A stretch of DNA of 64,000 nt. Source: Methanobacteriota archaeon. GTDB taxonomy: Archaea; Thermoplasmatota; Poseidoniia; Poseidoniales; Poseidoniaceae. The stretch spans positions 165,073 to 229,072 of the forward strand of contig JAYQHX010000002.1 of NCBI GenBank assembly GCA_038141355.1. Direction: 5' to 3'. The notes under the pieces are model-generated. The model was given only the letters and a program-made list of their open reading frames with translations. It had not been told where the DNA came from and did no database searches. Every line of letters starts with the position of its first letter. The first letter of the stretch is position 1. Below, piece by piece: positions 1 through 64,000 of the stretch. Position numbers and translations under genes: made by a program.

Positions 1-452
1 TTGCCGGCATAACACGCATAACAAGCGCGACCGATTTTTACAAGACCAGCATCTTCTCTAGAGAAATCCTGGTTTTGTTCCGATACATTACATCCTTCTT
101 TGAAAGGAATTACTTCGTAGTAGAATCCACCCTCTGTTAAGTCAGCCCATTCCCATGAAGAGTTATATTCGGGGTTTTCAGTAATCGTCACTTGAGTATT
201 ATCGCATACGTCCCAGATGTCGTTTTCGTCTTCATCCACATACACTCCCTTTACCCAGAAAGTTATGCCGCTATCTCCTAAACCATCATTATCTTCGATT
301 GTTATTGTTCCATTGGTTGAATTTTCAAATTCGAACTTATCCCAATCTTCACCTGCTTCGACTGCATTATCGATTCCGACTGCAAATCCAATGATTCCTA
401 TAACCAATAAGACTGCACCTAATATCAACAAAACTTTCGCTGCCATTCGCAT
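1..452 (-). CDS. hypothetical exported/membrane-anchored protein, N-terminal part only (3' end lies beyond the window start)
   Basis: Reverse-strand ATG at 452-450 gives MRMAAKVLLILGAVLLVIGIIGFAVG..., a hydrophobic N-terminal helix, and stays open to base 1. It is missing from the ORF track only because no stop falls in the window. The + ORF 217..480 is its low-complexity antisense shadow. Confidence 0.55.
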   Translation of the reverse strand, partial: MRMAAKVLLILGAVLLVIGIIGFAVGIDNAVEAGEDWDKFEFENSTNGTITIEDNDGLGDSGITFWVKGVYVDEDENDIWDVCDNTQVTITENPEYNSSWEWADLTEGGFYYEVIPFKEGCNVSEQNQDFSREDAGLVKIGRACYACYAG

Positions 453-454
453 GT

Positions 455-1750
455 GTGACGCTTCGAGAGCGGATATTTAGCAATATGTCTGCAAGGGGCT
501 ACTTTTTCAACGGTCGGCGCTACCCTTCGTTTATGCAGGAACAACTGTCAACTTTGGTTGGGCCTGAGGGTGAAGATTGGAGAGTTCCGGTTTCTGAATT
601 AGAATCAAGGCAGATACGATTGTCAAAATTGCTCCAAGAAAATGACTTAGAAGCAGCGTTAATTCAACATCCAGTTGATCTGTATTATTATGCAGGTGGA
701 AGACAAAACGCCTCCCTGCTGGTAAAATCTGATGGTGAATCAAGGCTTTTTGTACGTAGGTCACTATCTCGTGCAAAGTACGAGTCTGGTGAAAATGATT
801 CTCCCCATACGATTGAAAATTTTCCAAGAATGGCTGAATTTGCAGAGTCCATTGGTTGTATTCCTGCTATGCAATTTGGAGAATTGCCTCACACTTTCGC
901 AGATAGATTTGCATCAAAAATCGGAGCGACAGAAGATTGCACAGCAATTGTTCACGGCCAAAGAGAAATCAAGAGTGCTTGGGAAATTCAAATGATGGAA
1001 GAAGGGGCTTCAGTGCAGATGGAAATGTTCGAGGCAGTTGCAAAAGTTGGTGGTGAAGGTGTCTCTGAAATCGAATTAGTCGCTGCAGCGGAGGCTGTGA
1101 GTAGAGCCGCTGGTTTTGGCGGTAATGTGCAAATGCGCAGATTCCCTTTGCAATGCGATAGAGGGGTGATAGTTTCTGGCCGTGCGGGAGGAATACCCTC
1201 ATTCTTTGATTCAGCGATTGGTGGAACAGGCCCTCATCCAATGGCATCTATGGGTAGTGGATTTACAAAAATCAAAGCCAATGAACCCGTTTTAGTAGAC
1301 CTAGTACATCTTCATAGGGGATACGTTGTTGATACAACTAGAATGTTTGCAGCCGGTTCCTTACCCAGTATTTGGGAAGAACGTCTAGAAGATATGGTTG
1401 CGGTGAAAGATGTAGTTGTGGATGTTCTAGACCAAGGCTTGAACTGTTCAGAGGCTTGGCGACAAGGGCACTCTTTGGCATCAGAATTAGGACATGCTGA
1501 ACACCTAATGGGAATGAGTCCAGACCAATCTAAATTTTTCGGCCACTCCGTAGGTCTGCAATTAGATGAATCACCCGTAGTTGCCGAAGGTTTTGATAGA
1601 CCCTTGCCAACGGGTGGAACAATGGCGATAGAACCCAAGGTGGTTCACGCCGACGGGAGTATTGGAACAGAAGATACCTGGACACGTGATAGTGAAGGTA
1701 TGAGACCAATTACTGCTGATGGTGCAATTCCATGGTTAACAGAATGGTGA
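455..1750 (+). CDS. M24-family metallopeptidase (Xaa-Pro aminopeptidase / prolidase-like)
   Basis: 431-aa ORF with pita-bread-fold blocks recalled from the PepP/PepQ family: REIKSAWEIQMM, VDLVHLHRGYVVDTTRMF, GHSVGLQLDESP, MAIEPKV. Confidence 0.8.
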   Translation: MTLRERIFSNMSARGYFFNGRRYPSFMQEQLSTLVGPEGEDWRVPVSELESRQIRLSKLLQENDLEAALIQHPVDLYYYAGGRQNASLLVKSDGESRLFVRRSLSRAKYESGENDSPHTIENFPRMAEFAESIGCIPAMQFGELPHTFADRFASKIGATEDCTAIVHGQREIKSAWEIQMMEEGASVQMEMFEAVAKVGGEGVSEIELVAAAEAVSRAAGFGGNVQMRRFPLQCDRGVIVSGRAGGIPSFFDSAIGGTGPHPMASMGSGFTKIKANEPVLVDLVHLHRGYVVDTTRMFAAGSLPSIWEERLEDMVAVKDVVVDVLDQGLNCSEAWRQGHSLASELGHAEHLMGMSPDQSKFFGHSVGLQLDESPVVAEGFDRPLPTGGTMAIEPKVVHADGSIGTEDTWTRDSEGMRPITADGAIPWLTEW

Positions 1751-1754
1751 TAAA

Positions 1755-2021
1755 ATGGCTGAAAAAATAGTAATCGATGAAGAATTCACTGACAAATTAA
1801 GCGACTGGGATGAATCTGATGTTGGTAAGAAAATACCAAAGAGAATCACACCTAATGGCACATATTTCAATGAATTTGTAGTTCAAGTATTCTGCCAATT
1901 CTGTGCTACAGAATTTATCGGGCCTGCAAGAGAAGCTGGAGGATTTCTAGGAGGCCACGAATGCTATCACGCTTGGGAAGTTTCTCAAGCCTTAGGAAGA
2001 GAGGATGGCTTGGTGGAATAA
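1755..2021 (+). CDS. hypothetical small Cys/His protein
   Basis: 88 aa with a CQFC...HECYH putative metal site. Its stop abuts the next start (2021/2022), so it is probably co-transcribed with the two following genes. Confidence 0.45.
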   Translation: MAEKIVIDEEFTDKLSDWDESDVGKKIPKRITPNGTYFNEFVVQVFCQFCATEFIGPAREAGGFLGGHECYHAWEVSQALGREDGLVE

Positions 2022-2375
2022 ATGGCTAAGCCATATTCAACAAGTCACATTGGTTTTGTATCTTCGGGATTTACCGATATGAGATTGTCTGGGGCAGTAA
2101 AAGAGCAGATTGTAGATTTGTTGGTTGCTGAAATTGACCGGATGGTTCCAGCGATGGAAGAAGCAACATTGAGTGCAACCCCCGATAAGAAAACCCTAGA
2201 CGACACAAAGCGAACTAGATTGAATTATAATCGTACAAGAGAGTTAATGATTGAAAGATTAAGCAACTTAGAGAGCGTAGGGTCTGAAGCAGTTCAGGCA
2301 GGAATTGAGCACCTTGAAACATACCTCAAAAAATTCTACACGCTGCTGAAAGCGCAGCTGCAAAAGATCGTGTGA
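2022..2375 (+). CDS. hypothetical helical protein, weakly histone-fold-like
   Basis: 117 aa. The segment MRLSGAVKEQIVDLLVAEIDRMVPAMEEA resembles the loop1/helix2 pattern of histone folds. It overlaps the next gene by 4 nt. Confidence 0.4.
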   Translation: MAKPYSTSHIGFVSSGFTDMRLSGAVKEQIVDLLVAEIDRMVPAMEEATLSATPDKKTLDDTKRTRLNYNRTRELMIERLSNLESVGSEAVQAGIEHLETYLKKFYTLLKAQLQKIV

Positions 2376-2806
2376 ACACGATAAAACCTAGACACTTAGC
2401 CGCAATCTCTAGTGTACAAGAATCATCTGAAGAAGAAGGTTCAGAAACCGAGATTGAAATCGAGGAAGATGTACTCCAAGGACAAGTTTCAGGGTCTGCC
2501 CTTACACCTGCAGTTATTCGAAGAATGGCAAAATCATTTGCAGGCATGCCTGTCACTGACGGAGCAATTGAGGAATTGATGATGTGGTATTACGAGGTTG
2601 TTGATGAAACCGGTCAAAACATTAGGGAGCATGCCCAATTAGGTAGTAACCCTGCTAATTTCATCGATGCTCTTGATAAAATGAAAGAACTAATGATGCT
2701 TGGTTGGATTCGAAGAATGCTCGTAAAAGCAGCTGAAGACGCTGAAGAGCGAGGCTACAAGCGAATCGATGTTGAACAACTAATCAATTTAGACCCGTTC
2801 GAATAA
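2372..2806 (+). CDS. hypothetical protein with histone-fold-like segments
   Basis: 144 aa. VIRRMAKSFAGMPVTDGAIEELMMWYYEVVDETGQNIREHAQ matches the helix1-loop1-helix2 pattern of archaeal histones. The C-terminal AEERGYKRIDVEQLINL matches the HAGRKTIKAEDIELA-type loop2/helix3. This is pattern recognition only. Confidence 0.45.
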   Translation: MNTIKPRHLAAISSVQESSEEEGSETEIEIEEDVLQGQVSGSALTPAVIRRMAKSFAGMPVTDGAIEELMMWYYEVVDETGQNIREHAQLGSNPANFIDALDKMKELMMLGWIRRMLVKAAEDAEERGYKRIDVEQLINLDPFE

Positions 2807-3001
2807 TCAAATTGCGCAGGTCATATCTGAGCCACAACACATTGGCGACTTGATTTTACCACAGCCTTCAGGGCACTTGGCTACAGAAACCTTGGTTCCA
2901 TCAGCTTTGGTAATTTCATCTGGTACTAAGTCTGCATTGCACTTAGCACACTTCATTCCTATAACGCCCATTCCACATGATGCACAAGAGTACTGAATCA
3001 T
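2807..3001 (-). CDS. small cysteine-rich metal-binding-type protein
   Basis: 64 aa with 12 Cys: CASC, CAKC, CPEGC, CC, C. It lies 48 nt downstream of katG on the same strand. Confidence 0.55.
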   Translation of the reverse strand: MIQYSCASCGMGVIGMKCAKCNADLVPDEITKADGTKVSVAKCPEGCGKIKSPMCCGSDMTCAI

Positions 3002-3049
3002 GGTTAACCGAAAAGGTATTGCCGTATATCGCTTTCGATTTTTTTGTTA

Positions 3050-5599
<2,550 letters not shown>

Positions 5600-5603
<4 letters not shown>

Positions 5604-6451
5604 AAATATCCATACGCAAAACGCTGGTGGTATGTCTGATGCAGACAATATTGCTCTCGGCCCTTTTCGCTGGCTTAGTAGCGGTATTAGTCACAATGGC
5701 TATAGAAAGATGGGGTGGAATTGTTGGAGGAGTTTTAGGAACAATTCCAACAACAATTATTCCCGCTACCATAGGCATCTATCTTGAAGCAGGTGCAGAT
5801 GACCTTGCTACTAGCATGTCATTGGTTTCGTTTGGAATGTTGCTTAACGCATTATTTATTTGGGCATGGATATATTATCCTTCAAAGAAAGAATCAGTGT
5901 CAGTTCCTGAAATGATATTTGTATCACTAATGTTTTGGTCAGTCCTTGCGATAGGAATGATAATTGCACTCGAATTTGCGTTGAAATATATCTCTGAGTT
6001 CATTATTAGTATCTCTGGATTAATTTTGCTTATCTCTCTCGGTATCTGGATGACCTGGAATCCAAGAAAGGCACCCAAAGGAAAGAACAAAGTTAGCAAA
6101 AACGTACTGATTATTCGAGGTTTTGCTGCAGCAATAGCCATTGGCCTAGCTGTTCATCTATCGAGTATTGGACAACCATTAATCGCAGGATTAGCATCCA
6201 TTTTCCCCGCAATTTTCCTTACCAGTATGGCTGCATTGTGGATTTCACAAGGCCCGGAGGTTCCTTCAGGCGCAGCAGGTCCAATGATGCTTGGAGGGTC
6301 TTCAGTAGCGGTTTATTCTTTGATTGCTCCCCTGGCTTTGCCAGAGTTTGGGGTTGTAATTGGTAGTATAATCACATGGACAGGGTCGGTAGTTTTGATT
6401 TCGCTTCCTGCCTTTTGGTGGTTGAAAATTCGCAATACTGAGGTCCATTAA
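5600..6451 (+). CDS. polytopic membrane protein, unknown function
   Basis: 283 aa with about 8 hydrophobic helices. It overlaps the upstream gene by 4 nt. Confidence 0.6.
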
Positions 6452-6879
6452 CAAGGGTAGCGAACAAACAGACCCACGCAAAACCCTTCCAACGACTTCT
6501 TCCTGTTGGATGGGGCCTCGGATAGTCCCTTGCAACTTATCCGAAAAGATTTGTTGCTGGAATCAATTTTTTTGTAAATCTCATCCAATTTATCCATGAT
6601 GCACTCAAATGCTTGCAGATACGCATGTACAAGTAAACGCCCTCCGTTTAAGCCGGTACTCGTGCCTTCAAATGGGCACTTTCCTGAAACATACAACACA
6701 GATTTACCCTTATACGGTCTATTTTCTGCCTTTTCGGCATATCTTGCATTGATCTGAATCGTTGTATTTTGAGAGGGGAACTTCCATGCGAATCGCAGAA
6801 TCGTTGCATTATCTGTGCGGTTTGTGGTTCTCTGAGGACAAGTGCCCTCGAGGCCATGAATCCCAGTGTCCTTCTCCAA
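6448..6879 (-). CDS. hypothetical protein, C-terminal fragment of a frame-split gene
   Basis: This frame opens just upstream of 6879 (…KKPHSPLEKDTGIHGLEG…) and runs to 6448. Together with 6648..7049 it would give a protein of about 200 aa. The family was not recognised. Confidence 0.4.
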   Translation of the reverse strand: MEKDTGIHGLEGTCPQRTTNRTDNATILRFAWKFPSQNTTIQINARYAEKAENRPYKGKSVLYVSGKCPFEGTSTGLNGGRLLVHAYLQAFECIMDKLDEIYKKIDSSNKSFRISCKGLSEAPSNRKKSLEGFCVGLFVRYPC

Positions 6880-7049
6880 GGGAGAATGGGGCTTCTTTTA
6901 CCGTTCCGCAGAATAACAATCTTGGGTTTACCTTGGTAGTATTCAACTTCACAGGAAAAATCACTATTCAGATATTCATCAATGTCCATGGCCATAATGA
7001 CGAGAGATAGTATATTTTCATTTTGAATTTGGGAGTACCCTTCAAACAC
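6648..7049 (-). CDS. hypothetical protein, N-terminal fragment of a frame-split gene
   Basis: Overlaps ORF 6448..6879 in a different frame. Only the first ~55 aa (…YYQGKPKIVILRNGKR) look like genuine coding sequence before the frame change near 6888-6891. Confidence 0.35.
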   Translation of the reverse strand: MFEGYSQIQNENILSLVIMAMDIDEYLNSDFSCEVEYYQGKPKIVILRNGKRSPILPWRRTLGFMASRALVLREPQTAQIMQRFCDSHGSSPLKIQRFRSMQDMPKRQKIDRIRVNLCCMFQESAHLKARVPA

Positions 7050-7118
7050 CCTTGTTTGAGAATCTCATGGTTGGGTACCCCATACAATGCCCGTGTTTGG
7101 AAGGGGGACCCTTTCAAA

Positions 7119-7817
7119 TTACACTACTGTAGTCTCTTGAATTGCATAGACTATTGACACCAACTGCTCAACAACTGTAAATGAGTTTGAGGGGGTGTAA
7201 TATTGACTGTAAATTAAGTTGTGCGTACAATTCATTGCAGAACCTGACACAATCCATTCGCCATTGTGGGAATGTGTTGGTGATGCTGTAAAATTATAGC
7301 CTTCGCAGTTACTTGAAATCGTTAATCCTCTAATTTCGTTTATGATTAGAGCTTCACCAGAATTGGTAGTAATTGTTGCTAAAACTGAATTACAATTTGG
7401 GCCATACTGCCAAGAATATCCACCAATCAGCCCTCCTCCCATAACGCGTTCTAATGTACCGCTGCAATTTGTTGAATTCCAGTCCTCAGCGGAACTTGGT
7501 ATGCCCATTTCCTTACATTCTTCTCCAAGATATTCTCCTGTATCTGCGTCATAGGATGGGCCAAATTCCAAACATCTCTGTGCTCCACTTGCGTAAGGTT
7601 GACCATCCGTCCATCTTGAATCAAGGATATCACCAGTGGAATACCAAACCCTTTCTTGCGAATTTGTGGTATTATTGTAATAATGGTTATTGATCACAGT
7701 TGTTACTGGAGATGATGCATCATCTGTCCCTTCAGCATCGCCAACTGCACCGTCAAAGCATCCAGACATAGGCAATAAAATCACAAGCATCAATACAAAA
7801 AGTTGGTCATTTCGCAT
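7119..7817 (-). CDS. secreted lipoprotein-like protein, unknown function
   Basis: 232 aa. The N-terminus MRNDQLFVLMLVILLPMSGC is a signal peptide with a lipobox-like Cys. The protein is rich in Cys, Asn and Tyr and has several N-x-S/T sequons. Confidence 0.6.
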   Translation of the reverse strand: MRNDQLFVLMLVILLPMSGCFDGAVGDAEGTDDASSPVTTVINNHYYNNTTNSQERVWYSTGDILDSRWTDGQPYASGAQRCLEFGPSYDADTGEYLGEECKEMGIPSSAEDWNSTNCSGTLERVMGGGLIGGYSWQYGPNCNSVLATITTNSGEALIINEIRGLTISSNCEGYNFTASPTHSHNGEWIVSGSAMNCTHNLIYSQYYTPSNSFTVVEQLVSIVYAIQETTVV

Positions 7818-7984
7818 GATTGGTGCTTAAACTATGGAAAAATAAACCATTCCCCGAAATAATCGAATTCGGAAAGTTTCGAAAGGTTTATCCGAATACC
7901 CATGCGAATGCAATTGTTGTTTGAATGGGATTTACGTGGGACATTTTTGACGCTAGGGTTGTGCACAAAATCAGCGATTTAATG

Positions 7985-8269
7985 TCAAATTCCAGCGATT
8001 ACTAGCAGGGACCCCAACGACATTAAGAGTAGCGAAACTAACGCCTTTTGTCTGTAGTAGCTTTTTGTCCTGAAATTATCCAAATCAAGCAAGCAACAAG
8101 GGCAGTGTGGCCTGGTTGGTGTGAGGGTGATTGTTACTTCTCCGTCTTCCGTAATTTCTATGTTTTTCACTATGTCTCTTTTGGCCCAAACCTCCTCATC
8201 ATGAGGGTCTCGCCAATCAGCAGCGAGCCTAGCAATCTTTCTTTGCAAGGCTACGATTTTTTTGCTCAC
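7985..8269 (-). CDS. DUF59/MIP18-type Fe-S assembly-like protein (C-terminus probably out of frame)
   Basis: EITEDGEVTITLTPTRPHCP matches the DUF59 core. After the A5 run (T5 at 8062-8066 on the + strand) the alternative frame reads KKLLQTKGVSFATLNVVGVPASNRW, which looks more DUF59-like. That frame stops near 7969. Confidence 0.55.
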   Translation of the reverse strand: MSKKIVALQRKIARLAADWRDPHDEEVWAKRDIVKNIEITEDGEVTITLTPTRPHCPCCLLDLDNFRTKSYYRQKALVSLLLMSLGSLLVIAGI

Positions 8270-8451
8270 TCAACATCCTCCAAACGTAAAGTTTCGATCT
8301 TGCCTTCTGCTTCAGCCAATTCTTTTTGACATTCTTTCAAGAGATTAGAACCCTCTTCAAAAAGTTTCAATGTTTCATCTAAATCTGCTCCGCCAGCCTC
8401 TAGTGCGGCGACGATTTCTTCCAGCCTTTTCATTGCTTCAGCATATGTCAT
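8266..8451 (-). CDS. xseB: exodeoxyribonuclease VII small subunit
   Basis: 61 aa. MTYAEAMKRLEEIVAALEAGGADLDETLKLFEEGSNLLKECQKEL is a typical XseB helical hairpin. It overlaps xseA by 4 nt. Confidence 0.85.
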   Translation of the reverse strand: MTYAEAMKRLEEIVAALEAGGADLDETLKLFEEGSNLLKECQKELAEAEGKIETLRLEDVE

Positions 8452-9149
8452 TTTTTCACCTCAGTTTGCACTTTGCCATCCTTGAGTACTATGGTTAAGG
8501 GGTCTCCCTGTTTCAAACCAGCGATGCTTGTCACAGGTTTTCCATTTTCGTTTAAGGCCATGGAATAACCTCGCTGTAGTACTCTTTCTGGATTGGTAGA
8601 TTTTAGAATTGATTCGATTGTTAACAGGCGGTTTTTGCGTGTAGTAATTTGCCTCTCAACAGCATTACTCAATCTTGATTTTAATCTTTCATTACGCAAT
8701 GTAGCATTTGAAATTCCTTTCATCGGTGCCGCACTTAGTCGCAATATCATCGATGAGATTTTTTCATTTTTCTTCACAAAGAAATTATCTATTGCAAAAT
8801 CGAGTCTATCCTGTGCTTGTGCGATTAATGCCAGTAATTCATCCTTGATTGGTACGACTCTCTCAATCGCATTGGAAGGTGTTGAGGCTCTGATATCGGC
8901 AATCATATCGCTAACCAGGAGGTCAGATTCGTGCCCTACTGCGCTTACAACGGGAACTGGGCAATCGATTATTGCTTGACAGACATTTTCTAAATTGAAT
9001 GCCCAAAGGTCTTCTGGAGACCCCCGCCTCGTCCAACAATAATCAAATCTGCGTGATTCCCAGCATAAGCCAATGCTTGGATTATTTGTTCTGGAGCAGT
9101 GACTCCTTGCACTAAAACCGGTATCACGGTGTAAGAAAATCCAGACCAC
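8448..9149 (-). CDS. xseA: exodeoxyribonuclease VII large subunit, C-terminal fragment (frameshifted)
   Basis: The second frame continues exactly where XseA should: SPEDLWAFN…PVVSAVGHESD…IADIRASTPSNAIE, followed by a coiled-coil tail. Genuine coding probably starts near 9025. Confidence 0.85.
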   Translation of the reverse strand: MVWIFLHRDTGFSARSHCSRTNNPSIGLCWESRRFDYCWTRRGSPEDLWAFNLENVCQAIIDCPVPVVSAVGHESDLLVSDMIADIRASTPSNAIERVVPIKDELLALIAQAQDRLDFAIDNFFVKKNEKISSMILRLSAAPMKGISNATLRNERLKSRLSNAVERQITTRKNRLLTIESILKSTNPERVLQRGYSMALNENGKPVTSIAGLKQGDPLTIVLKDGKVQTEVKK

Positions 9150-9631
9150 CTATCTTCAATCAGTCTTTGCATGTCAGACAGGGCTGCGCTTCCCCCTCCG
9201 GTGATAATGTGCAATCTCTTTGGGATTAGAGGGGCTTTCAATCGAGGCCTTTCGATGGTTCCATCCGTTCTCCATTTTTCGATTAATTCTCTCCTAATTC
9301 TTTCTAATTCTCCAATATTTTGGACAGGTTGAACTCTTGATGCCTTGAATTGCATATTGCCTGTTTTGACATAAACATCGATTCCTCCAAGGGCAACTAA
9401 TTTGCTTCCAACTTCGATATTTTGCGATTGAAATGAAGTATTTCCTCCAAACATCACACAATCAATCGACCCATTAGAGTCTGTCAAGGTGAAATAGCTG
9501 TGACCAGATCGTGCGAGTGTTAACTTGGTCAATTCACCTATTATTGCAGCGTTTGCAAGGTACGGCTCATTGACCAATGCCTTTCTAGCAAGGGAAACGT
9601 ATTGCCCAACCTCAATAGGTTCGCCTGCCAT
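8990..9631 (-). CDS. xseA: exodeoxyribonuclease VII large subunit, N-terminal fragment (frameshifted)
   Basis: OB-fold N-terminus, then the catalytic-domain blocks IITGGGSAALSDM and LIIVGRGGG. After GRGGG the frame is lost at a G5 run (C5 at 9021-9025 on the + strand). Confidence 0.85.
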   Translation of the reverse strand: MAGEPIEVGQYVSLARKALVNEPYLANAAIIGELTKLTLARSGHSYFTLTDSNGSIDCVMFGGNTSFQSQNIEVGSKLVALGGIDVYVKTGNMQFKASRVQPVQNIGELERIRRELIEKWRTDGTIERPRLKAPLIPKRLHIITGGGSAALSDMQRLIEDRWSGFSYTVIPVLVQGVTAPEQIIQALAYAGNHADLIIVGRGGGLQKTFGHSI

Positions 9632-9742
9632 AAAAATAATTCAAAGTCCATGGTTATTGAATACTCGCTTTGGAAAGGAAGGAGTTTTGAATGAGGGCAA
9701 TTTCGAAGGCCTGTTCCAGTATGGGGTTGGCCCCTGCTTGGG

Positions 9743-11425
9743 ATGGTGATTTTAATGCCTGACGAAGAAAATGAAGAAGACGATTGGACTTCTTATGCGA
9801 ATGTTGGATTTGGCGCTACAGATTACTCTTTGTGGGAAAATGATGACCAGCAATCAAAAGTCATGGTTGAGCCTGAATGGGATGATGATTACCAATTACA
9901 AATCAATGAATCCGAAATCCCTTCAGCACCCGCACCAGCTGGACTGAAGCATTTGGTGAAGTTAGGTTCATGCGACCACTGTTTGGGAAGAATAGGTGGT
10001 AAGAAGAGATTTAGTCAGTCTATCTTAGAATCTGGTATTGAGGTCAGGAAAGATGTACTGGAAGCAGACTCGTCACTAGAAAATGCTAGAATTGAAGAGC
10101 CGTTGTGTCCATTCTGTGAAAATTTGTTTGAAGAAATTCCACTTTTGTCTGAATTGATTATTGAATCGATTGGAGATAGGGAGTGTTCTAGGCTACAACT
10201 AGGTTCTCGAATTCCAAAAGACCAAACCGAAACCGAAGACCATCTGCGAAAAAGGTACGGTGCTGCAAATTCATCTCCTCTGAAATCAAGTTTGATCGAG
10301 GAGGTTGCAAAGCATTTGAAAGAGTCTGGCTTTGAGATGAAGTTAGTCATTGACAAGCCCGAAATTCTGGCAATAATCGATGTTCTGACTCTAACGGTCG
10401 AACTAGATGTTCGCTCACAATACTTCTATGGAAGATACAGAAAACTGGAAAGAGGCATCCCACAGACAAAATGGCCTTGTAAATCCTGTAAGGGCAGAGG
10501 TTGTAATACGTGTGAAAACACCGGATTACAGTACAAAAATTCAGTTCAAGGTTTGATTGGTGACCCACTTCTTGAGACTTTTGGAAGCACTGAACATTCC
10601 TTCCACGGAATGGGAAGAGAAGACATCGACGTTCGTTGTATGGGCCGGGGAAGACCATTCGTAATAGAATTCAAAGATCCAGTAAAGAGGGATGTAGATT
10701 GTTCGCTTATGATGGATATCATCAACAAATATGCAGAAGGCAGAATTGAGGTCAATTCTATGAGGCCATCAAATCGCAGCGAAGTTGTTAGAGTCAAGGA
10801 TACACCAGCCGAAAAATCCTACAGAATCCGCTATAAAATCGAGCCAATTACAGAATCAGAATTAGACGAATTGACACAAATTTTAGAAATTCCAAAAGAT
10901 AACAGACAGCGAAACACTCGTCGCAAAAAATACTATTCTAACAACCAAAATCATCCTGCTGAAGAAACTGAAGAAGAGGTTGATTATTCGTCCATGAAAA
11001 AGGCTGAATTGGTTGCGATGTGTGAAGAAAAGGGAGTCTCTAAAACTGGAACAAAGGATGTTTTGATTGAGAGATTATTGCAATTTAAGGAGCCGACGCT
11101 ACCTATGCCAAGCGAAGATTTTGTGATGGAAATCATGCAAAAATTGCAGGGCTGTACAATTGCTCAAAGGACTCCGGAAAGAGTAGCCCACAGGAGGGCA
11201 GACAAAATTCGCAAACGGAAGGTAATGGAAACAATCGATCCTGAAATTGAGGTGGTCGACGATAATCTCATGGTTGCTGAATTTAGTTTAAGATGTGAAT
11301 CAGGCACCTATGTCAAAGAAACCGTTCACGGGGATTCTGGTAGAACTCAGCCATCAATTGCCTCGTTAATCAAGGCAAAATGTACGGTGGAATGGCTTGA
11401 TGTTGCCGATATTCATGCTGATTGA
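9743..11425 (+). CDS. pus10: tRNA pseudouridine(54/55) synthase Pus10 with N-terminal acidic extension and SAP-like insertion
   Basis: Zn-ribbon CDHC…CPFC, then CKSCKGRGCNTC, the catalytic block GREDIDVRCMGRGRPFVIEF and the C-terminal VHGDSGRTQPS. At 560 aa it is longer than the ~400-440 aa archaeal Pus10 proteins I recall. Confidence 0.85.
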   Translation: MVILMPDEENEEDDWTSYANVGFGATDYSLWENDDQQSKVMVEPEWDDDYQLQINESEIPSAPAPAGLKHLVKLGSCDHCLGRIGGKKRFSQSILESGIEVRKDVLEADSSLENARIEEPLCPFCENLFEEIPLLSELIIESIGDRECSRLQLGSRIPKDQTETEDHLRKRYGAANSSPLKSSLIEEVAKHLKESGFEMKLVIDKPEILAIIDVLTLTVELDVRSQYFYGRYRKLERGIPQTKWPCKSCKGRGCNTCENTGLQYKNSVQGLIGDPLLETFGSTEHSFHGMGREDIDVRCMGRGRPFVIEFKDPVKRDVDCSLMMDIINKYAEGRIEVNSMRPSNRSEVVRVKDTPAEKSYRIRYKIEPITESELDELTQILEIPKDNRQRNTRRKKYYSNNQNHPAEETEEEVDYSSMKKAELVAMCEEKGVSKTGTKDVLIERLLQFKEPTLPMPSEDFVMEIMQKLQGCTIAQRTPERVAHRRADKIRKRKVMETIDPEIEVVDDNLMVAEFSLRCESGTYVKETVHGDSGRTQPSIASLIKAKCTVEWLDVADIHAD

Positions 11426-11500
11426 AATATCGCGGTGCTTATATGGGGCGGGTAGGTCGCCAAGTTGCTCGGAAGGTCATTTTGACAGTATGAGTGGAGT

Positions 11501-11800
11501 GTGTTATACATGAAGAAGTCCAAGGGACAACGCCAAGGTACCCGTTCTATCCTGACTCGCGGACGCCACGCAAGAGGACGCATCAACATTGGCCGTGTCA
11601 TGCACGACTACCAAGAAGGCGACCGTGTTGCTATCGTTTTGGACGGTGGACAACAACAAGGGATGCCACATAGAAGATTCCAAGGCAAGACCGGATTTAT
11701 TCAATCTCGCCAAGGCAGAGCATGGGTAGTTGCAGTTAAGGATGGCAACATGCAAAAGACAGTTGTCGCAAGACCTGAACACCTTAGACCATTGGAGTGA
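11501..11800 (+). CDS. rpl21e: 50S ribosomal protein L21e
   Basis: KSKGQRQGTRSILTR…EGDRVAIVLDGG…GMPHRRFQGKTG is a typical L21e. The real start is probably the ATG at 11510. Confidence 0.9.
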   Translation: MLYMKKSKGQRQGTRSILTRGRHARGRINIGRVMHDYQEGDRVAIVLDGGQQQGMPHRRFQGKTGFIQSRQGRAWVVAVKDGNMQKTVVARPEHLRPLE

Positions 11801-12168
11801 TTACAATGTCAGAAGAGGAAAGATTCCTAGATTATGCCACAGTTAGAAACATGCTACACGATGCTAGAGACCGTCGTGGCTTTTTGACATACGAGCAAAA
11901 AGCGGCTCTTCAGCATGCAGAGTGGGCAGCAAGCGACCATAGAATCGGATATGTCACAGACCCTAATGTATTCAGTGACATGTTCAATGCAATTATGGAA
12001 ATCGAAACATTCCAGAAATACCCAGAACTGGCAGCAAAGTTGGCTGAAATTATGCCACTACATCCAGATGATGTACGCGCTGTAGTTGCCAGCAGAAGGA
12101 TTTCAATCGAAAACGATGAAGTCGAAGCAGTGTTGGTGATTGTGCGACAACATCTAGGCGTAGAATAA
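11797..12168 (+). CDS. rpoF: DNA-directed RNA polymerase subunit Rpo4/F
   Basis: 123 aa and helical. It occupies the conserved position between L21e and DUF655, and it overlaps L21e by 4 nt. Confidence 0.7.
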   Translation: MITMSEEERFLDYATVRNMLHDARDRRGFLTYEQKAALQHAEWAASDHRIGYVTDPNVFSDMFNAIMEIETFQKYPELAAKLAEIMPLHPDDVRAVVASRRISIENDEVEAVLVIVRQHLGVE

Positions 12169-12180
12169 AATTGACACACA

Positions 12181-12792
12181 GTGGTCTCCATGTATAATGA
12201 TCGTCACTCTGGTAATCGCAGGGGTAACCCACGAGCACCCCGGTCTGACCCATTGCTCTCTGTTGAATGGTGTAGAGTAATCGACCATCCGGCAGCAAAC
12301 GAAGCAATCGTTGTTGTGACTGAGCCTTCTCTCCATGTTATTCGCCTTAGTGCTAAACAAGGGTCAGGAATACAGATGGTTGGTTCAAGAATTTACATGG
12401 GCTCCGATATTTCTCAGAGGGATGTAGTTCAGGATATTCTTGGATTTGCAAGAATTAGAGATTTATCTAACGCATCAAATCAGGAGATGCCACTCGTAAT
12501 TCAACAAATCATAGAAGAATCTCCTTCAGTATTCATCGACCAATTCTTCAACAGAGCTGGAAACCTTTCTTTGAAGATGCATGCATTTGAATTACTTCCT
12601 GGAATTGGAAATAAGAAAGCCATGGAAATGGTTGCGAAGAGAGGACGTTCTGGGTGGGAAAATTTCTCCCAATTAGACGAGGATTGTGGAATAAACTCCG
12701 CTGAATTGTTAGCGAAGAGATTTGTTTCAGAAATCGAAGACAGAAATCTTCAACCAAGTTTGATCGATTTACTCCTAAGAAAGGAGGACTGA
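12181..12792 (+). CDS. DUF655 protein (OB-fold plus helix-hairpin-helix, putative RNA/nucleotide binding)
   Basis: The FELLPGIGNKKAMEMV HhH motif and the overall layout match the DUF655 family. The L21e-RpoF-DUF655-KsgA synteny is conserved. Confidence 0.7.
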   Translation: MVSMYNDRHSGNRRGNPRAPRSDPLLSVEWCRVIDHPAANEAIVVVTEPSLHVIRLSAKQGSGIQMVGSRIYMGSDISQRDVVQDILGFARIRDLSNASNQEMPLVIQQIIEESPSVFIDQFFNRAGNLSLKMHAFELLPGIGNKKAMEMVAKRGRSGWENFSQLDEDCGINSAELLAKRFVSEIEDRNLQPSLIDLLLRKED

Positions 12793-12817
12793 TACAATTG
12801 CAAGTCGTACCCGACAA

Positions 12818-13195
12818 TTGATTGATAATCTTCGAGCGAGACAGTCTAATGACAAATCGCTTGGTCAGCATTTTCTCAACAACGATGAGGTTCTTGACCG
12901 AATTATTGAGTTAGCAGAAATAACTCCTCAAGATGTAATACTTGAAATAGGTCCGGGACCAGGTGTATTAACGGATAGGTTGCTTCAAGAAAATAAACAA
13001 TTGACTTGTATCGAATTAGATGCAGGTGTTTGTGAGTTTTTGCGAGATACTTTTCCCAATCTAGATTTACAGGAAGAAGATGCTTTGGAATCGAATTGGA
13101 TTAATGCTACCAAGTTCATTTCCAATTTGCCATATCAGATTTCATCTCCGATTATTGAGAAAATCACACAAAAAAATCGATTGATTATGCAGTAA
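12818..13195 (+). CDS. ksgA: 16S rRNA (adenine-N6,N6)-dimethyltransferase KsgA/Dim1, N-terminal fragment (frameshifted)
   Basis: LGQHFL, the SAM motif ILEIGPGPGVLT, and NLPYQISSPII. The frame is lost in an A7 run at 13170-13176. Confidence 0.85.
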   Translation: MIDNLRARQSNDKSLGQHFLNNDEVLDRIIELAEITPQDVILEIGPGPGVLTDRLLQENKQLTCIELDAGVCEFLRDTFPNLDLQEEDALESNWINATKFISNLPYQISSPIIEKITQKNRLIMQ

Positions 13196-13200
13196 TTCTT

Positions 13201-13629
13201 GTGCAAGAAGAATTCGCTCAACGCCTTGTAGTAGAATTGTCCAGCGACCGAGGAAGTTTAGGAATGTGCACAAAACTCGACTGGGAATGTTCAATGGATA
13301 TTCGGGTAGCACCGAATTGCTTCACACCCTCTCCACAAGTTAATTCCCGATTGGTCACAATGCGAAGGCGCGACCCACCTGAGAACTCCAAACTGACAAA
13401 ATTACTCATCCGTCAAGCATTCGGCGAGCGAAGGAAAAAATTACGAAACACACTTTCCCGTGCGCCAAAAAGAATCTCTAGAATTAAAGGATGGCACTCA
13501 TCAAATTATAAAACTGCTATTCAGTCTATCGATTTCCAGAAATTTTCAGAAAGGCCAGAGGACTTAGAAATTGAAGATTGGTTGGAATTATCACGACTTT
13601 TGGAGGAGTCTAGAAGAGCGATGGGTTGA
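13201..13629 (+). CDS. ksgA: KsgA/Dim1, C-terminal fragment (frameshifted)
   Basis: This frame opens at 13159 and reads …KKSIDYAVILVQEEFAQRL…FTPSPQVNS, the expected continuation of KsgA. Confidence 0.85.
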   Translation: MQEEFAQRLVVELSSDRGSLGMCTKLDWECSMDIRVAPNCFTPSPQVNSRLVTMRRRDPPENSKLTKLLIRQAFGERRKKLRNTLSRAPKRISRIKGWHSSNYKTAIQSIDFQKFSERPEDLEIEDWLELSRLLEESRRAMG

Positions 13630-13671
13630 CATTCAACCGCCCGCTCGGCTCGTTCCGTCGGAGGGGTGTAA

Positions 13672-14760
13672 ATGGCAAAGAAGGATACATATTTGGCATT
13701 ATTACGCCGTGGAATTGATGAAACCACGGCAATGCAGTTAGCTGACGCTGGGATCAAAATAGGCGATTTGAAAAGAATCGATAAATCCCAACTTGTTGAA
13801 AACTATGGATTAAAGCCGGATATTGCAGATGGTGTAATCGAAATAATCTCAGCAGGACCACAATCTCATGGAAAAGAAAGATTCCTTTCAAAGGTTCTTG
13901 CTCCTGAAAGAAAAGTCGAGAGCAAAATAGAGGAATTGAAATTCAAGAGGAAGCAAAAGGATGTTTTAACCGAATTAGCGGAACAAAAAGAACGTTTGAA
14001 AGTAGCAAAGGTTGAAGCTTTTAGAAGTAAAAAACTGGTCATGAACAGGCTAGGAAAGACCATCGAATTAATCGTTAAATTAGAAAACAATCTTCACGAT
14101 GAAGGCAAAGACGACCAAAAGGTGAAGATTCGTGACCAACTAGAAACTAGAGGATTAGAAGCTGCTAGAGACCACGAAATGCTTGATTTAGAAGGAACTC
14201 CTCAAGATATTGTTGATTTCAGGAGAAAAATAGTTCCTGTTTTGATTCTACATGCATGTCCTGAATGCGAGGAAGAACTCGACCCTAGGTCGAGCAGAAA
14301 TCCAGACGATTCTGAAAACTGGTCTTTGATTTGCTGGGAATGTGAAACAATCTTTGAATCAGGACTTGCTTCTATCGTCGATGGAATATTAGAAAACGGC
14401 GGCAGGGTGGTAATTGATCCTGATGCAAGGCCAAGAAGTCCAGTTCCTCCTAAGCCTGCGTCTCAAGACTTCGCAACAATCAATCAACTGGTTAAGGATG
14501 AGTTGGAAAAGACTGGAGCAGATGCGGATACAATGACAGAAGCAGCTGAGCAATCCTCGCTATCAAGCGGTTTGATGAGCATCAATGATTGGATCGACCA
14601 GACCCTGGCTGTCAAAGGATACATCCAGGCTCAAGAGGACAGAGAAGATTTCATTCTCAGAACCGGAGCAGGTGCTACGAAGTTCAACAAGTGGATGAAG
14701 AAGGCAGGATTATACTTCAACAAGCAGACCGGTAGATGGTCCCGTTGGGAAGATAGATGA
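13672..14760 (+). CDS. hypothetical protein (N-terminal HhH-like, coiled coil, CxxC…CxxC ribbon)
   Basis: 362 aa. GIDETTAMQLADAGIKIGDL is an HhH-like motif, followed by a Lys/Glu-rich coiled coil and CPECEEEL…CWECE. The SD-like GGAGGGGTG lies upstream. The family was not recognised. Confidence 0.5.
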   Translation: MAKKDTYLALLRRGIDETTAMQLADAGIKIGDLKRIDKSQLVENYGLKPDIADGVIEIISAGPQSHGKERFLSKVLAPERKVESKIEELKFKRKQKDVLTELAEQKERLKVAKVEAFRSKKLVMNRLGKTIELIVKLENNLHDEGKDDQKVKIRDQLETRGLEAARDHEMLDLEGTPQDIVDFRRKIVPVLILHACPECEEELDPRSSRNPDDSENWSLICWECETIFESGLASIVDGILENGGRVVIDPDARPRSPVPPKPASQDFATINQLVKDELEKTGADADTMTEAAEQSSLSSGLMSINDWIDQTLAVKGYIQAQEDREDFILRTGAGATKFNKWMKKAGLYFNKQTGRWSRWEDR

Positions 14761-14769
14761 GGTGCCTCA

Positions 14770-15057
14770 ATGGGGCTAATTCGATTTCTTCGAGGCTCCA
14801 AATTACTTGGCCAAGTAAAAGAAATCCCAGGTAAAACATTGGTAGAGCATGCCTATGCTGCTAATGTCGATATTCCAACAAATTGTACTAGCGGTAATTG
14901 TGGCTCTTGCATGGTCACGTTGATTTCAGGTGAAGTCAGTATACCAGACCCTTTGACTCCTGGTCTAGATGAAGAAATAATTCTCGATGGGGCGAGGCTT
15001 GGTTGTATTGGCATTCCTTCGGGAGATGTAGATATCGAAATCCTTCCTCCAATCTGA
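14770..15057 (+). CDS. 2Fe-2S ferredoxin (plant-type fold)
   Basis: 95 aa. The CTSGNCGSC (C-x4-C-x2-C) motif plus the distal LGCIG Cys. Confidence 0.7.
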   Translation: MGLIRFLRGSKLLGQVKEIPGKTLVEHAYAANVDIPTNCTSGNCGSCMVTLISGEVSIPDPLTPGLDEEIILDGARLGCIGIPSGDVDIEILPPI

Positions 15058-15252
15058 GGTGATAAAGTGAGTATTCCAATTTGGGTTTGGGCACTGAATA
15101 TTATCGGTGTTTTTACAGCATCATGGTTTCTTTACTCAAGATTGAAAGCCAAATTATCTGAAGTCGAGGAAAGACATGTGGTAAGTGGTATTCGTAGAAG
15201 GAATCGCCTCCAAGAATCTGAGTAGTTAACAAAAGCAATATTAGGATATGAT

Positions 15253-16251
15253 TTGGGAAATAACATGGCCGAGTATCGACTACAAACTACTAGCAACGGC
15301 TCAATATCTTCTGAAGAATACAGTCTCGAAACACTTCTTGATTTTACAAAAGACAAGGGTTATGCTTGGTTTGATGTACTCAAACCAGATGATGAAGTAA
15401 AAGCATGGTTAGAAGGTATGACTGTTGATGAATTAGCTATCGAGGATATTTTTGGTCATGCCAACAACATAGTACAGAAATTCGACAATCATCGATTCGT
15501 GATTGTTAGGGCTAGAGACGCAGACAATAGGTTGGATACTGAACCCATTGCAATCTTAATGAAAGAGAATCTGATAATAACATTTAGAGGAACTAGAATC
15601 CCTGCATTAGATGTGTTCAGTAGAAGATTAAAAACCGCAGATCCAGAAGATATTGAAATTGGTTTAGATTTCATGCTCTATGAAATATTGGATTCCATAG
15701 CTGACGATTGGACTCCAATTCTATCAGAATACTCAAACAGGTTGGATGACCTTGAGTACCAGGTTTTTGACCCAAATAAATCATATGAAGGCCTTCTTGA
15801 AGGCTTACATGACCTCAAAAGATTACTCAGAGAAGCAATGAAATCTATTGAATCCTTACAATCTGCATGTATTAGATTATTGAAACCAGGAGAGAGACTA
15901 ATCAATGAATTAGCCTTACCTTATTTTACCGATTTAAATCAATTATCAAATGGGCTTGTCAAGAGATGTGCATCTTATTCTGCTGGTGCAACAAGCACAC
16001 GAGACACATATTTGTCTCATGTTAGCATGAATTTAGCGTTGTCAAATGCGAAATTGACTGAGGTTATGACGACTTTAACTATTATCGGAGCGATAATGCT
16101 GCCATTAACTTTGATAGCAGGAATCTTTGGAATGAATACTGCCTTGCCAGCAGAGTTGGATAGGATTGGTGGATTTTGGACAATCGTTTTTTCGATGTCG
16201 TTATTCACGGCAATAATGCTGATTTGGTTCAAGAAGAAAAGGTGGATTTGA
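15253..16251 (+). CDS. corA: magnesium/cobalt transporter CorA
   Basis: 332 aa with a cytoplasmic funnel domain and two C-terminal TM helices carrying the GMN motif (GIFGMNT). Confidence 0.9.
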   Translation: MGNNMAEYRLQTTSNGSISSEEYSLETLLDFTKDKGYAWFDVLKPDDEVKAWLEGMTVDELAIEDIFGHANNIVQKFDNHRFVIVRARDADNRLDTEPIAILMKENLIITFRGTRIPALDVFSRRLKTADPEDIEIGLDFMLYEILDSIADDWTPILSEYSNRLDDLEYQVFDPNKSYEGLLEGLHDLKRLLREAMKSIESLQSACIRLLKPGERLINELALPYFTDLNQLSNGLVKRCASYSAGATSTRDTYLSHVSMNLALSNAKLTEVMTTLTIIGAIMLPLTLIAGIFGMNTALPAELDRIGGFWTIVFSMSLFTAIMLIWFKKKRWI

Positions 16252-16252
16252 C

Positions 16253-19200
16253 TTATTCTTCTTGTAATGGGCGAGATTCCAATTTATTCACTGCACCTAG
16301 TGCAGCGGTTGAAATTACCATTGAAGCGATTAATGATAGCAAAATCATCATCGCTGAAAACAATCCAAAGGTATTGAACAGACCCATAGAGGATGTTGCA
16401 ATAATCGAGAATCCTGCGATATCTGAAACTGCTGAGCCAATCAATGCCAAAGCGCAAGCACCCCCAACTCCATGTAAGGCTTGAACGTGGTTAGCACCCT
16501 TTTCCTTTTCTTCTCTATACCTCTCAGTGACGTGAATACAATAATCGATACCAACTCCAAGAGAAATAGTAGCAATCGTGACTGTCACAATATTCAATGA
16601 ATATCCGAGCGCATAAATTAGTCCGTATAGCCAAACGACAACGAGTAAAATTGGTGCTAAAGAGACCAACGCTTGTTTCACTGACCTGAAGCCAATTGAT
16701 AGAGTTGCTAACACGAATAGTGATCCCAGTAATAGCGAAGATTGCATTTCAGATTGCATTTTATCGCTGGCTACGAATCTTGTCACAGGTCTGCCCGTTA
16801 GCATTACCCAATTGAGCGGTTTATCCTCTTCTTCTTCACCAGGCTCTTCCCAAGTGCCTGTTGAAAGATTCATGAAAGGTGCTAAGTCACGTTTTATTTC
16901 TTCAATACCAGGTCCCATTGTAGGGAAGTGTTGCGGTGAAGTCAAGCCAAATCTGATAATCATCTGGTCGTATGTTATTGGCTCACCATCTACGCTGAGC
17001 CACACTTTTTCTGGGTCCAATTCAGCACTAGGTGCGATGTACAAATCGATTAGAGAAGATGGTACCTCGGTTCCTGGAATTCCATCCAAGGTCAAAACTC
17101 CGTAAAAGAAAATGATACAATCCTTATCTTGAAGGTCAGGTGCATTCAACATTCCATATCTGTCACATCCAGATTCATTGAATCCTCTTTCCCAGAATGG
17201 GGCAGGCTGATTCATAAAAGACGCAGAGGCGGCCTGAACGAATTCATCGACAGCTAAAATATCGACATTTCCGTCAGGAGTTCTAGACATTTTGTCAACA
17301 ACACCTTCAGTTTTCAGATTAGCATTTTGTCTAAACTCATTTATCGCATGGAATACAGATGGTTCTGCCACATCACCCTCAATCAAGAGCATTGCAGGCT
17401 CTCCTTCATCGGAGAATCTTTCGGTTACCATTGCAACTCCATATGCAAAATCAGAATCCGCCTCCAAGAAATCTTCAACGGCGAAATCACCCTCAAGATT
17501 GACCATTCCCCAAGCGGCAGGTATAGTAAGCAATAAGCAGATTATCCCGATGTAAAGGGGCCTTTTCCCTGTACCTGAACTGACGGCTATATTCCTTAGC
17601 ATATCTTCTTTCAGAATTCGGTTGTGAGATTCTGGTCCCGTTGGTTTTCCTTTTTTCTCTAGCCATTCATCGAATGAAACTCGAATTAGAGGTGCCCAAA
17701 TTCCAGTTAGTACAAGCGCAGAAAACACTCCTAGAGCTGCTTCGATTCCAAACGAACGCAATGCTGCTACATCACTAAACAAGTTTGCAGCAAATGCTGC
17801 CATTGTTGTGATGCTTGTTAGGAAAATTGCTTTTCCTACTCTTGAAACTGTGACTTTTCCAGAATCTTCTGGAGTATTTCCTTTTCCTCTTTCCTCCTTG
17901 TATCTATGTAAGGCGTGTAATGAATCGTCTATTCCCAAGGCTAGTACTAAAATCGGCAACAGATTAGAAAATTGTGACCTAGAAATAATATCGATGCCCA
18001 ACCATGCAAATAGGGATGCTGCATGCCCGATTAAGCCCTGCATCCATAGTAATGCTCCTCCTAGACAGATAGATACAATGGCGACATCTGACCATCTTCT
18101 GAGGGATGCATACAACAGCACTACGATTACAATACCCATTCCCAAAACTAATCCTGCAGAATTTTGTAATTCTCTGTTGACTTCAACGTTAACAGCCTGG
18201 CCAACTATTAGAGTGACTGAATTGTTGTCATAACTCCTTATCAAACCTTCAAGGTTCATTATCGACCATTCCAAAGAGCACGGGTTTTCTAATGATTTAC
18301 AGTATTCTTCGGTGTAATTTGGTGGATTCATTATCAGTTCAGTACCACTCAATCTATATCCGCCGATAACAAATCCATCCTCGGTGAAAGAGACCTTTTT
18401 CTCCGAATGTGCATCTTTCCATGCGATTGTCCAACCGGCTTCTTCTAGGCTTGCCTTGTCTAATTGGACTAGAAGCCATGAAGCAGAAGCAGACCATCTT
18501 CCCGGACCAGGTCTTGCATTCTTCCAAGATCCATCCTCTTGTAATTCACCACCAATAGGCCCTCCGACAATTCCGGCATTTCCCTCAGCCCCTACGAATC
18601 CTCTGTCTAAAGAAAGCCACCTCAAGAAATCCGAACCGTTGGTCATTGCCATTCTATTTGCAGCCAAGTCGATGTGCGCCTGAGTTAGATTTTCATCATC
18701 AAAGGTTAGACATTCTAGAGCACCACAATCATACCAATTAGTGACAGGCGGCTCCATGCCAGCAAGGGTCATTCGTGGTTTTGTTAGCACGGATTCATTT
18801 GCCATGAAACCACGGAAAATATCCACTAAACTCATCACTCCTCCAGTTTGTAATTCTGTAACATCATTGATGAACGGCTTAGTATAATTACCAAGAGGAT
18901 GATTCAAAATCAGGTCGTGCTTGTGGTCGATTTCCCTTAGAATTGTCAGGTTCAAAATTCCGCCGTCAACATCGGTAATTCCTTCCCATTCACTAGAGTA
19001 AGGAACAATTTCAGACGTTTTTGGGAACTTAGAGTAATCTGGTATTCCATCACTCAATGTTGGAATAGGAACGGGTGTAGAACCAACAAAGTCAGGGTCT
19101 CTGACGCTCACGACAAATCCAAGAATGATTTCAGTTGTCGAGAATTCTTCGCTGATCTTTCTTTCAGCAGTTAACTCTGGAGATTCCATATCATAGGATT

Positions 19201-19333
19201 CCATATCAATTGGTTCCAGTGCTTTGAGAGCACCTGGGACCATCAAAATTGTGAGTATGACAACGGCGATGTGCAATTGTTTTTTTCTATTTACTAATGT
19301 GTCAGCAATAATTCCTTTCGCTGACATATCCAC
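16253..19333 (-). CDS. MMPL/RND-superfamily exporter
   Basis: 1026 aa. Two 5-6-helix membrane bundles follow large extracytoplasmic domains. SSD-type motifs are LALGIDDSLHALHRY and SLGVGIDYCIHVTERY. Confidence 0.8.
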   Translation of the reverse strand: MDMSAKGIIADTLVNRKKQLHIAVVILTILMVPGALKALEPIDMESYDMESPELTAERKISEEFSTTEIILGFVVSVRDPDFVGSTPVPIPTLSDGIPDYSKFPKTSEIVPYSSEWEGITDVDGGILNLTILREIDHKHDLILNHPLGNYTKPFINDVTELQTGGVMSLVDIFRGFMANESVLTKPRMTLAGMEPPVTNWYDCGALECLTFDDENLTQAHIDLAANRMAMTNGSDFLRWLSLDRGFVGAEGNAGIVGGPIGGELQEDGSWKNARPGPGRWSASASWLLVQLDKASLEEAGWTIAWKDAHSEKKVSFTEDGFVIGGYRLSGTELIMNPPNYTEEYCKSLENPCSLEWSIMNLEGLIRSYDNNSVTLIVGQAVNVEVNRELQNSAGLVLGMGIVIVVLLYASLRRWSDVAIVSICLGGALLWMQGLIGHAASLFAWLGIDIISRSQFSNLLPILVLALGIDDSLHALHRYKEERGKGNTPEDSGKVTVSRVGKAIFLTSITTMAAFAANLFSDVAALRSFGIEAALGVFSALVLTGIWAPLIRVSFDEWLEKKGKPTGPESHNRILKEDMLRNIAVSSGTGKRPLYIGIICLLLTIPAAWGMVNLEGDFAVEDFLEADSDFAYGVAMVTERFSDEGEPAMLLIEGDVAEPSVFHAINEFRQNANLKTEGVVDKMSRTPDGNVDILAVDEFVQAASASFMNQPAPFWERGFNESGCDRYGMLNAPDLQDKDCIIFFYGVLTLDGIPGTEVPSSLIDLYIAPSAELDPEKVWLSVDGEPITYDQMIIRFGLTSPQHFPTMGPGIEEIKRDLAPFMNLSTGTWEEPGEEEEDKPLNWVMLTGRPVTRFVASDKMQSEMQSSLLLGSLFVLATLSIGFRSVKQALVSLAPILLVVVWLYGLIYALGYSLNIVTVTIATISLGVGIDYCIHVTERYREEKEKGANHVQALHGVGGACALALIGSAVSDIAGFSIIATSSMGLFNTFGLFSAMMILLSLIASMVISTAALGAVNKLESRPLQEE

Positions 19334-19396
19334 CGCTTATTCTTCTCGTTATTGAACAGTTGTATTCATTTGTGAGAAGTGTCACGCCCATTTTGC

Positions 19397-19479
19397 GCGG
19401 GGGTCGCCCAGCTTGGTCAACGGCGGTGGGTTTAGGTCCCATTCCTTATTGGTTCGCAGGTTCGAATCCTGCCCCCGCA
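19397..19479 (+). tRNA. tRNA-Leu (anticodon UAG), class II with long variable arm
   Basis: Acceptor GCGGGGG/CCCCCGC, 3-bp D-stem, anticodon stem GTGGG/CCCAT, loop TTTAGGT, 13-nt variable arm and T-loop TTCGAAT. As read, the T-stem (GCAGG/CCTGC) and the acceptor stem compete for one C of the C5 run at 19472-19476. Confidence 0.85.
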
Positions 19480-19532
19480 TCTTCTCAGTCATGTGTTTAT
19501 AGTTGATTCACTAATCTGAAGTAGCCATTTTA

Positions 19533-20414
19533 TCACAGGCCTAATTCTCTTAGTGATTCGATTGCATCAGTTTGGAATTCATCTAGTTCTGTAATATCAG
19601 CAAGTACAAATTCAAGGTCAACATCCTTTATTCTCTGCCTATCTCCTAATTGAGAAAAGGGTGGGATTGTGATTTTACCCTTTACTCCCGAAGGGAGAGT
19701 TACTGTCACCTTTCCTCCAAGAATTAGCGTCGAATACGGAATTTCGACTTCTTTGACTACTCTATCGCCATCCCAATAACATCCTTCACCTGGGTCAACT
19801 TTGATCTTGACAATCAAGTCCCCATTGGTACCTTGGGGATGGCCGTGTCCTTGACCTGCAATTTTAATTTCTGTACCGTGTTTCGAATTTGGTTTTATAG
19901 TGACCTTGAGGGTTCTTCTTTTTTTGTCGATGCTTCCGTGAGTTCCTGGAATGAGTTGAGTATACGTGATATTGAATTGCCCTCCGTTTTCAGCCTCGGC
20001 TTTTGACAAATCTAGCCAAGATGTCGCATTCTGTCCCTTTTCCTGTTGAACAGGCCGCCCCTGCCGTTGTTGTTGTGGATTGCCAGCCATACTACTCCTT
20101 CCAAACATCTGAGAAAGGATTTCTTCCATTCCACCCATGCCTCCGAAACCACCGCCCATTCCTTGGAAGGGATTTCCACCGCTTCCGGAGAAACCTCCAA
20201 ACATTTGCTCTTGTTCAAATTTTCTCCTTGCTTCTGCGGTTCCAATGGCGTCATATGCTGCTTGAACTTCCTTGAATTTCGTTTCTGCAGCAGCAGACCC
20301 ATCGTTTCTATCAGGATGAAATTGTCTTGCTAGTTTCCTGTATGCTTTTTTTATTTCAGCATCGCTAGCGCCTCTCGACACACCAAGAACCTGATAAGGG
20401 TCTTTGCCCGCCAT
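19533..20414 (-). CDS. DnaJ-class chaperone without zinc finger (CbpA-like)
   Basis: J-domain DPYQVLGV…FHPDRN with the HPD motif, a G/F/M-rich linker and C-terminal DnaJ_C beta domains. There are no CxxCxGxG repeats. Confidence 0.85.
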
Positions 20415-20512
20415 GTGATTAACGACTCAGAAGTGTCATTTGAACCACTCGTTCACCTTCCAATATTGAGCCGTTTAGGTTAAAAGAGGGTCATAAGTCC
20501 GCTGAACACCTT

Positions 20513-20519
20513 GAGGTGA
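20513..20519 (+). promoter_or_regulatory. Shine-Dalgarno box GAGGTGA upstream of secE
   Basis: GAGGTGA lies 4 nt before the ATG at 20524. The same heptamer precedes the L10/P0 start (22816-22822), the P1 start (23856-23862) and the L11 start (21828-21834). Confidence 0.5.
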
Positions 20520-20523
20520 AACC

Positions 20524-20790
20524 ATGTCGGATGAAAATGAACAAACCCGAACTTTTGAGGACGTAGTCCAAGAAAAGCAGGATGCTATAGAAGCACAGTT
20601 CCGAAAGATATCCAGAGGAAGCTGGGCAAGAATTATTCGAATGGCTAGAAAGCCTACTCCTCAAGAATTCAAGCAAACATCGATCATATGTGGTATCGGA
20701 TTGTTTGTGTTAGGTTTTATTGGATTTGTAATGTTGGTTGTCATGGACAATTTCATTCCATGGATCATTCATGATGTCTTCGGCATCTAA
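20524..20790 (+). CDS. secE: protein translocase subunit SecE/Sec61-gamma
   Basis: 88 aa. RKPTPQEFKQ precedes a single C-terminal TM helix, and the gene sits in the conserved position upstream of spt5. Confidence 0.75.
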   Translation: MSDENEQTRTFEDVVQEKQDAIEAQFRKISRGSWARIIRMARKPTPQEFKQTSIICGIGLFVLGFIGFVMLVVMDNFIPWIIHDVFGI

Positions 20791-20807
20791 TAATTGGGGG
20801 AATAATA

Positions 20808-21722
20808 ATGACAGACGCTTTTATCGCATTTGTACGCCACGAAGAAGAACTATTACTGCTCAAAAGGTCAGACTCAGATTCAGATTCTCCAGCCCTATGG
20901 GATGGAGTATTTGGAATCGGCAACGAGGAAGGGGATGTTCTCAACAGAGTTTCTGAATGTACTGGAATTCCTGTAGAAGACCTTGAGTATGTAAGAAATG
21001 GACCTGCTATCGGTATCGACATGGGTAATAGGCTCCAAGATATCGAGCCATGTTTGGTAGTCTCTACAAGCAAAGAAGTCACACCATCTGGCAGATACGT
21101 AGAACACACTTGGGTTGACCCTGGTGAAATCCAAAACTTCAACTGTGTCTTCGCAGATTTAGATTTCGAAAACAGCGAAAAATTGTTCAGAGAAATGTAC
21201 GGCTCTGTAGGTGCTTACCTTTTCATCGTAAAAACTGCGATTGGTTCTGAAAAGAGAGTCGCTGATGAAATGCAAGCAAGACTAATGGGGTCAGGTTCTC
21301 TGTCAAGAATCGCTGATGATATCTTTGCAATTCTTCATCCAACAGGTATGAGAGGATACGTGATGGTTGAATCTAATGCTCTGCACCATGTCGAGAAGTT
21401 GATTGGAAGATCTGGTGGAAGAGACCCAAGCGCAAGAAGAGGTCTAAATCAAACACCATTGAAGAATGCAAAAAATGTGCTTCCTGGTGAAGCACCTCTC
21501 AAAGATATACTACCTTACTTGGAGCCAAAGGCTGTTACCAGTGGTATCGAAGTTGGATGTATTGTTGAAATCGTCACTGGCGCATTCAAGGGTGAAAAGG
21601 CTCGTGTCACACTCGTTTCTGACACTAAGGAAGAAGTTAGCATGGAGTTATATGACCAACCAATTCCAATGACATTGAAGATGCGTGGAGACCACGTCAG
21701 AGTTCTTGAGAGAGTTGAATAA
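20808..21722 (+). CDS. spt5: transcription elongation factor Spt5 (NusG) with ~135-aa N-terminal Nudix-like extension
   Basis: The C-terminal ~165 aa contain NGN (YLFIVKTAIGSEKRVADEM…GYVMVE) and KOW (GCIVEIVTGAFKGEKARV) domains. The N-terminal part is in the same uninterrupted frame and resembles a degenerate Nudix fold. Confidence 0.8.
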   Translation: MTDAFIAFVRHEEELLLLKRSDSDSDSPALWDGVFGIGNEEGDVLNRVSECTGIPVEDLEYVRNGPAIGIDMGNRLQDIEPCLVVSTSKEVTPSGRYVEHTWVDPGEIQNFNCVFADLDFENSEKLFREMYGSVGAYLFIVKTAIGSEKRVADEMQARLMGSGSLSRIADDIFAILHPTGMRGYVMVESNALHHVEKLIGRSGGRDPSARRGLNQTPLKNAKNVLPGEAPLKDILPYLEPKAVTSGIEVGCIVEIVTGAFKGEKARVTLVSDTKEEVSMELYDQPIPMTLKMRGDHVRVLERVE

Positions 21723-21834
21723 TCAAATTGTTGAGGTGAGATGCTCCTAAAAATCGTACCAGATTACACACGGTCGCGATTAAATAGGGGTGGCAAGTCG
21801 GCAACATGCTCACGTCCGTGAGATTCAGAGGTGA

Positions 21835-22122
21835 ATGAACATGCCAAAACCTTGGACCAGCGAGTTAATCAAAAAAGCTCTAGGCGTCGCTAAGTGTAAC
21901 GGTAGTTTAGAAGCCGCAACTGAGGATTTGAGCCTTGAAAAAGCAATGGACGTCGCTCGCCAGAAGGCTGGAGACGGACACTTGACTGGAGCAGACCTGA
22001 AAGCACAAACACGCGAAGTAATAGGAACATGTGTTGCTATGCGTGTCAAGATTGAAGGACTCTGGGCAAAGGATGCTTTGACCACAATTAGTAATGGAGA
22101 TTGGGACGAACGTTTTGCTTGA
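21835..22122 (+). CDS. rpl11: 50S ribosomal protein L11, C-terminal (rRNA-binding) domain only
   Basis: PKPWTSELIKKALGV…EVIGTCVAMRVKIEG…GDWDERF aligns with the second half of archaeal L11 (PPTxxLIKK…EVLGTCxSMGVTVEG…GxYDE). The probable start is the ATG at 21841, 6 nt after GAGGTGA. No N-terminal domain is encoded. Confidence 0.75.
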   Translation: MNMPKPWTSELIKKALGVAKCNGSLEAATEDLSLEKAMDVARQKAGDGHLTGADLKAQTREVIGTCVAMRVKIEGLWAKDALTTISNGDWDERFA

Positions 22123-22185
22123 ATTGAATATCACGGACCGCGGGAGAGGGACTTTGTCCTTCGCAGACCGAAGGGGTGACGAAAA

Positions 22186-22830
22186 ATGGAAGAAAAAATA
22201 TCTGAAGCGATAAAGAGCGCAATCGAAAGCGCTCCTGAAAGAAAATTCGTAGAATCTTTAGACATTGCATTCACAATCAAGGATGTTGACCTAAAGAATC
22301 CAAACAACCGTATCCAAGAAGAAATCCGATTACCATCTGGTAGAGGAAAGGATGTAAAAATCGCAATGTTTGCTGCTTCTGAAGCAGCACAAAAAGCAAA
22401 GGCTGCAGGAATTCATGTAATCGATCCTGCAGAAATTGAAGAATTAGGAAAGAACAAAGCTGCTGCAAAGAAGATTGCAAATAACTTCGATTTCTTCCTC
22501 TCCGAAGTTCCTCACATGGGAACTGTCGGTAGGTTCCTCGGTGTAGTTCTAGGTCCTCGTGGTAAAATGCCAAGGCCAGTCCCTCCAGTTGTTGACCCAG
22601 CTGTTATTGCAGCAGGATTGAAATCAACCACTGTTGTAAAGTCTAGAGATATAATCACATTCCATGCAACCTTCGGTACAAGAGAGCAATCTCATGAAGA
22701 ATTACTCAAAAACGCAATGGAAGTTTACAACCGTGTGACTTCTAAACTAGAGAGAGGAATTGGAAACGTCCGCTCTCTATATGTCAAGACAACCATGGGT
22801 CCAGCAAGCAGAATCGAGGTGATTAATTGA
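22186..22830 (+). CDS. rpl1: 50S ribosomal protein L1
   Basis: 214 aa. FVESLDIAF…EIRLPSGRGKDVKIAMFA…GPRGKMP are typical L1 blocks, and the synteny fits. Confidence 0.92.
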   Translation: MEEKISEAIKSAIESAPERKFVESLDIAFTIKDVDLKNPNNRIQEEIRLPSGRGKDVKIAMFAASEAAQKAKAAGIHVIDPAEIEELGKNKAAAKKIANNFDFFLSEVPHMGTVGRFLGVVLGPRGKMPRPVPPVVDPAVIAAGLKSTTVVKSRDIITFHATFGTREQSHEELLKNAMEVYNRVTSKLERGIGNVRSLYVKTTMGPASRIEVIN

Positions 22831-23840
22831 TTCCAAAAGTAGCACCATGGAAAAAGGACACAGTCTCTTCATTGGCTGAAATGCTAAACAAAGGTGGAAC
22901 TATCGCAATCATCGATATTCACGGAGTTCCTGCCTCTTCTATGCTCGGAATGAGAGCAGGTCTTAGAGGTCATTTAGACATTCAAGTAGCAAAGAAGAGA
23001 TTGATGAAACTTGCTTGGGAAGCTGCAGGCCATGATTTCTCAGACTTGGAAGAGTTGTATTCCTCGGCTGTGCAACCGGCTCTGGTACATTCGGAAATGA
23101 ACTCTTTTGAGTTATTCTCTGAATTAAAGAAGACAGAAGCAGGACGTGCTGCAAAACCAGGTGATGTTGCACCATATGACATTGTAGTCGAAAAAATGGA
23201 TACTGGAATGCCTCCAGGTCCAATCGTCGGTGAACTAAACTCTGTAGGCATTCCTGCTAAGATCATGGGTGGTTCAGTTCAAATTCAGAAGAAAGTAACT
23301 GTTCTAAACGAAGGCGAAGTATTCGAAGGCGATTTGGGAATGATGCTTTCAAAGATAGGAATCAACCCAATCGTCACAGGTTTGAGACTATGCGGAACCA
23401 TAGAAGATGGAACCACATTCAAACCAGAAACTTTGGACATCGATTACGAACAATTCGAATCAGATTTGATTGGTTATGTTGCTGGTGCATTCAACCTAGC
23501 GTGTAATATCTCTTGGTTCACAAGCCAGACAACTCCAACACTAATCGCAAAGGCAAGCGGCGAAGCACTCGCTGTAGCCTTGGAAGCGGCAATCGCAACA
23601 ACCGAAACATTGCCGCATCTAATCGGAAGAGCGAACGCATCAGCACTAGGTGTTGCAGGTTCGCTATCTCCTGACGCACTCGATGACGAGCTGAGCCAAC
23701 TCCTTGGCGCAGCAGCAACCGCAGCAGCATCCGCTGCCGCTGTCGCAACGAGCTCTGAAGAAGCCCCTGCCGAGGCTGAAGAAGAGGAGGAGGAAGAAGA
23801 GGAGGGAGGCTTTGAAGGCCTCGGATCCTTATTCGGCTAA
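22827..23840 (+). CDS. rplP0: 50S ribosomal stalk protein L10/P0
   Basis: 337 aa with N-terminal PWKKDTV, an Ala-rich hinge and the acidic tail [20 protein letters not shown] shared with P1. Confidence 0.92.
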   Translation: MIPKVAPWKKDTVSSLAEMLNKGGTIAIIDIHGVPASSMLGMRAGLRGHLDIQVAKKRLMKLAWEAAGHDFSDLEELYSSAVQPALVHSEMNSFELFSELKKTEAGRAAKPGDVAPYDIVVEKMDTGMPPGPIVGELNSVGIPAKIMGGSVQIQKKVTVLNEGEVFEGDLGMMLSKIGINPIVTGLRLCGTIEDGTTFKPETLDIDYEQFESDLIGYVAGAFNLACNISWFTSQTTPTLIAKASGEALAVALEAAIATTETLPHLIGRANASALGVAGSLSPDALDDELSQLLGAAATAAASAAAVATSSEEAPAEAEEEEEEEEEGGFEGLGSLFG

Positions 23841-23869
23841 ACAAAATAAAAAATTGAGGTGAAGATGAA

Positions 23870-24172
23870 ATGGAGTACGTATACGCTGCAATGCTTTTGC
23901 ACTCTGCTGAGAAAGAAATTAACGACGACGCTGTATCTGCAGTCCTAAAGGCTGCTGGTGTAGATGTAGATGACGCCCGCGTGAAAGCACTAGTTGCTTC
24001 TCTGAGCGGTGTTGACATCGCTGAAGCAATGACAACCGCCGTCGCTGCGCCTGCTGCCGCTGCTGCCCCAGCCGCTGCTGCTTCCGCTGACGCTGCCCCT
24101 GCAGCTGCGGAAGAAGAAGAGGAAGAGGAAGAAGAAGGCGGTTTCGAAGGCCTAGGTTCTCTCTTTGGCTGA
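23870..24172 (+). CDS. rpl12: 50S ribosomal stalk protein L12/P1
   Basis: [17 protein letters not shown]…, an Ala/Pro hinge and the tail [20 protein letters not shown]. Confidence 0.92.
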
Positions 24173-24366
24173 AGCCAAACTTGCTGAACAGATCTACTGA
24201 ACACATGGCCATAGTTGGCCTCCCAGTGTGAGCAGGGTCGATAGATTGCGCACATGCACATGTTGCGTAAGCGAGATTGTTCAAGCCTCAGAATAACCAA
24301 AGCGCGCCGAATATCGATTTGCTTGCTATTGCTAATTCCCAGCAAAGGAACTACCCGTAGTTTCTT

Positions 24367-24849
24367 GTGATGTTGCTTAATGCGAAGACCATGCTAAAGA
24401 GACGTGAGTATGTTCTGGAGGTTTCTACATCTCCAATTGAGAACATTAAAGCTCTCCGTCTTATATGCGAGGAAAATGATTGGGAGATTGAAAGTCAACA
24501 CGGTTCACGTTTGGTTGACCGATTTGCGATAATCATGCCAATGGCGCAAAACGCTAGGACAATTGGTTTAACTTTCCTCACAGGTCCTTTACAAGGTATT
24601 GAAATGCATTCTTGGGCTGAAACTAAAGGTAGCGCAGGTGCAATTAACATGGCATCATGGATAATTCCAGGAGGAGAAGGAAACGAAGAAGCGATGGATT
24701 TGATTCGTAATTGGGCTAAATCATTGCCCAGATGTCCGTGGAAATGGTCGTTCGGTGAAAGGAGTAAAATCGGCTACTTGCTCCCAGTTTTTAGAAGGTC
24801 TCGAAAAAAGTTCGCTAAGTTAGGATTGACCAAGTGGGACAAAAAATGA
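24367..24849 (+). CDS. hypothetical protein
   Basis: 160-aa ORF with a basic C-terminus. No motif was recognised. Confidence 0.4.
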   Translation: MMLLNAKTMLKRREYVLEVSTSPIENIKALRLICEENDWEIESQHGSRLVDRFAIIMPMAQNARTIGLTFLTGPLQGIEMHSWAETKGSAGAINMASWIIPGGEGNEEAMDLIRNWAKSLPRCPWKWSFGERSKIGYLLPVFRRSRKKFAKLGLTKWDKK

Positions 24850-24904
24850 ACCAAAACCCTTGCTAAGTACTAGTGTCTAGCATGGAATAACCGGAGGAGA
24901 TAAT

Positions 24905-25117
24905 TTGGCTTTTATGGATGATTTAAAGACAGATCAAAGAACTCAAATTTTGGTTGGCGGGATTATATTCTTCGCCATCGCTTTCCCAGTTTATTTCTCA
25001 TTTGCCGCAGGCGAAGTTGACTCATATTCTGCTAGTGGTCCAGTTGGAACATACCAACTAACTGGAGAATATTCTTACCACGAAATCGGTAGAGGAAGCG
25101 AAACTATTGGTGATTGA
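24905..25117 (+). CDS. hypothetical membrane-anchored protein, part upstream of an in-frame TGA
   Basis: N-terminal TM helix ILVGGIIFFAIAFPVYFSFAAG. It ends at the TGA at 25115-25117, but the same frame stays open for the next 154 codons. Confidence 0.45.
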   Translation: MAFMDDLKTDQRTQILVGGIIFFAIAFPVYFSFAAGEVDSYSASGPVGTYQLTGEYSYHEIGRGSETIGD

Positions 25118-25255
25118 GAAACAGCAAATGTAATTGCAAATTCTGACGCTGCTGGAGATTCTATCAATGGCAAGAATATTGTCGGTGTTAGAGCAACTCT
25201 TACATTTACCGATGATGAAGAAGGAGATGGCGCATTATGTGGAGGATACAATTCG

Positions 25256-25579
25256 GTGGATGATGATGTGACTGGTCATTTAATGCACGAACCATTTGAA
25301 GAATCGAAAAATGTTCTTACTGGAGAATCAGTGATGATAGAATGGCATGATTCCAGTATTGTAGATACGACTGTTTCAAACATGAGTGAAGGAGAAATTG
25401 AACTCATGCTATCTGGAATGGGAATTGGACTTGGAGAACACAGTCTTGACATCAGCGTCTCAGTGAATACCGGTGGAGCTTTGAGCCCAACATGTTCATC
25501 AAATGATGACGGCGAAACAGTGGCATATGTCATAGAATTGATTTCCCTGGAATACACCATAACAATGGTCGAAGAATAA
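25256..25579 (+). CDS. hypothetical acidic ectodomain, part downstream of the in-frame TGA
   Basis: Same frame as 24905..25117. There is no stop between 25118 and 25579, so the two pieces form one 224-codon frame interrupted only by the TGA. Confidence 0.45.
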   Translation: MDDDVTGHLMHEPFEESKNVLTGESVMIEWHDSSIVDTTVSNMSEGEIELMLSGMGIGLGEHSLDISVSVNTGGALSPTCSSNDDGETVAYVIELISLEYTITMVEE

Positions 25580-26977
25580 TCAATTTAGCAACTTACTAAT
25601 GTCGATTATCGGTGAAACTCTTTCATCTATCATCGCGAGAATACTATCAAGATTCGATTGAGTATTTGCTTCAACTCTCATTACAAGAATAGGCTCAGTA
25701 TTCGATTTTCTTGCAAGATACCAGCCAATTTGTTCACCATCCTCCTCAAATCTAACTCTGACTCCATCAATTGTTGATGATTGGAAATCATCGAAAGCAG
25801 AAGTGATTTTTGCCACGGCCTCCAACTTGTCTTCTTCCGAGCATGGTACCTTTACCTCACCAGTCGTAGGTAGGTTAGGTGCAAGTCGATTCAATTCTTC
25901 ACTGAATTTCTTGCCATCGGTTCTCGACCAAAGCTCTAGAATCCTTGCAGCATTGTATAGTGAGCAATCAAATCCGTACCAACCACGGTCAGCCATGAAT
26001 ATATGTCCGCTCATTTCAGCAGCCATTAGTGCATTTGGATTATCGGCGAGCACTCGTTTCATGAATGAATGTCCGGTTTTTGCCATCATTGGTTTGCCAC
26101 CAGCAGCAACAATCGCTTTTTCAACATTCATAGAACACTTAACATCGTAAATTAGCAGATCTTTTCCATCTTCTGAACCAACCACATCATCTGCTAGTAA
26201 AGCAATTAATCGGTCCGGATAAACAAAGTCTCCATTTTCGTCAACAGCCCCGATTCTATCTCCATCCCCGTCAGCCCCTAATCCAAATTCGAGCCCGTTT
26301 TCTTTGACTGTATTTGCCAAATCAACCATGTTGTATTCTCTAGTTGGGTCGGCTCCGTGGTTGGGTTCAGTATTGTCCCAGTCGCAGTAAAGGTCGATAT
26401 GTTGTGCACCAAGCATGTCAAGAAGTTTTGACATTGCAGGGCCTGGAACAGCGTTGCCACAATCTACGGCTACTTTGACGGGGCGAGATAATTTCCCAGT
26501 TGATTCAATTATCGCTTTGAGATAGTTTTCTTCATGTGGGGAATCAATATGCTCTCCATCTCCTTGTTTGAAATTACCAGATACGAATACGTCTTTCAAT
26601 TCTTGAATTTCTTCTCCTGCTAGTGGTAGTGTGCCTCTGCACATTTTGAATCCATTATGAGTTGGCATAGGAAGGTGAGATGCAGTCACCATTACTCCAC
26701 CATCGACCGGTAGCGTCCAACATGCGTGATAGAGACAACCAGTTGAAACAATACCAAGGTCTAGAACCTTGACACCTGATTCGGTTAATCCCCTAATTAG
26801 ATTAGAAGCATATCCGGGACTTGTTGCGCGAATGTCTCTTCCCACAGCGAATGATTCACAATCGAGGTACTTTGCAAGAGACTGACCTAGGCGATATGCA
26901 AATTCATCAGACAACTCTTCTCCAGACAGCCCACGTATGTCGTAGGCCTTGAAACAATGAAGAGGCCAGTCTCCCAT
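25580..26977 (-). CDS. phosphomannomutase/phosphoglucomutase family protein
   Basis: 465 aa. Active-site Ser loop TASHLPMPTHNGFK, metal loop GLGADGDGDRIG and sugar-binding loop AAEMSGH. Confidence 0.88.
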   Translation of the reverse strand: MGDWPLHCFKAYDIRGLSGEELSDEFAYRLGQSLAKYLDCESFAVGRDIRATSPGYASNLIRGLTESGVKVLDLGIVSTGCLYHACWTLPVDGGVMVTASHLPMPTHNGFKMCRGTLPLAGEEIQELKDVFVSGNFKQGDGEHIDSPHEENYLKAIIESTGKLSRPVKVAVDCGNAVPGPAMSKLLDMLGAQHIDLYCDWDNTEPNHGADPTREYNMVDLANTVKENGLEFGLGADGDGDRIGAVDENGDFVYPDRLIALLADDVVGSEDGKDLLIYDVKCSMNVEKAIVAAGGKPMMAKTGHSFMKRVLADNPNALMAAEMSGHIFMADRGWYGFDCSLYNAARILELWSRTDGKKFSEELNRLAPNLPTTGEVKVPCSEEDKLEAVAKITSAFDDFQSSTIDGVRVRFEEDGEQIGWYLARKSNTEPILVMRVEANTQSNLDSILAMIDERVSPIIDISKLLN

Positions 26978-27008
26978 GTTTATCGCCTGTACTTATCTGA
27001 TATGAATA

Positions 27009-27191
27009 TCATCTTCTTACAACAAAAGAGATTACAAGTCCAATTGTCATCACAATTCCGAATTCTAGGAGAACCCCGTTCCACCAAGAAACCAATGTGA
27101 GGGCTGAAATTGTCGGAATTCCGATTTTCAATAATTTAGGCCAAGTTAGCAATCCTTTAGGTGTCTCCTCAAGGTATGGGGAGCCAGGCAT
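27009..27191 (-). CDS. small membrane protein (hypothetical)
   Basis: 60 aa with two hydrophobic segments. Support is weak beyond ORF length and its position between genes on the same strand. Confidence 0.3.
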   Translation of the reverse strand: MPGSPYLEETPKGLLTWPKLLKIGIPTISALTLVSWWNGVLLEFGIVMTIGLVISFVVRR

Positions 27192-27200
27192 ATTATCACC

Positions 27201-27566
27201 TTAGGACATTGCTTGAACTACAATTTCGACCTTTGCTCCAGCAGGTAGAGCCCCTGCTTCAAATGCAGCTCTTGCAGGTTTGACTTCAATATCTTCCACC
27301 CATGCGCCATAAACTTCGTTCATTGCAGAGAAATCATTGATGTCATCAAGTAAGACTTGAGCAAAGCAAACAGCGTGTTTTGAAACACCGGCCGCCTCTA
27401 ACAGTGCATCAATTTTTGCTAATGCACCAGCGGTTTGGCTTGAAACATCATCGCCAGCGTCAACATCTATCTGGCCCGATAGCCAAATCATATTTCCAAA
27501 TTTTACTCCAGGCGTATATGGTCCGTACAATTTACTGCCGGGAATGGTAATTGCTTCCTTAGACAT
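27201..27566 (-). CDS. ridA: RidA/YjgF-family enamine/imine deaminase
   Basis: The probable start is MSKEAITIPG at 27566. The blocks GNMIWLSGQI, VLLDDINDFSAMNEVY and PARAAFEAGALPAGAKVEI are typical of YjgF. Confidence 0.8.
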   Translation of the reverse strand: MSKEAITIPGSKLYGPYTPGVKFGNMIWLSGQIDVDAGDDVSSQTAGALAKIDALLEAAGVSKHAVCFAQVLLDDINDFSAMNEVYGAWVEDIEVKPARAAFEAGALPAGAKVEIVVQAMS

Positions 27567-27622
27567 AGTACGGCCACACAGCGAAAGCACATCAAAATAG
27601 ACCATACTTGTGTGCCACAATT

Positions 27623-27958
27623 ATGGCGATAGGCTGGGTAATTGACCATCCAGCCCATGCAAGGCTATTGGCACCTCTGATGCGGGAAATGTCAACACCA
27701 GATGATGTGATTATAGCATGTGATAGAATTGAAGTCCGATCGATGATTGAAAAATCAGATGGATACCTTCCTCGAAGAAAGACGGTCTGGGTTCCAAGGC
27801 CTGTTGGGAAAAACCGGTACAGAAAAGCATTCAAACGATACAGAATTTCAAAATTAGCACTAAAGCACTCAAATCTTGTAGTCAGTATCGGAGCGCCAAT
27901 TGAATTAAGGGCAGCACCAAAAAATCTAGACGAATTTACATTACCGACACTGAAGTAA
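27623..27958 (+). CDS. DUF354-type (glycosyltransferase-like) protein, N-terminal fragment (frameshifted)
   Basis: MAIGWVIDHPAHARLLAPLMREM…VIIACDR resembles the DUF354 N-terminus. The frame is lost in an A6 run at 27919-27924. Confidence 0.55.
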   Translation: MAIGWVIDHPAHARLLAPLMREMSTPDDVIIACDRIEVRSMIEKSDGYLPRRKTVWVPRPVGKNRYRKAFKRYRISKLALKHSNLVVSIGAPIELRAAPKNLDEFTLPTLK

Positions 27959-28140
27959 ATCATACCGCTCACAAATTTGCAAACCCAACCGATATTGTAA
28001 TTCCAACTCATTTCGATGAAGATTTATCTGGTAATCTTCTGAAGAAGAAAGCGGTAATACATCGAATATCTGGACTTCATGGGCACGTTCACCTTCAGCC
28101 TAGATTACGTCCTAGAAATGTTTCTGACCCACCGAAAATT

Positions 28141-28548
28141 TTGGTTAGAAAATTGGTAGGAGGCGGTATTCACGACGCTGGGGAAATAGTTTCAATTCCG
28201 GAGGAATGGCTTGAAGGTCTAAAAGTAATCTATGCAAATGAAAACGAATATTCGGGCAATCCTTGGAAGTTAGATGAGGAGATTTCAAAGGTGGATGGAG
28301 TAATTACTCAATCTGTCACACTCGCCAGTGAGGCTGTAATTCAAGGCGTTCCTACCCTCCTAGTCTCCAAGGCAAAGAGAGGATTCTTGAATCGATTGAC
28401 GAAAGATGGTTATCCAATTTTTATCGATGAAAATGCACAAGATTCTACCTATGCATCTTGGCTTGCAGGATTGCATCTTCTTGATGAGTTAGAAAAAATA
28501 GATTGGCCGGATGTAAAATCAGAATTATTGGATATTCTGCAACATTGA
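28141..28548 (+). CDS. DUF354-type protein, C-terminal fragment (frameshifted)
   Basis: The frame is open from 27904 (…KKSRRIYITDTEVNHTAHKFANPTDIVIPTHF…) through 28548 and continues the DUF354-like sequence. Confidence 0.55.
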   Translation: MVRKLVGGGIHDAGEIVSIPEEWLEGLKVIYANENEYSGNPWKLDEEISKVDGVITQSVTLASEAVIQGVPTLLVSKAKRGFLNRLTKDGYPIFIDENAQDSTYASWLAGLHLLDELEKIDWPDVKSELLDILQH

Positions 28549-28932
28549 CATATGGTCACCTGCTAATTCAGTGATTTCAGATAAATCATACCAAGCAGCA
28601 TCAGCAGCATCATCGCCCGCCTTTGGTTCTCCTTCCGCATGAACAAGATAGGCAATTGAAACCACGTGTCCACGAGGGTCACGATTTGGGTCTCCATTTA
28701 CGCAAACCAATCTTTCAATTCTTCCTTCAAGCCCGCATTCTTCTTTCAATTCTCGAATTACTGCGTCCTCAGGGTCCTCTCCTTTATCGACAAATCCACC
28801 AGGAAATGCTAACGTATTCTTCCAAGGGTCTTTTCCTCTGCGAATAAGGAGAATTTTTCCAGAGTTGATGACTATCGCATCAACCGCTAAGGCAGGTTGT
28901 TCCCATTGTCCACATTCGTTGCAAGCAGGCAT
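28525..28932 (-). CDS. Nudix hydrolase with N-terminal CxxC
   Basis: Nudix box GGFVDKGEDPEDAVIRELKEECGL. The likely start is MPACNECG at 28932, 1 nt after the uppS stop. Confidence 0.8.
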   Translation of the reverse strand: MPACNECGQWEQPALAVDAIVINSGKILLIRRGKDPWKNTLAFPGGFVDKGEDPEDAVIRELKEECGLEGRIERLVCVNGDPNRDPRGHVVSIAYLVHAEGEPKAGDDAADAAWYDLSEITELAGDHMSMLQNIQ

Positions 28933-28933
28933 T

Positions 28934-29713
28934 TTATTCACCGTAGCGTCTAACTCTTGCCTGATAGGTTTGAATGGCTTTGAGCAATTCTTTCTTGGAG
29001 AAAGAAGGCCAGAAAACATCTGTGAAATATAGTTCTGAGTAAGCCATTTGCCATAATAGGAAATTCGAGATTCGCTCTTCTCCAGATGTTCTAATCACTA
29101 GGTCGGGGTCTGGCATATCCGCAGTGTAAAGTCTTCTACTAACCTCATTTTCGTCTATTTTATCCAAAGATAAATTTCCGGATTTGTGATCGCTTGCTAT
29201 GCTTTTTATCGCGCTAAGCATCTCTTCTCTGCTTCCATAAGCAAGACAAACTGTAAACGTATAATCTCCGTAATCTGAGGTTTTTGATTCTGCATAATCA
29301 ATCGCATCATTGACGTTTTTTGGTAATAATTCTCTTCTGCCAATTATCTGAACCTTCACTTTATTTTCATGAATTCTTTCATCATCTGCTATGTCGTGAA
29401 GACCTTCGATGTATAGCCGAAAAAGTCCTTCTAATTCATCACCAGGGCGGTTCAAATTTTCTGTTGAAAGCGCGTAAACAGTGAAAAAATGGATATCTAA
29501 TTCCAATACCCAATCTAAAACCTGTTCAAGTTTGATTTTCCCTAACTTGTGCCCTAAGTCGGTTTCAAGAGCTTTAGACCAAGCGAATCTTCGATTACCG
29601 TCCATAATTATCGCTAGGTGGTTTACTGATACTGGATGTTCCTTTACTTCACGCAGTAATTTTGCTTCTACTGCGCCACCTAAAACATCACCGAGACGAT
29701 TACTAATACCCAT
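28934..29713 (-). CDS. uppS: cis-prenyltransferase (undecaprenyl-diphosphate synthase family)
   Basis: HLAIIMDGNRRFA, FTVYALSTENLNRP and IRTSGEERISNFLLWQMAYSELYF. Confidence 0.92.
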   Translation of the reverse strand: MGISNRLGDVLGGAVEAKLLREVKEHPVSVNHLAIIMDGNRRFAWSKALETDLGHKLGKIKLEQVLDWVLELDIHFFTVYALSTENLNRPGDELEGLFRLYIEGLHDIADDERIHENKVKVQIIGRRELLPKNVNDAIDYAESKTSDYGDYTFTVCLAYGSREEMLSAIKSIASDHKSGNLSLDKIDENEVSRRLYTADMPDPDLVIRTSGEERISNFLLWQMAYSELYFTDVFWPSFSKKELLKAIQTYQARVRRYGE

Positions 29714-29767
29714 TTCATCGCCCCCTATCCCTATCCGAATAACTTCAACCGTTTGAGTTAATCCCCC

Positions 29768-29950
29768 ATGGCTCCTCGGCCTATCATGGAGGGCAGACCA
29801 TGGTGGCCGTCAGGCATCGCTCAAAGCCATGATGAGTCTGTAATTTACACTAAATGGGGAACCACTGCTTTGCATGTTCCTGAAATTTCTAAAGAATGGT
29901 GGGAGGATTGGAAAATTCTTGGGGCAGGTGGCCAGAGATTACCAAATTAG
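29768..29950 (+). CDS. hypothetical protein, probable N-terminal fragment of a frame-split gene
   Basis: It overlaps ORF 29896..30255 in another frame. One extra G in the G4 run at 29921-29924 would join …EWWEDWKILGG to RWPEITKLEK…. Confidence 0.3.
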   Translation: MAPRPIMEGRPWWPSGIAQSHDESVIYTKWGTTALHVPEISKEWWEDWKILGAGGQRLPN

Positions 29951-30255
29951 AAAAAATCGAGGAGGATGAAATAGGGATATGGTTAGATTTAGGGGATTTC
30001 ATAGCCTTAGTTATTCCAATTCCAACTGGGAATCATTGCTCCAGATTGGTTAAAAATTCAAAATTGAACAAAGATATTAGCGATATTGTCGACCTTCCTA
30101 TTGCAGGATGCGATAAGGATGGAGACCACGTTTTGGTTTATTCAAAATCAAGACCGACTGAAATATCTGGTGAAAATCTAGCCAAATTACACACCGCCTT
30201 AATCGAGGGTGGCTGGACTACTCTAACGATCAGGGAACATGGAATGAGAGATTAA
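29896..30255 (+). CDS. hypothetical protein, probable C-terminal fragment
   Basis: 119-aa ORF. Genuine coding probably starts near 29925. No family was recognised. Confidence 0.35.
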   Translation: MVGGLENSWGRWPEITKLEKIEEDEIGIWLDLGDFIALVIPIPTGNHCSRLVKNSKLNKDISDIVDLPIAGCDKDGDHVLVYSKSRPTEISGENLAKLHTALIEGGWTTLTIREHGMRD

Positions 30256-30347
30256 AAACGATAGAAGACGTCCTCAAAACCAATACACTTTGGCGTGCAC
30301 CACATTCAAAAAATACCATTGGAATACCGAAATTCAATCTGAAAGAA

Positions 30348-30818
30348 ATGAGAGTAGTTCCTATTTCAATCAGTGAGAAATTGATTTGGAGCGAGGATAC
30401 AAATCTTCCATTACTTAGGCAAGCTGTTGAGTATGACGTTGTCAGGGATTATATGCAATTTATCGATTCCAAATATTGTGATAATTCGGTTATGAGAACA
30501 GCGACTGGAGGTTTAGCTCATCTCAAATATGATGTCAATATTTTTGAGAAAGCAAGATCAGTTGCCTTTAGTTTGGATTCGAAATCGGTTGATTTTTACC
30601 TTTCAAAAGTCGATAGATTCCAAGCAAAATTAGGAATTATGAGATTATTAAAAATGGGAATACCATTGGCAATTTCCGGATTGATTTCAACAATTTGGCT
30701 AGCACGTGCGGGTGAATTTTCAAATCCTGAAATAGGGTATATCACATTCGCAGTGATTGGAATTGTTTCAATAATAACCTATCGAAGCCAAGAACCAGAC
30801 TGGAATCAGGAACTGTGA
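30348..30818 (+). CDS. hypothetical membrane protein
   Basis: 156 aa with two C-terminal hydrophobic helices. Confidence 0.4.
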   Translation: MRVVPISISEKLIWSEDTNLPLLRQAVEYDVVRDYMQFIDSKYCDNSVMRTATGGLAHLKYDVNIFEKARSVAFSLDSKSVDFYLSKVDRFQAKLGIMRLLKMGIPLAISGLISTIWLARAGEFSNPEIGYITFAVIGIVSIITYRSQEPDWNQEL

Positions 30819-31867
30819 CGTCTTCTGTTGTCATGGAACATCAAATCTCTAGATTTAGCCAATTCCATGACCTTGATTAGGAAATCATCCCTTGCTTCTC
30901 TCTCAACCTTACCGCTTGAGATATTCCAATAAATATTGCAGCCAACATCAATTGCATCTGGTCCAAGAGTGGACACTTTAGCAAAGGAATCTTCTTCCTT
31001 CATTGTCATTTCATGACCTTTGATTAACTTATCAACCTCCTCGCAAAATACTGATACTTTTGCTGGGTCTGAATTGATATCCAATTTGAAAATTGGTTGC
31101 CATCTTCTGAATCGTCTCTTGCCCCAATTTTCAACGGGCGTGTTTGTTAGATTAGCATTTGGCATCGTCACAATTGTGTCAAGACTTGTTCTGAGCAATG
31201 TAGTTCTTAATCCGATTTCGATTACTTCACCTTCGATTGAACCAATCGCCACCCAGTCTCCAACTTGGAATGGCCTATCCAACAATACAGTAGTAGCACC
31301 AAAGATGTTTGAAATCGTATCTTGAGCTGCCAATGCCAATGCTAAACCAGTGATTCCTAAACCAGCAACTAACGTAGTTAACTCAAAACCTAATGCATCA
31401 GCGATGAAGATTAGCCCGAAAATAACTATCAAAAATCGGATGATACTTTCTGCTGCCGAAATTACGGTTTTCTGAGATCCATCTAATTCCCCATCATCAT
31501 CAGTCCATAGTACGAAAGCGTGGATTACACCAACGAATCTAAAGGCAGTCACAACAATTGCGATTACTAAAATCAGTTGAAGAATAGACGATAACCAGTT
31601 CATATCCTCGATCAAGTAAAAACAAATCCAACAACCAATCGCAACACCAAGTGATTTTCCAGAGTCTACTAGTGCTTTTTTTGCTACTTCGCTAATTAAT
31701 TGAAGTTTTGAGAAAACACTTGGAACCAAGAAACTGCTGACAGTTCTGCAGATTAGTATGACAAAAATCGATACGAAAGTGACGATAATAGATTCTCCAC
31801 TTATGCCGTAAATTGATTTGTCATGGCCGGGTACCATTTCTATCCAGTTTTCCATATTGCATTGCAA
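30806..31867 (-). CDS. mscS: small-conductance mechanosensitive channel (MscS family)
   Basis: 353 aa with N-terminal TM helices, then the MscS core LLDRPFQVGDWVAIGSIEGEVIEIGLRTTLLRT…VTMPNANL. Confidence 0.85.
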   Translation of the reverse strand: MQCNMENWIEMVPGHDKSIYGISGESIIVTFVSIFVILICRTVSSFLVPSVFSKLQLISEVAKKALVDSGKSLGVAIGCWICFYLIEDMNWLSSILQLILVIAIVVTAFRFVGVIHAFVLWTDDDGELDGSQKTVISAAESIIRFLIVIFGLIFIADALGFELTTLVAGLGITGLALALAAQDTISNIFGATTVLLDRPFQVGDWVAIGSIEGEVIEIGLRTTLLRTSLDTIVTMPNANLTNTPVENWGKRRFRRWQPIFKLDINSDPAKVSVFCEEVDKLIKGHEMTMKEEDSFAKVSTLGPDAIDVGCNIYWNISSGKVEREARDDFLIKVMELAKSRDLMFHDNRRRHSS

Positions 31868-31954
31868 TTCTTGTTTAGTTTTGACATTTGCCTAATTTCA
31901 ATACCAGCCCCCTTCGGGGGCTACCCAAATTACACGACGCTTTCAAAAGGGGAT

Positions 31955-34189
31955 ATGATGTGGCCTCATGTGGTAGCCATGAAATTTCAATCCCGCAGAA
32001 TCTCGCTTGCGATATTACTTCTACCATTTATGCTGTCATTATTTGCACCTGCGGTAAGTTCAACATATACCTCAAATTTAGATGAAGAAGGTCTAGCACC
32101 TTGGGAGATTTGGGAAGGTATAGATGACGGACTGTACCTGACATGTGAAGAGTTGGAAGGTCAAACAAATTGTGAGTATGTATTCCCTTGGGGCGGCGAT
32201 GAAGCAATGCAGTTCAAGGAATACCACACATATGAAACAATGAAAGCAAGGATGATGAGACTTGCCCAAGATAACCCAGATATTTTTGAATTCCATGAAG
32301 GTTTGAATGGTGGACTAAATGCTCGAGGAGAGGAAACAACCGCAGATACCTATGAGGGTCACTACTATGGGTACTCTTCACCATGGTTGAAAATTACCAA
32401 AGACGTACAATACGGTGATTACAATGCATTCAATGGCGATAATGGAAATTATGCTGACCGCCCAGACATCATGATCGTAGGGAATCACCACGCAAGAGAA
32501 TGGATGAGTTATGAAACACCAATTCTGTTCATGGAAACAGTCGCATACTACTATGGTGGAGGCCCAGTTGATAATGACGGTGATGGGCAAATAGACGAAG
32601 ACCCGTGGGGTGACGCTGATGGCGATGGACAAGTCGACGACGATGGAGATTGTTTAGCACTTGCTCCAGAATATCAGGATTCCAATGGAGACGGCAAGGC
32701 ATGTAATCCAGGTGATTTTGGCGTTGACGAAGACTTTAGCGAAGTAGAACTAACCAATTTAATCGATAGCCGTGAAATCTATTTGATTCCAATGCTAAAT
32801 GTAGATGGTAATATCTACGATAGGGAAGTATTCTGCCCAGCTCCTGCATGGGAATCATGCCCAGGCGGCGGATGGAGAAAGAACCTAAGAAACAACGGTC
32901 CAGAACCTCTGCCAGACCCTAACGAACAAGTCGATGAGGACTGTGATGGTGTAGACCTTAACAGGAATTATCAATTTGAATGGGGATGGCCTCTTGGTGC
33001 AACTATACCACTTGTTCCAGGAACATGTACACCTGCAGAAGATGAAAGAGCAGGGATATCAAACAACGATGTATACACTGGTCCTTTTGATACTACAGAT
33101 AATGATGGAGACGGCCTCGTCAACGAAGACAATGTCGATGGAGAGGACGACGACAACGATGGTGTGAAAGACGAAGATTGGGCTGGAGGCAACTCAGAAC
33201 CAGAAACAAAATTCATACAGGATATGACCGAAATGAATGATGATGATGGAGATGGTGCATCCGATTACAAGGCTACCCTAACCTACCACTCCTACTCTGA
33301 ATTGGTGTTGTATCCGTGGGGTCACTGCACAGGTTGTCAAACACCTGACCATGACCAACTTGTTTATCACGGCGATCAAATGGCAGAAATGACAGATTAC
33401 ACAAATATGCAATCATCTGACCTGTATCCAACTACCGGAGATTTCTGTGATTGGCATTATGGTGTTCACGGTTCATATTGCTATACTATGGAGATAGGAA
33501 CCGCATTCCATCAACATGAGAATGATATCGACCACATTGCAGTAAGGAACAATGGAATTGCAATTTACATGATTAAAATCGCTGACAATCCAAGGGAAAG
33601 AGCAGATTTAGAAATGGAGAACATCGTCAAAAATCAGGTATTACAAAGCCCTGTAGATGTCGATATACCTACATCAGGAAACATTCCAATTGAAATGTGT
33701 CTGGATAACCGATTCAATATAGATCTCGACATGCACGATTCCCATGTAATGTATAGAATGGTAAAGCCAAGTAGGTCGCAATCAGATTACGGCCCGAGAG
33801 AATGGTTCTCAGAATCATGGTCGATGGCTAAATTCAGAGTTGTTGAAGGTTCAACCTGTGAATTATTGAATTCAAGTGGACTAGGCTACAAGGTAGTTGC
33901 AGATTTGCCAATTGAGGATGATGAAAATGGATATGTTCATTACAAAGCTATGGTGTCTACGCTTGGCGGCACTCAGAAAATCGAATATCCACCAACCTCA
34001 CAATATTTCGAAATGAAATTATCGTATAGAGCTCCATTTGGCAACTTCCTAGGCTCTGTAGCACTGTTTGCAGTAATAGCAACATTCGTCTGGGGTGGAC
34101 TAGGTGTTTGCCTCCGTATGATGATGGATGATGAGTTAGAGAAGGATGCAATTTTAGATGCTGAATTCGTTGAGGAGGGCTCTTCATGA
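31955..34189 (+). CDS. exported M14 zinc carboxypeptidase with Asp-rich Ca-binding insertions and C-terminal TM anchor
   Basis: Signal peptide MKFQSRRISLAILLLPFMLSLFAPAVSS. M14 blocks are VGNHHAREW (HxxE), PMLNVDG, WRKNLR, GVDLNRNY and TYHSYSELVLYPWGH. The insertions are DNDGDGQIDEDPWGDADGDGQVDDDGD and DNDGDGLVNEDNVDGEDDDNDG. The start could be 31955 or 31979. Confidence 0.85.
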   Translation: MMWPHVVAMKFQSRRISLAILLLPFMLSLFAPAVSSTYTSNLDEEGLAPWEIWEGIDDGLYLTCEELEGQTNCEYVFPWGGDEAMQFKEYHTYETMKARMMRLAQDNPDIFEFHEGLNGGLNARGEETTADTYEGHYYGYSSPWLKITKDVQYGDYNAFNGDNGNYADRPDIMIVGNHHAREWMSYETPILFMETVAYYYGGGPVDNDGDGQIDEDPWGDADGDGQVDDDGDCLALAPEYQDSNGDGKACNPGDFGVDEDFSEVELTNLIDSREIYLIPMLNVDGNIYDREVFCPAPAWESCPGGGWRKNLRNNGPEPLPDPNEQVDEDCDGVDLNRNYQFEWGWPLGATIPLVPGTCTPAEDERAGISNNDVYTGPFDTTDNDGDGLVNEDNVDGEDDDNDGVKDEDWAGGNSEPETKFIQDMTEMNDDDGDGASDYKATLTYHSYSELVLYPWGHCTGCQTPDHDQLVYHGDQMAEMTDYTNMQSSDLYPTTGDFCDWHYGVHGSYCYTMEIGTAFHQHENDIDHIAVRNNGIAIYMIKIADNPRERADLEMENIVKNQVLQSPVDVDIPTSGNIPIEMCLDNRFNIDLDMHDSHVMYRMVKPSRSQSDYGPREWFSESWSMAKFRVVEGSTCELLNSSGLGYKVVADLPIEDDENGYVHYKAMVSTLGGTQKIEYPPTSQYFEMKLSYRAPFGNFLGSVALFAVIATFVWGGLGVCLRMMMDDELEKDAILDAEFVEEGSS

Positions 34190-35877
34190 GCCAGCAATCT
34201 GATGAATTCAGTGGCAGGATGGGGCTCATCTTCGCTGCTATCGGTGCTGCTATTGGTACTGGAAACATTTGGCGATTTCCTAGAATGGTCGGTGCAAATG
34301 ATGGAGGAACATTTCTAATTCCTTGGCTGTTTTTCCTATTCGCATGGTCGATTCCGTTAGTGATTGCAGAATTTGCTTTAGGTAAGAGAAGTAGGACTGG
34401 TACGATAGGGACATTCAGAATTTTTGCGGGTAAGAATTTCGCATGGATGGGGCTATGGACTGCTTGGATCTCAACTGCTATCGGTTTCTATTATGCTGTA
34501 GTAGCAGGATGGTGTTTGAAATATTTCCAGTTAGGTATAACAAATGGATTGGTTGGAGAAAATGTCGATACTCAGCTAGTTTGGAACGAATTCCTTCAAT
34601 CCCCTGGGTCGGTTATTTTCTTCCAATTTTTGGTAATTGCAATAACCTTGCTAGCAATTTGGAAGGGTGCTAAGGCAATCGAAAAAGTGAATGTAATTTT
34701 GATGGTATCTCTATTCATCTTACTATTCATGTCTCTTGGTTTGTCATTGATGATGGACCTTGAGGATGGTTCTTTGGACGGTTTCTTGTTCATGTTTACA
34801 GTGAATTGGTCTTCACTAAGTGAACCCTCGATTTGGATAAATGGGTTATCCCAATCCGCATGGTCATGTTCTGCTGGAATGGGAATGGCAATTACGTACT
34901 CAGTCTACATGAGGAAGGATGAGGACACCACACTTAATGCATTTACAATGGGATTGGCAAATAATTCAATTTCAATTATTGCAGGATTGACTGTATTATC
35001 GGCTATATTTGCTGTATCTGATAACCCTCTCGACACTGTCACAGGAGGTTCTTCTGCAATCACATTCCTTGCTTTACCTGAAGTGTTCGCTCAAGCACCA
35101 GGCGGAGGAATCGGTGCATGGGTAATGATGAGCGGGTTCTTCTTAGCATTGTCTTTTGCAGCGCTTACATCGATGATTTCAACTGTTGAGTTGTGTGTTA
35201 GAAACTTCGTTGACCATGGATATGAAAGAGAAAAATCTGTACTTTTTACCTCGATTGCGATATTCATATTTGGTATTCCTTCAGCATTGATTTGGATTTC
35301 TATTGCTCCAGATGGAACAGCCTTCCCGCAATTTTTGGAGGTTCAAGACCACATTTGGGGATACGGGTTAATGTTTAGCGGTTTATTCATCGCTTTTACA
35401 ATCTGGAAATATGGATATGTGAAATGGCGTACAGAAGTCGAAGCAGGAAGAGCAGCACCAGGATTACAAGGATACCTAGGAATCGGTGTTTCTGCATTCC
35501 GTGACGATTTCATCAACACCGGTGACAACGATATCTGGATTGGTAGATGGTGGGACGTATTGCTTTACCTTGCATTCCCATTCTTGTTCTCCGTGCTAAT
35601 GATATCCTACTTTGGGGATATGATTGCTAACACAGAAAACGTGTGGGACCCGACCAATCCGTATGGTCTGACAATTATTCTTCTGTTCTGGGGAGTAGTA
35701 GCCATCAGTTTCATCATCTTCAACAAGAAACTGGTTCAAAGACCATTATTCAGAAACGTGCCAGAAGGAGCAGAAGTTGACATTTCTATGCTTCCAGGTG
35801 GCGATGATGACCTTGTTGTAATCGTTGGAGATTATCCAGAAGGCTGGGAACACCTATCTGAAATCAGCCAATCATAG
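34186..35877 (+). CDS. neurotransmitter:sodium symporter (NSS/SNF) family transporter
   Basis: 563 aa with the signature IGTGNIWRFP and about 12 TM helices. Its start overlaps the carboxypeptidase stop (ATGA). Confidence 0.9.
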   Translation: MSQQSDEFSGRMGLIFAAIGAAIGTGNIWRFPRMVGANDGGTFLIPWLFFLFAWSIPLVIAEFALGKRSRTGTIGTFRIFAGKNFAWMGLWTAWISTAIGFYYAVVAGWCLKYFQLGITNGLVGENVDTQLVWNEFLQSPGSVIFFQFLVIAITLLAIWKGAKAIEKVNVILMVSLFILLFMSLGLSLMMDLEDGSLDGFLFMFTVNWSSLSEPSIWINGLSQSAWSCSAGMGMAITYSVYMRKDEDTTLNAFTMGLANNSISIIAGLTVLSAIFAVSDNPLDTVTGGSSAITFLALPEVFAQAPGGGIGAWVMMSGFFLALSFAALTSMISTVELCVRNFVDHGYEREKSVLFTSIAIFIFGIPSALIWISIAPDGTAFPQFLEVQDHIWGYGLMFSGLFIAFTIWKYGYVKWRTEVEAGRAAPGLQGYLGIGVSAFRDDFINTGDNDIWIGRWWDVLLYLAFPFLFSVLMISYFGDMIANTENVWDPTNPYGLTIILLFWGVVAISFIIFNKKLVQRPLFRNVPEGAEVDISMLPGGDDDLVVIVGDYPEGWEHLSEISQS

Positions 35878-35885
35878 GTGATTGC

Positions 35886-36593
35886 ATGGAATTCAACCTA
35901 TTCCAATGGATAGGAATAGGATTAACCATAGCGATAATTCTGATACCGATAGTCAGATGGTTTTGGAAGCGATTCGACTCACCAAGCAAACGCACTCAAG
36001 AACTGATGAAACAATCCAAGGAAGAGGCTGCTGAAGCAAGGATGTGGCAATCGATTGAAGCTCAAGTTGAAGCCGAACAAGCAAGGGTCAGAGAAATAGA
36101 AATGAAGCGTAAAGAGAACCAAGATAAATCGGGTAGATCGCTCAGTGAAGGGGAATCTGAAACCGCTTGGGCTGCTTTAGGAATAGATGTTCCTATGAAC
36201 CCAGTAGAGAGGGAGCTACCTCCAAAAATTGAAACTCAGGAAAAGCAATATGAAGAGCCTAGTATTCTACTTACTCAACCAGAACCACAGAAAAACACCC
36301 AGGCTCCAGATTGGGAATTGGTTGCCAAATTAGCTAATCTGAATCAGCCTATTGAAGGTGTGCCAGAAGCCATTGATTTAGATGCAATTCATGAAGAGTC
36401 TGACACAGATTCAGACGAAACTCCAACTGAGGAGCCTATTCTATCTCAAGAATTAGCAGAAAAAGATGGACTCTCATCAGAGGAAGAAGTAATCTCCACA
36501 GATGTAGAAGAAATTATCGAGGAAGAAAATCAGTTTTCAGGTAGATTCGAATCCACACAATTAGATAATGATGATTGGGCAGTAGGTTGGTAA
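35886..36593 (+). CDS. hypothetical single-pass membrane protein with acidic tail
   Basis: 235 aa with an N-terminal TM helix followed by a charged, low-complexity region. It lies 8 nt after the NSS gene. Confidence 0.45.
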   Translation: MEFNLFQWIGIGLTIAIILIPIVRWFWKRFDSPSKRTQELMKQSKEEAAEARMWQSIEAQVEAEQARVREIEMKRKENQDKSGRSLSEGESETAWAALGIDVPMNPVERELPPKIETQEKQYEEPSILLTQPEPQKNTQAPDWELVAKLANLNQPIEGVPEAIDLDAIHEESDTDSDETPTEEPILSQELAEKDGLSSEEEVISTDVEEIIEEENQFSGRFESTQLDNDDWAVGW

Positions 36594-36653
36594 TTGCCCA
36601 AATTGATGTAATAATTTCCGTTTAAGTGAAATGGTTGAAGTATTCCCAGTATT

Positions 36654-37976
36654 TTGATGGTGCAGCGGCCGAGGGGTACAAGGGACTTCACTCCCGACAT
36701 AATGAACCGGCGTTTAGCATTTGAAAATCTTCTAGAAAAGCAATCAAAATTACATGGTTTCAAGAGAGTACAAACCCCTATTTTCGAATCTCTAGATTTG
36801 TTTACAGCAAAATCTGGTCCTGGTGTAATCAAACAACTGTATGCTTTCCAAGATAAATCAGATAGGGCGCTTACATTACGTCCAGAATTGACCGCACCTG
36901 TTATGAGAATGATTAGCGAAGAAATGCGCGCATCACCTAAACCACTCCGTCTTTCTTACTTTGGTCAGTGTTTTAGATATGAGGAATCGAAGAAAGGAAG
37001 ATACAGAGAATTCTTCCAATACGGTGTTGAACTAATTGGCGCAAGTGGGCCAATTGCTGAAGCAGAAGTCGTGGCTTTAGCAATCGATATGTTAGATGCT
37101 TCAGGATTGGTTGATTGGGAATTGAGAATCGGCCATGTAGGAATTTTGAGAGATATTTTGACAGGTCTTGGCCTTTCAGAGGAAGGCACACCAGAACCTC
37201 CGGTTGCCTCTGCAATGAGATTCTTAGACAAAGGTGATTGGGAAGGGTTAAGCCAATTATTTGCTTCTAATTCTATTGATTCAGCACACGTTGAAAGTTT
37301 GAGAAAACTTTCAGATTTAGACGGCGGCCTAGAAACAATAGATTCCGCAAAAACAATTCTAGATTCAATAGGAATATCTCACGAATCGATTGATGAACTT
37401 CAAACTCTAATTCAATCTCTTGAATTATTGGCTCCAATTCCTCCATCATTGAAACTGAATCTATGTGTTGCCAGAGGCTTGGATTACTACACAGGAATGG
37501 TTTTCGAAGTCAACGTTGAGGAACTTGGTGGAGAAGGGCAAGTCCTTGGTGGAGGTTCCTATCGCTTATTGCATCTATTTGGAATGGAAGAATTAGATCC
37601 ATCCTGCGGATTTGGTTTAGGATTTGATAGAGTTCTGTTAGCATTGGAAGCTCAAGCAGAAAGATTGGGAAGGGCAGAGGTGGTCCCAGGTGAAAGACCG
37701 GACGAATCTACACTTGTTTTACCATTCAATATTCCAGCCGAGTCAGTAATGAAATTGGTTAAGGATTTGCGAGATAAAGGGAAGTCAATCGAATTAGACC
37801 TGAGAGGTAAAAATATTGGGAAAACGCTAGATTGGGCTTCAAAAAATGGCTTCTCGAACGTAATAATCGTCGGACCAAGTGATTTAGAATCAGGTCAATG
37901 TAGTATCAAGAACCTCAATACTGGAGACCAACAAACAGTAAATCTAGAATCAGTGGAAATCTCAAACTTCCTCTGA
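36654..37976 (+). CDS. hisS: histidine--tRNA ligase
   Basis: RGTRDF, YFGQCFRYE (motif 2 region), GGGSYRLL and GFGLGFDRV, plus a C-terminal anticodon-binding domain. Confidence 0.93.
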   Translation: MMVQRPRGTRDFTPDIMNRRLAFENLLEKQSKLHGFKRVQTPIFESLDLFTAKSGPGVIKQLYAFQDKSDRALTLRPELTAPVMRMISEEMRASPKPLRLSYFGQCFRYEESKKGRYREFFQYGVELIGASGPIAEAEVVALAIDMLDASGLVDWELRIGHVGILRDILTGLGLSEEGTPEPPVASAMRFLDKGDWEGLSQLFASNSIDSAHVESLRKLSDLDGGLETIDSAKTILDSIGISHESIDELQTLIQSLELLAPIPPSLKLNLCVARGLDYYTGMVFEVNVEELGGEGQVLGGGSYRLLHLFGMEELDPSCGFGLGFDRVLLALEAQAERLGRAEVVPGERPDESTLVLPFNIPAESVMKLVKDLRDKGKSIELDLRGKNIGKTLDWASKNGFSNVIIVGPSDLESGQCSIKNLNTGDQQTVNLESVEISNFL

Positions 37977-38841
37977 ATCTTTTCTGGTAGGCAAGTAGAC
38001 TGCAGCCATTGCCATTGTAGCAACCGCTGTTAGGAATAGAAAACCTGGTTGTTCTTCAGCCATTGGCATTTCCTCATCACCGGCTTGGAATTCAGAACTC
38101 CAAGAACTAGGGTCGATTGGAAGTTCCACTCTTGTGTCTCCATCTCCCGATAGTTTCATTGAAAATTTGCGATCTTCCGCTAACAGATGAGGTTTGATTG
38201 TCTGTCACCCTTCACTTTCATTTGAATTTGGATTGAAGGGTTTGATGTCGACGCATCCCAAAGCGTTTGCCCTTCTTCAATTCTGTGAGTTATTGTAATT
38301 GGATTCCAACCTTCTGAAACTTGAGGGACATGCTGTCTCTTAATTGCAGTAGCACCAGCCCACAATGTTACGTTCAATTCATCGCAATCATTTGTGCAAG
38401 GCCCTGATTATCGTTATTTTTCCAGTCTCCTTGTAAGTAAATATTCAAGACAATTCTAACTTCTCCATCAAGTGTCATGTTCAATCTCTTGTTCATTTGA
38501 GGATTCATTGAAAATCGTTGGTCGATGTTAATTACTCCTTGATTTTTTTCTTGGCTGTACATGTTGTCTCCAGCATTATTTTCCTCTGTGGCGTTGAAGT
38601 GAGACCAGAAGGTTGACTGTCCATTTGACCACAGATACAGAACAGTTTGGTTTTCACATGGTTGTTTTGGATCTTCCATACACGGGTCCATTACTTCTTC
38701 TTGCTGAGCGACTATTGTCGCTCCACCTGTGACAGGTGCAGAAATCAAAAATGCAAGCAAAACCGCTAGTATTGCCCTACCTCGCATGTTTATCCCACAC
38801 ATGGTCAAGGATTTGGAGGTTTTGAATAAAATTCCAATCAA
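37962..38841 (-). pseudogene. exported protein with PGF-CTERM-like anchor, split into three frames
   Basis: Three head-to-tail ORFs in three different frames: 38374..38841, 38180..38377 and 37962..38159. The first has a signal peptide (RGRAILAVLLAFLISAPVTG). The last ends EEQPGFLFLTAVATMAMAAVYLPTRKD, i.e. PGF, then a TM helix, then basic residues. The frames reopen exactly at the junctions. Confidence 0.5.
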
Positions 38842-39998
38842 TCGAATCTTTGGAATCCTACTGAACCGCTTTTCTGAACTTTACTTCTAGTAAGTCTCAA
38901 CATGTCTCCGAGCTGGTCTGGAGCAATGCTTCCACTTTGGATTTCTTGACCGCCAACCCCGGTAATAATCGCCATGACTTTGATGGTGTCGCCAAACGCC
39001 GGATCTTGTCTTGCTCCCCAAATCACGTTTGCTTCATCACTAACGTTTCCAGTCATCATATCAACGACCTGTGATGCATTCTCAAGCGTCATGTATTTGC
39101 CGCCAGTCACGTGAATTAAGACACCGGTAGCACCTGAAATATCGACATCAAGGAGTGGATGATTTAGTGCTTCGTGAACAACTTCTTCTGGACCCTTGTC
39201 GCTTTCTCCGTAGAGCATCATTGTAACTCCACCATTTGCCATGATGGCTTTGACATCAGCGAAATCAAGGTTGATTAGTGAAGGTAGCGTAATCGTTTCT
39301 ACAATTCCTTTGACAATTTCTGCGACCAATTGGTCCATGATTGAGAACGCCTCATCAAGAGGAAGGTTTGGAGCGAAGTGTAGAAGTCTATTGTTATCCA
39401 AAACAAGAACAGCATCGGCAACCTGTCTCAGGCTTTCCAATCCCTCAAGTGCTCTATTCATTCTCTGCCTTCTTTCAACATGGAATGGAGTAGTCACTAT
39501 TCCAACAACTAGTGCTCCTGCCTTCTTTGCTTCTTCAGCAACAATAGGACAGATTCCGGTTCCTGAACCTCCACCGAGTCCACTAGCAATGAATACTAAA
39601 TCTGCACCACTTACGATTCTCTGAATCATCTCTCTTCCGGCTTCAGCACAGCGTCTTCCCATGTTTGGGTCTCCGCCAGCACCAAGCCCTCTTGTGATAT
39701 GCCTTCCAACCAGTAACTTTTGCAGTGCTCTGGTATGGTCTAGATGTTGTTTATCGGTGTTAATCGCAACGGTTACCGCACCTTCTACTCCGAGGTGTGT
39801 GATTCGATTTAGAGTGTTATTTCCGGACCCTCCACAGCCCACAATTAGAATTCGAGGATTAGGAACACCAAACGATCCTAACTCATCGTCCAGTAGCGTA
39901 GTCGAGCCTTTACCCATTGCTTCTGCTGCTAGAGAAGCAACCATATCATCGAGAGATTTGTCTCCTGTTCTCATATTATGCGTACCCTCGGGTCCCAT
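38838..39998 (-). CDS. ftsZ: cell division GTPase FtsZ
   Basis: [23 protein letters not shown], the tubulin signature [11 protein letters not shown] and T7-loop NLDFADV. Confidence 0.93.
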
Positions 39999-40116
39999 CC
40001 CATACGCCTCCTGATTTCAAAGGCTGTTCATTTCACTATTAACCGTGATGCTCGCGAAGGCTGGTCGCGAGCCAATTTTCCGACCATTTTTCACCATTCA
40101 TTTTGTTTTGAGAGAA

Positions 40117-40125
40117 TTGATATAC
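40117..40125 (+). promoter_or_regulatory. TATA-like box upstream of tRNA-Tyr
   Basis: TTGATATAC is centred about 27 nt upstream of the tRNA 5' end at 40148, the usual archaeal TATA spacing. Confidence 0.4.
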
Positions 40126-40147
40126 ACGGGGCATCTCGCCAAGGCTG

Positions 40148-40252
40148 CCTCGCTTAGCTCAGTTGGTAGAGCACCTGGCTGTAGTTGGAAAAAAACCAAA
40201 CGTCTCAGCAGACACCAGGGTGTCCCCAGTTCAAGTCTGGGAGCGGGGACCA
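40148..40252 (+). tRNA. tRNA-Tyr (anticodon GUA) with a 29-nt intron at 37/38 and encoded CCA
   Basis: Acceptor CCTCGCT/AGCGGGG with C1:G72, D-arm GCTC-AGTTGGTA-GAGC, anticodon stem CCTGG/CCAGG, loop CTGTAG[intron 40185-40213]A, T-arm CCCAG-TTCAAGT-CTGGG, discriminator A and CCA at 40250-40252. Confidence 0.88.
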
Positions 40253-40492
40253 CTTATTAATATGAAAAAGTCGAACTCTAATCGAGGGTTTTATGTCTGA
40301 CGCTGCCCCAAACATGGATTCAAGAATACTACCCTGGTTTGTCCCTGCGGATACAGTGAAATAGCAACCTTGATTTGTGAAAGATTCATAATTTTCAATT
40401 AATTCTTCCATCAGTCTATCTACAATTCTCAACGATTCAGGACATTCATCTTCAATTTTTCGCATCATATTGATGATTTCATCCCAAGACAA
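40205..40492 (-). CDS. hypothetical ORF whose 3' end runs antisense into tRNA-Tyr (doubtful, or a remnant)
   Basis: 95-aa ORF. Its last 16 codons are simply the antisense of the tRNA 3' half. An upstream ORF (ATG near 40600, MPIETAKSELIELFGKENIDTFF…) may be its frame-shifted N-terminus. Confidence 0.25.
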   Translation of the reverse strand: MSWDEIINMMRKIEDECPESLRIVDRLMEELIENYESFTNQGCYFTVSAGTNQGSILESMFGAASDIKPSIRVRLFHINKWSPLPDLNWGHPGVC

Positions 40493-41039
40493 GCCTGGAG
40501 TATTCTCCTTTCAAAAAAAGTATCAATATTTTCTTTACCAAATAATTCTATTAGTTCGGATTTAGCGGTTTCGATAGGCATTAAATCTGGAGCCGAGTTT
40601 AAGGTATGCTATCAGTAATACTTTTTCTCTTAATTTTCTACCTCTGATTCGGGTTTAGATTTTCTTCGAAGCTTCCGGAATCAATTTATTTTCAATGTCC
40701 GATGTCCATTCATCGAAAGCGATATATGAAAACGGGTCGAGATATGTTTTAAAGACATCAGAAAGCAAGTTGTCAATTAACATTGGAAATATATCCGGTT
40801 CATAATATCCAACGAGGTCTCCTGGGCTTGTACTAATTGATTTGGATAATCAACAATAAAAACAATACTAAGAGTTTCACAAACGTCATAGTGGAATCCG
40901 ATCGTTGACAAAGTTTCTCCCATCATCTGATAATATACCCAAATCATACATTCCGGCTATGAAAATAATAAGCGATAGTAAAGACGCGAATGAAATAATA
41001 ATTGAGTTATTCTTCGATTTTTTTATCGCATCCATTAAT

Positions 41040-41321
41040 TCATCGAATCCTCGAATACCCCCTTATCGGATGTCCAGAGTTTTGCATTTCAGTAATATCA
41101 GAAATAAATTTATACATCAACAATCCATTTGCAGTAAACATTGTAGAAATCAATACAAAAATTATCCATAATACTAAGAGGTAAATTCTACTAAAATCAT
41201 CAAATTTAGATGGTGCCTTAATTAACATTATTAGAATTAAAATAGACAGTGTTGTCATCAAAATTTTATTGTGAAGTGAACTTAGTTTGTTTAGTGTTTG
41301 TTGCAATTCCAAATTAATCAC
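41040..41321 (-). CDS. hypothetical small membrane protein
   Basis: 93 aa with three hydrophobic segments. It lies in the AT-rich segment and has no recognised family. Confidence 0.3.
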   Translation of the reverse strand: MINLELQQTLNKLSSLHNKILMTTLSILILIMLIKAPSKFDDFSRIYLLVLWIIFVLISTMFTANGLLMYKFISDITEMQNSGHPIRGYSRIR

Positions 41322-41466
41322 CTTTGAGCATATCTAATTGTCATACTTCCCATAAAATTTTGTCACATCTGGTGGAATATATATTTGCTTTTGCTTCAAT
41401 TCCTTGGTTTTCACTTAATTCACCGATAGTCATAATCGAATATTGTTTTACCCAATATTTTGTATG

Positions 41467-42150
41467 TTAATCAAGTCCAATGGTCGGTGTCATTTTCACA
41501 TCTACAATAGTTTCAGATTTCCCGGACAAGGAAATAAATCCATCATCCCCAACCAATTCATGTTCTGAATTTGTAATTCTTTCATTCCCGAATAACAATA
41601 TCGAATTTTCATTTTGTCCATCAAGTTTGAAATTATTACTAAAGAAATTTAAACTGGTAGTCATGATACCTTTTGCATTAATATTCATTCCAAAACTTAG
41701 TGGTATTTCTACGTCGCCTATTGTATTCAATAATTTCAACAGTCCAGACAATGCAGGGTTAGTAGAAACTAGGTTTTCTAAAACAAAGAGTAGATTGAAT
41801 CCGGCTACATCAAATGTTTGGTCTAGTTCAAATCACCAAATTCACCATCCTCAAAATCTGATAACTGTATTGCTTTATCCCAGTAATAGATACCGGACAA
41901 ACATCAGAATTTGTCTTGAAAGATGGCATGTCATCGTATAATGATGCACAAGAGATCATTGGAATTTCAACTTCTCCATCCTTCCATGTTCTATCAGATT
42001 TATCCCAAACAGAATATTTAGTCAAGATCCATGGACGAACGCTACCAGTGGAATCTAAGTTTGATGATGCATTTGTTATATCAAATGAATTATTTTCAAT
42101 GTCTATATTGTGCTCGGAAATTAAATAATCAATTGGCAGCCTAAACTCAT
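41467..42150 (-). pseudogene. decayed or frame-split hypothetical gene
   Basis: The ORFs 41828..42025 and 41467..41751 and the short frames around them read as one ~220-aa sequence (MSLGCQLI / DYLISEHNIDIENN…GIKQYSYQI / EDGEFGDL / LDQTFDVAGFNLLF…TPTIGLD). Joining them requires three or four frame changes. Confidence 0.3.
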
Positions 42151-42496
42151 TTTATATCTTACTCCAACTGCTATGGAGAAATCACTTTTGTGAATGGTAA
42201 ATCAATGAATTGCATTGGGCTGATTGAATCAATTGAGAATTCACCTGATATTTGAGTTTCAAGTTTTGTAATACCTACCAAATCTGGCCAAATGATATAA
42301 TACAATCATTATCTCAAACTATCATGGATGACCAATTTTGAGGATTTTGAGGAAAAAGAAACCCCTGTTGAGGTTGCGAAAAAAATCATCTTAGTAGCAA
42401 TCGTTTGTGCGATGGTCATGGTTTTTTTTTCTTGGGAATGTGAAACTTAAAATCAGCATTAAATAATATTTAGAACTACTAATTTTTCAGAGGTTC

Positions 42497-43639
42497 ATGT
42501 CTGACGACCTGATGTCTAAACCGGGTCGTATTGCGTCAAGTTTGGCGAAATTAATTGAGTTAATCCTTCAACGAATTTCAAACATCAGCGCTGTTTTTGA
42601 AGAAGATGCTAGAGTATATTCTACCAGACGAGAAAGACTTGCCTATTCTTACAAACTAAAGAGACTAGCACTTTTTCGCAGCGCAATAATTGGTGGCATA
42701 GCAAGCGCCATCCCAATTTTGATAATCTACAATCTAGTGTTTCCAATTTTGCCTGAATTAGATTCTAGCAAGAATGATGTCACGGGTTGGAATTCATTTT
42801 TCCTGATTGCAGTAATCGTAATTATTTCTGTAATTATTACATTGATTGAGTTATTTTTCCTTTATCTTGATACAGTGCGGTATGCAGGGAAATTGAATGT
42901 AGCAACACAGAGAAAGGTCGAATCCAAAAGCGAAGTGGATTCTGTAATTGAAGAAAGATTGCCACTTGGTCTAACCAGGGCGGCGATAGGACTTGGTAAG
43001 GATAGAACACCAAGGTATGGAATTGACCCCATGCGAGGAACATCGAAAATTAGTGTAGCAGCAAAAGGTGCAGCGTTTCAAGCTCAGGCTTTTTTAATGA
43101 ATATGGTTGTAAAGCGATTATTGCGAAGAGTCATGGTCAGAACTCTTGGAAGAAGTGCTCCAAGAGCATTAGCAGAATGGATACTGGTTCCTATTTACAT
43201 GGCTTGGAACGTGATCGGAACATCTAGAATAATGGATGAATTGATTCAAAGAGCAAATGGCCTCGAACAAACAGAGTATTTGCTTGACGAATTATCACTC
43301 AAAGAAGAAAAATCAGAGCATCTTGATTTCTTTTTGAAACAGGGTCTTTCTAATCGAATCGAAAAATCTAGGTCAATACACCCTAATATCGAATTCTTGA
43401 TATTGAAATTAGGCTATGAAAATCTAGAAACTGAAAAAACGAGTGAAATTTCATCTCTTTCCTTAGAAGAAAAAGAAATTCTTGGCAAATTTTTGCTCTC
43501 TTTACCTTTGATGGAAGGAAAAGGAAGAAGACTAAGCAATAGAAATAGCGAATTAGCAGTTCAGTGTATGGATAATGATGATTGCAGAGCATGGACAATT
43601 AAGTTTAGGAAGTATACTTTCAAAGGTGTAGAAATCTAA
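42497..43639 (+). CDS. hypothetical membrane protein
   Basis: 380 aa with two TM helices near residues 70-125 and a long Arg/Lys-rich cytoplasmic region. The family was not recognised. Confidence 0.5.
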   Translation: MSDDLMSKPGRIASSLAKLIELILQRISNISAVFEEDARVYSTRRERLAYSYKLKRLALFRSAIIGGIASAIPILIIYNLVFPILPELDSSKNDVTGWNSFFLIAVIVIISVIITLIELFFLYLDTVRYAGKLNVATQRKVESKSEVDSVIEERLPLGLTRAAIGLGKDRTPRYGIDPMRGTSKISVAAKGAAFQAQAFLMNMVVKRLLRRVMVRTLGRSAPRALAEWILVPIYMAWNVIGTSRIMDELIQRANGLEQTEYLLDELSLKEEKSEHLDFFLKQGLSNRIEKSRSIHPNIEFLILKLGYENLETEKTSEISSLSLEEKEILGKFLLSLPLMEGKGRRLSNRNSELAVQCMDNDDCRAWTIKFRKYTFKGVEI

Positions 43640-44307
43640 TTTGCTAGTCTAGATGCTAAATCAATGTAGGTTTCTTTATCCTGTTTAAGCGATCTAATGT
43701 ATCTGGGAATTGTGTGGTTTGACATTTCTAAATCTTGTAAACTGCCAACCCATTCTAGATTAGTTGCAGGTTGTTCTAATGAGCTGTCTTCTGAAGAATG
43801 AAGAGACCATATTGAGCATCCATCCTCATCGGGCGACTTGACCTGAAGACACCACTTTTGAGGGAGGATACCGTTTGCACAAACAAGGTCGTTTCTCTGG
43901 GTAAATCTAACAATACAATCATCTTTGACATATTTTACACCCATTTGATTTAGAGCATCAATTGAGTCATCATCTTCAGCCCCGAGTTGGAACCAAATCA
44001 AAGGAAAATTATCCGAGTCTAATGAGAGAATAAGTTTTCTAATTACATTTCGAGCACGCTCCGGTGCTAAAAACAGGACAACGATTTCGGGGATAATTCC
44101 CTCCTCAAGGTTTGGTCTGATAGGAAAACCTTCGATAGTTGCGCCTCCATCTTTTGGATGAATTGGAGCAACTGCCCAGCCTCTATCCGATAGCTCCTTT
44201 ACCGCTGTATGTGCTGGCCTCTCTTTGTTTAATCCAGAACCAAAAATATGGATAGTGGATGTATTTGAAACTAGATTTACCAACATATCGGAGTTTGAGA
44301 CATCCAT
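43636..44307 (-). CDS. CoA-binding-domain protein with unknown C-terminal domain
   Basis: IHIFGSGLNKERPAHTAVKELSDRGWAVAPIHPK…IEGFPI…IVVLFLAPERA follows the YccU/CoA_binding_2 pattern. The C-terminal ~90 aa are unassigned. Confidence 0.55.
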   Translation of the reverse strand: MDVSNSDMLVNLVSNTSTIHIFGSGLNKERPAHTAVKELSDRGWAVAPIHPKDGGATIEGFPIRPNLEEGIIPEIVVLFLAPERARNVIRKLILSLDSDNFPLIWFQLGAEDDDSIDALNQMGVKYVKDDCIVRFTQRNDLVCANGILPQKWCLQVKSPDEDGCSIWSLHSSEDSSLEQPATNLEWVGSLQDLEMSNHTIPRYIRSLKQDKETYIDLASRLAN

Positions 44308-44383
44308 GGTGGAATGTCATATAACGTAGTTATCAAGGCTTGTTTTATTCATGATTTTTGTTGGATTTCACAAGTCAATGTAT

Positions 44384-44815
44384 TCACTTTTTCACATACA
44401 TTTTGTACTTGGTCACGTAAAACAATTGATGAAATAATCTTCTAATTTGGAGTGTAAAAATCATCTTTAAGGACTTGAGAAATCTATCTAACAGTATTGC
44501 AGAGAATGTTATGATTCCTGGGAATTTAATTTGTTTGTAGCCGGATTTCAACAACGCTCGTTTCAAAAACGGGTTTCTTGTGAAGACAATTATTGAATCA
44601 CCACATTGGTCAAGGATTTCGTAAGTCAATCCTTTATTTCTATGATTTTTATCAATAATTAGTGTGTTAAGTTCTTGATATTTCCCTCTTTTTGAAAGTG
44701 AGTAATGAGCGATCGGTTTTCCTTCCTCATGTATGAAAACCGAGTTATTTGTGACATATGGAAGTATGTCGAACTCCTTTTCTGCCTGGTTTTTCAACCA
44801 CATCTTGGAGTCCAT
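44384..44815 (-). CDS. GNAT-like N-acetyltransferase (tentative)
   Basis: 143 aa. LNTLIIDKNHRNKGLTYEIL resembles GNAT motif A (R-x-x-G-x-G/A variant). Confidence 0.4.
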   Translation of the reverse strand: MDSKMWLKNQAEKEFDILPYVTNNSVFIHEEGKPIAHYSLSKRGKYQELNTLIIDKNHRNKGLTYEILDQCGDSIIVFTRNPFLKRALLKSGYKQIKFPGIITFSAILLDRFLKSLKMIFTLQIRRLFHQLFYVTKYKMYVKK

Positions 44816-44910
44816 GTTATTTGTTATCCAGACCCAATCTATTTTGTTTATTATTTATCTGTTAATAAACATAACAATTCAAATATACTCATGCTGTTAA
44901 GCACGATTCC

Positions 44911-45948
44911 ATGAAGAGAGCCTTAACCTTGTTTTTGACCGTTTTATTATTGTCTCAAGTCGCATCATATTCGTTCAACGAAATTCCACCTCAAATCGAA
45001 TGGAAAGAGCACATGAAAGGAGATCCAGATTGGGAAGTTTCTGGACGAAACAACAATTCTACCGGAAACAATACTGGATGTGGTTATGACTGGAATTATT
45101 CGAGTATGTCCGCCTATGCAAACGGATATTCATTTTACATCGGTGATGATTACAATGTTTCAATTTATTCGTCGTGTTTACTATACAACGAAAATATGGT
45201 AATAAAATACAATGTTACTCATGTTTATTCCAACACAATTCTGACTTATGGTAGCTGGCAATGGGTGCCTACGAATCTAAGCAATTTGTCATCATTGCAT
45301 TATTTTGAGTCTCTCAATTTGCAAACAACTGGGGTTTACACAACACATATTGGACTATATCATTACAACGGTGCTTCAACTTATTCACTACTTGATAGCA
45401 CGTCTCATAATTTCACAGTTCAGAATAACACCAGTGGAAACAACACAGGTGGAAACAACACAGGTGGAAACAACACAGGTGGAAACAACACAGGTGGAAA
45501 CAACACTGGAGGAAACAACACAGGTGGAAACAACACTGGTGGAAACAACACAGGTGGCAACAACACTGGAGGAAACAATACCAGCAATCCGTGTGGAAAC
45601 AATTCTAATTACACCTATCTATACACTTGGTCTGATGCTTATTCGTACTATGTCGGAGACACAGTCACTCTTACCTGGTATGTCAATTGTACAGTAATTG
45701 GTGAAAACTACACCATTCATTCATTCTTAAGAAATTCTGATACTGGTAGCACTTACTATGGCGCCTACGATTTATGGTCTTGGACGGCTAACAGCAATTA
45801 TGCAAGTTTCAATGATTACATATCAAACGAGACTGTGGGCTACAACTGTCTGAATTCTTCCCTGTATGATGGCGCAGGGAACTTTTTGGATTCATATGTT
45901 CACTGTTTCTGGGTTTACAACAATACAAGCGGAAATAAATGGGAATAA
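44911..45948 (+). CDS. large exported Asn/Thr-rich glycoprotein, N-terminal fragment (frameshifted)
   Basis: Signal peptide MKRALTLFLTVLLLSQVASYS, two Tyr-rich modules, many N-x-S/T sequons and a (GNNTG)n linker. The frame is lost near 45937-45939. Confidence 0.7.
   Translation: MKRALTLFLTVLLLSQVASYSFNEIPPQIEWKEHMKGDPDWEVSGRNNNSTGNNTGCGYDWNYSSMSAYANGYSFYIGDDYNVSIYSSCLLYNENMVIKYNVTHVYSNTILTYGSWQWVPTNLSNLSSLHYFESLNLQTTGVYTTHIGLYHYNGASTYSLLDSTSHNFTVQNNTSGNNTGGNNTGGNNTGGNNTGGNNTGGNNTGGNNTGGNNTGGNNTGGNNTSNPCGNNSNYTYLYTWSDAYSYYVGDTVTLTWYVNCTVIGENYTIHSFLRNSDTGSTYYGAYDLWSWTANSNYASFNDYISNETVGYNCLNSSLYDGAGNFLDSYVHCFWVYNNTSGNKWE
45436..45585 (+). repeat. tandem 15-bp coding repeat, about 10 units (consensus GGAAACAACACAGGT) encoding (G-N-N-T-G)n
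   Basis: The units were read directly and differ only at synonymous or near-synonymous positions. Each unit contains an N-N-T sequon. Confidence 0.9.
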
Positions 45949-47467
45949 CACCGGAGGAAACAACACAGGTGGCAACAATACCAGTGGCAACAACACTGGA
46001 GGAAATTACACCAATGTGACAGGACAGATCGATATTGACACAAATGGATATCAATACTATATTGGGGATACCGTTGTCATCGACGTCGAATCGTTTGATT
46101 TGATAACTGGAGTTGATTACGAGGTAGATTGGTACATCAATTACAATAGTAATTCTGGAACCTACAACTGGCAAGCAACAGGATACAATCACATTTACAC
46201 AGATTCCCTAACACCAAACTTCAACGGTACATTTTGTATTGATGCTTATCTTTACTACACCGACGGCTTAACAATGAACTGGTTGGATAATGATAACACC
46301 TGTTTCAAGGTTGGAAATCAAACAACAAATAACACAGGCGGCAATAACACTGGTGGCAACAATACTGGTGGGAATAATACTGGCGGCAATAATACCGGTG
46401 GCAACAATTCTGGAAACATGACTTGGGGTAATATCACAATCTGGACCTACGATTCTACCTACTATACCTTTAGCAACGTACAATTCAACATTGATTCTTA
46501 TGTCTCCGATGTAGGTCTGATGTATGAAGTTGATTGGGAGGGTTATGATTACAGCATCGGAACATTTGATAGTGGATCCTATTCTTGGGCAGCTACGAGT
46601 AATACTCATGCTCAAACATTGAATTTCATGTTCTCTGAAAATGAAACATATTGTGTGACTGCAGTTCTTTACTTGTCCTCAACAGGCCAATATCTAGACT
46701 CAGATTATACATGCGTTGATTTAATTCATAACATGTCAGATATGGATAACGATGGTATTGATGATTCAGTCGACAATTGTTTGAACTTGAGTAACTCCGA
46801 CCAACTAGATTCAGATGGTGATGGAACTGGCGATGCATGTGAAATGGATAGTGACTTAGATGGAGTCATTGATGACATCGACAACTGTCCATACGATGAT
46901 AACGTTGACCAAATCGATACAGATGGTGACGGAGTTGGTGATGCATGCGACCCAGATATCGACGGAGATGGTGTAGTTAACGGAAATGATGCATTCCCAT
47001 ACGATGAGGACGAATATCGAGACTTCGATGGTGATGGAATCGGCGACAACGCAGACCCAGACGATGATAATGACGGCATGGCAGATGATGTAGACGTATT
47101 CCCGTACGACTCATCAGAACAGATTGATACCGACGGTGATGGAATAGGAAACAATGCTGACACAGATGACGATGGCGACGGTATTACCGATGTATTGGAT
47201 AACTGTCCTGACGTACCAAATCCAGACCAAGCAGACCTTGATGGTGATGGAATTGGCTCAGAATGTGATGACCTTGAAGATACGATCGAAGGAAGTGGAC
47301 GAAAACTCCACAATCCTCGAAGACAAGATCCCTGCGCTCGGTGCTGTTGGAACTCTAGCAGCAATCACAATCGGATTTATTGCTGTGCTACGAAGAGAAG
47401 AAGAATAAGTTCAATTCTCCAATTGACGCAATCTTTCGATTGCAAGAGCGCTGACGGCGACTTGTAG
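45866..47467 (+). CDS. same glycoprotein, central fragment (two more modules plus Asp-rich Ca-binding repeats)
   Basis: The frame continues …GNNTGGNNTGGNNT… from about 45940. It contains Y-Y-I-G-D-T-V modules and DxDxDGxxDxxD repeats. After about 47290 the translation turns into an implausible Cys/Arg-rich tail. Confidence 0.7.
   Translation: MMAQGTFWIHMFTVSGFTTIQAEINGNNTGGNNTGGNNTSGNNTGGNYTNVTGQIDIDTNGYQYYIGDTVVIDVESFDLITGVDYEVDWYINYNSNSGTYNWQATGYNHIYTDSLTPNFNGTFCIDAYLYYTDGLTMNWLDNDNTCFKVGNQTTNNTGGNNTGGNNTGGNNTGGNNTGGNNSGNMTWGNITIWTYDSTYYTFSNVQFNIDSYVSDVGLMYEVDWEGYDYSIGTFDSGSYSWAATSNTHAQTLNFMFSENETYCVTAVLYLSSTGQYLDSDYTCVDLIHNMSDMDNDGIDDSVDNCLNLSNSDQLDSDGDGTGDACEMDSDLDGVIDDIDNCPYDDNVDQIDTDGDGVGDACDPDIDGDGVVNGNDAFPYDEDEYRDFDGDGIGDNADPDDDNDGMADDVDVFPYDSSEQIDTDGDGIGNNADTDDDGDGITDVLDNCPDVPNPDQADLDGDGIGSECDDLEDTIEGSGRKLHNPRRQDPCARCCWNSSSNHNRIYCCATKRRRISSILQLTQSFDCKSADGDL
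45944..46012 (+). repeat. second (GNNTG)n array, about 4 units
   Basis: AATAACACCGGAGGAAACAACACAGGTGGCAACAATACCAGTGGCAACAACACTGGA…. Confidence 0.8.
46328..46415 (+). repeat. third (GNNTG)n array, about 5-6 units
   Basis: AATAACACAGGCGGCAATAACACTGGTGGCAACAATACTGGTGGGAATAATACTGGCGGCAATAATACCGGTGGCAAC…. Confidence 0.8.
46733..47275 (+). repeat. Asp-rich calcium-binding repeats (thrombospondin type-3-like, DxDxDGxxDxxD), about 10 copies at protein level
   Basis: DNDGIDDSVDNC, DSDGDGTGDAC, DSDLDGVIDDIDNC, DTDGDGVGDAC, DIDGDGVVN, DFDGDGIGDNAD, DDDNDGMADD, DTDGDGIGNNAD, DDDGDGITD, DLDGDGIGSEC. Confidence 0.8.
47154..47408 (+). CDS. same glycoprotein, C-terminal fragment carrying the membrane anchor
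   Basis: From about 47293 this third frame reads VDENSTILEDKIPALGAVGTLAAITIGFIAVLRREEE*, a TM anchor with a charged end. Its stop at 47408 sits 2 nt from the convergent SpoU gene. Confidence 0.6.
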   Translation: MLTQMTMATVLPMYWITVLTYQIQTKQTLMVMELAQNVMTLKIRSKEVDENSTILEDKIPALGAVGTLAAITIGFIAVLRREEE

Positions 47468-48103
47468 ATTGTAAGATGGCACGAAGCCAGGCATTGGTAA
47501 TCTCACGATTTCATCGGCTGCATCGAGCACTTCCTGAGAAACGCCTTCGTTCTCTGCTCCAACCACAAGCAAGACATCTCCGGTCATATCTGCATCCCAG
47601 GGGGCCTTATCGCCTACATCTTCAGCGACAATGATTTTTCTATTACAGGCTGCAAGAACTTCTTCGGTACTTGCATAAACAACTGGAATAAATCTGTTAG
47701 CCCTCATTCCTGTTCTGCGAATAGTCCTCTTTTCTTCATGTGTTTTATTGGTATTAACTATCACAGCGGTTGCTCCACTTACTTCCGCAGTCCTTACTGC
47801 AAAACCAATATTTGGCGCATAATCCACTCCATCAAAAAGCCATATTGCGCCGCTTCTTTGGAAAATTTCTTCGAGGCCTCCTTCTGGTTCCCTACCGATT
47901 AGGGCAAGGGCTTTTTGTTGGCCTTTTGCACTCATTCTCCAAAGGTCGGTAGAAGACCCTTCAATGACTTTGATATTTTTTTCTTTACAAATTCGGATTA
48001 TCTCCGAGCAGTCTTCATCTCTATCGATTAAAACTAGCTTGACATCCTCATCATTTCCCAGCGCTTTTAGCACTGCATCCTCACCGGTGATTTGAAGGGA
48101 CAC
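47411..48103 (-). CDS. SpoU/TrmH-family RNA 2'-O-methyltransferase
   Basis: 230 aa with an N-terminal L30e-like substrate domain. SPOUT motifs are IWLFDGVDYAPNIG, LLVVGAENEGVS and RLPMPGFVPSYNLQVAVS. Confidence 0.85.
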   Translation of the reverse strand: MSLQITGEDAVLKALGNDEDVKLVLIDRDEDCSEIIRICKEKNIKVIEGSSTDLWRMSAKGQQKALALIGREPEGGLEEIFQRSGAIWLFDGVDYAPNIGFAVRTAEVSGATAVIVNTNKTHEEKRTIRRTGMRANRFIPVVYASTEEVLAACNRKIIVAEDVGDKAPWDADMTGDVLLVVGAENEGVSQEVLDAADEIVRLPMPGFVPSYNLQVAVSALAIERLRQLEN

Positions 48104-48223
48104 AACCCCCGAATACGCACTAACAAATGAGTCAATCCCTCATTTTGCACGGAAATTGCGCGTCGCGGTATTCAAATATGAAAGGTAAGTGGCCAAAACG
48201 CTCCAAGGAGTAGGTGATGTAAA

Positions 48224-48814
48224 ATGGCTAAGGGTCTGTACCAGCATGTTCGTGCAACATGGAATCGCCCAAAGGATACTCAAACACATCAACAGAGACA
48301 GGATAGGATGGTTCAATGGAGAAGAGAACCAGTCAACTGTCGAATTGAAAAACCTACCAGAATCGATGCCGCTAGAAGACTTGGATACAAGGCTAAGCAA
48401 GGAGTAATCATGGTTAGAACAAGAGTTCGCCGTGGTGGTCTAAGGAAGGGTAAAATTCACATGAAGAGAAAGCCATCTAAAGCTGGTATTTCCAAGATTA
48501 CAATGGCAAAGAACACTCAAAGGATTGCTGAAGAGCGTGTTAACAGACACTTCCCAAATCTGGAAGTATTGAATTCGTATTGGGTTGGCCAAGATGGTAA
48601 GCACAAGTATTACGAAATTATCATGCTAGATCCTTCACATCCTGCAATTAAGGCAGACAAAGATCTCGGATGGATTGCTGAATCCCACCACAGAGGTAGA
48701 GCATACCGTGGTAAGACAAGCGCAGGTAAGCGCGGAAGAGGTCTTTACAACAAGGGTAAGGGTACAGAAAAACTACGCCCATCTCTAAAGGCTCGTGGAA
48801 ACATAGGAAAGTAG
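48224..48814 (+). CDS. rpl15e: 50S ribosomal protein L15e
   Basis: MAKGLYQHVRATWNRP…RLGYKAKQG…VRVRRGG…KG is a typical L15e. Confidence 0.92.
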   Translation: MAKGLYQHVRATWNRPKDTQTHQQRQDRMVQWRREPVNCRIEKPTRIDAARRLGYKAKQGVIMVRTRVRRGGLRKGKIHMKRKPSKAGISKITMAKNTQRIAEERVNRHFPNLEVLNSYWVGQDGKHKYYEIIMLDPSHPAIKADKDLGWIAESHHRGRAYRGKTSAGKRGRGLYNKGKGTEKLRPSLKARGNIGK

Positions 48815-48846
48815 TTTGAATTTTCATTCTACATTGAATTCATCCG

Positions 48847-49152
48847 TTGGGTTCATTGGGTACCAGTTATCCAGCCAACATTGGGGAGAGTCAAATGCCG
48901 AGTGATATGAGTGTATCACAATTAATTGACAAAGAAATTTATCTTCCCGATGGCAGGTTACTTGGTTTTGTTGCTGAAACGGTTATCGATGGAAACGATC
49001 TTTGCGCAACTCATCTTTTTGTATCAGGCTGTCCAGAGGAACTTGTCGAAAAAGGAGTCCACCTAACCATACCTTGGAGATGGGTTCGCTCGATTGGCGA
49101 TGTAGTGATTCTTCGCTGGTTCCCCAAAACGCCTATTCCATACGAACATTGA
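48847..49152 (+). CDS. PRC-barrel domain protein
   Basis: LIDKEIYLPDGRLLGFVAETVIDGNDL…HLFVS…IPWRWVRSIGDVVIL follows the PRC-barrel pattern. The start is more likely MPSDMS near 48895. Confidence 0.55.
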   Translation: MGSLGTSYPANIGESQMPSDMSVSQLIDKEIYLPDGRLLGFVAETVIDGNDLCATHLFVSGCPEELVEKGVHLTIPWRWVRSIGDVVILRWFPKTPIPYEH

Positions 49153-49161
49153 TGTGATACA

Positions 49162-50235
49162 ATGCCAATTGAAATTCACGTCCTTGGAACATCATCTGCT
49201 AGGCCTGCACAGGGGCGTTCAGTATCAGGTTCCCTAGTAGAAACGGAGGATGGAATTTTTGTCGTAGATTGCGGTGAAGGATTTCAAAATAGACTTGTAG
49301 AACACCGGGCGAGATTAAAGAAGGCCGAATCTAAAAAACTCAAGGTCTCAAAAATCGCTGCCATCCTTCTGACGCATGGACATTTAGACCACACCTGGGG
49401 AGTTCTTCCTTGGCTCCAAACGATGGCACTTGATGGCAGAAAAGAATCACTTTGGATAATAGGTCCTACCTCTGAAGAAGTGATCGATGTTCTATTGGGA
49501 CAGGAAGGCGAACCAGAGGTCAGCCCATCAGATTTGGTAATTCAATATGATATGTGGATGGATTTAGGAGCCGTATCAGAGGAACTTGGATATGATTTAC
49601 TTTGGGTACTCGGAGACGGGAAAAGATGGGTTGATATGAATACTGGTAAGCAGATAGAGTTGCCCCAGCCATTGAAGAAATCTTCTATTGCTGCTATCAA
49701 CACTCAGCATACAGTTCCTTCTTTTGCATGGAAAATTTCAACCAAATCTCGAAAAGGCAAATTTGACAGAAATTCTGCAAAAGACCTACCGCAAGATGTG
49801 GTGATGAAATTAGCATCCGGTAATGATGCAGAGTATGATGGAGTCACGCTAAAATCTAGCGATTACAGAGGCCCTAGTTATGAACCGATATCGCTTGTAA
49901 TTTCAGGAGATACTGCTGAACAAGCGATTGAAACAACTTGCGACCTACTTATTCATGAGGCGACTTTCCTGCAAGAACATCAAGATATCGCGAATGAACA
50001 TTTACATTCAACAGCGGCAGGAGCTGCGAGAACAGCCATAGAATGCAGTGCAAAACATCTCGCATTGACACACTATTCTGCAAGACTAGACAGTGGAGAT
50101 ATGTCATTGGAAGAAGCAATGGAGATTCATGATTCAGTTTTCGCATTATCTGATGGAGATAGACTAGTGCTGGGAGATGATTGCTCCTTAACTCACCTTG
50201 TAAAATCAGAAGATGAATGGATGGTCAATGCTTAG
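49162..50235 (+). CDS. rnz: ribonuclease Z (metallo-beta-lactamase tRNA 3' endonuclease) with insertion
   Basis: VLGTSSARP, VVDCGEG, LLTHGHLDHTWG (HxHxDH), LIHEATF and HSTAAGAA…LALTHYS. At 357 aa it is longer than the usual ~300 aa. Confidence 0.8.
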   Translation: MPIEIHVLGTSSARPAQGRSVSGSLVETEDGIFVVDCGEGFQNRLVEHRARLKKAESKKLKVSKIAAILLTHGHLDHTWGVLPWLQTMALDGRKESLWIIGPTSEEVIDVLLGQEGEPEVSPSDLVIQYDMWMDLGAVSEELGYDLLWVLGDGKRWVDMNTGKQIELPQPLKKSSIAAINTQHTVPSFAWKISTKSRKGKFDRNSAKDLPQDVVMKLASGNDAEYDGVTLKSSDYRGPSYEPISLVISGDTAEQAIETTCDLLIHEATFLQEHQDIANEHLHSTAAGAARTAIECSAKHLALTHYSARLDSGDMSLEEAMEIHDSVFALSDGDRLVLGDDCSLTHLVKSEDEWMVNA

Positions 50236-50269
50236 GCAATTTGAAATTAGATAGGTATGTTGGCGTTTC

Positions 50270-52606
50270 ATGGGTCGACACATCTTGGTGGCATTCCTAC
50301 TAATCTCAGTCGTCTTTTCTACGGTTAATACTGCTACTGAAGGTAGAGCAGCACCACAATGTGCAGAATTTGACTTGTCTGATGTAATATCTTCAACAAC
50401 CGGAGTCGCAGTTGAACCCGATGCCTGTCTGATTGTTAACCTAGGTTCTAAGGAATCTGAAACAAAATTATCTATTGATATAGAAATCATGGATGATGAA
50501 ATGGATGTTTTGTTATTCGACCAAAACGGAATATCAGTTTACAATAATGGACAAAATTACCGCTCATCATTTGTTCCCGAAGGAAGTTTCGAATCACTGA
50601 TCGGTGAAAGATGGTTTGATTGGACTACTCCTCCCTCGATATCAGATAGAACATGGTATCTTGTCTTCGATAATACTGCCCATGATGGAGACCAAGGAAT
50701 GGGCGACCAAGGAGGCATGATTTCCAAATTTACTATTGATGTTCAACCGGCTGATGAGGTAGATTTCCCTCTGATTTTAGATACGTTTTACTTGCAACCA
50801 TCTGAACGATTGAATATGGTAGATTTCACTGTAGATTTCGGAACCGAATTAGATTATTGGGTACACCCTCTATCAGGGACTGGGGAATTTTTCATACAAT
50901 CAGATAATCAGTTAGGTGGAGATTTGAAAATATCAGGGTCAAGTTTTAGTCAGTTAGTTGATGACCAAAATTATGCTACTTGGACAGTTCCTGAATATTT
51001 GGATATGAAGAACTTGAATCTAATTGTAGATGCAGGAGTTGATGGTTTTCATTTTTCAATCGGAGCATGGTTTAGCCCAGTGCTGTCTCCTAATGTCGTC
51101 AATTACGTTAATGGAACCACAACAATTGGGGAATCAATCATCCTAGATGCAAGCAATTCTCCAAATAGCCTAAATCAAATCTCTTCTATTTCATGGGATT
51201 TCAATTCAGACGAAGTATTGGATGCTCAAGGTTTCATCGTAGAAGCTTCATGGAATACGCCGGGTCTGAAAACAGTGAATCTTACAGTTGAGTCATCCTC
51301 AGGCGAAGTTACCATGGTATCACATCAAATTACGGTTAATGATGTATCCAATCCAGTCGCTGTGATTAGTGGTTCTGGAACAAGAGGCATAGATGGCGAA
51401 TGGCGTTTGCTGAGATTATCTGATTTGGTTTTGCAATCATCAAATTCTTACGACGATCATCAAATTGCATCAATGACTTGGAGTGTTGATGGCACACCGA
51501 TGGCATCAACTAAGATGTTTACCGTAAGTTGGTCTGAGATAGGGACCTACAAAGTTATCTTAACCGTGGCTGACCCTACTGGAAATACTGATTCAACTGA
51601 AGCCATGATTGTAGTTTACGATTCGACAATTCCTGCGTTAGAGATGGCTTCAATCAAAGAAATATCACAAGTAAATCAGGGAGAGAATGTTGAATTTTCA
51701 GCAAATGCAGTAGACCTTTGGGATGACGATGAAGATTTGAGATTCACTTGGGATTTGGACCTTGAAAAAGATTCCAATGGAGATGGAGATTTGAGAAATG
51801 ATGCTGATTATACAGGCAGAATTCTTTCTATCTCATTCGAAGAAACCGGTCAATATAGTATTGGTCTCACAGTTTATGATGCCTCAAACAATACAGATTT
51901 TGAGATTTTTACTTTCCAAGTGGTCGAGGGGCCATCTAGTGCAAACTTATTCGCAATTGTTTCAGTGATTTTCTTTGTCATAATCATAGTATTAGGTGTA
52001 GTCTTATTCGGTTATAGAGGCGCTCAGCGCAGAAAAGCGATAGAGATGCTATTGCAAAATAATTTCACTTATGAACAAGCAAATGCGAGAATAAATGAAA
52101 TCGCAAATACCACAAAACTTCCATCCTTTGCAAAGGCAGAACAAATAGCAGGAATTTTAGACGGCGGTCAACTAAGGACTCCGGACCAAATTATGACAGA
52201 TGCCAAGGCTGCAGAAATGGCTCAAATCTACGGCAATGATTCAACGAATAATTTAGATCCAAACGCAGGATTTAGGCCACAATATCAACAAACAGCTTCA
52301 GTAAATCAGGCTGCACAAGAAGCCCTCGCAGCATTTGCGGACGAGAGTACAGTGCAAGCACAACCAACGCCAAAATCAGCGTCTGGAAAGGTGAGAAGTG
52401 GAGGGGTAGCATTGCCTGGGCAAAACTCGGTATCAACTCAACAAACTCCTCAAAAAAATACTACTCCACCCCCAGCACAGAATCACAATTTGATTGGAGA
52501 TTGTACTTCTTGTGGTCAAAAATTCTCGGTTAATATGCCACAAGGTGTCAATAGTGCAGTAGTATCTTGTCCCGGATGTGGCTCTGACCAATTATTTGAG
52601 CGTTGA
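50270..52606 (+). CDS. exported protein with three PKD-like modules, TM helix and cytoplasmic tail ending in a zinc ribbon
   Basis: Signal peptide VAFLLISVVFSTVNTA. PKD-like blocks are ISWDFNSD…GLKTVNLTV, MTWSVDG…GTYKVILTVADPTGN and FTWDLD…GQYSIGLTVYDASNN. The TM helix is LFAIVSVIFFVIIIVLGVVLFGY, followed by a Gln/Pro-rich tail and CTSCGQKF-x16-CPGCG. Confidence 0.75.
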   Translation: MGRHILVAFLLISVVFSTVNTATEGRAAPQCAEFDLSDVISSTTGVAVEPDACLIVNLGSKESETKLSIDIEIMDDEMDVLLFDQNGISVYNNGQNYRSSFVPEGSFESLIGERWFDWTTPPSISDRTWYLVFDNTAHDGDQGMGDQGGMISKFTIDVQPADEVDFPLILDTFYLQPSERLNMVDFTVDFGTELDYWVHPLSGTGEFFIQSDNQLGGDLKISGSSFSQLVDDQNYATWTVPEYLDMKNLNLIVDAGVDGFHFSIGAWFSPVLSPNVVNYVNGTTTIGESIILDASNSPNSLNQISSISWDFNSDEVLDAQGFIVEASWNTPGLKTVNLTVESSSGEVTMVSHQITVNDVSNPVAVISGSGTRGIDGEWRLLRLSDLVLQSSNSYDDHQIASMTWSVDGTPMASTKMFTVSWSEIGTYKVILTVADPTGNTDSTEAMIVVYDSTIPALEMASIKEISQVNQGENVEFSANAVDLWDDDEDLRFTWDLDLEKDSNGDGDLRNDADYTGRILSISFEETGQYSIGLTVYDASNNTDFEIFTFQVVEGPSSANLFAIVSVIFFVIIIVLGVVLFGYRGAQRRKAIEMLLQNNFTYEQANARINEIANTTKLPSFAKAEQIAGILDGGQLRTPDQIMTDAKAAEMAQIYGNDSTNNLDPNAGFRPQYQQTASVNQAAQEALAAFADESTVQAQPTPKSASGKVRSGGVALPGQNSVSTQQTPQKNTTPPPAQNHNLIGDCTSCGQKFSVNMPQGVNSAVVSCPGCGSDQLFER

Positions 52607-52668
52607 AAAACCCTCTAAATTGATACTAACAAGGGCTAGATTCATTTGGGTTAAGAGCCTGAAGTATC

Positions 52669-55600
52669 TTGATGTCAGCAGAAAGCATCCGCGTACTTCA
52701 TGCTGGCGTGCCGCGACCTTTTGACTCTAAGAAGGTAGCAATAGTTCTAATTCTCGTAATGATGATGCCAATTTACAGTCCAGTACATGCAGACCAAACA
52801 GTCGGTAGAGATGACTTCGGAATTTTGGCTGCTATGGTTGAAGCCTTAAGTGAGGAAGAAAATTCAGGAGAAGATGAATTGGCAAAAAATTCCGCTGAAG
52901 GAATTTTATCAGCGTTAGAGTCTCGAGGTAGAGAAATAGCCGATGGTGATGCCTTATTAGCAACTGAGGATATCATTGGTGATATCCAAATGCGGCAAAC
53001 CGATCCATTAGAACCAATGCATCCAAGGCCGTATGTCTACCTTACAGACCCTACAACGCACCCTGAAGGTTGGCCAAACAACTTATTGGATACTTTATTT
53101 GACCCACCAACTCTTTCTGACCCATTAGCAATAGGTATCAACACATATTCACTTTACGTCAATTACTCTGCTAGAAATAATGGTCCACAATATGAGGCAT
53201 GGGATTATGGGACCTTCACTGGTGACGTGCTTTCTTTTAATGGAGCAGGTTTGTTCGAGAATGCTGTTGATTTAGATGGTGACACAAATCCGGATGTAGC
53301 AGTAGGCCTGTCAATCCTAGGGTTAGGTCAACAAGGAGAGGGCTGGGACGTAAACTTCGGTGGTGGCCTTATTCCAACCGTCGAATCGATTTGGATAAAA
53401 CCTAACTTTCAATGGCGCGTTCGTGTAATGGATTATTCAGACCCACTATGGGATGATATGGCAAACATGGAAGTATCCTTCATCAAGGGTGTAGCATATG
53501 ATTTGGCATTACCAACTACCGAAGCTGAATCATATGGGCTCGTTATCGATTCAAGATTCACACAACCACCTAGCGATTTCCAGGTCAGAGTCGGATTAGA
53601 TAAAATGACACTTAATGTCGTTGGAACGGTACTGTCCCTAGTAGATGTAATCAATATCTTCAACGGCGGGGATGATTCAGTATTCGAGGTAACATCTGTT
53701 ACCGCCCCATATTCTGTATTAATGTCAAATCCAAATGAGAATTCTGCTAATGAACAGACTGATTGTGAAGATTCCTCTTGGTATGACCCCATAGCAGACC
53801 ATGATTCATCAAGTAGGGAGCATAAGTGTGGATATTCTATTGGCATAGGTTATGTTCATTTTTTCCCAGCGGATTCAAATGGCGATAGGCCAGTAGATGA
53901 AATTGGATACATAGATATTGGACTTCATCCAACTTTAGGCAGTACGCTACTTCCTGAAGAAGTAGATTTCGTAATCCGTAATGATAACGCTGGAGATAAT
54001 TCGTTTGATAATATCGAAATTTTCACTGATACTGATTCTGATTTATGGTTCCATTATTATGAAGATCGTTCTAACCACATGGAAGCAGGAGGTCGATTTG
54101 GAAATATTACTGACTCACGTGGATGGGTACGTGATTTGCCAAAAGGAACCTTGCCGCAAGAAGAAATTAATGCTATTTTTACAATGATAGGGGAGGCACC
54201 GGGATCGGTCAACTTACCCGGAGATATGCCAAATCGCCTGTCTCTAATTATCTCTATCAAGAATTTCACGGCTGATAATTCAGTCAATCAAGCGGGCTCA
54301 AATCTAATTATTGACCCCTCTGATAGTAGGTGGAACAGCTTAATACTGATTGCAGGAACTGAAAAGGTTCCTAAATTACAATATGTATCAACATTCCAAA
54401 GGCATGGATATGAAAACGATGCCTCATCTCTTTCAGTTGAAATTACAGACTTGCCAGAAGTAATTGCGATTTTTGGAACATTTGAGATACCGGCATCTAA
54501 TCGCGTCAGAGTTGAATTTGGAACTGCACCAGATTTGTTAAGCGAAGTATTGGATAATGTCGTATTGAACCTGGTAGAAATTGTTCTCGATATTGGAACG
54601 ATTCTGAATGGTTTGCCAAATGCAATTGTTGGAACAGCAGGCGAATCAAGTGGTGAGATATTCCTACAATGCTACTCTCAAGTGAAGAATTCATGGTCTG
54701 ATAATTCCCAAAGATATGTGGAAACCGTAGGCTCTATTCGATTAGGACTAGGTAGTAATCCTCACCCTGTAATGGACAGGAGTCACATTATTCTGGCTGA
54801 AGATTCAGATAACTCAAATGTAATGGGAAGATACGGCCCCGCACCAACATTAGTTCCAGTAGCAATGAGTTTGAGAGTTGATGATATTTCGGGATTATCA
54901 TATTCCTATGACCAAAATTCTGACCTTAGAACAATCTCTTTGAACGGAATTTCAGGTGATGAATTAATTATTGGTCATTTGAATCATTTTGAGAATACCA
55001 CTGATGGAGACGTTCAACAATTTGCATCGATATCTAACAGGCCAGAGAACCTAACAATTGCTCAACAAGGGTCAAAAATCAGTTATTCTGCGACAGGAGA
55101 AATTGGAACCATTACTTACAGTGGTGAAGGAAATGGCCAGTATAATGCATTGAGGCTAATCGATTTGCCCTCGGAGTTCGACTTAGAATTAGGCGATACG
55201 TTAAGTTTGAATGCGCCCGCAGGAATAGGTGCTATCGAGGTACAGATTTCTAATGCTACAACTCCTTTGACGATGGATGATGACCATGCAAGATTTTGGA
55301 TTAACCAAAATGAAGCAGAGGCTAGTATGTCATTTAGATTATCTAATCTTACATCTGTGTATCTACTTCCTCCAGAACAACCAGGTGCTGTTGGAGTCGC
55401 TGGAAATAGTAGATTGGTAATGAACAGAACAGGTTCGTCACCATTTAGCATGCTATTGGAGGATGTTAGCGACAGGGATGATGAATTCCTAGGATTAAAT
55501 GGGAAAATATTCCTAGACCCTCTACCCGCAAACGCTACACTATCTTTGCCTTCAACTGAAAATTCCGAGATGATAACCATCCCTCAATTTGGCCAACAAG

Positions 55601-57306
55601 ATGGAATTTTATCACTTTCCTTCTTCTTATCAGGTATGATTGATTTCGGTAGTTCAGTTAACGATTTTGCATTGGAAAGCATGGTTAATCTTGGGGATGC
55701 ATCCAATGTTATGGACAATGTTAGTTTAGGTTTAGATTTGTACACTGGCGAAGAATTTGATCTTACTCTCGACGTTGAAAAAGGGGTTAACATCGATGAA
55801 ACACCTCAATGGGTCCATGGAATCTCTGGCGAAGTTTTGGAAGCAACAGAACTTGTATTCAATTATTCAATAATGGAGAATTTTACCGCGAGTTCAAGAT
55901 TTGTGGTCAGTGAGGCATTCAAAGATTGGACCATTACAGAAGAAGAGAGAGAGAATGTAATCAATGCATTATCTTGGGCAGGAATTAGCCAAAGTGAAAA
56001 ATTAGTAGATGTTATGTCTGATGGTTATCTATCGGAATTAGAATTAGCAGAAATCGATACAGCCAAGCTATTTTCTGAGGGGGTTGATTTTGACCAAAGA
56101 AGGTCTTGGCATGTGAAAATTTGGTTGCCTCAATTGCCGTCTGGTAGGATTCTACTTACCTATGACTTGACTGTGAACGAAGATATACCTACATTTGATA
56201 TAAAATCAATAATGGAAGATTGGACTCCAGCAAGACCAGTATTCAAGATACAGGTTAATGGATTATCTGGAACGGATACTCTTCTAGTTCTGTCTGGATT
56301 AGATACAGAATTAACTAGAGATATTAACATTGAAATGTCGATTACAACCGAATCGGATATGATAATTCCAAGAACAACAATAGATGCGACTTACGATATT
56401 GGTGAAAGAATCGATAACGCACATATATTGCAAAACAATAGAGTTCGAGGCATTCGAACTGAAATGGTGCTTTTCGATGCACCAGCCAGCGCCAATTTAT
56501 ATTCGAAAATTGGAGACATATTGCAAGCGAATCTGAATGTAACTCCAATGGATAGAATCGGTGTTAATGCGGCTGACTCCCTGATGCTTCAACAACTGAG
56601 AAAGGTTGACGGATTGTGGTGGCCTTCTACCATGTTCATCAAAGACGTTCCTGGTGAAATGTATCTCAGGGCCCAACCTTCTGATAGATATGATATTCAC
56701 GAAGTAACTTCATTCCAAGGTATGTTTGAATTGAATTATTATTCAAACAGTGATGAAATGGATTTGTTTATTGAAACAAAGGGTAAGGCCCAAAATGCAA
56801 GAAGAAGCAATTTGATGCTTGCAGAAAACTTGCCGACTAGTTTTACTATGGAAGTCACAGAAGACTTTGGTGCAAGAATCTCCGCTTCGGGTAATGGTGT
56901 TGAGCGTCTTTACATCAGAAGCGGAGACTCAATTCCTGCGGAAGGTGTAAAATTAATTTCAGCAGAATTAGTTGGAGAGAATTTACAAGGCGCCGAAGTA
57001 CACCAAAACATGATTTTTGGATATCCTATAATCGTCGTTGATGGAATTACTGGTGGAAGAATAGTTGCCACAGCACATGCCGAAGTAAATGTCTTAGGCA
57101 TTCAAATAGACGGAAGAGGCGTCCTACTCGACGCCCAATTTACAGGTGGAATACCCACTGCATCCAGTGTAGGAGTAAACGGAGTAGTCACCGACTTATC
57201 TTTGATTGGTGGATTAACTGGCGGTAAGATTGAAACTACCCACATCATGATTGTAGATCCATTTTCATCTCTAATAGCAACTGGTATTGCGGGGGTGTTT
57301 GGATGA
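52669..57306 (+). CDS. giant (1545 aa) exported protein, no recognisable domain
   Basis: One uninterrupted ORF with an N-terminal anchor/signal KKVAIVLILVMMMPIYSPVHA and a short hydrophobic C-terminus LIATGIAGVFG. I could see no internal repeats or known motifs. Confidence 0.7.
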   Translation: MMSAESIRVLHAGVPRPFDSKKVAIVLILVMMMPIYSPVHADQTVGRDDFGILAAMVEALSEEENSGEDELAKNSAEGILSALESRGREIADGDALLATEDIIGDIQMRQTDPLEPMHPRPYVYLTDPTTHPEGWPNNLLDTLFDPPTLSDPLAIGINTYSLYVNYSARNNGPQYEAWDYGTFTGDVLSFNGAGLFENAVDLDGDTNPDVAVGLSILGLGQQGEGWDVNFGGGLIPTVESIWIKPNFQWRVRVMDYSDPLWDDMANMEVSFIKGVAYDLALPTTEAESYGLVIDSRFTQPPSDFQVRVGLDKMTLNVVGTVLSLVDVINIFNGGDDSVFEVTSVTAPYSVLMSNPNENSANEQTDCEDSSWYDPIADHDSSSREHKCGYSIGIGYVHFFPADSNGDRPVDEIGYIDIGLHPTLGSTLLPEEVDFVIRNDNAGDNSFDNIEIFTDTDSDLWFHYYEDRSNHMEAGGRFGNITDSRGWVRDLPKGTLPQEEINAIFTMIGEAPGSVNLPGDMPNRLSLIISIKNFTADNSVNQAGSNLIIDPSDSRWNSLILIAGTEKVPKLQYVSTFQRHGYENDASSLSVEITDLPEVIAIFGTFEIPASNRVRVEFGTAPDLLSEVLDNVVLNLVEIVLDIGTILNGLPNAIVGTAGESSGEIFLQCYSQVKNSWSDNSQRYVETVGSIRLGLGSNPHPVMDRSHIILAEDSDNSNVMGRYGPAPTLVPVAMSLRVDDISGLSYSYDQNSDLRTISLNGISGDELIIGHLNHFENTTDGDVQQFASISNRPENLTIAQQGSKISYSATGEIGTITYSGEGNGQYNALRLIDLPSEFDLELGDTLSLNAPAGIGAIEVQISNATTPLTMDDDHARFWINQNEAEASMSFRLSNLTSVYLLPPEQPGAVGVAGNSRLVMNRTGSSPFSMLLEDVSDRDDEFLGLNGKIFLDPLPANATLSLPSTENSEMITIPQFGQQDGILSLSFFLSGMIDFGSSVNDFALESMVNLGDASNVMDNVSLGLDLYTGEEFDLTLDVEKGVNIDETPQWVHGISGEVLEATELVFNYSIMENFTASSRFVVSEAFKDWTITEEERENVINALSWAGISQSEKLVDVMSDGYLSELELAEIDTAKLFSEGVDFDQRRSWHVKIWLPQLPSGRILLTYDLTVNEDIPTFDIKSIMEDWTPARPVFKIQVNGLSGTDTLLVLSGLDTELTRDINIEMSITTESDMIIPRTTIDATYDIGERIDNAHILQNNRVRGIRTEMVLFDAPASANLYSKIGDILQANLNVTPMDRIGVNAADSLMLQQLRKVDGLWWPSTMFIKDVPGEMYLRAQPSDRYDIHEVTSFQGMFELNYYSNSDEMDLFIETKGKAQNARRSNLMLAENLPTSFTMEVTEDFGARISASGNGVERLYIRSGDSIPAEGVKLISAELVGENLQGAEVHQNMIFGYPIIVVDGITGGRIVATAHAEVNVLGIQIDGRGVLLDAQFTGGIPTASSVGVNGVVTDLSLIGGLTGGKIETTHIMIVDPFSSLIATGIAGVFG

Positions 57307-57845
57307 CCGATGAGTTCGATGACCCTGAATTGCATGAAATATCCCAAGAAGTGGGTCAATTCGTGAAGGATTTATCTGAGAAAGTCCATCCGCTTCGTGT
57401 CGCTTTAGCTGGCATAATTATGCTAATAATAATCGGGTCACTAATTTCAACATGGTACTGGGTGATTCCGCGTGATGATGTCGAAATCAAGACCATGTAT
57501 ATTCAAAGAAATGGCCATGTTGTAATGGTCGAATTGATTAACGACGGAAGCAGACCTATCAATGACGTAAGGTTGCTCGTCGAATTTATTGATTCTGAAA
57601 ACAATGTTATTGGTGAAATCGATGAATCTTTCAGTGAAATAGATAGTTTGACCAGTGTTTCAGGAGACCGTATGGAAATGATAATTTTCGGATACAGTGT
57701 TTGGGAGGAATATACGATTAGTATCATGATAGATTGGGTAGATTTCAGAGGTCAAGAAAATTCACAAACATTTACCCACAAAGTTTCCGAAATCCAAAAC
57801 ATGCGCTTTGTTGATGATTGTAAAGGCGCAACTTGGTTTTTATGA
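57303..57845 (+). CDS. single-pass membrane protein with small beta-rich ectodomain
   Basis: 180 aa with TM helix LRVALAGIIMLIIIGSLISTWYWVI. It overlaps the giant gene by 4 nt (ATGA) and the protease gene by 13 nt. Confidence 0.5.
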   Translation: MTDEFDDPELHEISQEVGQFVKDLSEKVHPLRVALAGIIMLIIIGSLISTWYWVIPRDDVEIKTMYIQRNGHVVMVELINDGSRPINDVRLLVEFIDSENNVIGEIDESFSEIDSLTSVSGDRMEMIIFGYSVWEEYTISIMIDWVDFRGQENSQTFTHKVSEIQNMRFVDDCKGATWFL

Positions 57846-59815
57846 GTCTTCTAGTAATAATACCTAAAACCCACTCTCCACGCCCTAATAATGTGCGTAA
57901 AGCAGTCTTACTCTTGTTTATTCTGCTTCTTTCAAGCGCCCCTATGGGCTCTTTTTCTGAAGTTCAAGATGAACAGGAAGACATAGAATGGATTAAATTT
58001 GATTTACCTAAAGACACTATTCGTAACTTTGTTGGCACATTAGACAATTCATTGGCATTAGAAAACAGGTCTGTAATTGCCCATTCAAGACTAGGAATAC
58101 ATGATTCAAAAGGTACCTTGTTCAACCTAGAAATTCCTGAAGAATTATTGGTGACTAGGCCAGATTTGGCTCTGATTTTAGTTTCTAATGACCATCGGTT
58201 TGCAGAGGTTAGATTCGAAATCGATGAATTACCTGGTGTGGAAGTTAGGGAGTTTATCGCTCCATCAGGTCTATTGGTTCAAGGAACACAATTTGGCTTG
58301 AATTCAATAAAGGATATTGTGGGTGTATCAGCAATTCAACCAGTTCCGATTGCGATGATGGTGGATGAATATTTGATGAATGCTGATGTTGGAACGGAAG
58401 TGCGAATAGAATCTTGGAGAGGAGATGGATTACTTCCAGGGGTTGATATTTCAGATAGTTGGAATATGAGATTACATCAGGGAATAGAATCGGTAGCAGA
58501 TCAGATGCTTGAAGACTCTAAAATTGCTGAAACCGGAAGATATGATGGAGTCACTCTTGCAGAAATAGCAGAAATTGTTGCAGAGCCTTCAGTAGCATGG
58601 ATAGGCGAACAACCTAAACTAACAAACTGGAATGACCAAGCAAGAAATCACATGAATATTAACGCAATGCGATCCTATTACACAACAGACCTTGATGGTT
58701 CAGGTCAAATCGTTGCTGTTGCTGATAGCGGTCTAGATGCAGACCACGGAGATTTCGGTTCAAGAGTTATCGCTAGTGTTGACCTAATTGGTGATGGTTC
58801 AACTGCAGATGCTCATTCAGGACATGGTACTCACGTTTCATGTACAGTGTTAGGGGACGGCTCGAGGGGAACCTATTCAGGTGTAGCGCCTGAAGCAGAA
58901 TTGTATTTTCAAGCGATGGAGAATGATAACAACGGAAATTTTCAATGGAGCAGTATCAACAATATGTTGAATACTGCTTACAACCAAGGCGCTCGTATTC
59001 ACACAAATAGCTGGGGGTCTTCCTCATCTAATGACTGGGGGAGATATACTGCCTCTTCTGAAGATGTAGATGATAGAACAAGATACTACGACCAATACTA
59101 CAGTGGTAGAGAGGGATATGTCGTATTATTTGCAGCAGGAAATGATGGCCCAGATAGTGGGACAGTGGGCGCTCCAGGTACAGCGAAGAATACTATCACT
59201 GTAGGTAATTCTCAGAACAGATATCAAGGCTCGCCAAACTCGATAATGGATGGTTCTAGTAGAGGCCCAGTCGATGATGGAAGAATAAAACCAGACATCA
59301 TTGCTCCCGGTGGTTATGTTCGCTCGTGTAGAGCTCAGGAAGCGACAGACACTGCGGGCGCTACATGGTCAAATTCGTGGTATCTAGAATACACTGGAAC
59401 CAGTATGGCTACTCCAAATGCAGCAGGTACAGCAGCATTAATTCGAGAATATATCACTGAAATTTCCCAACGCCCTGAGCCACAAGGTGCTCTTGTCAAG
59501 GCTCTAATGATACTTGGAGCAAGGGATGTTGGAACTAGAGATATACCGAATATGGATGAAGGTTGGGGGAGAATTGACCTAAAAGGTACTTTAGCGCCTT
59601 CTAATGGAAGAGGAATATGGGTAGATGATCGGTCTGTTCTATCGTCATCAGGCAATTCAAAGAGTTATAATTTCAATATAACTTCTCCAGGTCAAGGCTT
59701 CAAAGCAGTATTGGCATGGTCTGATGAAAGAGGTTCTAGATTTTCAAATACACAACTTGTGAATAATCTCAATCTATTGAGTTACTACTCCAAGTGGAGT
59801 CGAATACAAGGGTAA
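57833..59815 (+). CDS. S8 (subtilisin-family) serine protease, N-terminal fragment (frameshifted)
   Basis: Catalytic triad contexts VAVADSGLD (Asp), HGTHVSCTV (His) and GTSMATPNAAG (Ser). The frame is lost at about 59780 inside the conserved post-catalytic block LVNNLNL|. Confidence 0.88.
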   Translation: MVFMSLLVIIPKTHSPRPNNVRKAVLLLFILLLSSAPMGSFSEVQDEQEDIEWIKFDLPKDTIRNFVGTLDNSLALENRSVIAHSRLGIHDSKGTLFNLEIPEELLVTRPDLALILVSNDHRFAEVRFEIDELPGVEVREFIAPSGLLVQGTQFGLNSIKDIVGVSAIQPVPIAMMVDEYLMNADVGTEVRIESWRGDGLLPGVDISDSWNMRLHQGIESVADQMLEDSKIAETGRYDGVTLAEIAEIVAEPSVAWIGEQPKLTNWNDQARNHMNINAMRSYYTTDLDGSGQIVAVADSGLDADHGDFGSRVIASVDLIGDGSTADAHSGHGTHVSCTVLGDGSRGTYSGVAPEAELYFQAMENDNNGNFQWSSINNMLNTAYNQGARIHTNSWGSSSSNDWGRYTASSEDVDDRTRYYDQYYSGREGYVVLFAAGNDGPDSGTVGAPGTAKNTITVGNSQNRYQGSPNSIMDGSSRGPVDDGRIKPDIIAPGGYVRSCRAQEATDTAGATWSNSWYLEYTGTSMATPNAAGTAALIREYITEISQRPEPQGALVKALMILGARDVGTRDIPNMDEGWGRIDLKGTLAPSNGRGIWVDDRSVLSSSGNSKSYNFNITSPGQGFKAVLAWSDERGSRFSNTQLVNNLNLLSYYSKWSRIQG

Positions 59816-59876
59816 TGAATTCTCTCAAGGAAGGTCTATTCAAGGCGGTATTTATGACACATTAAACAACGTTGAA

Positions 59877-61919
59877 GTGGTATTAATCGATTCTGCTGAA
59901 GCAGGGATATGGACTGTAAAAGTCACAGATTCTCAACATTCTGGAACCAAAGCACAACCTTATGCAATTGCAGTTTCAGGAATCGGGGTAAATGATTTGC
60001 GTCCTGACCCCGCACCTATTTTGACCTCATTTTCAACCGATATAGCAATTCCTCAGGTTGGAGATGACGTTCTGGTTGAGATGGAAATTTCCAATTTAGG
60101 GAATGTTGAGGCAGAAAATGTCGAGGTTCAATTCCAAGAAGAAGGTCAGGTAATCGATACTCAAACCTTCGATTTGGGACCAGGAGGGTCTAGAATTCTG
60201 TTCTGGGATTGGCAACCTCAAGTTGCAGGTGCCAGAACTCTAAGTTTCGTTGTAGATAGAAATGACTTAATTGATGAAATTAACGAAGCTAATAATCAAC
60301 TCGACATAATAGTGAATGTCACAACACCAGGGGTTCGAATAGAATCTGACCAATCACAAATTGTGCTGACAAATATCAATGCAACATCTTCTTCATGGCA
60401 AATAGAATTAACGAATACCGCTCTGCTTTCAACGAATGCTACTATTACTTCTGTAAATGTTCAAAATCCTGACGGAGATGTTGTGCCATGGTATGTCGGT
60501 TTTGACATAGTTGATTTTCAATTGAATGGGCAACAAAGCGCTTCAATCAATGTAACTCTGGTTCATCCACAAGGTCCCGACCCTGGACTTTACAGCATCA
60601 ACTTGCTAGGCATTGATGAAGATAACAGTGTTTCAAGTCCCTATTCTTTAATCTTGGATGTACCAATACTCTCGATGACAAGAATTGAGTTTGATTATAC
60701 CAAGATACCAGTTCATCCTCAATCAACTACGACAGTGGATGTTAGATTATACAATCTAGGTAATGACAATCTTGGGTATGACGTATTTTTAACCCCTCCT
60801 CCTGGATGGTATGCAGGTTTTGACGATCTTTCTGCACAGGGTGGTGCAAATTCAGCATCTACAGGTTTGATGTTGGAAGATGACATGATTAACATGAAAA
60901 TTTCATTCACTCCACCAAGTGTAATGACTTTGGCTAGTACCGAACTTACAGTAGTATTGCAAGTTATCTCTCAGACGGAAGAGAATCGTATGTTTGAATA
61001 TGATTTACCAATAATAGTTATTCCAGTAGCCAATTTAACTTTAGATCTAGAAACCACTATTGGCACAATCTTGCCAGATAGCACATTTTCTTTACAATAT
61101 ACTCTTGAAAATCGAGGTAATATCGACTTGAATCTTCAGCCAAGATTACAATTACCACTTGGATGGATTCAAAATACACAAATAGATGAAATCAATCTGT
61201 CGTGGACAGATTCACTAAATTTACAGGTATCGGTAACAGCAACAAGAGAAGCAAAATCTGGAAAGATAGACTTCATACTAGACAATACTCAATTCACTTG
61301 GATTAATTCAGTTAATGTCTCCATTGTGAAATTGCCAGATCCAACTCTTACTTTCGCCAGCGTTGAGATAGGTGAAGAGACATGGTCGAATATCTTCGGG
61401 TCAGGCAAGCATCCATCCGGTGTTCCGATTAATTATACATGGTTGGTAGAAAATAGAGGAGAATCTGCTTGGGAGGCTGATGTAATTTTGTCACTTGGCC
61501 AAGATTTGTTTGGGGATTGTGAAAGCCTACCATCTATTGGTATTGGTGAGATTGTGCCATTGAAATGTACAATTCTTATTTCAGCCACAGCAGCTCCGAT
61601 GTCGGAACCTAGTTTCGGTATTCTTCTCGAGGATGATTTTGTTTCAATCAACCGAACAATTTCGATGCTCGTCGCAGAAACAAAGGAAGTTTCATGGAAG
61701 GTATTAGCCCCTGCTAAAATTGAAACAGGCCAGCCAGATGGAATTCAAATTACCATAACAAATCTAGGTAATGTAAGGCTGACAAGCGCAATTAATATCT
61801 TACCTCCAAGCGGTTGGACTGTCAAATTCGATGGATTAGATTCTATTGATATTGAAGCAGGGCAATCGCAAATAGTTAGGTTTGAAGTGACTGCAAAAAC
61901 CCCGGAACTGAAAAAATAA
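59877..61919 (+). CDS. same protease, C-terminal fragment with CARDB-like repeats
   Basis: The frame is open from 59781 and reads VTTPSGVEYKGNEF…NNVEVVLIDSAEAGIWTVKV…QPYAIAVSG, the expected continuation of S8 P-domain-type proteases. A CARDB-like module follows (DLRPD…GDDVLVEMEISNLGNVEAENV…NEANN), then further Ig-like repeats. Confidence 0.8.
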   Translation: MVLIDSAEAGIWTVKVTDSQHSGTKAQPYAIAVSGIGVNDLRPDPAPILTSFSTDIAIPQVGDDVLVEMEISNLGNVEAENVEVQFQEEGQVIDTQTFDLGPGGSRILFWDWQPQVAGARTLSFVVDRNDLIDEINEANNQLDIIVNVTTPGVRIESDQSQIVLTNINATSSSWQIELTNTALLSTNATITSVNVQNPDGDVVPWYVGFDIVDFQLNGQQSASINVTLVHPQGPDPGLYSINLLGIDEDNSVSSPYSLILDVPILSMTRIEFDYTKIPVHPQSTTTVDVRLYNLGNDNLGYDVFLTPPPGWYAGFDDLSAQGGANSASTGLMLEDDMINMKISFTPPSVMTLASTELTVVLQVISQTEENRMFEYDLPIIVIPVANLTLDLETTIGTILPDSTFSLQYTLENRGNIDLNLQPRLQLPLGWIQNTQIDEINLSWTDSLNLQVSVTATREAKSGKIDFILDNTQFTWINSVNVSIVKLPDPTLTFASVEIGEETWSNIFGSGKHPSGVPINYTWLVENRGESAWEADVILSLGQDLFGDCESLPSIGIGEIVPLKCTILISATAAPMSEPSFGILLEDDFVSINRTISMLVAETKEVSWKVLAPAKIETGQPDGIQITITNLGNVRLTSAINILPPSGWTVKFDGLDSIDIEAGQSQIVRFEVTAKTPELKK

Positions 61920-62302
61920 TGATATCTTTGTCCGATGAAGGCATCATTAACCCCAGTACAGATATTGAAATCACTAGCGAGGGTGATGTTGTTCTAGATG
62001 AGAAATCTAATATCAATCTGTTGATTATGTCTGGAATTAGTGTACTTATTCTACTATTTGCTGCAATTGCTATCTTCAAATCTCGTTCAAAAAGGCAGGC
62101 GTTTGAATTGCCAAAAACTCAAATTTCGCCGACAGCCGTAGCCCCGGCTGTGGCAGCAATACAGTGTTTTTCTTGCAGATTGGCTATAGAAGGCCCTATG
62201 TTGGGGTGCTCTAGTTGCGGTGCTCGCTACCATTTGGCTTGCAGTGTGGCGAATTGTGTACATTGTAACGCAGATAAATCAGCAATAATAAACGCTGCCT
62301 AG
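61919..62302 (+). CDS. TM helix plus Cys/His finger protein (possibly the true C-terminus of the protease)
   Basis: 127 aa with TM helix LLIMSGISVLILLFAAIAIF, then CFSC-x10-CSSC-x4-H-x2-C-x4-C-x2-C. The ATG overlaps the protease stop after an A6 run (61911-61916). One extra A would fuse the two frames. Confidence 0.5.
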   Translation: MISLSDEGIINPSTDIEITSEGDVVLDEKSNINLLIMSGISVLILLFAAIAIFKSRSKRQAFELPKTQISPTAVAPAVAAIQCFSCRLAIEGPMLGCSSCGARYHLACSVANCVHCNADKSAIINAA

Positions 62303-62329
62303 ACTGAAACAAACAGACATAGGCTTTTC

Positions 62330-64000
62330 ATGGGAGTACCCCGACCGGGGTTCATGGAACCCCGCCAAAGACACCTGAGAGGCGAGAAAAAATGGTCTAG
62401 CATTTTGTTAGTTTCATTACTCATGATTTCTTTAATCCCAGCAATCGCTAATCCGGTCGCTGCAGATGATGAAGGTAGGGCAATTAGTGTATCAATGTCA
62501 ATTAATCCAAGCGCTCAAACTGTAAACCCTGGAGAGACAGCGGAATACACGATTATCATTCAAAATATGGGATCTGATCCTGTCACAGTTCAATTAGCAG
62601 CAAATAATGATGCAGAGTGTACTGGATATTCAGCTGCTGTTGGACAAATAGCTGGACCAATTGATTCGGGTTCAAGTGAAGAAACATGGTTGAATGTCAC
62701 CTTATCTCAAACAGCAGAAGATTCGTGTGTCACTACTGTGACTGCTACGATTACGGAACAGGTCACTCCACCTACTCAGCCAGAACAAAAAGAAGCTACT
62801 GCTACGACGACTGCTGGAGATGGTTCAGGTTCTACTCTGTTCGGAGTGGATTTGATTCGAGACGGGCCAGTAAACAGAAATTGGAACGGTGAATCAACAA
62901 TCGTCTGGGATGTTGAAGTTGAAAACACAGGCCGCGTGCAAGAAACGGTTGACTTAACTGTAAACACCCGTTCCGGCGCAGGCTGTAATCAAGATGGCAC
63001 ATTCACAATTGATGTGGACCCTTCACAAGTCACAATCGATAATGGTTCATCGGAATGGGTCACTGTGACGCTCGAAGTTCCCGATGGAAAGTCCGCAAAG
63101 AAGTATTGTTGGGAGGTCACAGGTGTAGTGACAAATGACCAAAATCCAAATGGTAGCGCAGAAGACACCGAAGATATCAGTCTAACAATACCCGAACTAA
63201 AGAAATGTGATGTTGAATTGTCAAAAACAAGCATGAGCATCAAGCCGGACGAAACAGGAACCCTGGTTGCAACATTCCTCAACGAAGGTAATACTGCTTG
63301 GTCTGTAAATGTTGGGTTCAATGGTACGCCTGCAGGCTGGTCTGCTTCCGTTGATGGAAGTACATCTGGAAATTTGGCAATAGATGGTGAGAGAGAATTC
63401 ACCATTGACATTACTCCAACAGATTCAATTGAAGCAAATACTCAACGCAGTTTCTTCATTGAAGGTAAAGATGGAAACATGTGGAAATGCCGCTCGAGTA
63501 TATCGATCACCGTTGGACAATCTCGCGGCGCTACAATGTCACTTGGAAACACTGCATTATACGATGTAATTCCGGGTCAAAGTGAGACTACAACATTGTC
63601 AGTGACGAATCAAGGAAACGGACAAGATACATTCAGGGTTTCTTCGTCATCTCCTCCAACCGGTTGGGCCGTTTCTTTTGAGAGTACAACGATTACAACT
63701 GGTTCAAAACATAGCAATGAAAAAACTGGGACAATAGAAGTAACGATTTCATTGCCGGCTGATGCCCTAGCTATAGATGAAGAAGTACTGACTTTCTCTG
63801 TATATCCGACCTCAGGAGGAGGCGCATACGATACTGCTGAATTAACGATAACAGTTAGAGCAGTACATGGCATGACTGGATCTGCTAGCGCTGATGAGCA
63901 GGTAGGCAGCTCGCAATCAGAAGTTGAATTCCCAATCACAGTAAATAACGAAGGAAATACCATTGACCAGTTTAGATTTTCAGTAATTTCTCAAACAGCT
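62330..64000 (+). CDS. exported protein built from repeated CARDB/NEW3-like beta modules, 5' part (runs off the window end)
   Basis: The frame is open from the stop at 62300-62302 to base 64000 and is missing from the track only because it has no stop. Candidate starts are the ATGs at 62330 and 62354. The signal peptide is KKWSSILLVSLLMISLIPAIANPVAA. Repeated motifs are NPGETAEYTIIIQNMGSDPV, DETGTLVATFLNEGNTAW, PGQSETTTLSVTNQGNGQDTF and EVEFPITVNNEGNTIDQF. Confidence 0.65.
   Translation, partial: MGVPRPGFMEPRQRHLRGEKKWSSILLVSLLMISLIPAIANPVAADDEGRAISVSMSINPSAQTVNPGETAEYTIIIQNMGSDPVTVQLAANNDAECTGYSAAVGQIAGPIDSGSSEETWLNVTLSQTAEDSCVTTVTATITEQVTPPTQPEQKEATATTTAGDGSGSTLFGVDLIRDGPVNRNWNGESTIVWDVEVENTGRVQETVDLTVNTRSGAGCNQDGTFTIDVDPSQVTIDNGSSEWVTVTLEVPDGKSAKKYCWEVTGVVTNDQNPNGSAEDTEDISLTIPELKKCDVELSKTSMSIKPDETGTLVATFLNEGNTAWSVNVGFNGTPAGWSASVDGSTSGNLAIDGEREFTIDITPTDSIEANTQRSFFIEGKDGNMWKCRSSISITVGQSRGATMSLGNTALYDVIPGQSETTTLSVTNQGNGQDTFRVSSSSPPTGWAVSFESTTITTGSKHSNEKTGTIEVTISLPADALAIDEEVLTFSVYPTSGGGAYDTAELTITVRAVHGMTGSASADEQVGSSQSEVEFPITVNNEGNTIDQFRFSVISQTA

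Follow-up and report, generated by a model that had tools for sequence, protein, structure and literature searches.

A ribosomal protein uL11 consisting of the C-terminal domain alone in the marine archaeal order Poseidoniales

Ribosomal protein uL11 is universally conserved, and its N-terminal domain, the target of thiopeptide antibiotics, changes position with each translational GTPase. The question raised by the locus described here is whether a gene that stands at the L11 position of an archaeal ribosomal-protein cluster, and encodes only 93 residues, is a genuine uL11 deprived of this domain, or whether it reflects a faulty assembly, a split gene or a decaying remnant. The window, i.e. 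the whole stretch of 64,000 nucleotides that was analyzed (contig JAYQHX010000002.1, family Poseidoniaceae of the order Poseidoniales, also called Marine Group II), contains the archaeal gene order secE–spt5–L11–L1–P0–P1 on the forward strand, and the same order is met at a locus of another family of the order (f3, L039). The string begins with secE (20524–20790; Pfam SecE, 22.4 bits) and continues with spt5 (20808–21722, stop codon TAA at 21720–21722), whose product carries the Spt5-NGN domain at residues 138–199 and a KOW domain at 252–278. The short gene, hereafter uL11C (21841–22122), comes next and comprises only the uL11 C-terminal rRNA-binding domain and the archaeal C-terminal helix; it is followed by rpl1 (uL1; 22186–22830; Pfam Ribosomal_L1, 156.7 bits), by rplP0, encoding the stalk base protein uL10/P0 (22827–23840; Pfam L10, RL10P_insert and 60s acidic tail), and by rplP1, encoding the stalk protein P1 or aL12 (23870–24172; Pfam Ribosomal_60s, 63.1 bits).

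The open reading frame at this position extends from 21835 to 22122 and encodes 95 amino acids, or 93 when read from the ATG at 21841 (MPKPWTSELIKK...). The alignment of 26 orthologous loci identifies ATG 21841 as the conserved start, while ATG 21835, immediately adjacent to the Shine-Dalgarno box, lacks such conservation; this box, GAGGTGA at 21828–21834, lies 6 nt upstream of ATG 21841. Between the spt5 stop and the two ATG codons there are 112 nt (ATG 21835) and 118 nt (ATG 21841). The initial annotation had placed the reading frame, the GAGGTGA box, the 112-nt gap and a small upstream reading frame at coordinates that all proved correct, and it had proposed that the gene encodes the C-terminal domain only, that it starts at the inter-domain hinge, that it has its own translation signal, and that the gap behind spt5 is too short to hold the N-terminal domain. 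The last two of these claims hold on the positions just given, and the first two are borne out by the profile, structural and alignment data that follow.

In the 93-aa protein, the L11 RNA-binding domain PF00298 is matched with 39.1 bits (cut-off 21.4), residues 3–70 corresponding to positions 2–68 of the 69 in the profile, and Pfam gives no match to the N-terminal domain PF03946. The archaeal L11 equivalog profile NF002232 scores 58.6 bits, below its cut-off of 162, and only positions 71–158 of 164 are covered, whereas the full-length protein of the sister family f4 reaches 177.6 bits. The short proteins are named hypothetical in NCBI records and L11 by JGI, and the sub-cut-off NF002232 score is the likely explanation for the NCBI label. 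Alignment to proteins of known structure covers residues 70–158 of Pyrococcus furiosus L11 and 67–156 of Haloarcula marismortui L11, and the full-length f4 L11 is aligned over its residues 69–156; since all these ranges begin at about residue 67–70, uL11C must begin at the inter-domain linker, with TPP aligned with MPKPW. An AlphaFold (AF2) model derived from 24 orthologues (pLDDT 89.8, pTM 0.80) has, as its top Foldseek match in the PDB, the L11 of Methanocaldococcus jannaschii in the P-stalk base complex (5d8h_C; TMq 0.87, rmsd 1.5 Å, 91 columns), and the other strong matches are all uL11. The three-helix, homeodomain-like fold of the C-terminal domain is thus met in the model and in the Foldseek comparison. 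The 93-aa protein is the uL11 C-terminal domain in sequence and in predicted fold, a true uL11 orthologue without two of the features that define the family, the N-terminal domain and a passing equivalog score.

A detached N-terminal domain, or a complete rpl11, might nevertheless be encoded elsewhere, and neither was found in the searches of this genome. A six-frame search of the 2.46-Mb assembly with PF03946 gave no match at E ≤ 10, in a procedure that recovered the domain in 14/14 control genomes; tblastn with the full-length f4 L11 matched only over residues 69–156 of the query, at this same locus, and tblastn with the f4 N-terminal domain alone returned noise (best E = 2). The genome is about 80% complete and the window lies on a 1.53-Mb contig, a gap that is covered by single-contig relatives. 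Together with 40 relatives, 24 of them congeneric, it makes up an order sample of 41 genomes from three families and 11 genera, in none of which the PF03946 cut-off was exceeded, the best chance match reaching 14.6 bits in an unrelated frame. PF00298 was found in 34 of the 41, and in 16/16 of those of high quality, at one locus per genome and in open frames of 92–127 aa. The same gene was recovered in 80 related loci, including the Marine Group II chromosome of 2012 (CM001443.1). Close and distant genomes alike have the same short gene, without the extra 150–200 bp that would have overturned the initial annotation, as a full-length rpl11 elsewhere would also have done.

Across the roughly 100 Poseidoniales genomes sampled, single-contig ones included, the N-terminal domain is absent. 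In a class-wide sample of 121 genomes it was present only in families f4 and f5, outside the order, with 19 matches above the Pfam cut-off and one cut by a contig end, most of them in frames of 157–179 aa; the listed genomes without a match all belong to the window's own family, among them the single-contig G044, and the domain was not found either in the single-contig genome G039 of family f3. In the phylum sample, 227/301 high-quality genomes contain the domain, with listed scores of about 75–98 bits, and the number of genera devoid of it (20/130) fits the genera of Poseidoniales. That the N-domain-less genomes of the phylum are all Poseidoniales is inferred from these genus counts. As the domain is present in f4, f5 and most of the phylum and absent in the sampled Poseidoniales, its loss maps to the stem of this order. 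The intergenic region differs as well: at the sister-family locus L045 the full-length L11 gene overlaps the spt5 stop, and in Poseidoniales a spacer of about 100 nt with a promoter separates spt5 and uL11C.

The shortened gene is maintained by selection. Its dN/dS has a median of 0.09 and a maximum of 0.20 (148 usable pairs from 26 orthologues), the 26 orthologues share the same Met start and are free of stops and frameshifts, and 19 positions do not vary in 24 sequences from the whole order; strong purifying selection acts on uL11C throughout Poseidoniales. The domain has also diverged, with PF00298 scores of 30–46 bits in Poseidoniales vs 61 for the f4 protein, and two order-specific, invariant replacements stand out: KCNGS instead of KGSG in the RNA-binding loop, which is 3 residues shorter (residues 18–22), and SMRV instead of SMG(V/I/L), a Gly to Arg change, at residues 66–69. 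These differences leave room for rRNA contacts unlike those of canonical L11, and they could represent an adjustment to life without the N-terminal domain, although both suggestions remain tentative. Taken as a whole, gene 21841–22122 is very likely a genuine and functional uL11, cut to its C-terminal domain in the ancestor of Poseidoniales; its expression and its incorporation into the ribosome are inferred.

The presumed target was compared by aligning the 23S region corresponding to Escherichia coli 1051–1108 from six Poseidoniales and ten other genomes of the class or phylum. Outside the window's own genome, Poseidoniales have an H43/H44 of the usual length, and the H43/H44 sequence is conserved in the six genomes, A1067 and A1095 included. 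The sole order-specific base in this sample is U1083G, at the H43/H44 junction, with G in 6/6 Poseidoniales (L131, L141–L145), and nine U and one C in the outgroups. A U-A pair replacing G-C in H44 is common to Poseidoniales and to the sole other genome of the class that was aligned (family f5). The docking site of uL11C on 23S thus appears intact as far as the conserved sequence goes, and binding itself is inferred. As a separate observation, the 23S rRNA of the window's own genome is without five bases, AUCCU (1077–1081), in the GTPase-associated centre (C2:1050942–1051082, equivalent to L131 3150–3290, minus strand); these bases are present in five other Poseidoniales and in four same-genus genomes, whose sequence is otherwise nearly identical there, and the gap is likely to be an assembly error or a strain-specific change.

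The spacer ahead of uL11C contains a predicted promoter (21773–21807, forward strand), made up of GC-rich BRE-like bases, a TATA box ATTAAATA (21779–21786) and an invariant GTCGGC (21797–21802). In 16 same-genus loci this block hardly varies, including those preceded by a different gene, and the roughly 65 nt upstream of uL11C are more conserved than coding DNA, also where the upstream gene is not spt5. Across genera of the family, the conserved elements are GCGATTAWATA (BRE/TATA-like), GTCGG(C) 10 nt downstream, a small hairpin and the Shine-Dalgarno sequence. A genome-wide scan found the arrangement TATA-N10-GTCGG also ahead of the L40e, S15 and S6e genes, 4/9 genome matches being ribosomal-protein genes; TTAAATA/N10/GTCGG(C) sites were recorded at C2:1276940–1276962 and near C2 positions 1077698 and 491748, all on the minus strand. 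In the L40e, S15 and S6e genes the ATG lies 4–6 nt past the motif, which implies leaderless mRNAs. Whether TTAAATA-N10-GTCGG(C) is a promoter element specific to ribosomal-protein genes is no more than a possibility. The conserved block and the arrangement shared with ribosomal-protein genes lead to its reading as a promoter of the ribosomal-protein type, with transcription inferred, without measurement, to start near 21808 and a leader of 33 nt. This predicted 5′UTR (21808–21840, forward strand) contains a hairpin, with 21809–21813 paired with 21818–21822, and the GAGGTGA box; GAGGTG is invariant within the genus, and the hairpin stem changes partly by compensation among genera. The minimum free energy fold of the leader (−8.7 kcal/mol) contains this hairpin and is not better than that of shuffled sequences (z −0.79).

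The alternative that the upstream block imitates the L11 site on 23S and serves autoregulation was considered and is not supported: local alignment of the leader with the genome's own 23S rRNA is no better than with shuffles, 14/200 of which reach the score, no Rfam family matches the leader or the upstream block, and the same TATA-N10-GTCGG precedes the leaderless L40e, S15 and S6e genes, which disfavors a mimic and points to a promoter element. One claim of the initial annotation fails here. A 26-codon mini-ORF (21741–21821, forward strand), preceded by a GAGGTGA at 21733–21739 with a spacing of only 1 nt, had been regarded as a possible remnant of the N-terminal domain on account of its GGKSAT string; it overlies the promoter and is not conserved as a reading frame. 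Only the two nearest relatives (L051 and L052) share its ATG and first 12 or so codons, its 5′ half is replaced by unrelated sequence at other same-genus loci, and its GGK codons are replaced in other genera. The conservation of the underlying bases is due to the promoter that they form (TATA box and GTCGGC) and not to a coding frame, and the mini-ORF is rejected as a remnant.

Compared with the canonical archaeal uL11, represented by M. jannaschii (5D8H/5COL), P. furiosus (4V6U chain BH) and H. marismortui (1S72 chain I), all of which combine PF03946 and PF00298, uL11C has in common the sequence of the C-terminal domain and C-terminal helix (E 1e-8 to 1e-6), the position between spt5 and rpl1 and the H43/H44 target, but it is devoid of the whole N-terminal domain of about 65 residues; unlike the f4 gene, which overlaps the spt5 stop, it has its own predicted promoter. 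A functional parallel comes from engineered bacterial fragments, L11-C76 and L11ctd (PDB 1HC8, 1Y39), which also consist of the C-terminal domain alone, match the uL11C model with TMt 0.78–0.85, and were used for the NMR and crystal structures of the complex of L11 with 58-nt rRNA. In full-length L11, the C-terminal domain is mainly responsible for binding and stabilizing the 58-nt GTPase-centre rRNA (PMC1802607), and the fragments demonstrate that it suffices for both in vitro (PMC1802607). These fragments are laboratory truncations of bacterial proteins, whereas uL11C is natural, is the sole uL11 of a free-living order and keeps the archaeal helix. The N-terminal domain is mobile, shifting its position with EF-G, EF-Tu and release factors, and together with the rRNA it makes up the thiostrepton pocket (PMC1802607; PMC3505967); its role in factor cycling is conserved in all domains of life (PMC1802607, PMC3505967). 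Thiostrepton also binds the archaeal L11–rRNA site, as seen in structure 5D8H.

Translation without the uL11 N-terminal domain also proceeds in thiopeptide-selected rplK mutants of Bacillus subtilis and Staphylococcus aureus and in yeast without RPL12A/B. In B. subtilis, the loss of L11 is viable but costly and confers complete thiopeptide resistance (PMC11731312), loss of L11 or of N-domain residues abolishing thiopeptide sensitivity (PMC11731312), and yeast without uL11 is viable with very slow growth (PMC2175356). These mutants grow slowly and are drug-selected, while the truncation in Poseidoniales is fixed in an abundant order and its C-terminal domain is under purifying selection. By analogy with the engineered fragments, uL11C would act at the base of the stalk as an rRNA-folding clamp, binding 23S H43/H44 and stabilizing the folded GTPase-associated centre. 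Recruitment and activation of aEF1A and aEF2 would rest on the P0–P1 stalk and the rRNA alone, and the ribosome would be without the protein half of the thiostrepton/thiopeptide pocket.

A profile search of 1.84 billion representative proteins, followed by examination of gene context, revealed other short L11-like proteins outside this order. In four contigs, a C-domain-only uL11 gene comes directly after spt5, with no room for the N-terminal domain or no N-domain-like frame in the spacer. They are an Aigarchaeota MAG (L154, 3001–3303; 100 aa, 48-nt spacer, contig up to 733 kb); L152 (4001–4489), in a secE–spt5–L11C context, where a C-terminal domain with a Lys/Glu-rich tail overlaps the spt5 stop; L164 (2213–2500), with the order secE–spt5–L11C–L1–P0–P1 and a 12-nt spacer; and a GC-rich archaeal contig (L153, 3001–3285), with a 253-nt spacer without an N-domain-like frame. 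The close homologues of the L152 protein are two-domain L11s of about 230 aa, several of them assigned by NCBI to Woesearchaeota or Nanoarchaeota (DPANN-type). The C-terminal domains of these four are less diverged (51–74 bits) than those of Poseidoniales, and they come from single, unrelated contigs whose genome completeness is unknown; they suggest recurrent, independent loss of the N-terminal domain, with the reservation that the domain is not excluded elsewhere in those genomes. Two further candidates were discarded, P0128 because of its position at a contig edge, and P0108 (L165 180–650) because a separate 62-aa PF03946 gene abuts its 93-aa C-domain gene. L165 may contain a truly split uL11, or else its assembly has a frameshift or stop error, and the recovery of its N-domain gene indicates that a detached N-terminal domain is detectable by such searches.

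Several explanations other than a genuine loss have to be weighed. An artefact of assembly or annotation, in which about 200 bp of N-domain DNA were deleted or collapsed or the start was mis-set, could appeal to local oddities of this assembly, such as the 5-nt gap in 23S relative to all relatives; it is all but excluded by the occurrence of the same short gene, start and promoter block in more than 100 independent assemblies, CM001443.1 and single-contig genomes included, and by more than 80 protein clusters of 85–98 aa from many metagenomes. Decay of uL11C into a non-functional remnant, leaving a ribosome without uL11, is conceivable since B. subtilis and yeast can do without uL11, though at a cost (PMC11731312, PMC2175356), yet a dN/dS of 0.09, the 19 residues invariant in 24 sequences, the lack of frame breaks and the conserved promoter and Shine-Dalgarno sequence leave next to no room for it. 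The third possibility, a split gene whose diverged N-terminal domain is encoded elsewhere and joins the ribosome in trans, gains some support from the existence of a split arrangement in nature or in assemblies (L165) and from the unusual divergence of the Poseidoniales C-terminal domain itself. Matches to the N-terminal domain, however, reach 75–98 bits elsewhere in the phylum, and the chance matches in Poseidoniales stay below 15 bits in unrelated, non-syntenic frames; no N-terminal domain emerged at E ≤ 10 in the genome under study or by tblastn with the f4 sequence, and in L165 a freestanding N-domain gene was picked up without difficulty, so that this explanation is very improbable.

The replacement of the N-terminal domain, by an unrelated lineage-specific protein or by an extension of a neighbor (P0, aEF2 or the rRNA) that fills its place, is harder to dismiss. 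Compensation is plausible given that the factor-cycling role of the domain is universally conserved (PMC1802607, PMC3505967), and the locus shows another lineage-specific change in the N-terminal extension of Spt5. Against this, the Pfam regions of P0 are no more than the customary three (L10, RL10P insertion and acidic tail), with no addition resembling the L11 N-terminal domain, and no candidate has been identified; H43/H44 is of the usual length in other Poseidoniales and shows a single order-specific base in the sequences compared, and other archaeal contigs carry the short gene without the features specific to Poseidoniales. Replacement is accordingly considered unlikely, although it cannot be excluded by sequence. 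A bolder reading, which is merely possible, is that the N-terminal domain, commonly regarded as a universal switch of the GTPase-associated centre, is dispensable in nature without a substitute and has been discarded repeatedly in archaea, namely in Poseidoniales, in an Aigarchaeota MAG, in two DPANN-like contigs and in one more unidentified archaeon, the loss in Poseidoniales having perhaps been fixed through removal of the protein half of the thiopeptide pocket; the same reading, equally conjectural, would add intrinsic resistance to antibiotics of co-occurring marine bacteria, with the KCNGS loop and SMR as compensating changes.

On the reading of a genuine loss, Marine Group II plankton probably translate without the half of uL11 that touches the translation factors, the functional consequence being inferred. 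In the open-access literature searched, which is incomplete for subscription journals, no natural C-domain-only uL11 was found, either for Marine Group II or elsewhere. A globally abundant, free-living order without the N-terminal domain is a natural experiment on what this domain is needed for, and Poseidoniales give structural and biochemical work access to a GTPase-associated centre of simpler make-up; they are also predicted, by inference, to be insensitive to compounds of the thiostrepton class. At a practical level, marker sets that contain PF03946 or full-length L11 models would under-call Marine Group II genomes, and annotation pipelines label a real uL11 of this group as a hypothetical protein.

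Two other features of the locus deserve mention. The spacer between uL11C and rpl1 (22123–22185, 63 nt) has no TATA box and contains a predicted stem-loop with a GGGACUUUGUCC core. An L1 autoregulatory site exists in Methanococcus, and the spacer could be such a site, mimicking the L1 site, but neither its folding energy (z −1.0) nor its similarity to 23S rRNA is significant, and the possibility is not supported by either. The Spt5 protein encoded upstream (304 aa) bears an N-terminal extension of about 135 aa ahead of the NGN domain (window 20808–21215), a segment without any Pfam match at E ≤ 1. A family f3 genome has the extension as well (316 aa; L039 1797–2747), and the Spt5 of the sister family f4, with 184 aa, is without it; next to the truncation of uL11, the extension is thus a further lineage-specific change at this locus.

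Follow-up and report, generated by a model that had tools for sequence, protein, structure and literature searches.

The closest described systems to the locus reported here are found in archaeal S-layers, namely the SlaA/SlaB pair of Sulfolobales, in which SlaA measures about 1,400 aa, and tetrabrachion of Staphylothermus marinus, a protein of 1,524 aa with a long right-handed coiled-coil stalk. The slaA and slaB genes are adjacent and bicistronic (PMC5744192). Tetrabrachion carries a bound subtilisin-family protease, STABLE, which has been proposed to process an envelope precursor and to provide this peptide-consuming archaeon with peptides (PMC5744192). No other described precedent is known to me for the combination of an envelope protein with a subtilase. 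Other points of comparison are the high-molecular-mass subtilases KP-43, a 434-aa secreted Bacillus enzyme, and SubHal (PDB 1wmd, 5fax), and the CARDB/NEW3/PKD repeat surface proteins (PF07705, PF10633, PF18911), which are Ig-like mosaics with a signal peptide and a C-terminal TM anchor. In marine group II (MGII) archaea, one to four predicted extracellular S8 subtilisins are present in every MAG (PMC6864105), and the highly transcribed genes include a subtilase (PMC9723583).

Here, I describe an array of five neighbouring + strand genes, predicted to encode cell-surface proteins, at positions 50270-64000 of the window, a 64,000-nt stretch of DNA from a Poseidoniaceae (MGIIa) archaeon, as indicated by L15e, FtsZ and the names of homologues. 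In order, they encode a PKD-module protein (gene 1), a giant protein (gene 2), a small single-pass protein (gene 3), an S8 protease (gene 4) and an Ig/NEW3 repeat protein (gene 5). The preferred explanation, to which I attach a probability of about 0.5, is that an ancient giant-small unit has in Poseidoniales been set among three separately anchored surface proteins, forming a conserved MGII cell-surface neighbourhood. A previous, sequence-only reading of the same stretch had proposed six genes; its ORFs, its domain calls and most of its junctions hold, whereas the sixth gene and a continuous S8 ORF of about 1360 aa do not. The + strand ORFs comprise 50270-52606 (778 aa), 52669-57306 (1545 aa), 57303-57845 (180 aa), those of the protease, including 61919-62302 (127 aa), and one running from 62330 to the window end. 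The junctions are, as claimed, a 62-nt gap, a 4-nt ATGA overlap at 57303-57306 and a 27-nt gap. Profile searches (Pfam, NCBIfam) uphold the PKD, Peptidase_S8, CARDB and NPCBM_assoc/NEW3 assignments, and export or membrane anchoring is predicted for every product from the N-terminal hydrophobic segments and TM helices already pointed out, with signal peptides and K/R-rich stretches after C-terminal TMs among them.

The gene count turns on the protease. Gene 4 (57842..62302), which if intact would encode a membrane-tethered subtilase of about 1486 aa, is present in the window as three ORFs (57833/57842-59815, 59877-61919 and 61919-62302): the reading frame runs into a stop at 59815, and coding continues in a different frame from 59877 to 61919. 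In L005, a 98%-identical locus, the same gene is a single 1486-aa ORF, and the array therefore has five genes. That ORF includes, as its C-terminal anchor and tail, what had been taken for a separate 127-aa protein with a TM helix and a Cys/His finger; since L005 has this segment within a single protease gene, the apparent 1-nt overlap at 61919 is an artefact of the frameshift and no gene junction. Orthologues in other relatives measure 1457-1551 aa. Alignment of 50270-64000 to L005 (97.9% identical) reveals two indels only, both inside the protease gene. A 1-nt insertion at 59780, the A in ATCTATTG-A-GTTAC, shifts the frame, the expected LVNNLNLLVTTPSGVEYKGN going on in the next one; a 1-nt deletion at 61901, beside an A/C run (GCAAAAAC-CCCGG versus GCAAAAAATCCCGG in L005), restores the original frame, which is why a separate 127-aa ORF seems to begin there, 57842 and 61919 lying in one frame.

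Two ORF-breaking indels in one gene, the one at 59780 lying outside a homopolymer, could mean that this strain has genuinely lost the protease, both frameshifts being real and the gene a pseudogene in a neighbourhood that is decaying here. This is very improbable, for the S8 matches lie in one frame in 71/71 other loci having an S8 match, and the indels aside the coding sequence shows no further damage relative to L005. Moreover, in the same comparison, which spans 18.5 kb, two more isolated 1-nt indels (47291 and 48106) break other conserved genes, a SpoU methylase start included, and homopolymer runs occur at two of the four indels. Both protease frameshifts are most likely assembly errors. 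The 13-nt overlap reported between the small gene and the protease (57833-57845) exists between the ORFs by virtue of a TTG start; with ATG 57842, the start used in L005, it becomes a second ATGA overlap.

The predicted protease comprises a signal peptide, a ~260-aa N-terminal region, an S8 catalytic domain with a KP-43-like jelly-roll, CARDB and NEW3/Ig-like modules, a TM helix (62018-62077) and a cytoplasmic C4HC3 'CGARYH' finger (62165-62266) that is conserved in orthologues. Its profile matches (Peptidase_S8 8e-50, CARDB 1.6e-15, NEW3 3e-12) bear out the earlier S8 and CARDB-like assignment. The catalytic residues fall at nt ~58724 (D), ~58823 (H), ~59006 (N) and ~59402 (S), with catalytic-triad motifs (D, H, S) and an NSWG oxyanion motif, and aa 264-695, jelly-roll included, align with KP-43 (1wmd) at E 3e-75. 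By homology, gene 4 is predicted to encode an ordinary KP-43-like subtilase, to which the ~260-aa N-terminal region, ~700 aa of CARDB/NEW3/Ig-like modules, the TM anchor and the cytoplasmic finger are added. As in tetrabrachion/STABLE, a giant protein, there of the envelope, is found with an S8 protease, here by gene neighbourhood only; unlike STABLE, the gene 4 protease has its own TM anchor and would not need to dock on another protein.

Gene 1 (50270..52606, 778 aa) encodes a predicted type-I surface protein. Its signal peptide leads into an unassigned N-terminal domain and then into three PKD modules (three PKD/PKD_4 matches; PKD_4 3e-20, PKD 1e-15); the TM helix at nt 51947-52015 is followed on the cytoplasmic side by a low-complexity linker of ~170 aa and, at the C-terminus, by a CxxC...CxxC zinc ribbon (nt 52502-52582). 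The architecture first proposed for it stands, the ribbon being weak as a profile match (Zn_ribbon_8, 2.4e-3, below cut-off) but retained by every orthologue inspected, those of MGIIa and MGIIb as well as deeper ones. Gene 5 (62330..64000, cut by the window end) matches NPCBM_assoc (6e-10) and FixG_C (1.8e-8), reaches 66.6 bits against a cut-off of 70 for choice_anch_T, and has no match among PDB sequences; the domain assignment made earlier holds, its Ig-like repeats being NEW3/FixG_C/choice-of-anchor-T-like. Its real start is probably M9 (ATG 62354), as implied by a conserved block at 62318..62334, and its orthologue in L005 measures 976 aa and ends in a TM helix and KRRF. Genes 1, 4 and 5 resemble the standard CARDB/NEW3/PKD surface proteins, from which genes 1 and 4 differ by their conserved cytoplasmic zinc-binding tails (zinc ribbon and C4HC3 finger, respectively); to my knowledge, no role has been assigned to tails of this kind in surface proteins of archaea.

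Gene 2 (52669..57306, 1545 aa; 1544 aa from its probable start, ATG 52672) encodes the exported giant, with a signal peptide, a beta-rich body that contains a few long hydrophobic helices, and a short hydrophobic C-terminal tail. Orthologues are full-length (1297-1593 aa), homology spans the whole protein even at 24% identity, and internal repeats were looked for and none found. The C-terminal ~95 aa are strongly conserved and among the best-conserved segments (identity score 0.70-0.71); in the AlphaFold2 monomer the C-terminus has a pLDDT of 28-40, consistent with folding on a partner. Profile searches returned no family for either the giant (Pfam, NCBIfam and PADLOC) or the small protein, the giant has no match among PDB sequences, and its AlphaFold2 models (pLDDT 73 and 77, pTM 0.74 and 0.75) gave no Foldseek match in PDB or BFVD at E<1e-3. 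The giant was rightly called an orphan, and would, on sequence and model comparison, represent a family without recognised function or fold. N-glycosylation sequons (13 in 1545 aa) are not enriched, being near my composition-based estimate.

Gene 3 (57303..57845), which shares the ATGA overlap with the giant gene, encodes, as claimed, a 180-aa protein with one predicted TM helix (nt 57393-57473), preceded by an acidic cytoplasmic N-terminus and ending in a WVIPR motif. An extracellular, beta-rich ectodomain of ~120 aa with an N-x-G-S/T motif is predicted to follow. In alignments of the small proteins the V-x-P, N-x-G, G and Y-x-I positions are invariant. The gap between giant and small gene is -4 to +5 nt in 63/68 loci, by an automated and partly noisy boundary estimate.

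The two genes are found together well outside Poseidoniales. Seven non-Poseidoniales Thermoplasmata loci carry the giant (four with called genes, two from ORF lists, one ending at the contig end), and a small-gene homologue follows it in 6/6 whose contig runs past the giant. In these six (L090, L094, L095, L096, L097 and L098) the giant is 21-28% identical, the small TM protein is encoded within 4-20 nt downstream, with an arginine-rich flank before its TM in L094, L097 and L098, and the adjacent genes are unrelated (Pus10, translin, ABC transporter, acetyl-CoA synthetase, MFS, SMC). Protease, PKD or NEW3 neighbours are found in none of the seven loci. The best reading of these loci is that giant and small genes form an ancient, portable two-gene unit that persists independently.

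In this respect the pair is like SlaA/SlaB: a very large Sec-exported, beta-rich outer protein, with a much smaller single-pass protein encoded directly downstream, the two being conserved as a unit across a lineage. Sequence or fold similarity between the two pairs is absent, and the small protein differs from SlaB in having its TM helix at the N-terminus instead of the C-terminus and a single ~120-aa ectodomain with no coiled-coil stalk. Tetrabrachion is likewise different, for the giant is predicted to be almost all beta. High expression is expected of a major lattice protein, but the codon bias of the pair does not point to very strong expression: the giant has an Nc of 48.6 and the small gene one of 55.5, against a window norm of 45-53 and values of 42 for ribosomal protein L1 and 41.5 for Spt5.

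Within Poseidoniales, gene order is kept well beyond chance: PKD, giant, small, S8 and Ig/NEW3 genes are consistent in order and strand in 80/80 GTDB species loci, all five being present in 56 of the 80, and the order extends to MGIIb (a Thalassarchaeum locus with a giant 32% identical) and to loci at 29-34% identity. In Pfam, NCBIfam, PADLOC and the MGII literature searched, no system of the same composition is described, as the sequence-only reading had surmised. That reading went further and saw in the array a single operon whose products form one stoichiometric surface complex of protease, adhesion folds and giant scaffold, an envelope proteolysis/adhesion machine. The conserved order in both Poseidoniales families, the ATGA overlaps at the giant/small and small/S8 junctions in this genome (with short gaps elsewhere) and the tetrabrachion/STABLE precedent would all speak for it, yet it seems rather improbable, and neither of its parts is supported. 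As to the complex, only giant and small stay together outside Poseidoniales, the other three genes being absent from six independent Thermoplasmata loci. As to spacing, that of the array is unexceptional, small gaps being usual in this genome: same-strand junctions elsewhere in the window measure -4, -4, +8, +9, +32 and +34 nt, and the unrelated L15e/PRC/MBL genes just upstream are equally tight.

Transcription as one unit is also at odds with conserved non-coding blocks, accompanied in several relatives by oligo-T runs, ahead of the PKD, giant and last genes and, in many species, of the S8 gene. A candidate promoter or regulatory site, TAGGCAATTTGAAATTAG (50233..50250, + strand), lies upstream of the PKD gene and overlaps the stop codon of the MBL-fold gene; a GGC-N-TTTGAA-like block recurs ~20-35 nt before the PKD-gene ATG in loci of 30-98% protein identity, in unalignable surroundings. 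A second candidate site, AGGGCTAGATTCATTTGGG (52632..52650, + strand), is found 22-40 nt before the probable ATG of the giant and would serve the giant-small unit; an RGGG-ATGGTTTC-like block is shared by 19 diverse loci, the rest of whose intergenic sequence cannot be aligned, and the PKD stop codon is followed by oligo-T runs in L006, L002, L052 and L064. The candidate promoter of the last gene, CATAGGCTTTTCATGGG (62318..62334, + strand), corresponds to a CATAGG(C/G)TTTT(C/G)AT block ~25 nt before the start in L012, L040, L041, L052, L069, L004 and L085. I infer promoter function from this conservation; a crude regex for the blocks showed no clear enrichment before the window genes (5/33 versus 10.7% background). 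In L093, finally, four unrelated genes, two of them on the opposite strand, part the PKD gene from the giant.

The flanking housekeeping genes (L15e, the PRC-barrel gene and nuo) are just as syntenic, the region from L15e to nuoA being collinear across the order, so that the conserved order owes as much to a syntenic backbone as to a functional module. Synteny could be all there is, with five independent surface proteins in a rigid genomic backbone, and giant plus small acting at the surface as a device for binding or catalysis, for instance to capture polymers or hydrophobic substrates, rather than as a scaffold. Typical S-layer proteins and adhesins evolve fast, whereas the giant shows higher conservation than the genes around it (at the distance of L004 it is 45% identical, the MBL-fold enzyme 41% and the PKD protein 30%), is of near-fixed length and has no repeats, all of which may suggest that it works as an enzyme or a machine. 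Average codon bias and the invariant W-x-H-G and D-x-D-x-D-type motifs of the giant family lean the same way, as do its top Foldseek matches, ApoB100, LptD, CETP and FadL, large lipid- or ligand-handling beta-sheet proteins, all non-significant (E >= 2e-3, TM <= 0.14). These matches are at noise level, however, profile searches found no catalytic or binding domain in the giant, and in L093 giant, small, S8 and last genes are still contiguous although the PKD gene has moved away, which hints at some selective linkage within Poseidoniales. This alternative is unlikely, if the strongest of those considered.

Under the preferred explanation, an ancient giant-small unit among separately anchored neighbours, the core pair would consist of a Sec-exported, beta-rich protein of 1,300-1,590 aa and a translationally coupled, 150-240-aa single-pass protein with its N-terminus inside, whose one beta-rich ectodomain would sit directly on the membrane. 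The small protein may bind the conserved C-terminal ~95 residues and hydrophobic tail of the giant, tethering it to the cell surface; the giant would then be a fixed part of the envelope, in an arrangement that recalls the two-protein S-layer of Sulfolobus, though the proteins are unrelated; the function of the giant is here deduced wholly from context. The three type-I neighbours, namely the PKD protein, the subtilase and the Ig/NEW3 protein, would be anchored independently, each probably with its own promoter. Borne on its CARDB/NEW3 stalk, the subtilase would be an exoprotease that stays tethered to the cell and cleaves proteins from the environment at its surface, so that the peptides can be taken up, and it may also process its neighbours. 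The giant-small pair may thus belong to the cell envelope of the MGII, abundant archaea of the ocean.

The array lies on the + strand and comprises five genes. The sequence-only reading had counted six, the extra one being a 127-aa 'TM plus Cys/His-finger protein', which corresponds to the last 127 residues of the protease in L005, a 69-kb metagenome contig 97.9% identical to the window over 18.5 kb. The first gene (50270-52606, 778 aa) encodes a protein with three PKD modules and a weak match to a zinc ribbon; the second (52669-57306, 1545 aa) and the third (57303-57845, 180 aa), here called giant and small, match no family; the last (62330 to the end of the window, at least 557 aa) is built from NEW3, FixG_C and choice-of-anchor-T-like modules. 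In between, the protease is spread over three ORFs, namely an S8 piece (57833-59815, 660 aa, Peptidase_S8 E 8e-50), a middle piece (59877-61919, 680 aa, CARDB and NEW3) and a C-terminal piece (61919-62302, 127 aa, weak PHD-like finger). Profile searches bore out the domains first named for the array, i.e. PKD, Peptidase_S8, CARDB and NEW3. The gene boundaries fared less well: the S8 frame, initially taken as an ORF of about 1360 aa, stops at 59815 and continues in a different frame, the supposed 1-nt overlap at 61919 is spurious, the ORF starting there being part of a single protease gene in L005, and the 13-nt overlap between small and protease is replaced, with the ATG at 57842, by a second ATGA overlap.

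Two 1-nt indels break the protease ORF in the window: at 59780 there is one A too many, and at 61901 one base is missing. These are the only indels that separate the window from L005 within 50270-64000. The L005 protease is a single ORF of 1486 aa, running from an ATG equivalent to 57842 to a stop equivalent to 62302. The S8 match is likewise single-frame in all 71 other loci that have one, while in one further relative (L001) the protease goes uncalled solely owing to a 100-N scaffold gap. The comparison with L005 shows isolated 1-nt indels at 47291 and 48106 as well, which likewise break conserved ORFs, and two of the four lie at homopolymer runs. Because of these additional ORF-breaking indels, the homopolymer runs and the single S8 frame elsewhere, the indels at 59780 and 61901 are probably assembly errors; real frameshifts in a strain-specific pseudogene would produce the same broken ORF, yet are the less likely explanation. 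Programmed frameshifting or recoding was discarded, since in relatives the gene is read without a break and the second indel does no more than restore the frame. The indel at 47291 is found near the 3' end of a TSP_3-repeat gene, and that at 48106 within a run of C where the SpoU methylase gene begins (its product has 230 aa in the window and 246 aa in L005); taken together, the four suggest an indel-prone assembly. The corrected model is thus one protease gene with its own anchor and zinc finger.

The protease is a well-supported subtilase. PF00082 scores 170 bits against a curated cut-off of 21.8 and is covered from profile position 1 to 288, and motif inspection finds the catalytic Asp-His-Ser in order together with the oxyanion Asn (VADSGLD, HGTHVS, NSWG and GTSMATP, starting at aa 293, 328, 389 and 519 of the 57842 frame). 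Residues 264-695 match the KP-43 and SubHal subtilases (1wmd, E 3e-75), with which they share both the catalytic core and the C-terminal jelly-roll. The tail carries a conserved finger, C-x2-C-x11-C-x2-C-x4-H-x2-C-x4-C-x2-C, with a 'CGARYH' core; the Pfam family zf-HC5HC2H_2 (C4HC3, PHD/RING type) reaches 19 bits there, below its cut-off of 27. The finger is present in MGIIa and on the Thalassarchaeum side (MGIIb), and is absent from one lineage, that of locus L002. Between one and four S8 genes with predicted extracellular products have been reported for each MGII MAG (PMC6864105), and a subtilase is among the highly transcribed MGII genes (PMC9723583), a published picture with which the subtilase of the window fits. 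Other identities proposed for the protease were rejected. For an anti-phage defence protease, IteS gave 37.9 bits against a cut-off of 900, PADLOC returned generic subtilase or partial IetS matches only and nothing for the other four proteins, and the array sits among housekeeping genes; the similarity to dentilisin-type and mycosin-type protease complexes was no more than generic for S8 and fell far short of the cut-offs.

All five products are acidic proteins (pI 4.1-4.4) for which export or membrane anchoring is predicted. The PKD protein, the protease and the last protein have the predicted topology of type-I proteins, namely a signal peptide plus a C-terminal TM helix with K/R residues behind it. 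In the PKD protein a low-complexity cytoplasmic linker of about 170 aa ends in a CxxC-x21-CxxC zinc ribbon, retained in every orthologue inspected. Two surface proteins thus end in conserved cytoplasmic zinc-binding tails, the protease in its finger (62165-62266) and the PKD protein in its ribbon (52502-52582). A free-standing 156-aa double-zinc-ribbon protein is encoded after small in L094 (14818-15288), a locus from outside Poseidoniales. Those products that have known relatives are ordinary: a degradative subtilase tethered to the cell, and surface proteins made of Ig-like repeats.

The tight packing of the array, first taken to suggest one transcription unit, is not special. Comparable gaps separate unrelated genes elsewhere in the window, where further same-strand junctions measure -4, -4, +8, +9, +32 and +34 nt; among them are the junctions of the L15e, PRC and MBL genes, likewise unrelated, that immediately precede the array. 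Products encoded upstream are ribosomal protein L15e, a PRC-barrel protein, an MBL-fold hydrolase, a SpoU methylase and FtsZ; together with the names of homologues, they place the window in Poseidoniaceae (Marine Group II a, MGIIa). The gene order, on the other hand, is conserved. Full-length orthologues of giant number in the hundreds, all unannotated (the best 120 matches are 1416-1593 aa long and 45-99% identical), and when one genome was scanned for each GTDB species, giant turned up in 206 species. In the best 80 species loci, order and strand of the PKD, giant, small, S8 and last genes are consistent throughout; all five genes are present in 56 of them, the remainder being cut by contig ends. 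The same order recurs at 32% giant identity in a locus whose L15e falls in the Thalassarchaeum (MGIIb) cluster, and in another at 29%. Locus L093 (a 3.0-Mb contig, 34% giant identity) keeps the order, but its PKD gene is detached, with four unrelated genes, two of them on the opposite strand, between it and giant. The flanks, L15e and PRC upstream and nuoA-D downstream, are equally collinear, and conservation of order alone therefore does not single out a module.

A narrower unit emerges from the distant members of the giant family. The family is narrow, with no more than 186 matches at E<=1e-3 when 1.84 billion representatives were searched exhaustively with HMMER. Its most distant full-length members, whose relatives bear the name 'Thermoplasmata archaeon', are 1297-1354 aa long and 21-28% identical. 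In all six distant loci outside Poseidoniales (L090 and L094-L098), a small gene follows giant by 4-20 nt, and its product aligns with the 180-aa protein of the window, sharing a TM helix that ends in (W/Y)-x-V-I/V-P-R, an N-x-G-S/T motif, an invariant G and Y-x-I. Neither the protease nor the PKD or NEW3 protein is adjacent to the pair in these loci, where the surroundings are Pus10 and translin (L090), a divergent ABC transporter and acetyl-CoA synthetase (L095 and L096), or an MFS transporter and SMC (L094). The last arrangement is also probable for L097 and L098, where a 1201-1204-aa ORF has a fitting length and position. Within Poseidoniales, an automated and partly noisy estimate of boundaries puts the gap from giant to small between -4 and +5 nt in 63 of 68 loci; the other array junctions typically measure 25-75 nt. 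Since the pair is kept in distant loci and its genes are so tightly spaced, giant and small are an old, self-contained two-gene unit, of which the PKD, S8 and last genes are Poseidoniales-specific neighbours. A Pus10 gene lies 0.2-8 kb upstream of the pair in L090 (3614-4855), L095 (4149-5357) and L096 (865-2166), and one with a SAP domain is found in the window (9743-11425), 41 kb from the pair, perhaps a trace of synteny in an ancestor.

Signals between the genes also bear on how the array is organised. Intergenic sequence is otherwise unalignable across genera, and short blocks survive upstream of several array genes on the + strand: a GGCAATTTGAAAT-like block before the PKD gene (50233-50250), a AGGGCTAGATTCA-like block before giant (52632-52650) and a CATAGGCTTTTCAT-like block before the last gene (62318-62334), each conserved across species. 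The position of the latter makes 62354 the likely start of the last gene. In species with a gap of about 56 nt between small and the S8 gene, a CGATAAA block lies about 30 nt upstream of the protease, and in several relatives a run of T5-T8 comes right after the PKD stop codon. The upstream blocks and the oligo-T runs, found at three junctions, can be inferred to be candidate internal promoters and terminators. A crude regular expression for the upstream blocks was not clearly enriched before genes of the window (5/33 versus 10.7%, and 10/33 versus 18.6%), so that the promoter reading draws on cross-species conservation only. A sigma-70 promoter and rho-independent terminator scan gave counts at shuffle level and does not apply to archaea, and no Rfam family was found in the array region. 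A single operon encoding one complex, whose members would be all the array genes, is the least supported reading, because giant and small occur as isolated pairs in distant loci, the PKD gene is detached in L093 and the intergenic signals are conserved.

Giant itself is conserved evenly along its length, the C-terminal 95 aa being among the best conserved; its signal peptide ends ...SPVHA/DQ, and it contains three Cys and 13 sequons, the latter by my own estimate about the number expected from composition. No exact record of the giant protein of the window was found, owing to start-codon choice. AlphaFold2 models of aa 43-760 and 741-1545 (pLDDT 73 and 77, pTM 0.74 and 0.75) are almost all beta with a few long hydrophobic helices, and the last 56 residues fall to pLDDT 28-40 despite their conservation. 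Foldseek searches of the models against PDB and BFVD gave nothing at E<1e-3 (TM-scores <=0.14), the family profile matched no PDB sequence, and six diverse family members had no Pfam match at E<=1. Several candidate identities were discarded. An hhalign comparison of 150-aa segments detected no internal repeats (best pair 47% probability), which disfavours a repeat-built adhesin; MG, A2M and thioester domains of an alpha-2-macroglobulin-like trap were missing from the six members at E<=1, and a match to complement C4 had a TM-score of 0.06. Foldseek matches to such a trap, to an Rhs/teneurin shell and to TULIP/LptD/ApoB lipid-transfer folds were at noise level. Inspected by eye, the C-terminus, ...VDPFSSLIATGIAGVFG, lacks the PGF motif, full-length TM helix and basic tail of an archaeosortase (PGF-CTERM-type) substrate. 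Within Poseidoniales, giant has a conserved D-x-D-x-D-type acidic loop, NAVDLDGDTNPDV, at aa ~200-215 (window ~53266-53313), which reads DVDNDPATG in distant members and resembles calcium-binding loops; an invariant C-x20-C pair with a nearby His at aa ~366-387 is absent from distant members.

The small protein has its TM helix at aa 31-57 of 180, with the ectodomain directly after it and alignments free of any heptad-like region. The strict adjacency of the two genes, the N-in/C-out topology of small, which places its ectodomain directly on the membrane, and the conserved C-terminus of giant, disordered in the monomer model, together suggest that small would hold giant at the membrane. With moderate confidence I regard the pair as a tethered envelope component; the main rival makes it a surface-bound binding or catalytic device. 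As in SlaA/SlaB, a large exported protein is encoded next to a small membrane-anchor gene and conserved with it as a pair; however, a PDB sequence search and Foldseek (none at E<1e-3) detect no sequence or fold relation to either protein, and the SlaB-type anchor consists of a C-terminal TM helix and a coiled-coil stalk, neither of which the small protein of the window has. Tetrabrachion carries the bound STABLE protease (PMC5744192), which recalls the subtilase gene adjacent to the pair; tetrabrachion has no sequence or fold relation to giant and a different anchor architecture.

Several features speak against a classical S-layer protein. The codon bias of giant is at the genome average (Nc, a codon-bias measure, of 48.6 versus 42 for ribosomal protein L1; codon bias separates L1 and Spt5 from other genes), which, as a proxy, gives no support for very high expression; its sequons are not enriched; and it is better conserved than neighbouring enzymes (at one and the same evolutionary distance its identity is 45%, that of the MBL-fold protein 41%). 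It is an unlikely proposal that the pair would be the long-unknown principal S-layer-like envelope of MGII and related Thermoplasmata, with a fold that has no known relative, and that in Poseidoniales the neighbouring tethered subtilase and Ig-repeat proteins would be functionally integrated with it (cf. STABLE and tetrabrachion), forming a digestive surface coupled by zinc-finger tails to a cytoplasmic partner.

Other parts of the window deserve mention. The TSP_3-repeat gene (44911-47467) is one 818-aa ORF in L005 and split into ORFs of 345 and 533 aa in the window; inside it, about 800 nt (45939-46739) are highly divergent and indel-rich between strains otherwise 98% identical, and look like a hypervariable surface-protein segment. 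From 40001 to 46000 the GC content is 0.35-0.38 versus 0.41-0.45 in most of the window, and several ORFs lack Pfam families; at its start lies a 102-nt Rfam tRNA match (40148-40249) that ARAGORN did not report; this tRNA is probably interrupted by an intron. The stretch is possibly a genomic island that entered at a tRNA gene. The KatG-type catalase-peroxidase gene (3050-5218, - strand), with a codon bias much stronger than, or different from, that of all other window genes (Nc 39 versus 45-55), may have been acquired horizontally. An M14 carboxypeptidase gene (31823-34189) overlaps by 4 nt a gene for a transporter of the sodium:neurotransmitter-symporter family (34186-35877), plausibly a coupled unit for protein degradation and amino-acid uptake.

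To sum up, archaeal surface-protein genes grouped with one for a cell-bound subtilase are a familiar kind of cluster, and the unusual piece of this one is the giant and small pair. The literature searched holds no description of the MGII cell envelope and nothing on an MGII S-layer, envelope or proteome that covers the array genes; MGII comparative-genomics papers and searches do not mention the neighbourhood, the giant family or an MGII S-layer. Should the pair be just another surface protein, the finding would be a routine conserved-hypothetical cluster, and nothing mechanistically surprising has come to light so far, although Marine Group II matter: they are among the most abundant archaea of the surface ocean, uncultured, and thought to live on extracellular protein. 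In 206 species a giant protein is encoded with a membrane partner, a pair to which no fold or function is assigned, for which neither Pfam nor NCBIfam has a model, which spans several Thermoplasmata lineages and which, in Poseidoniales, stands beside a conserved cell-tethered subtilase. Such a pair deserves a name and an experiment, and its two members offer concrete targets for proteomics of the envelope, for labelling with antibodies or in cryo-ET, and for expression in a heterologous host.
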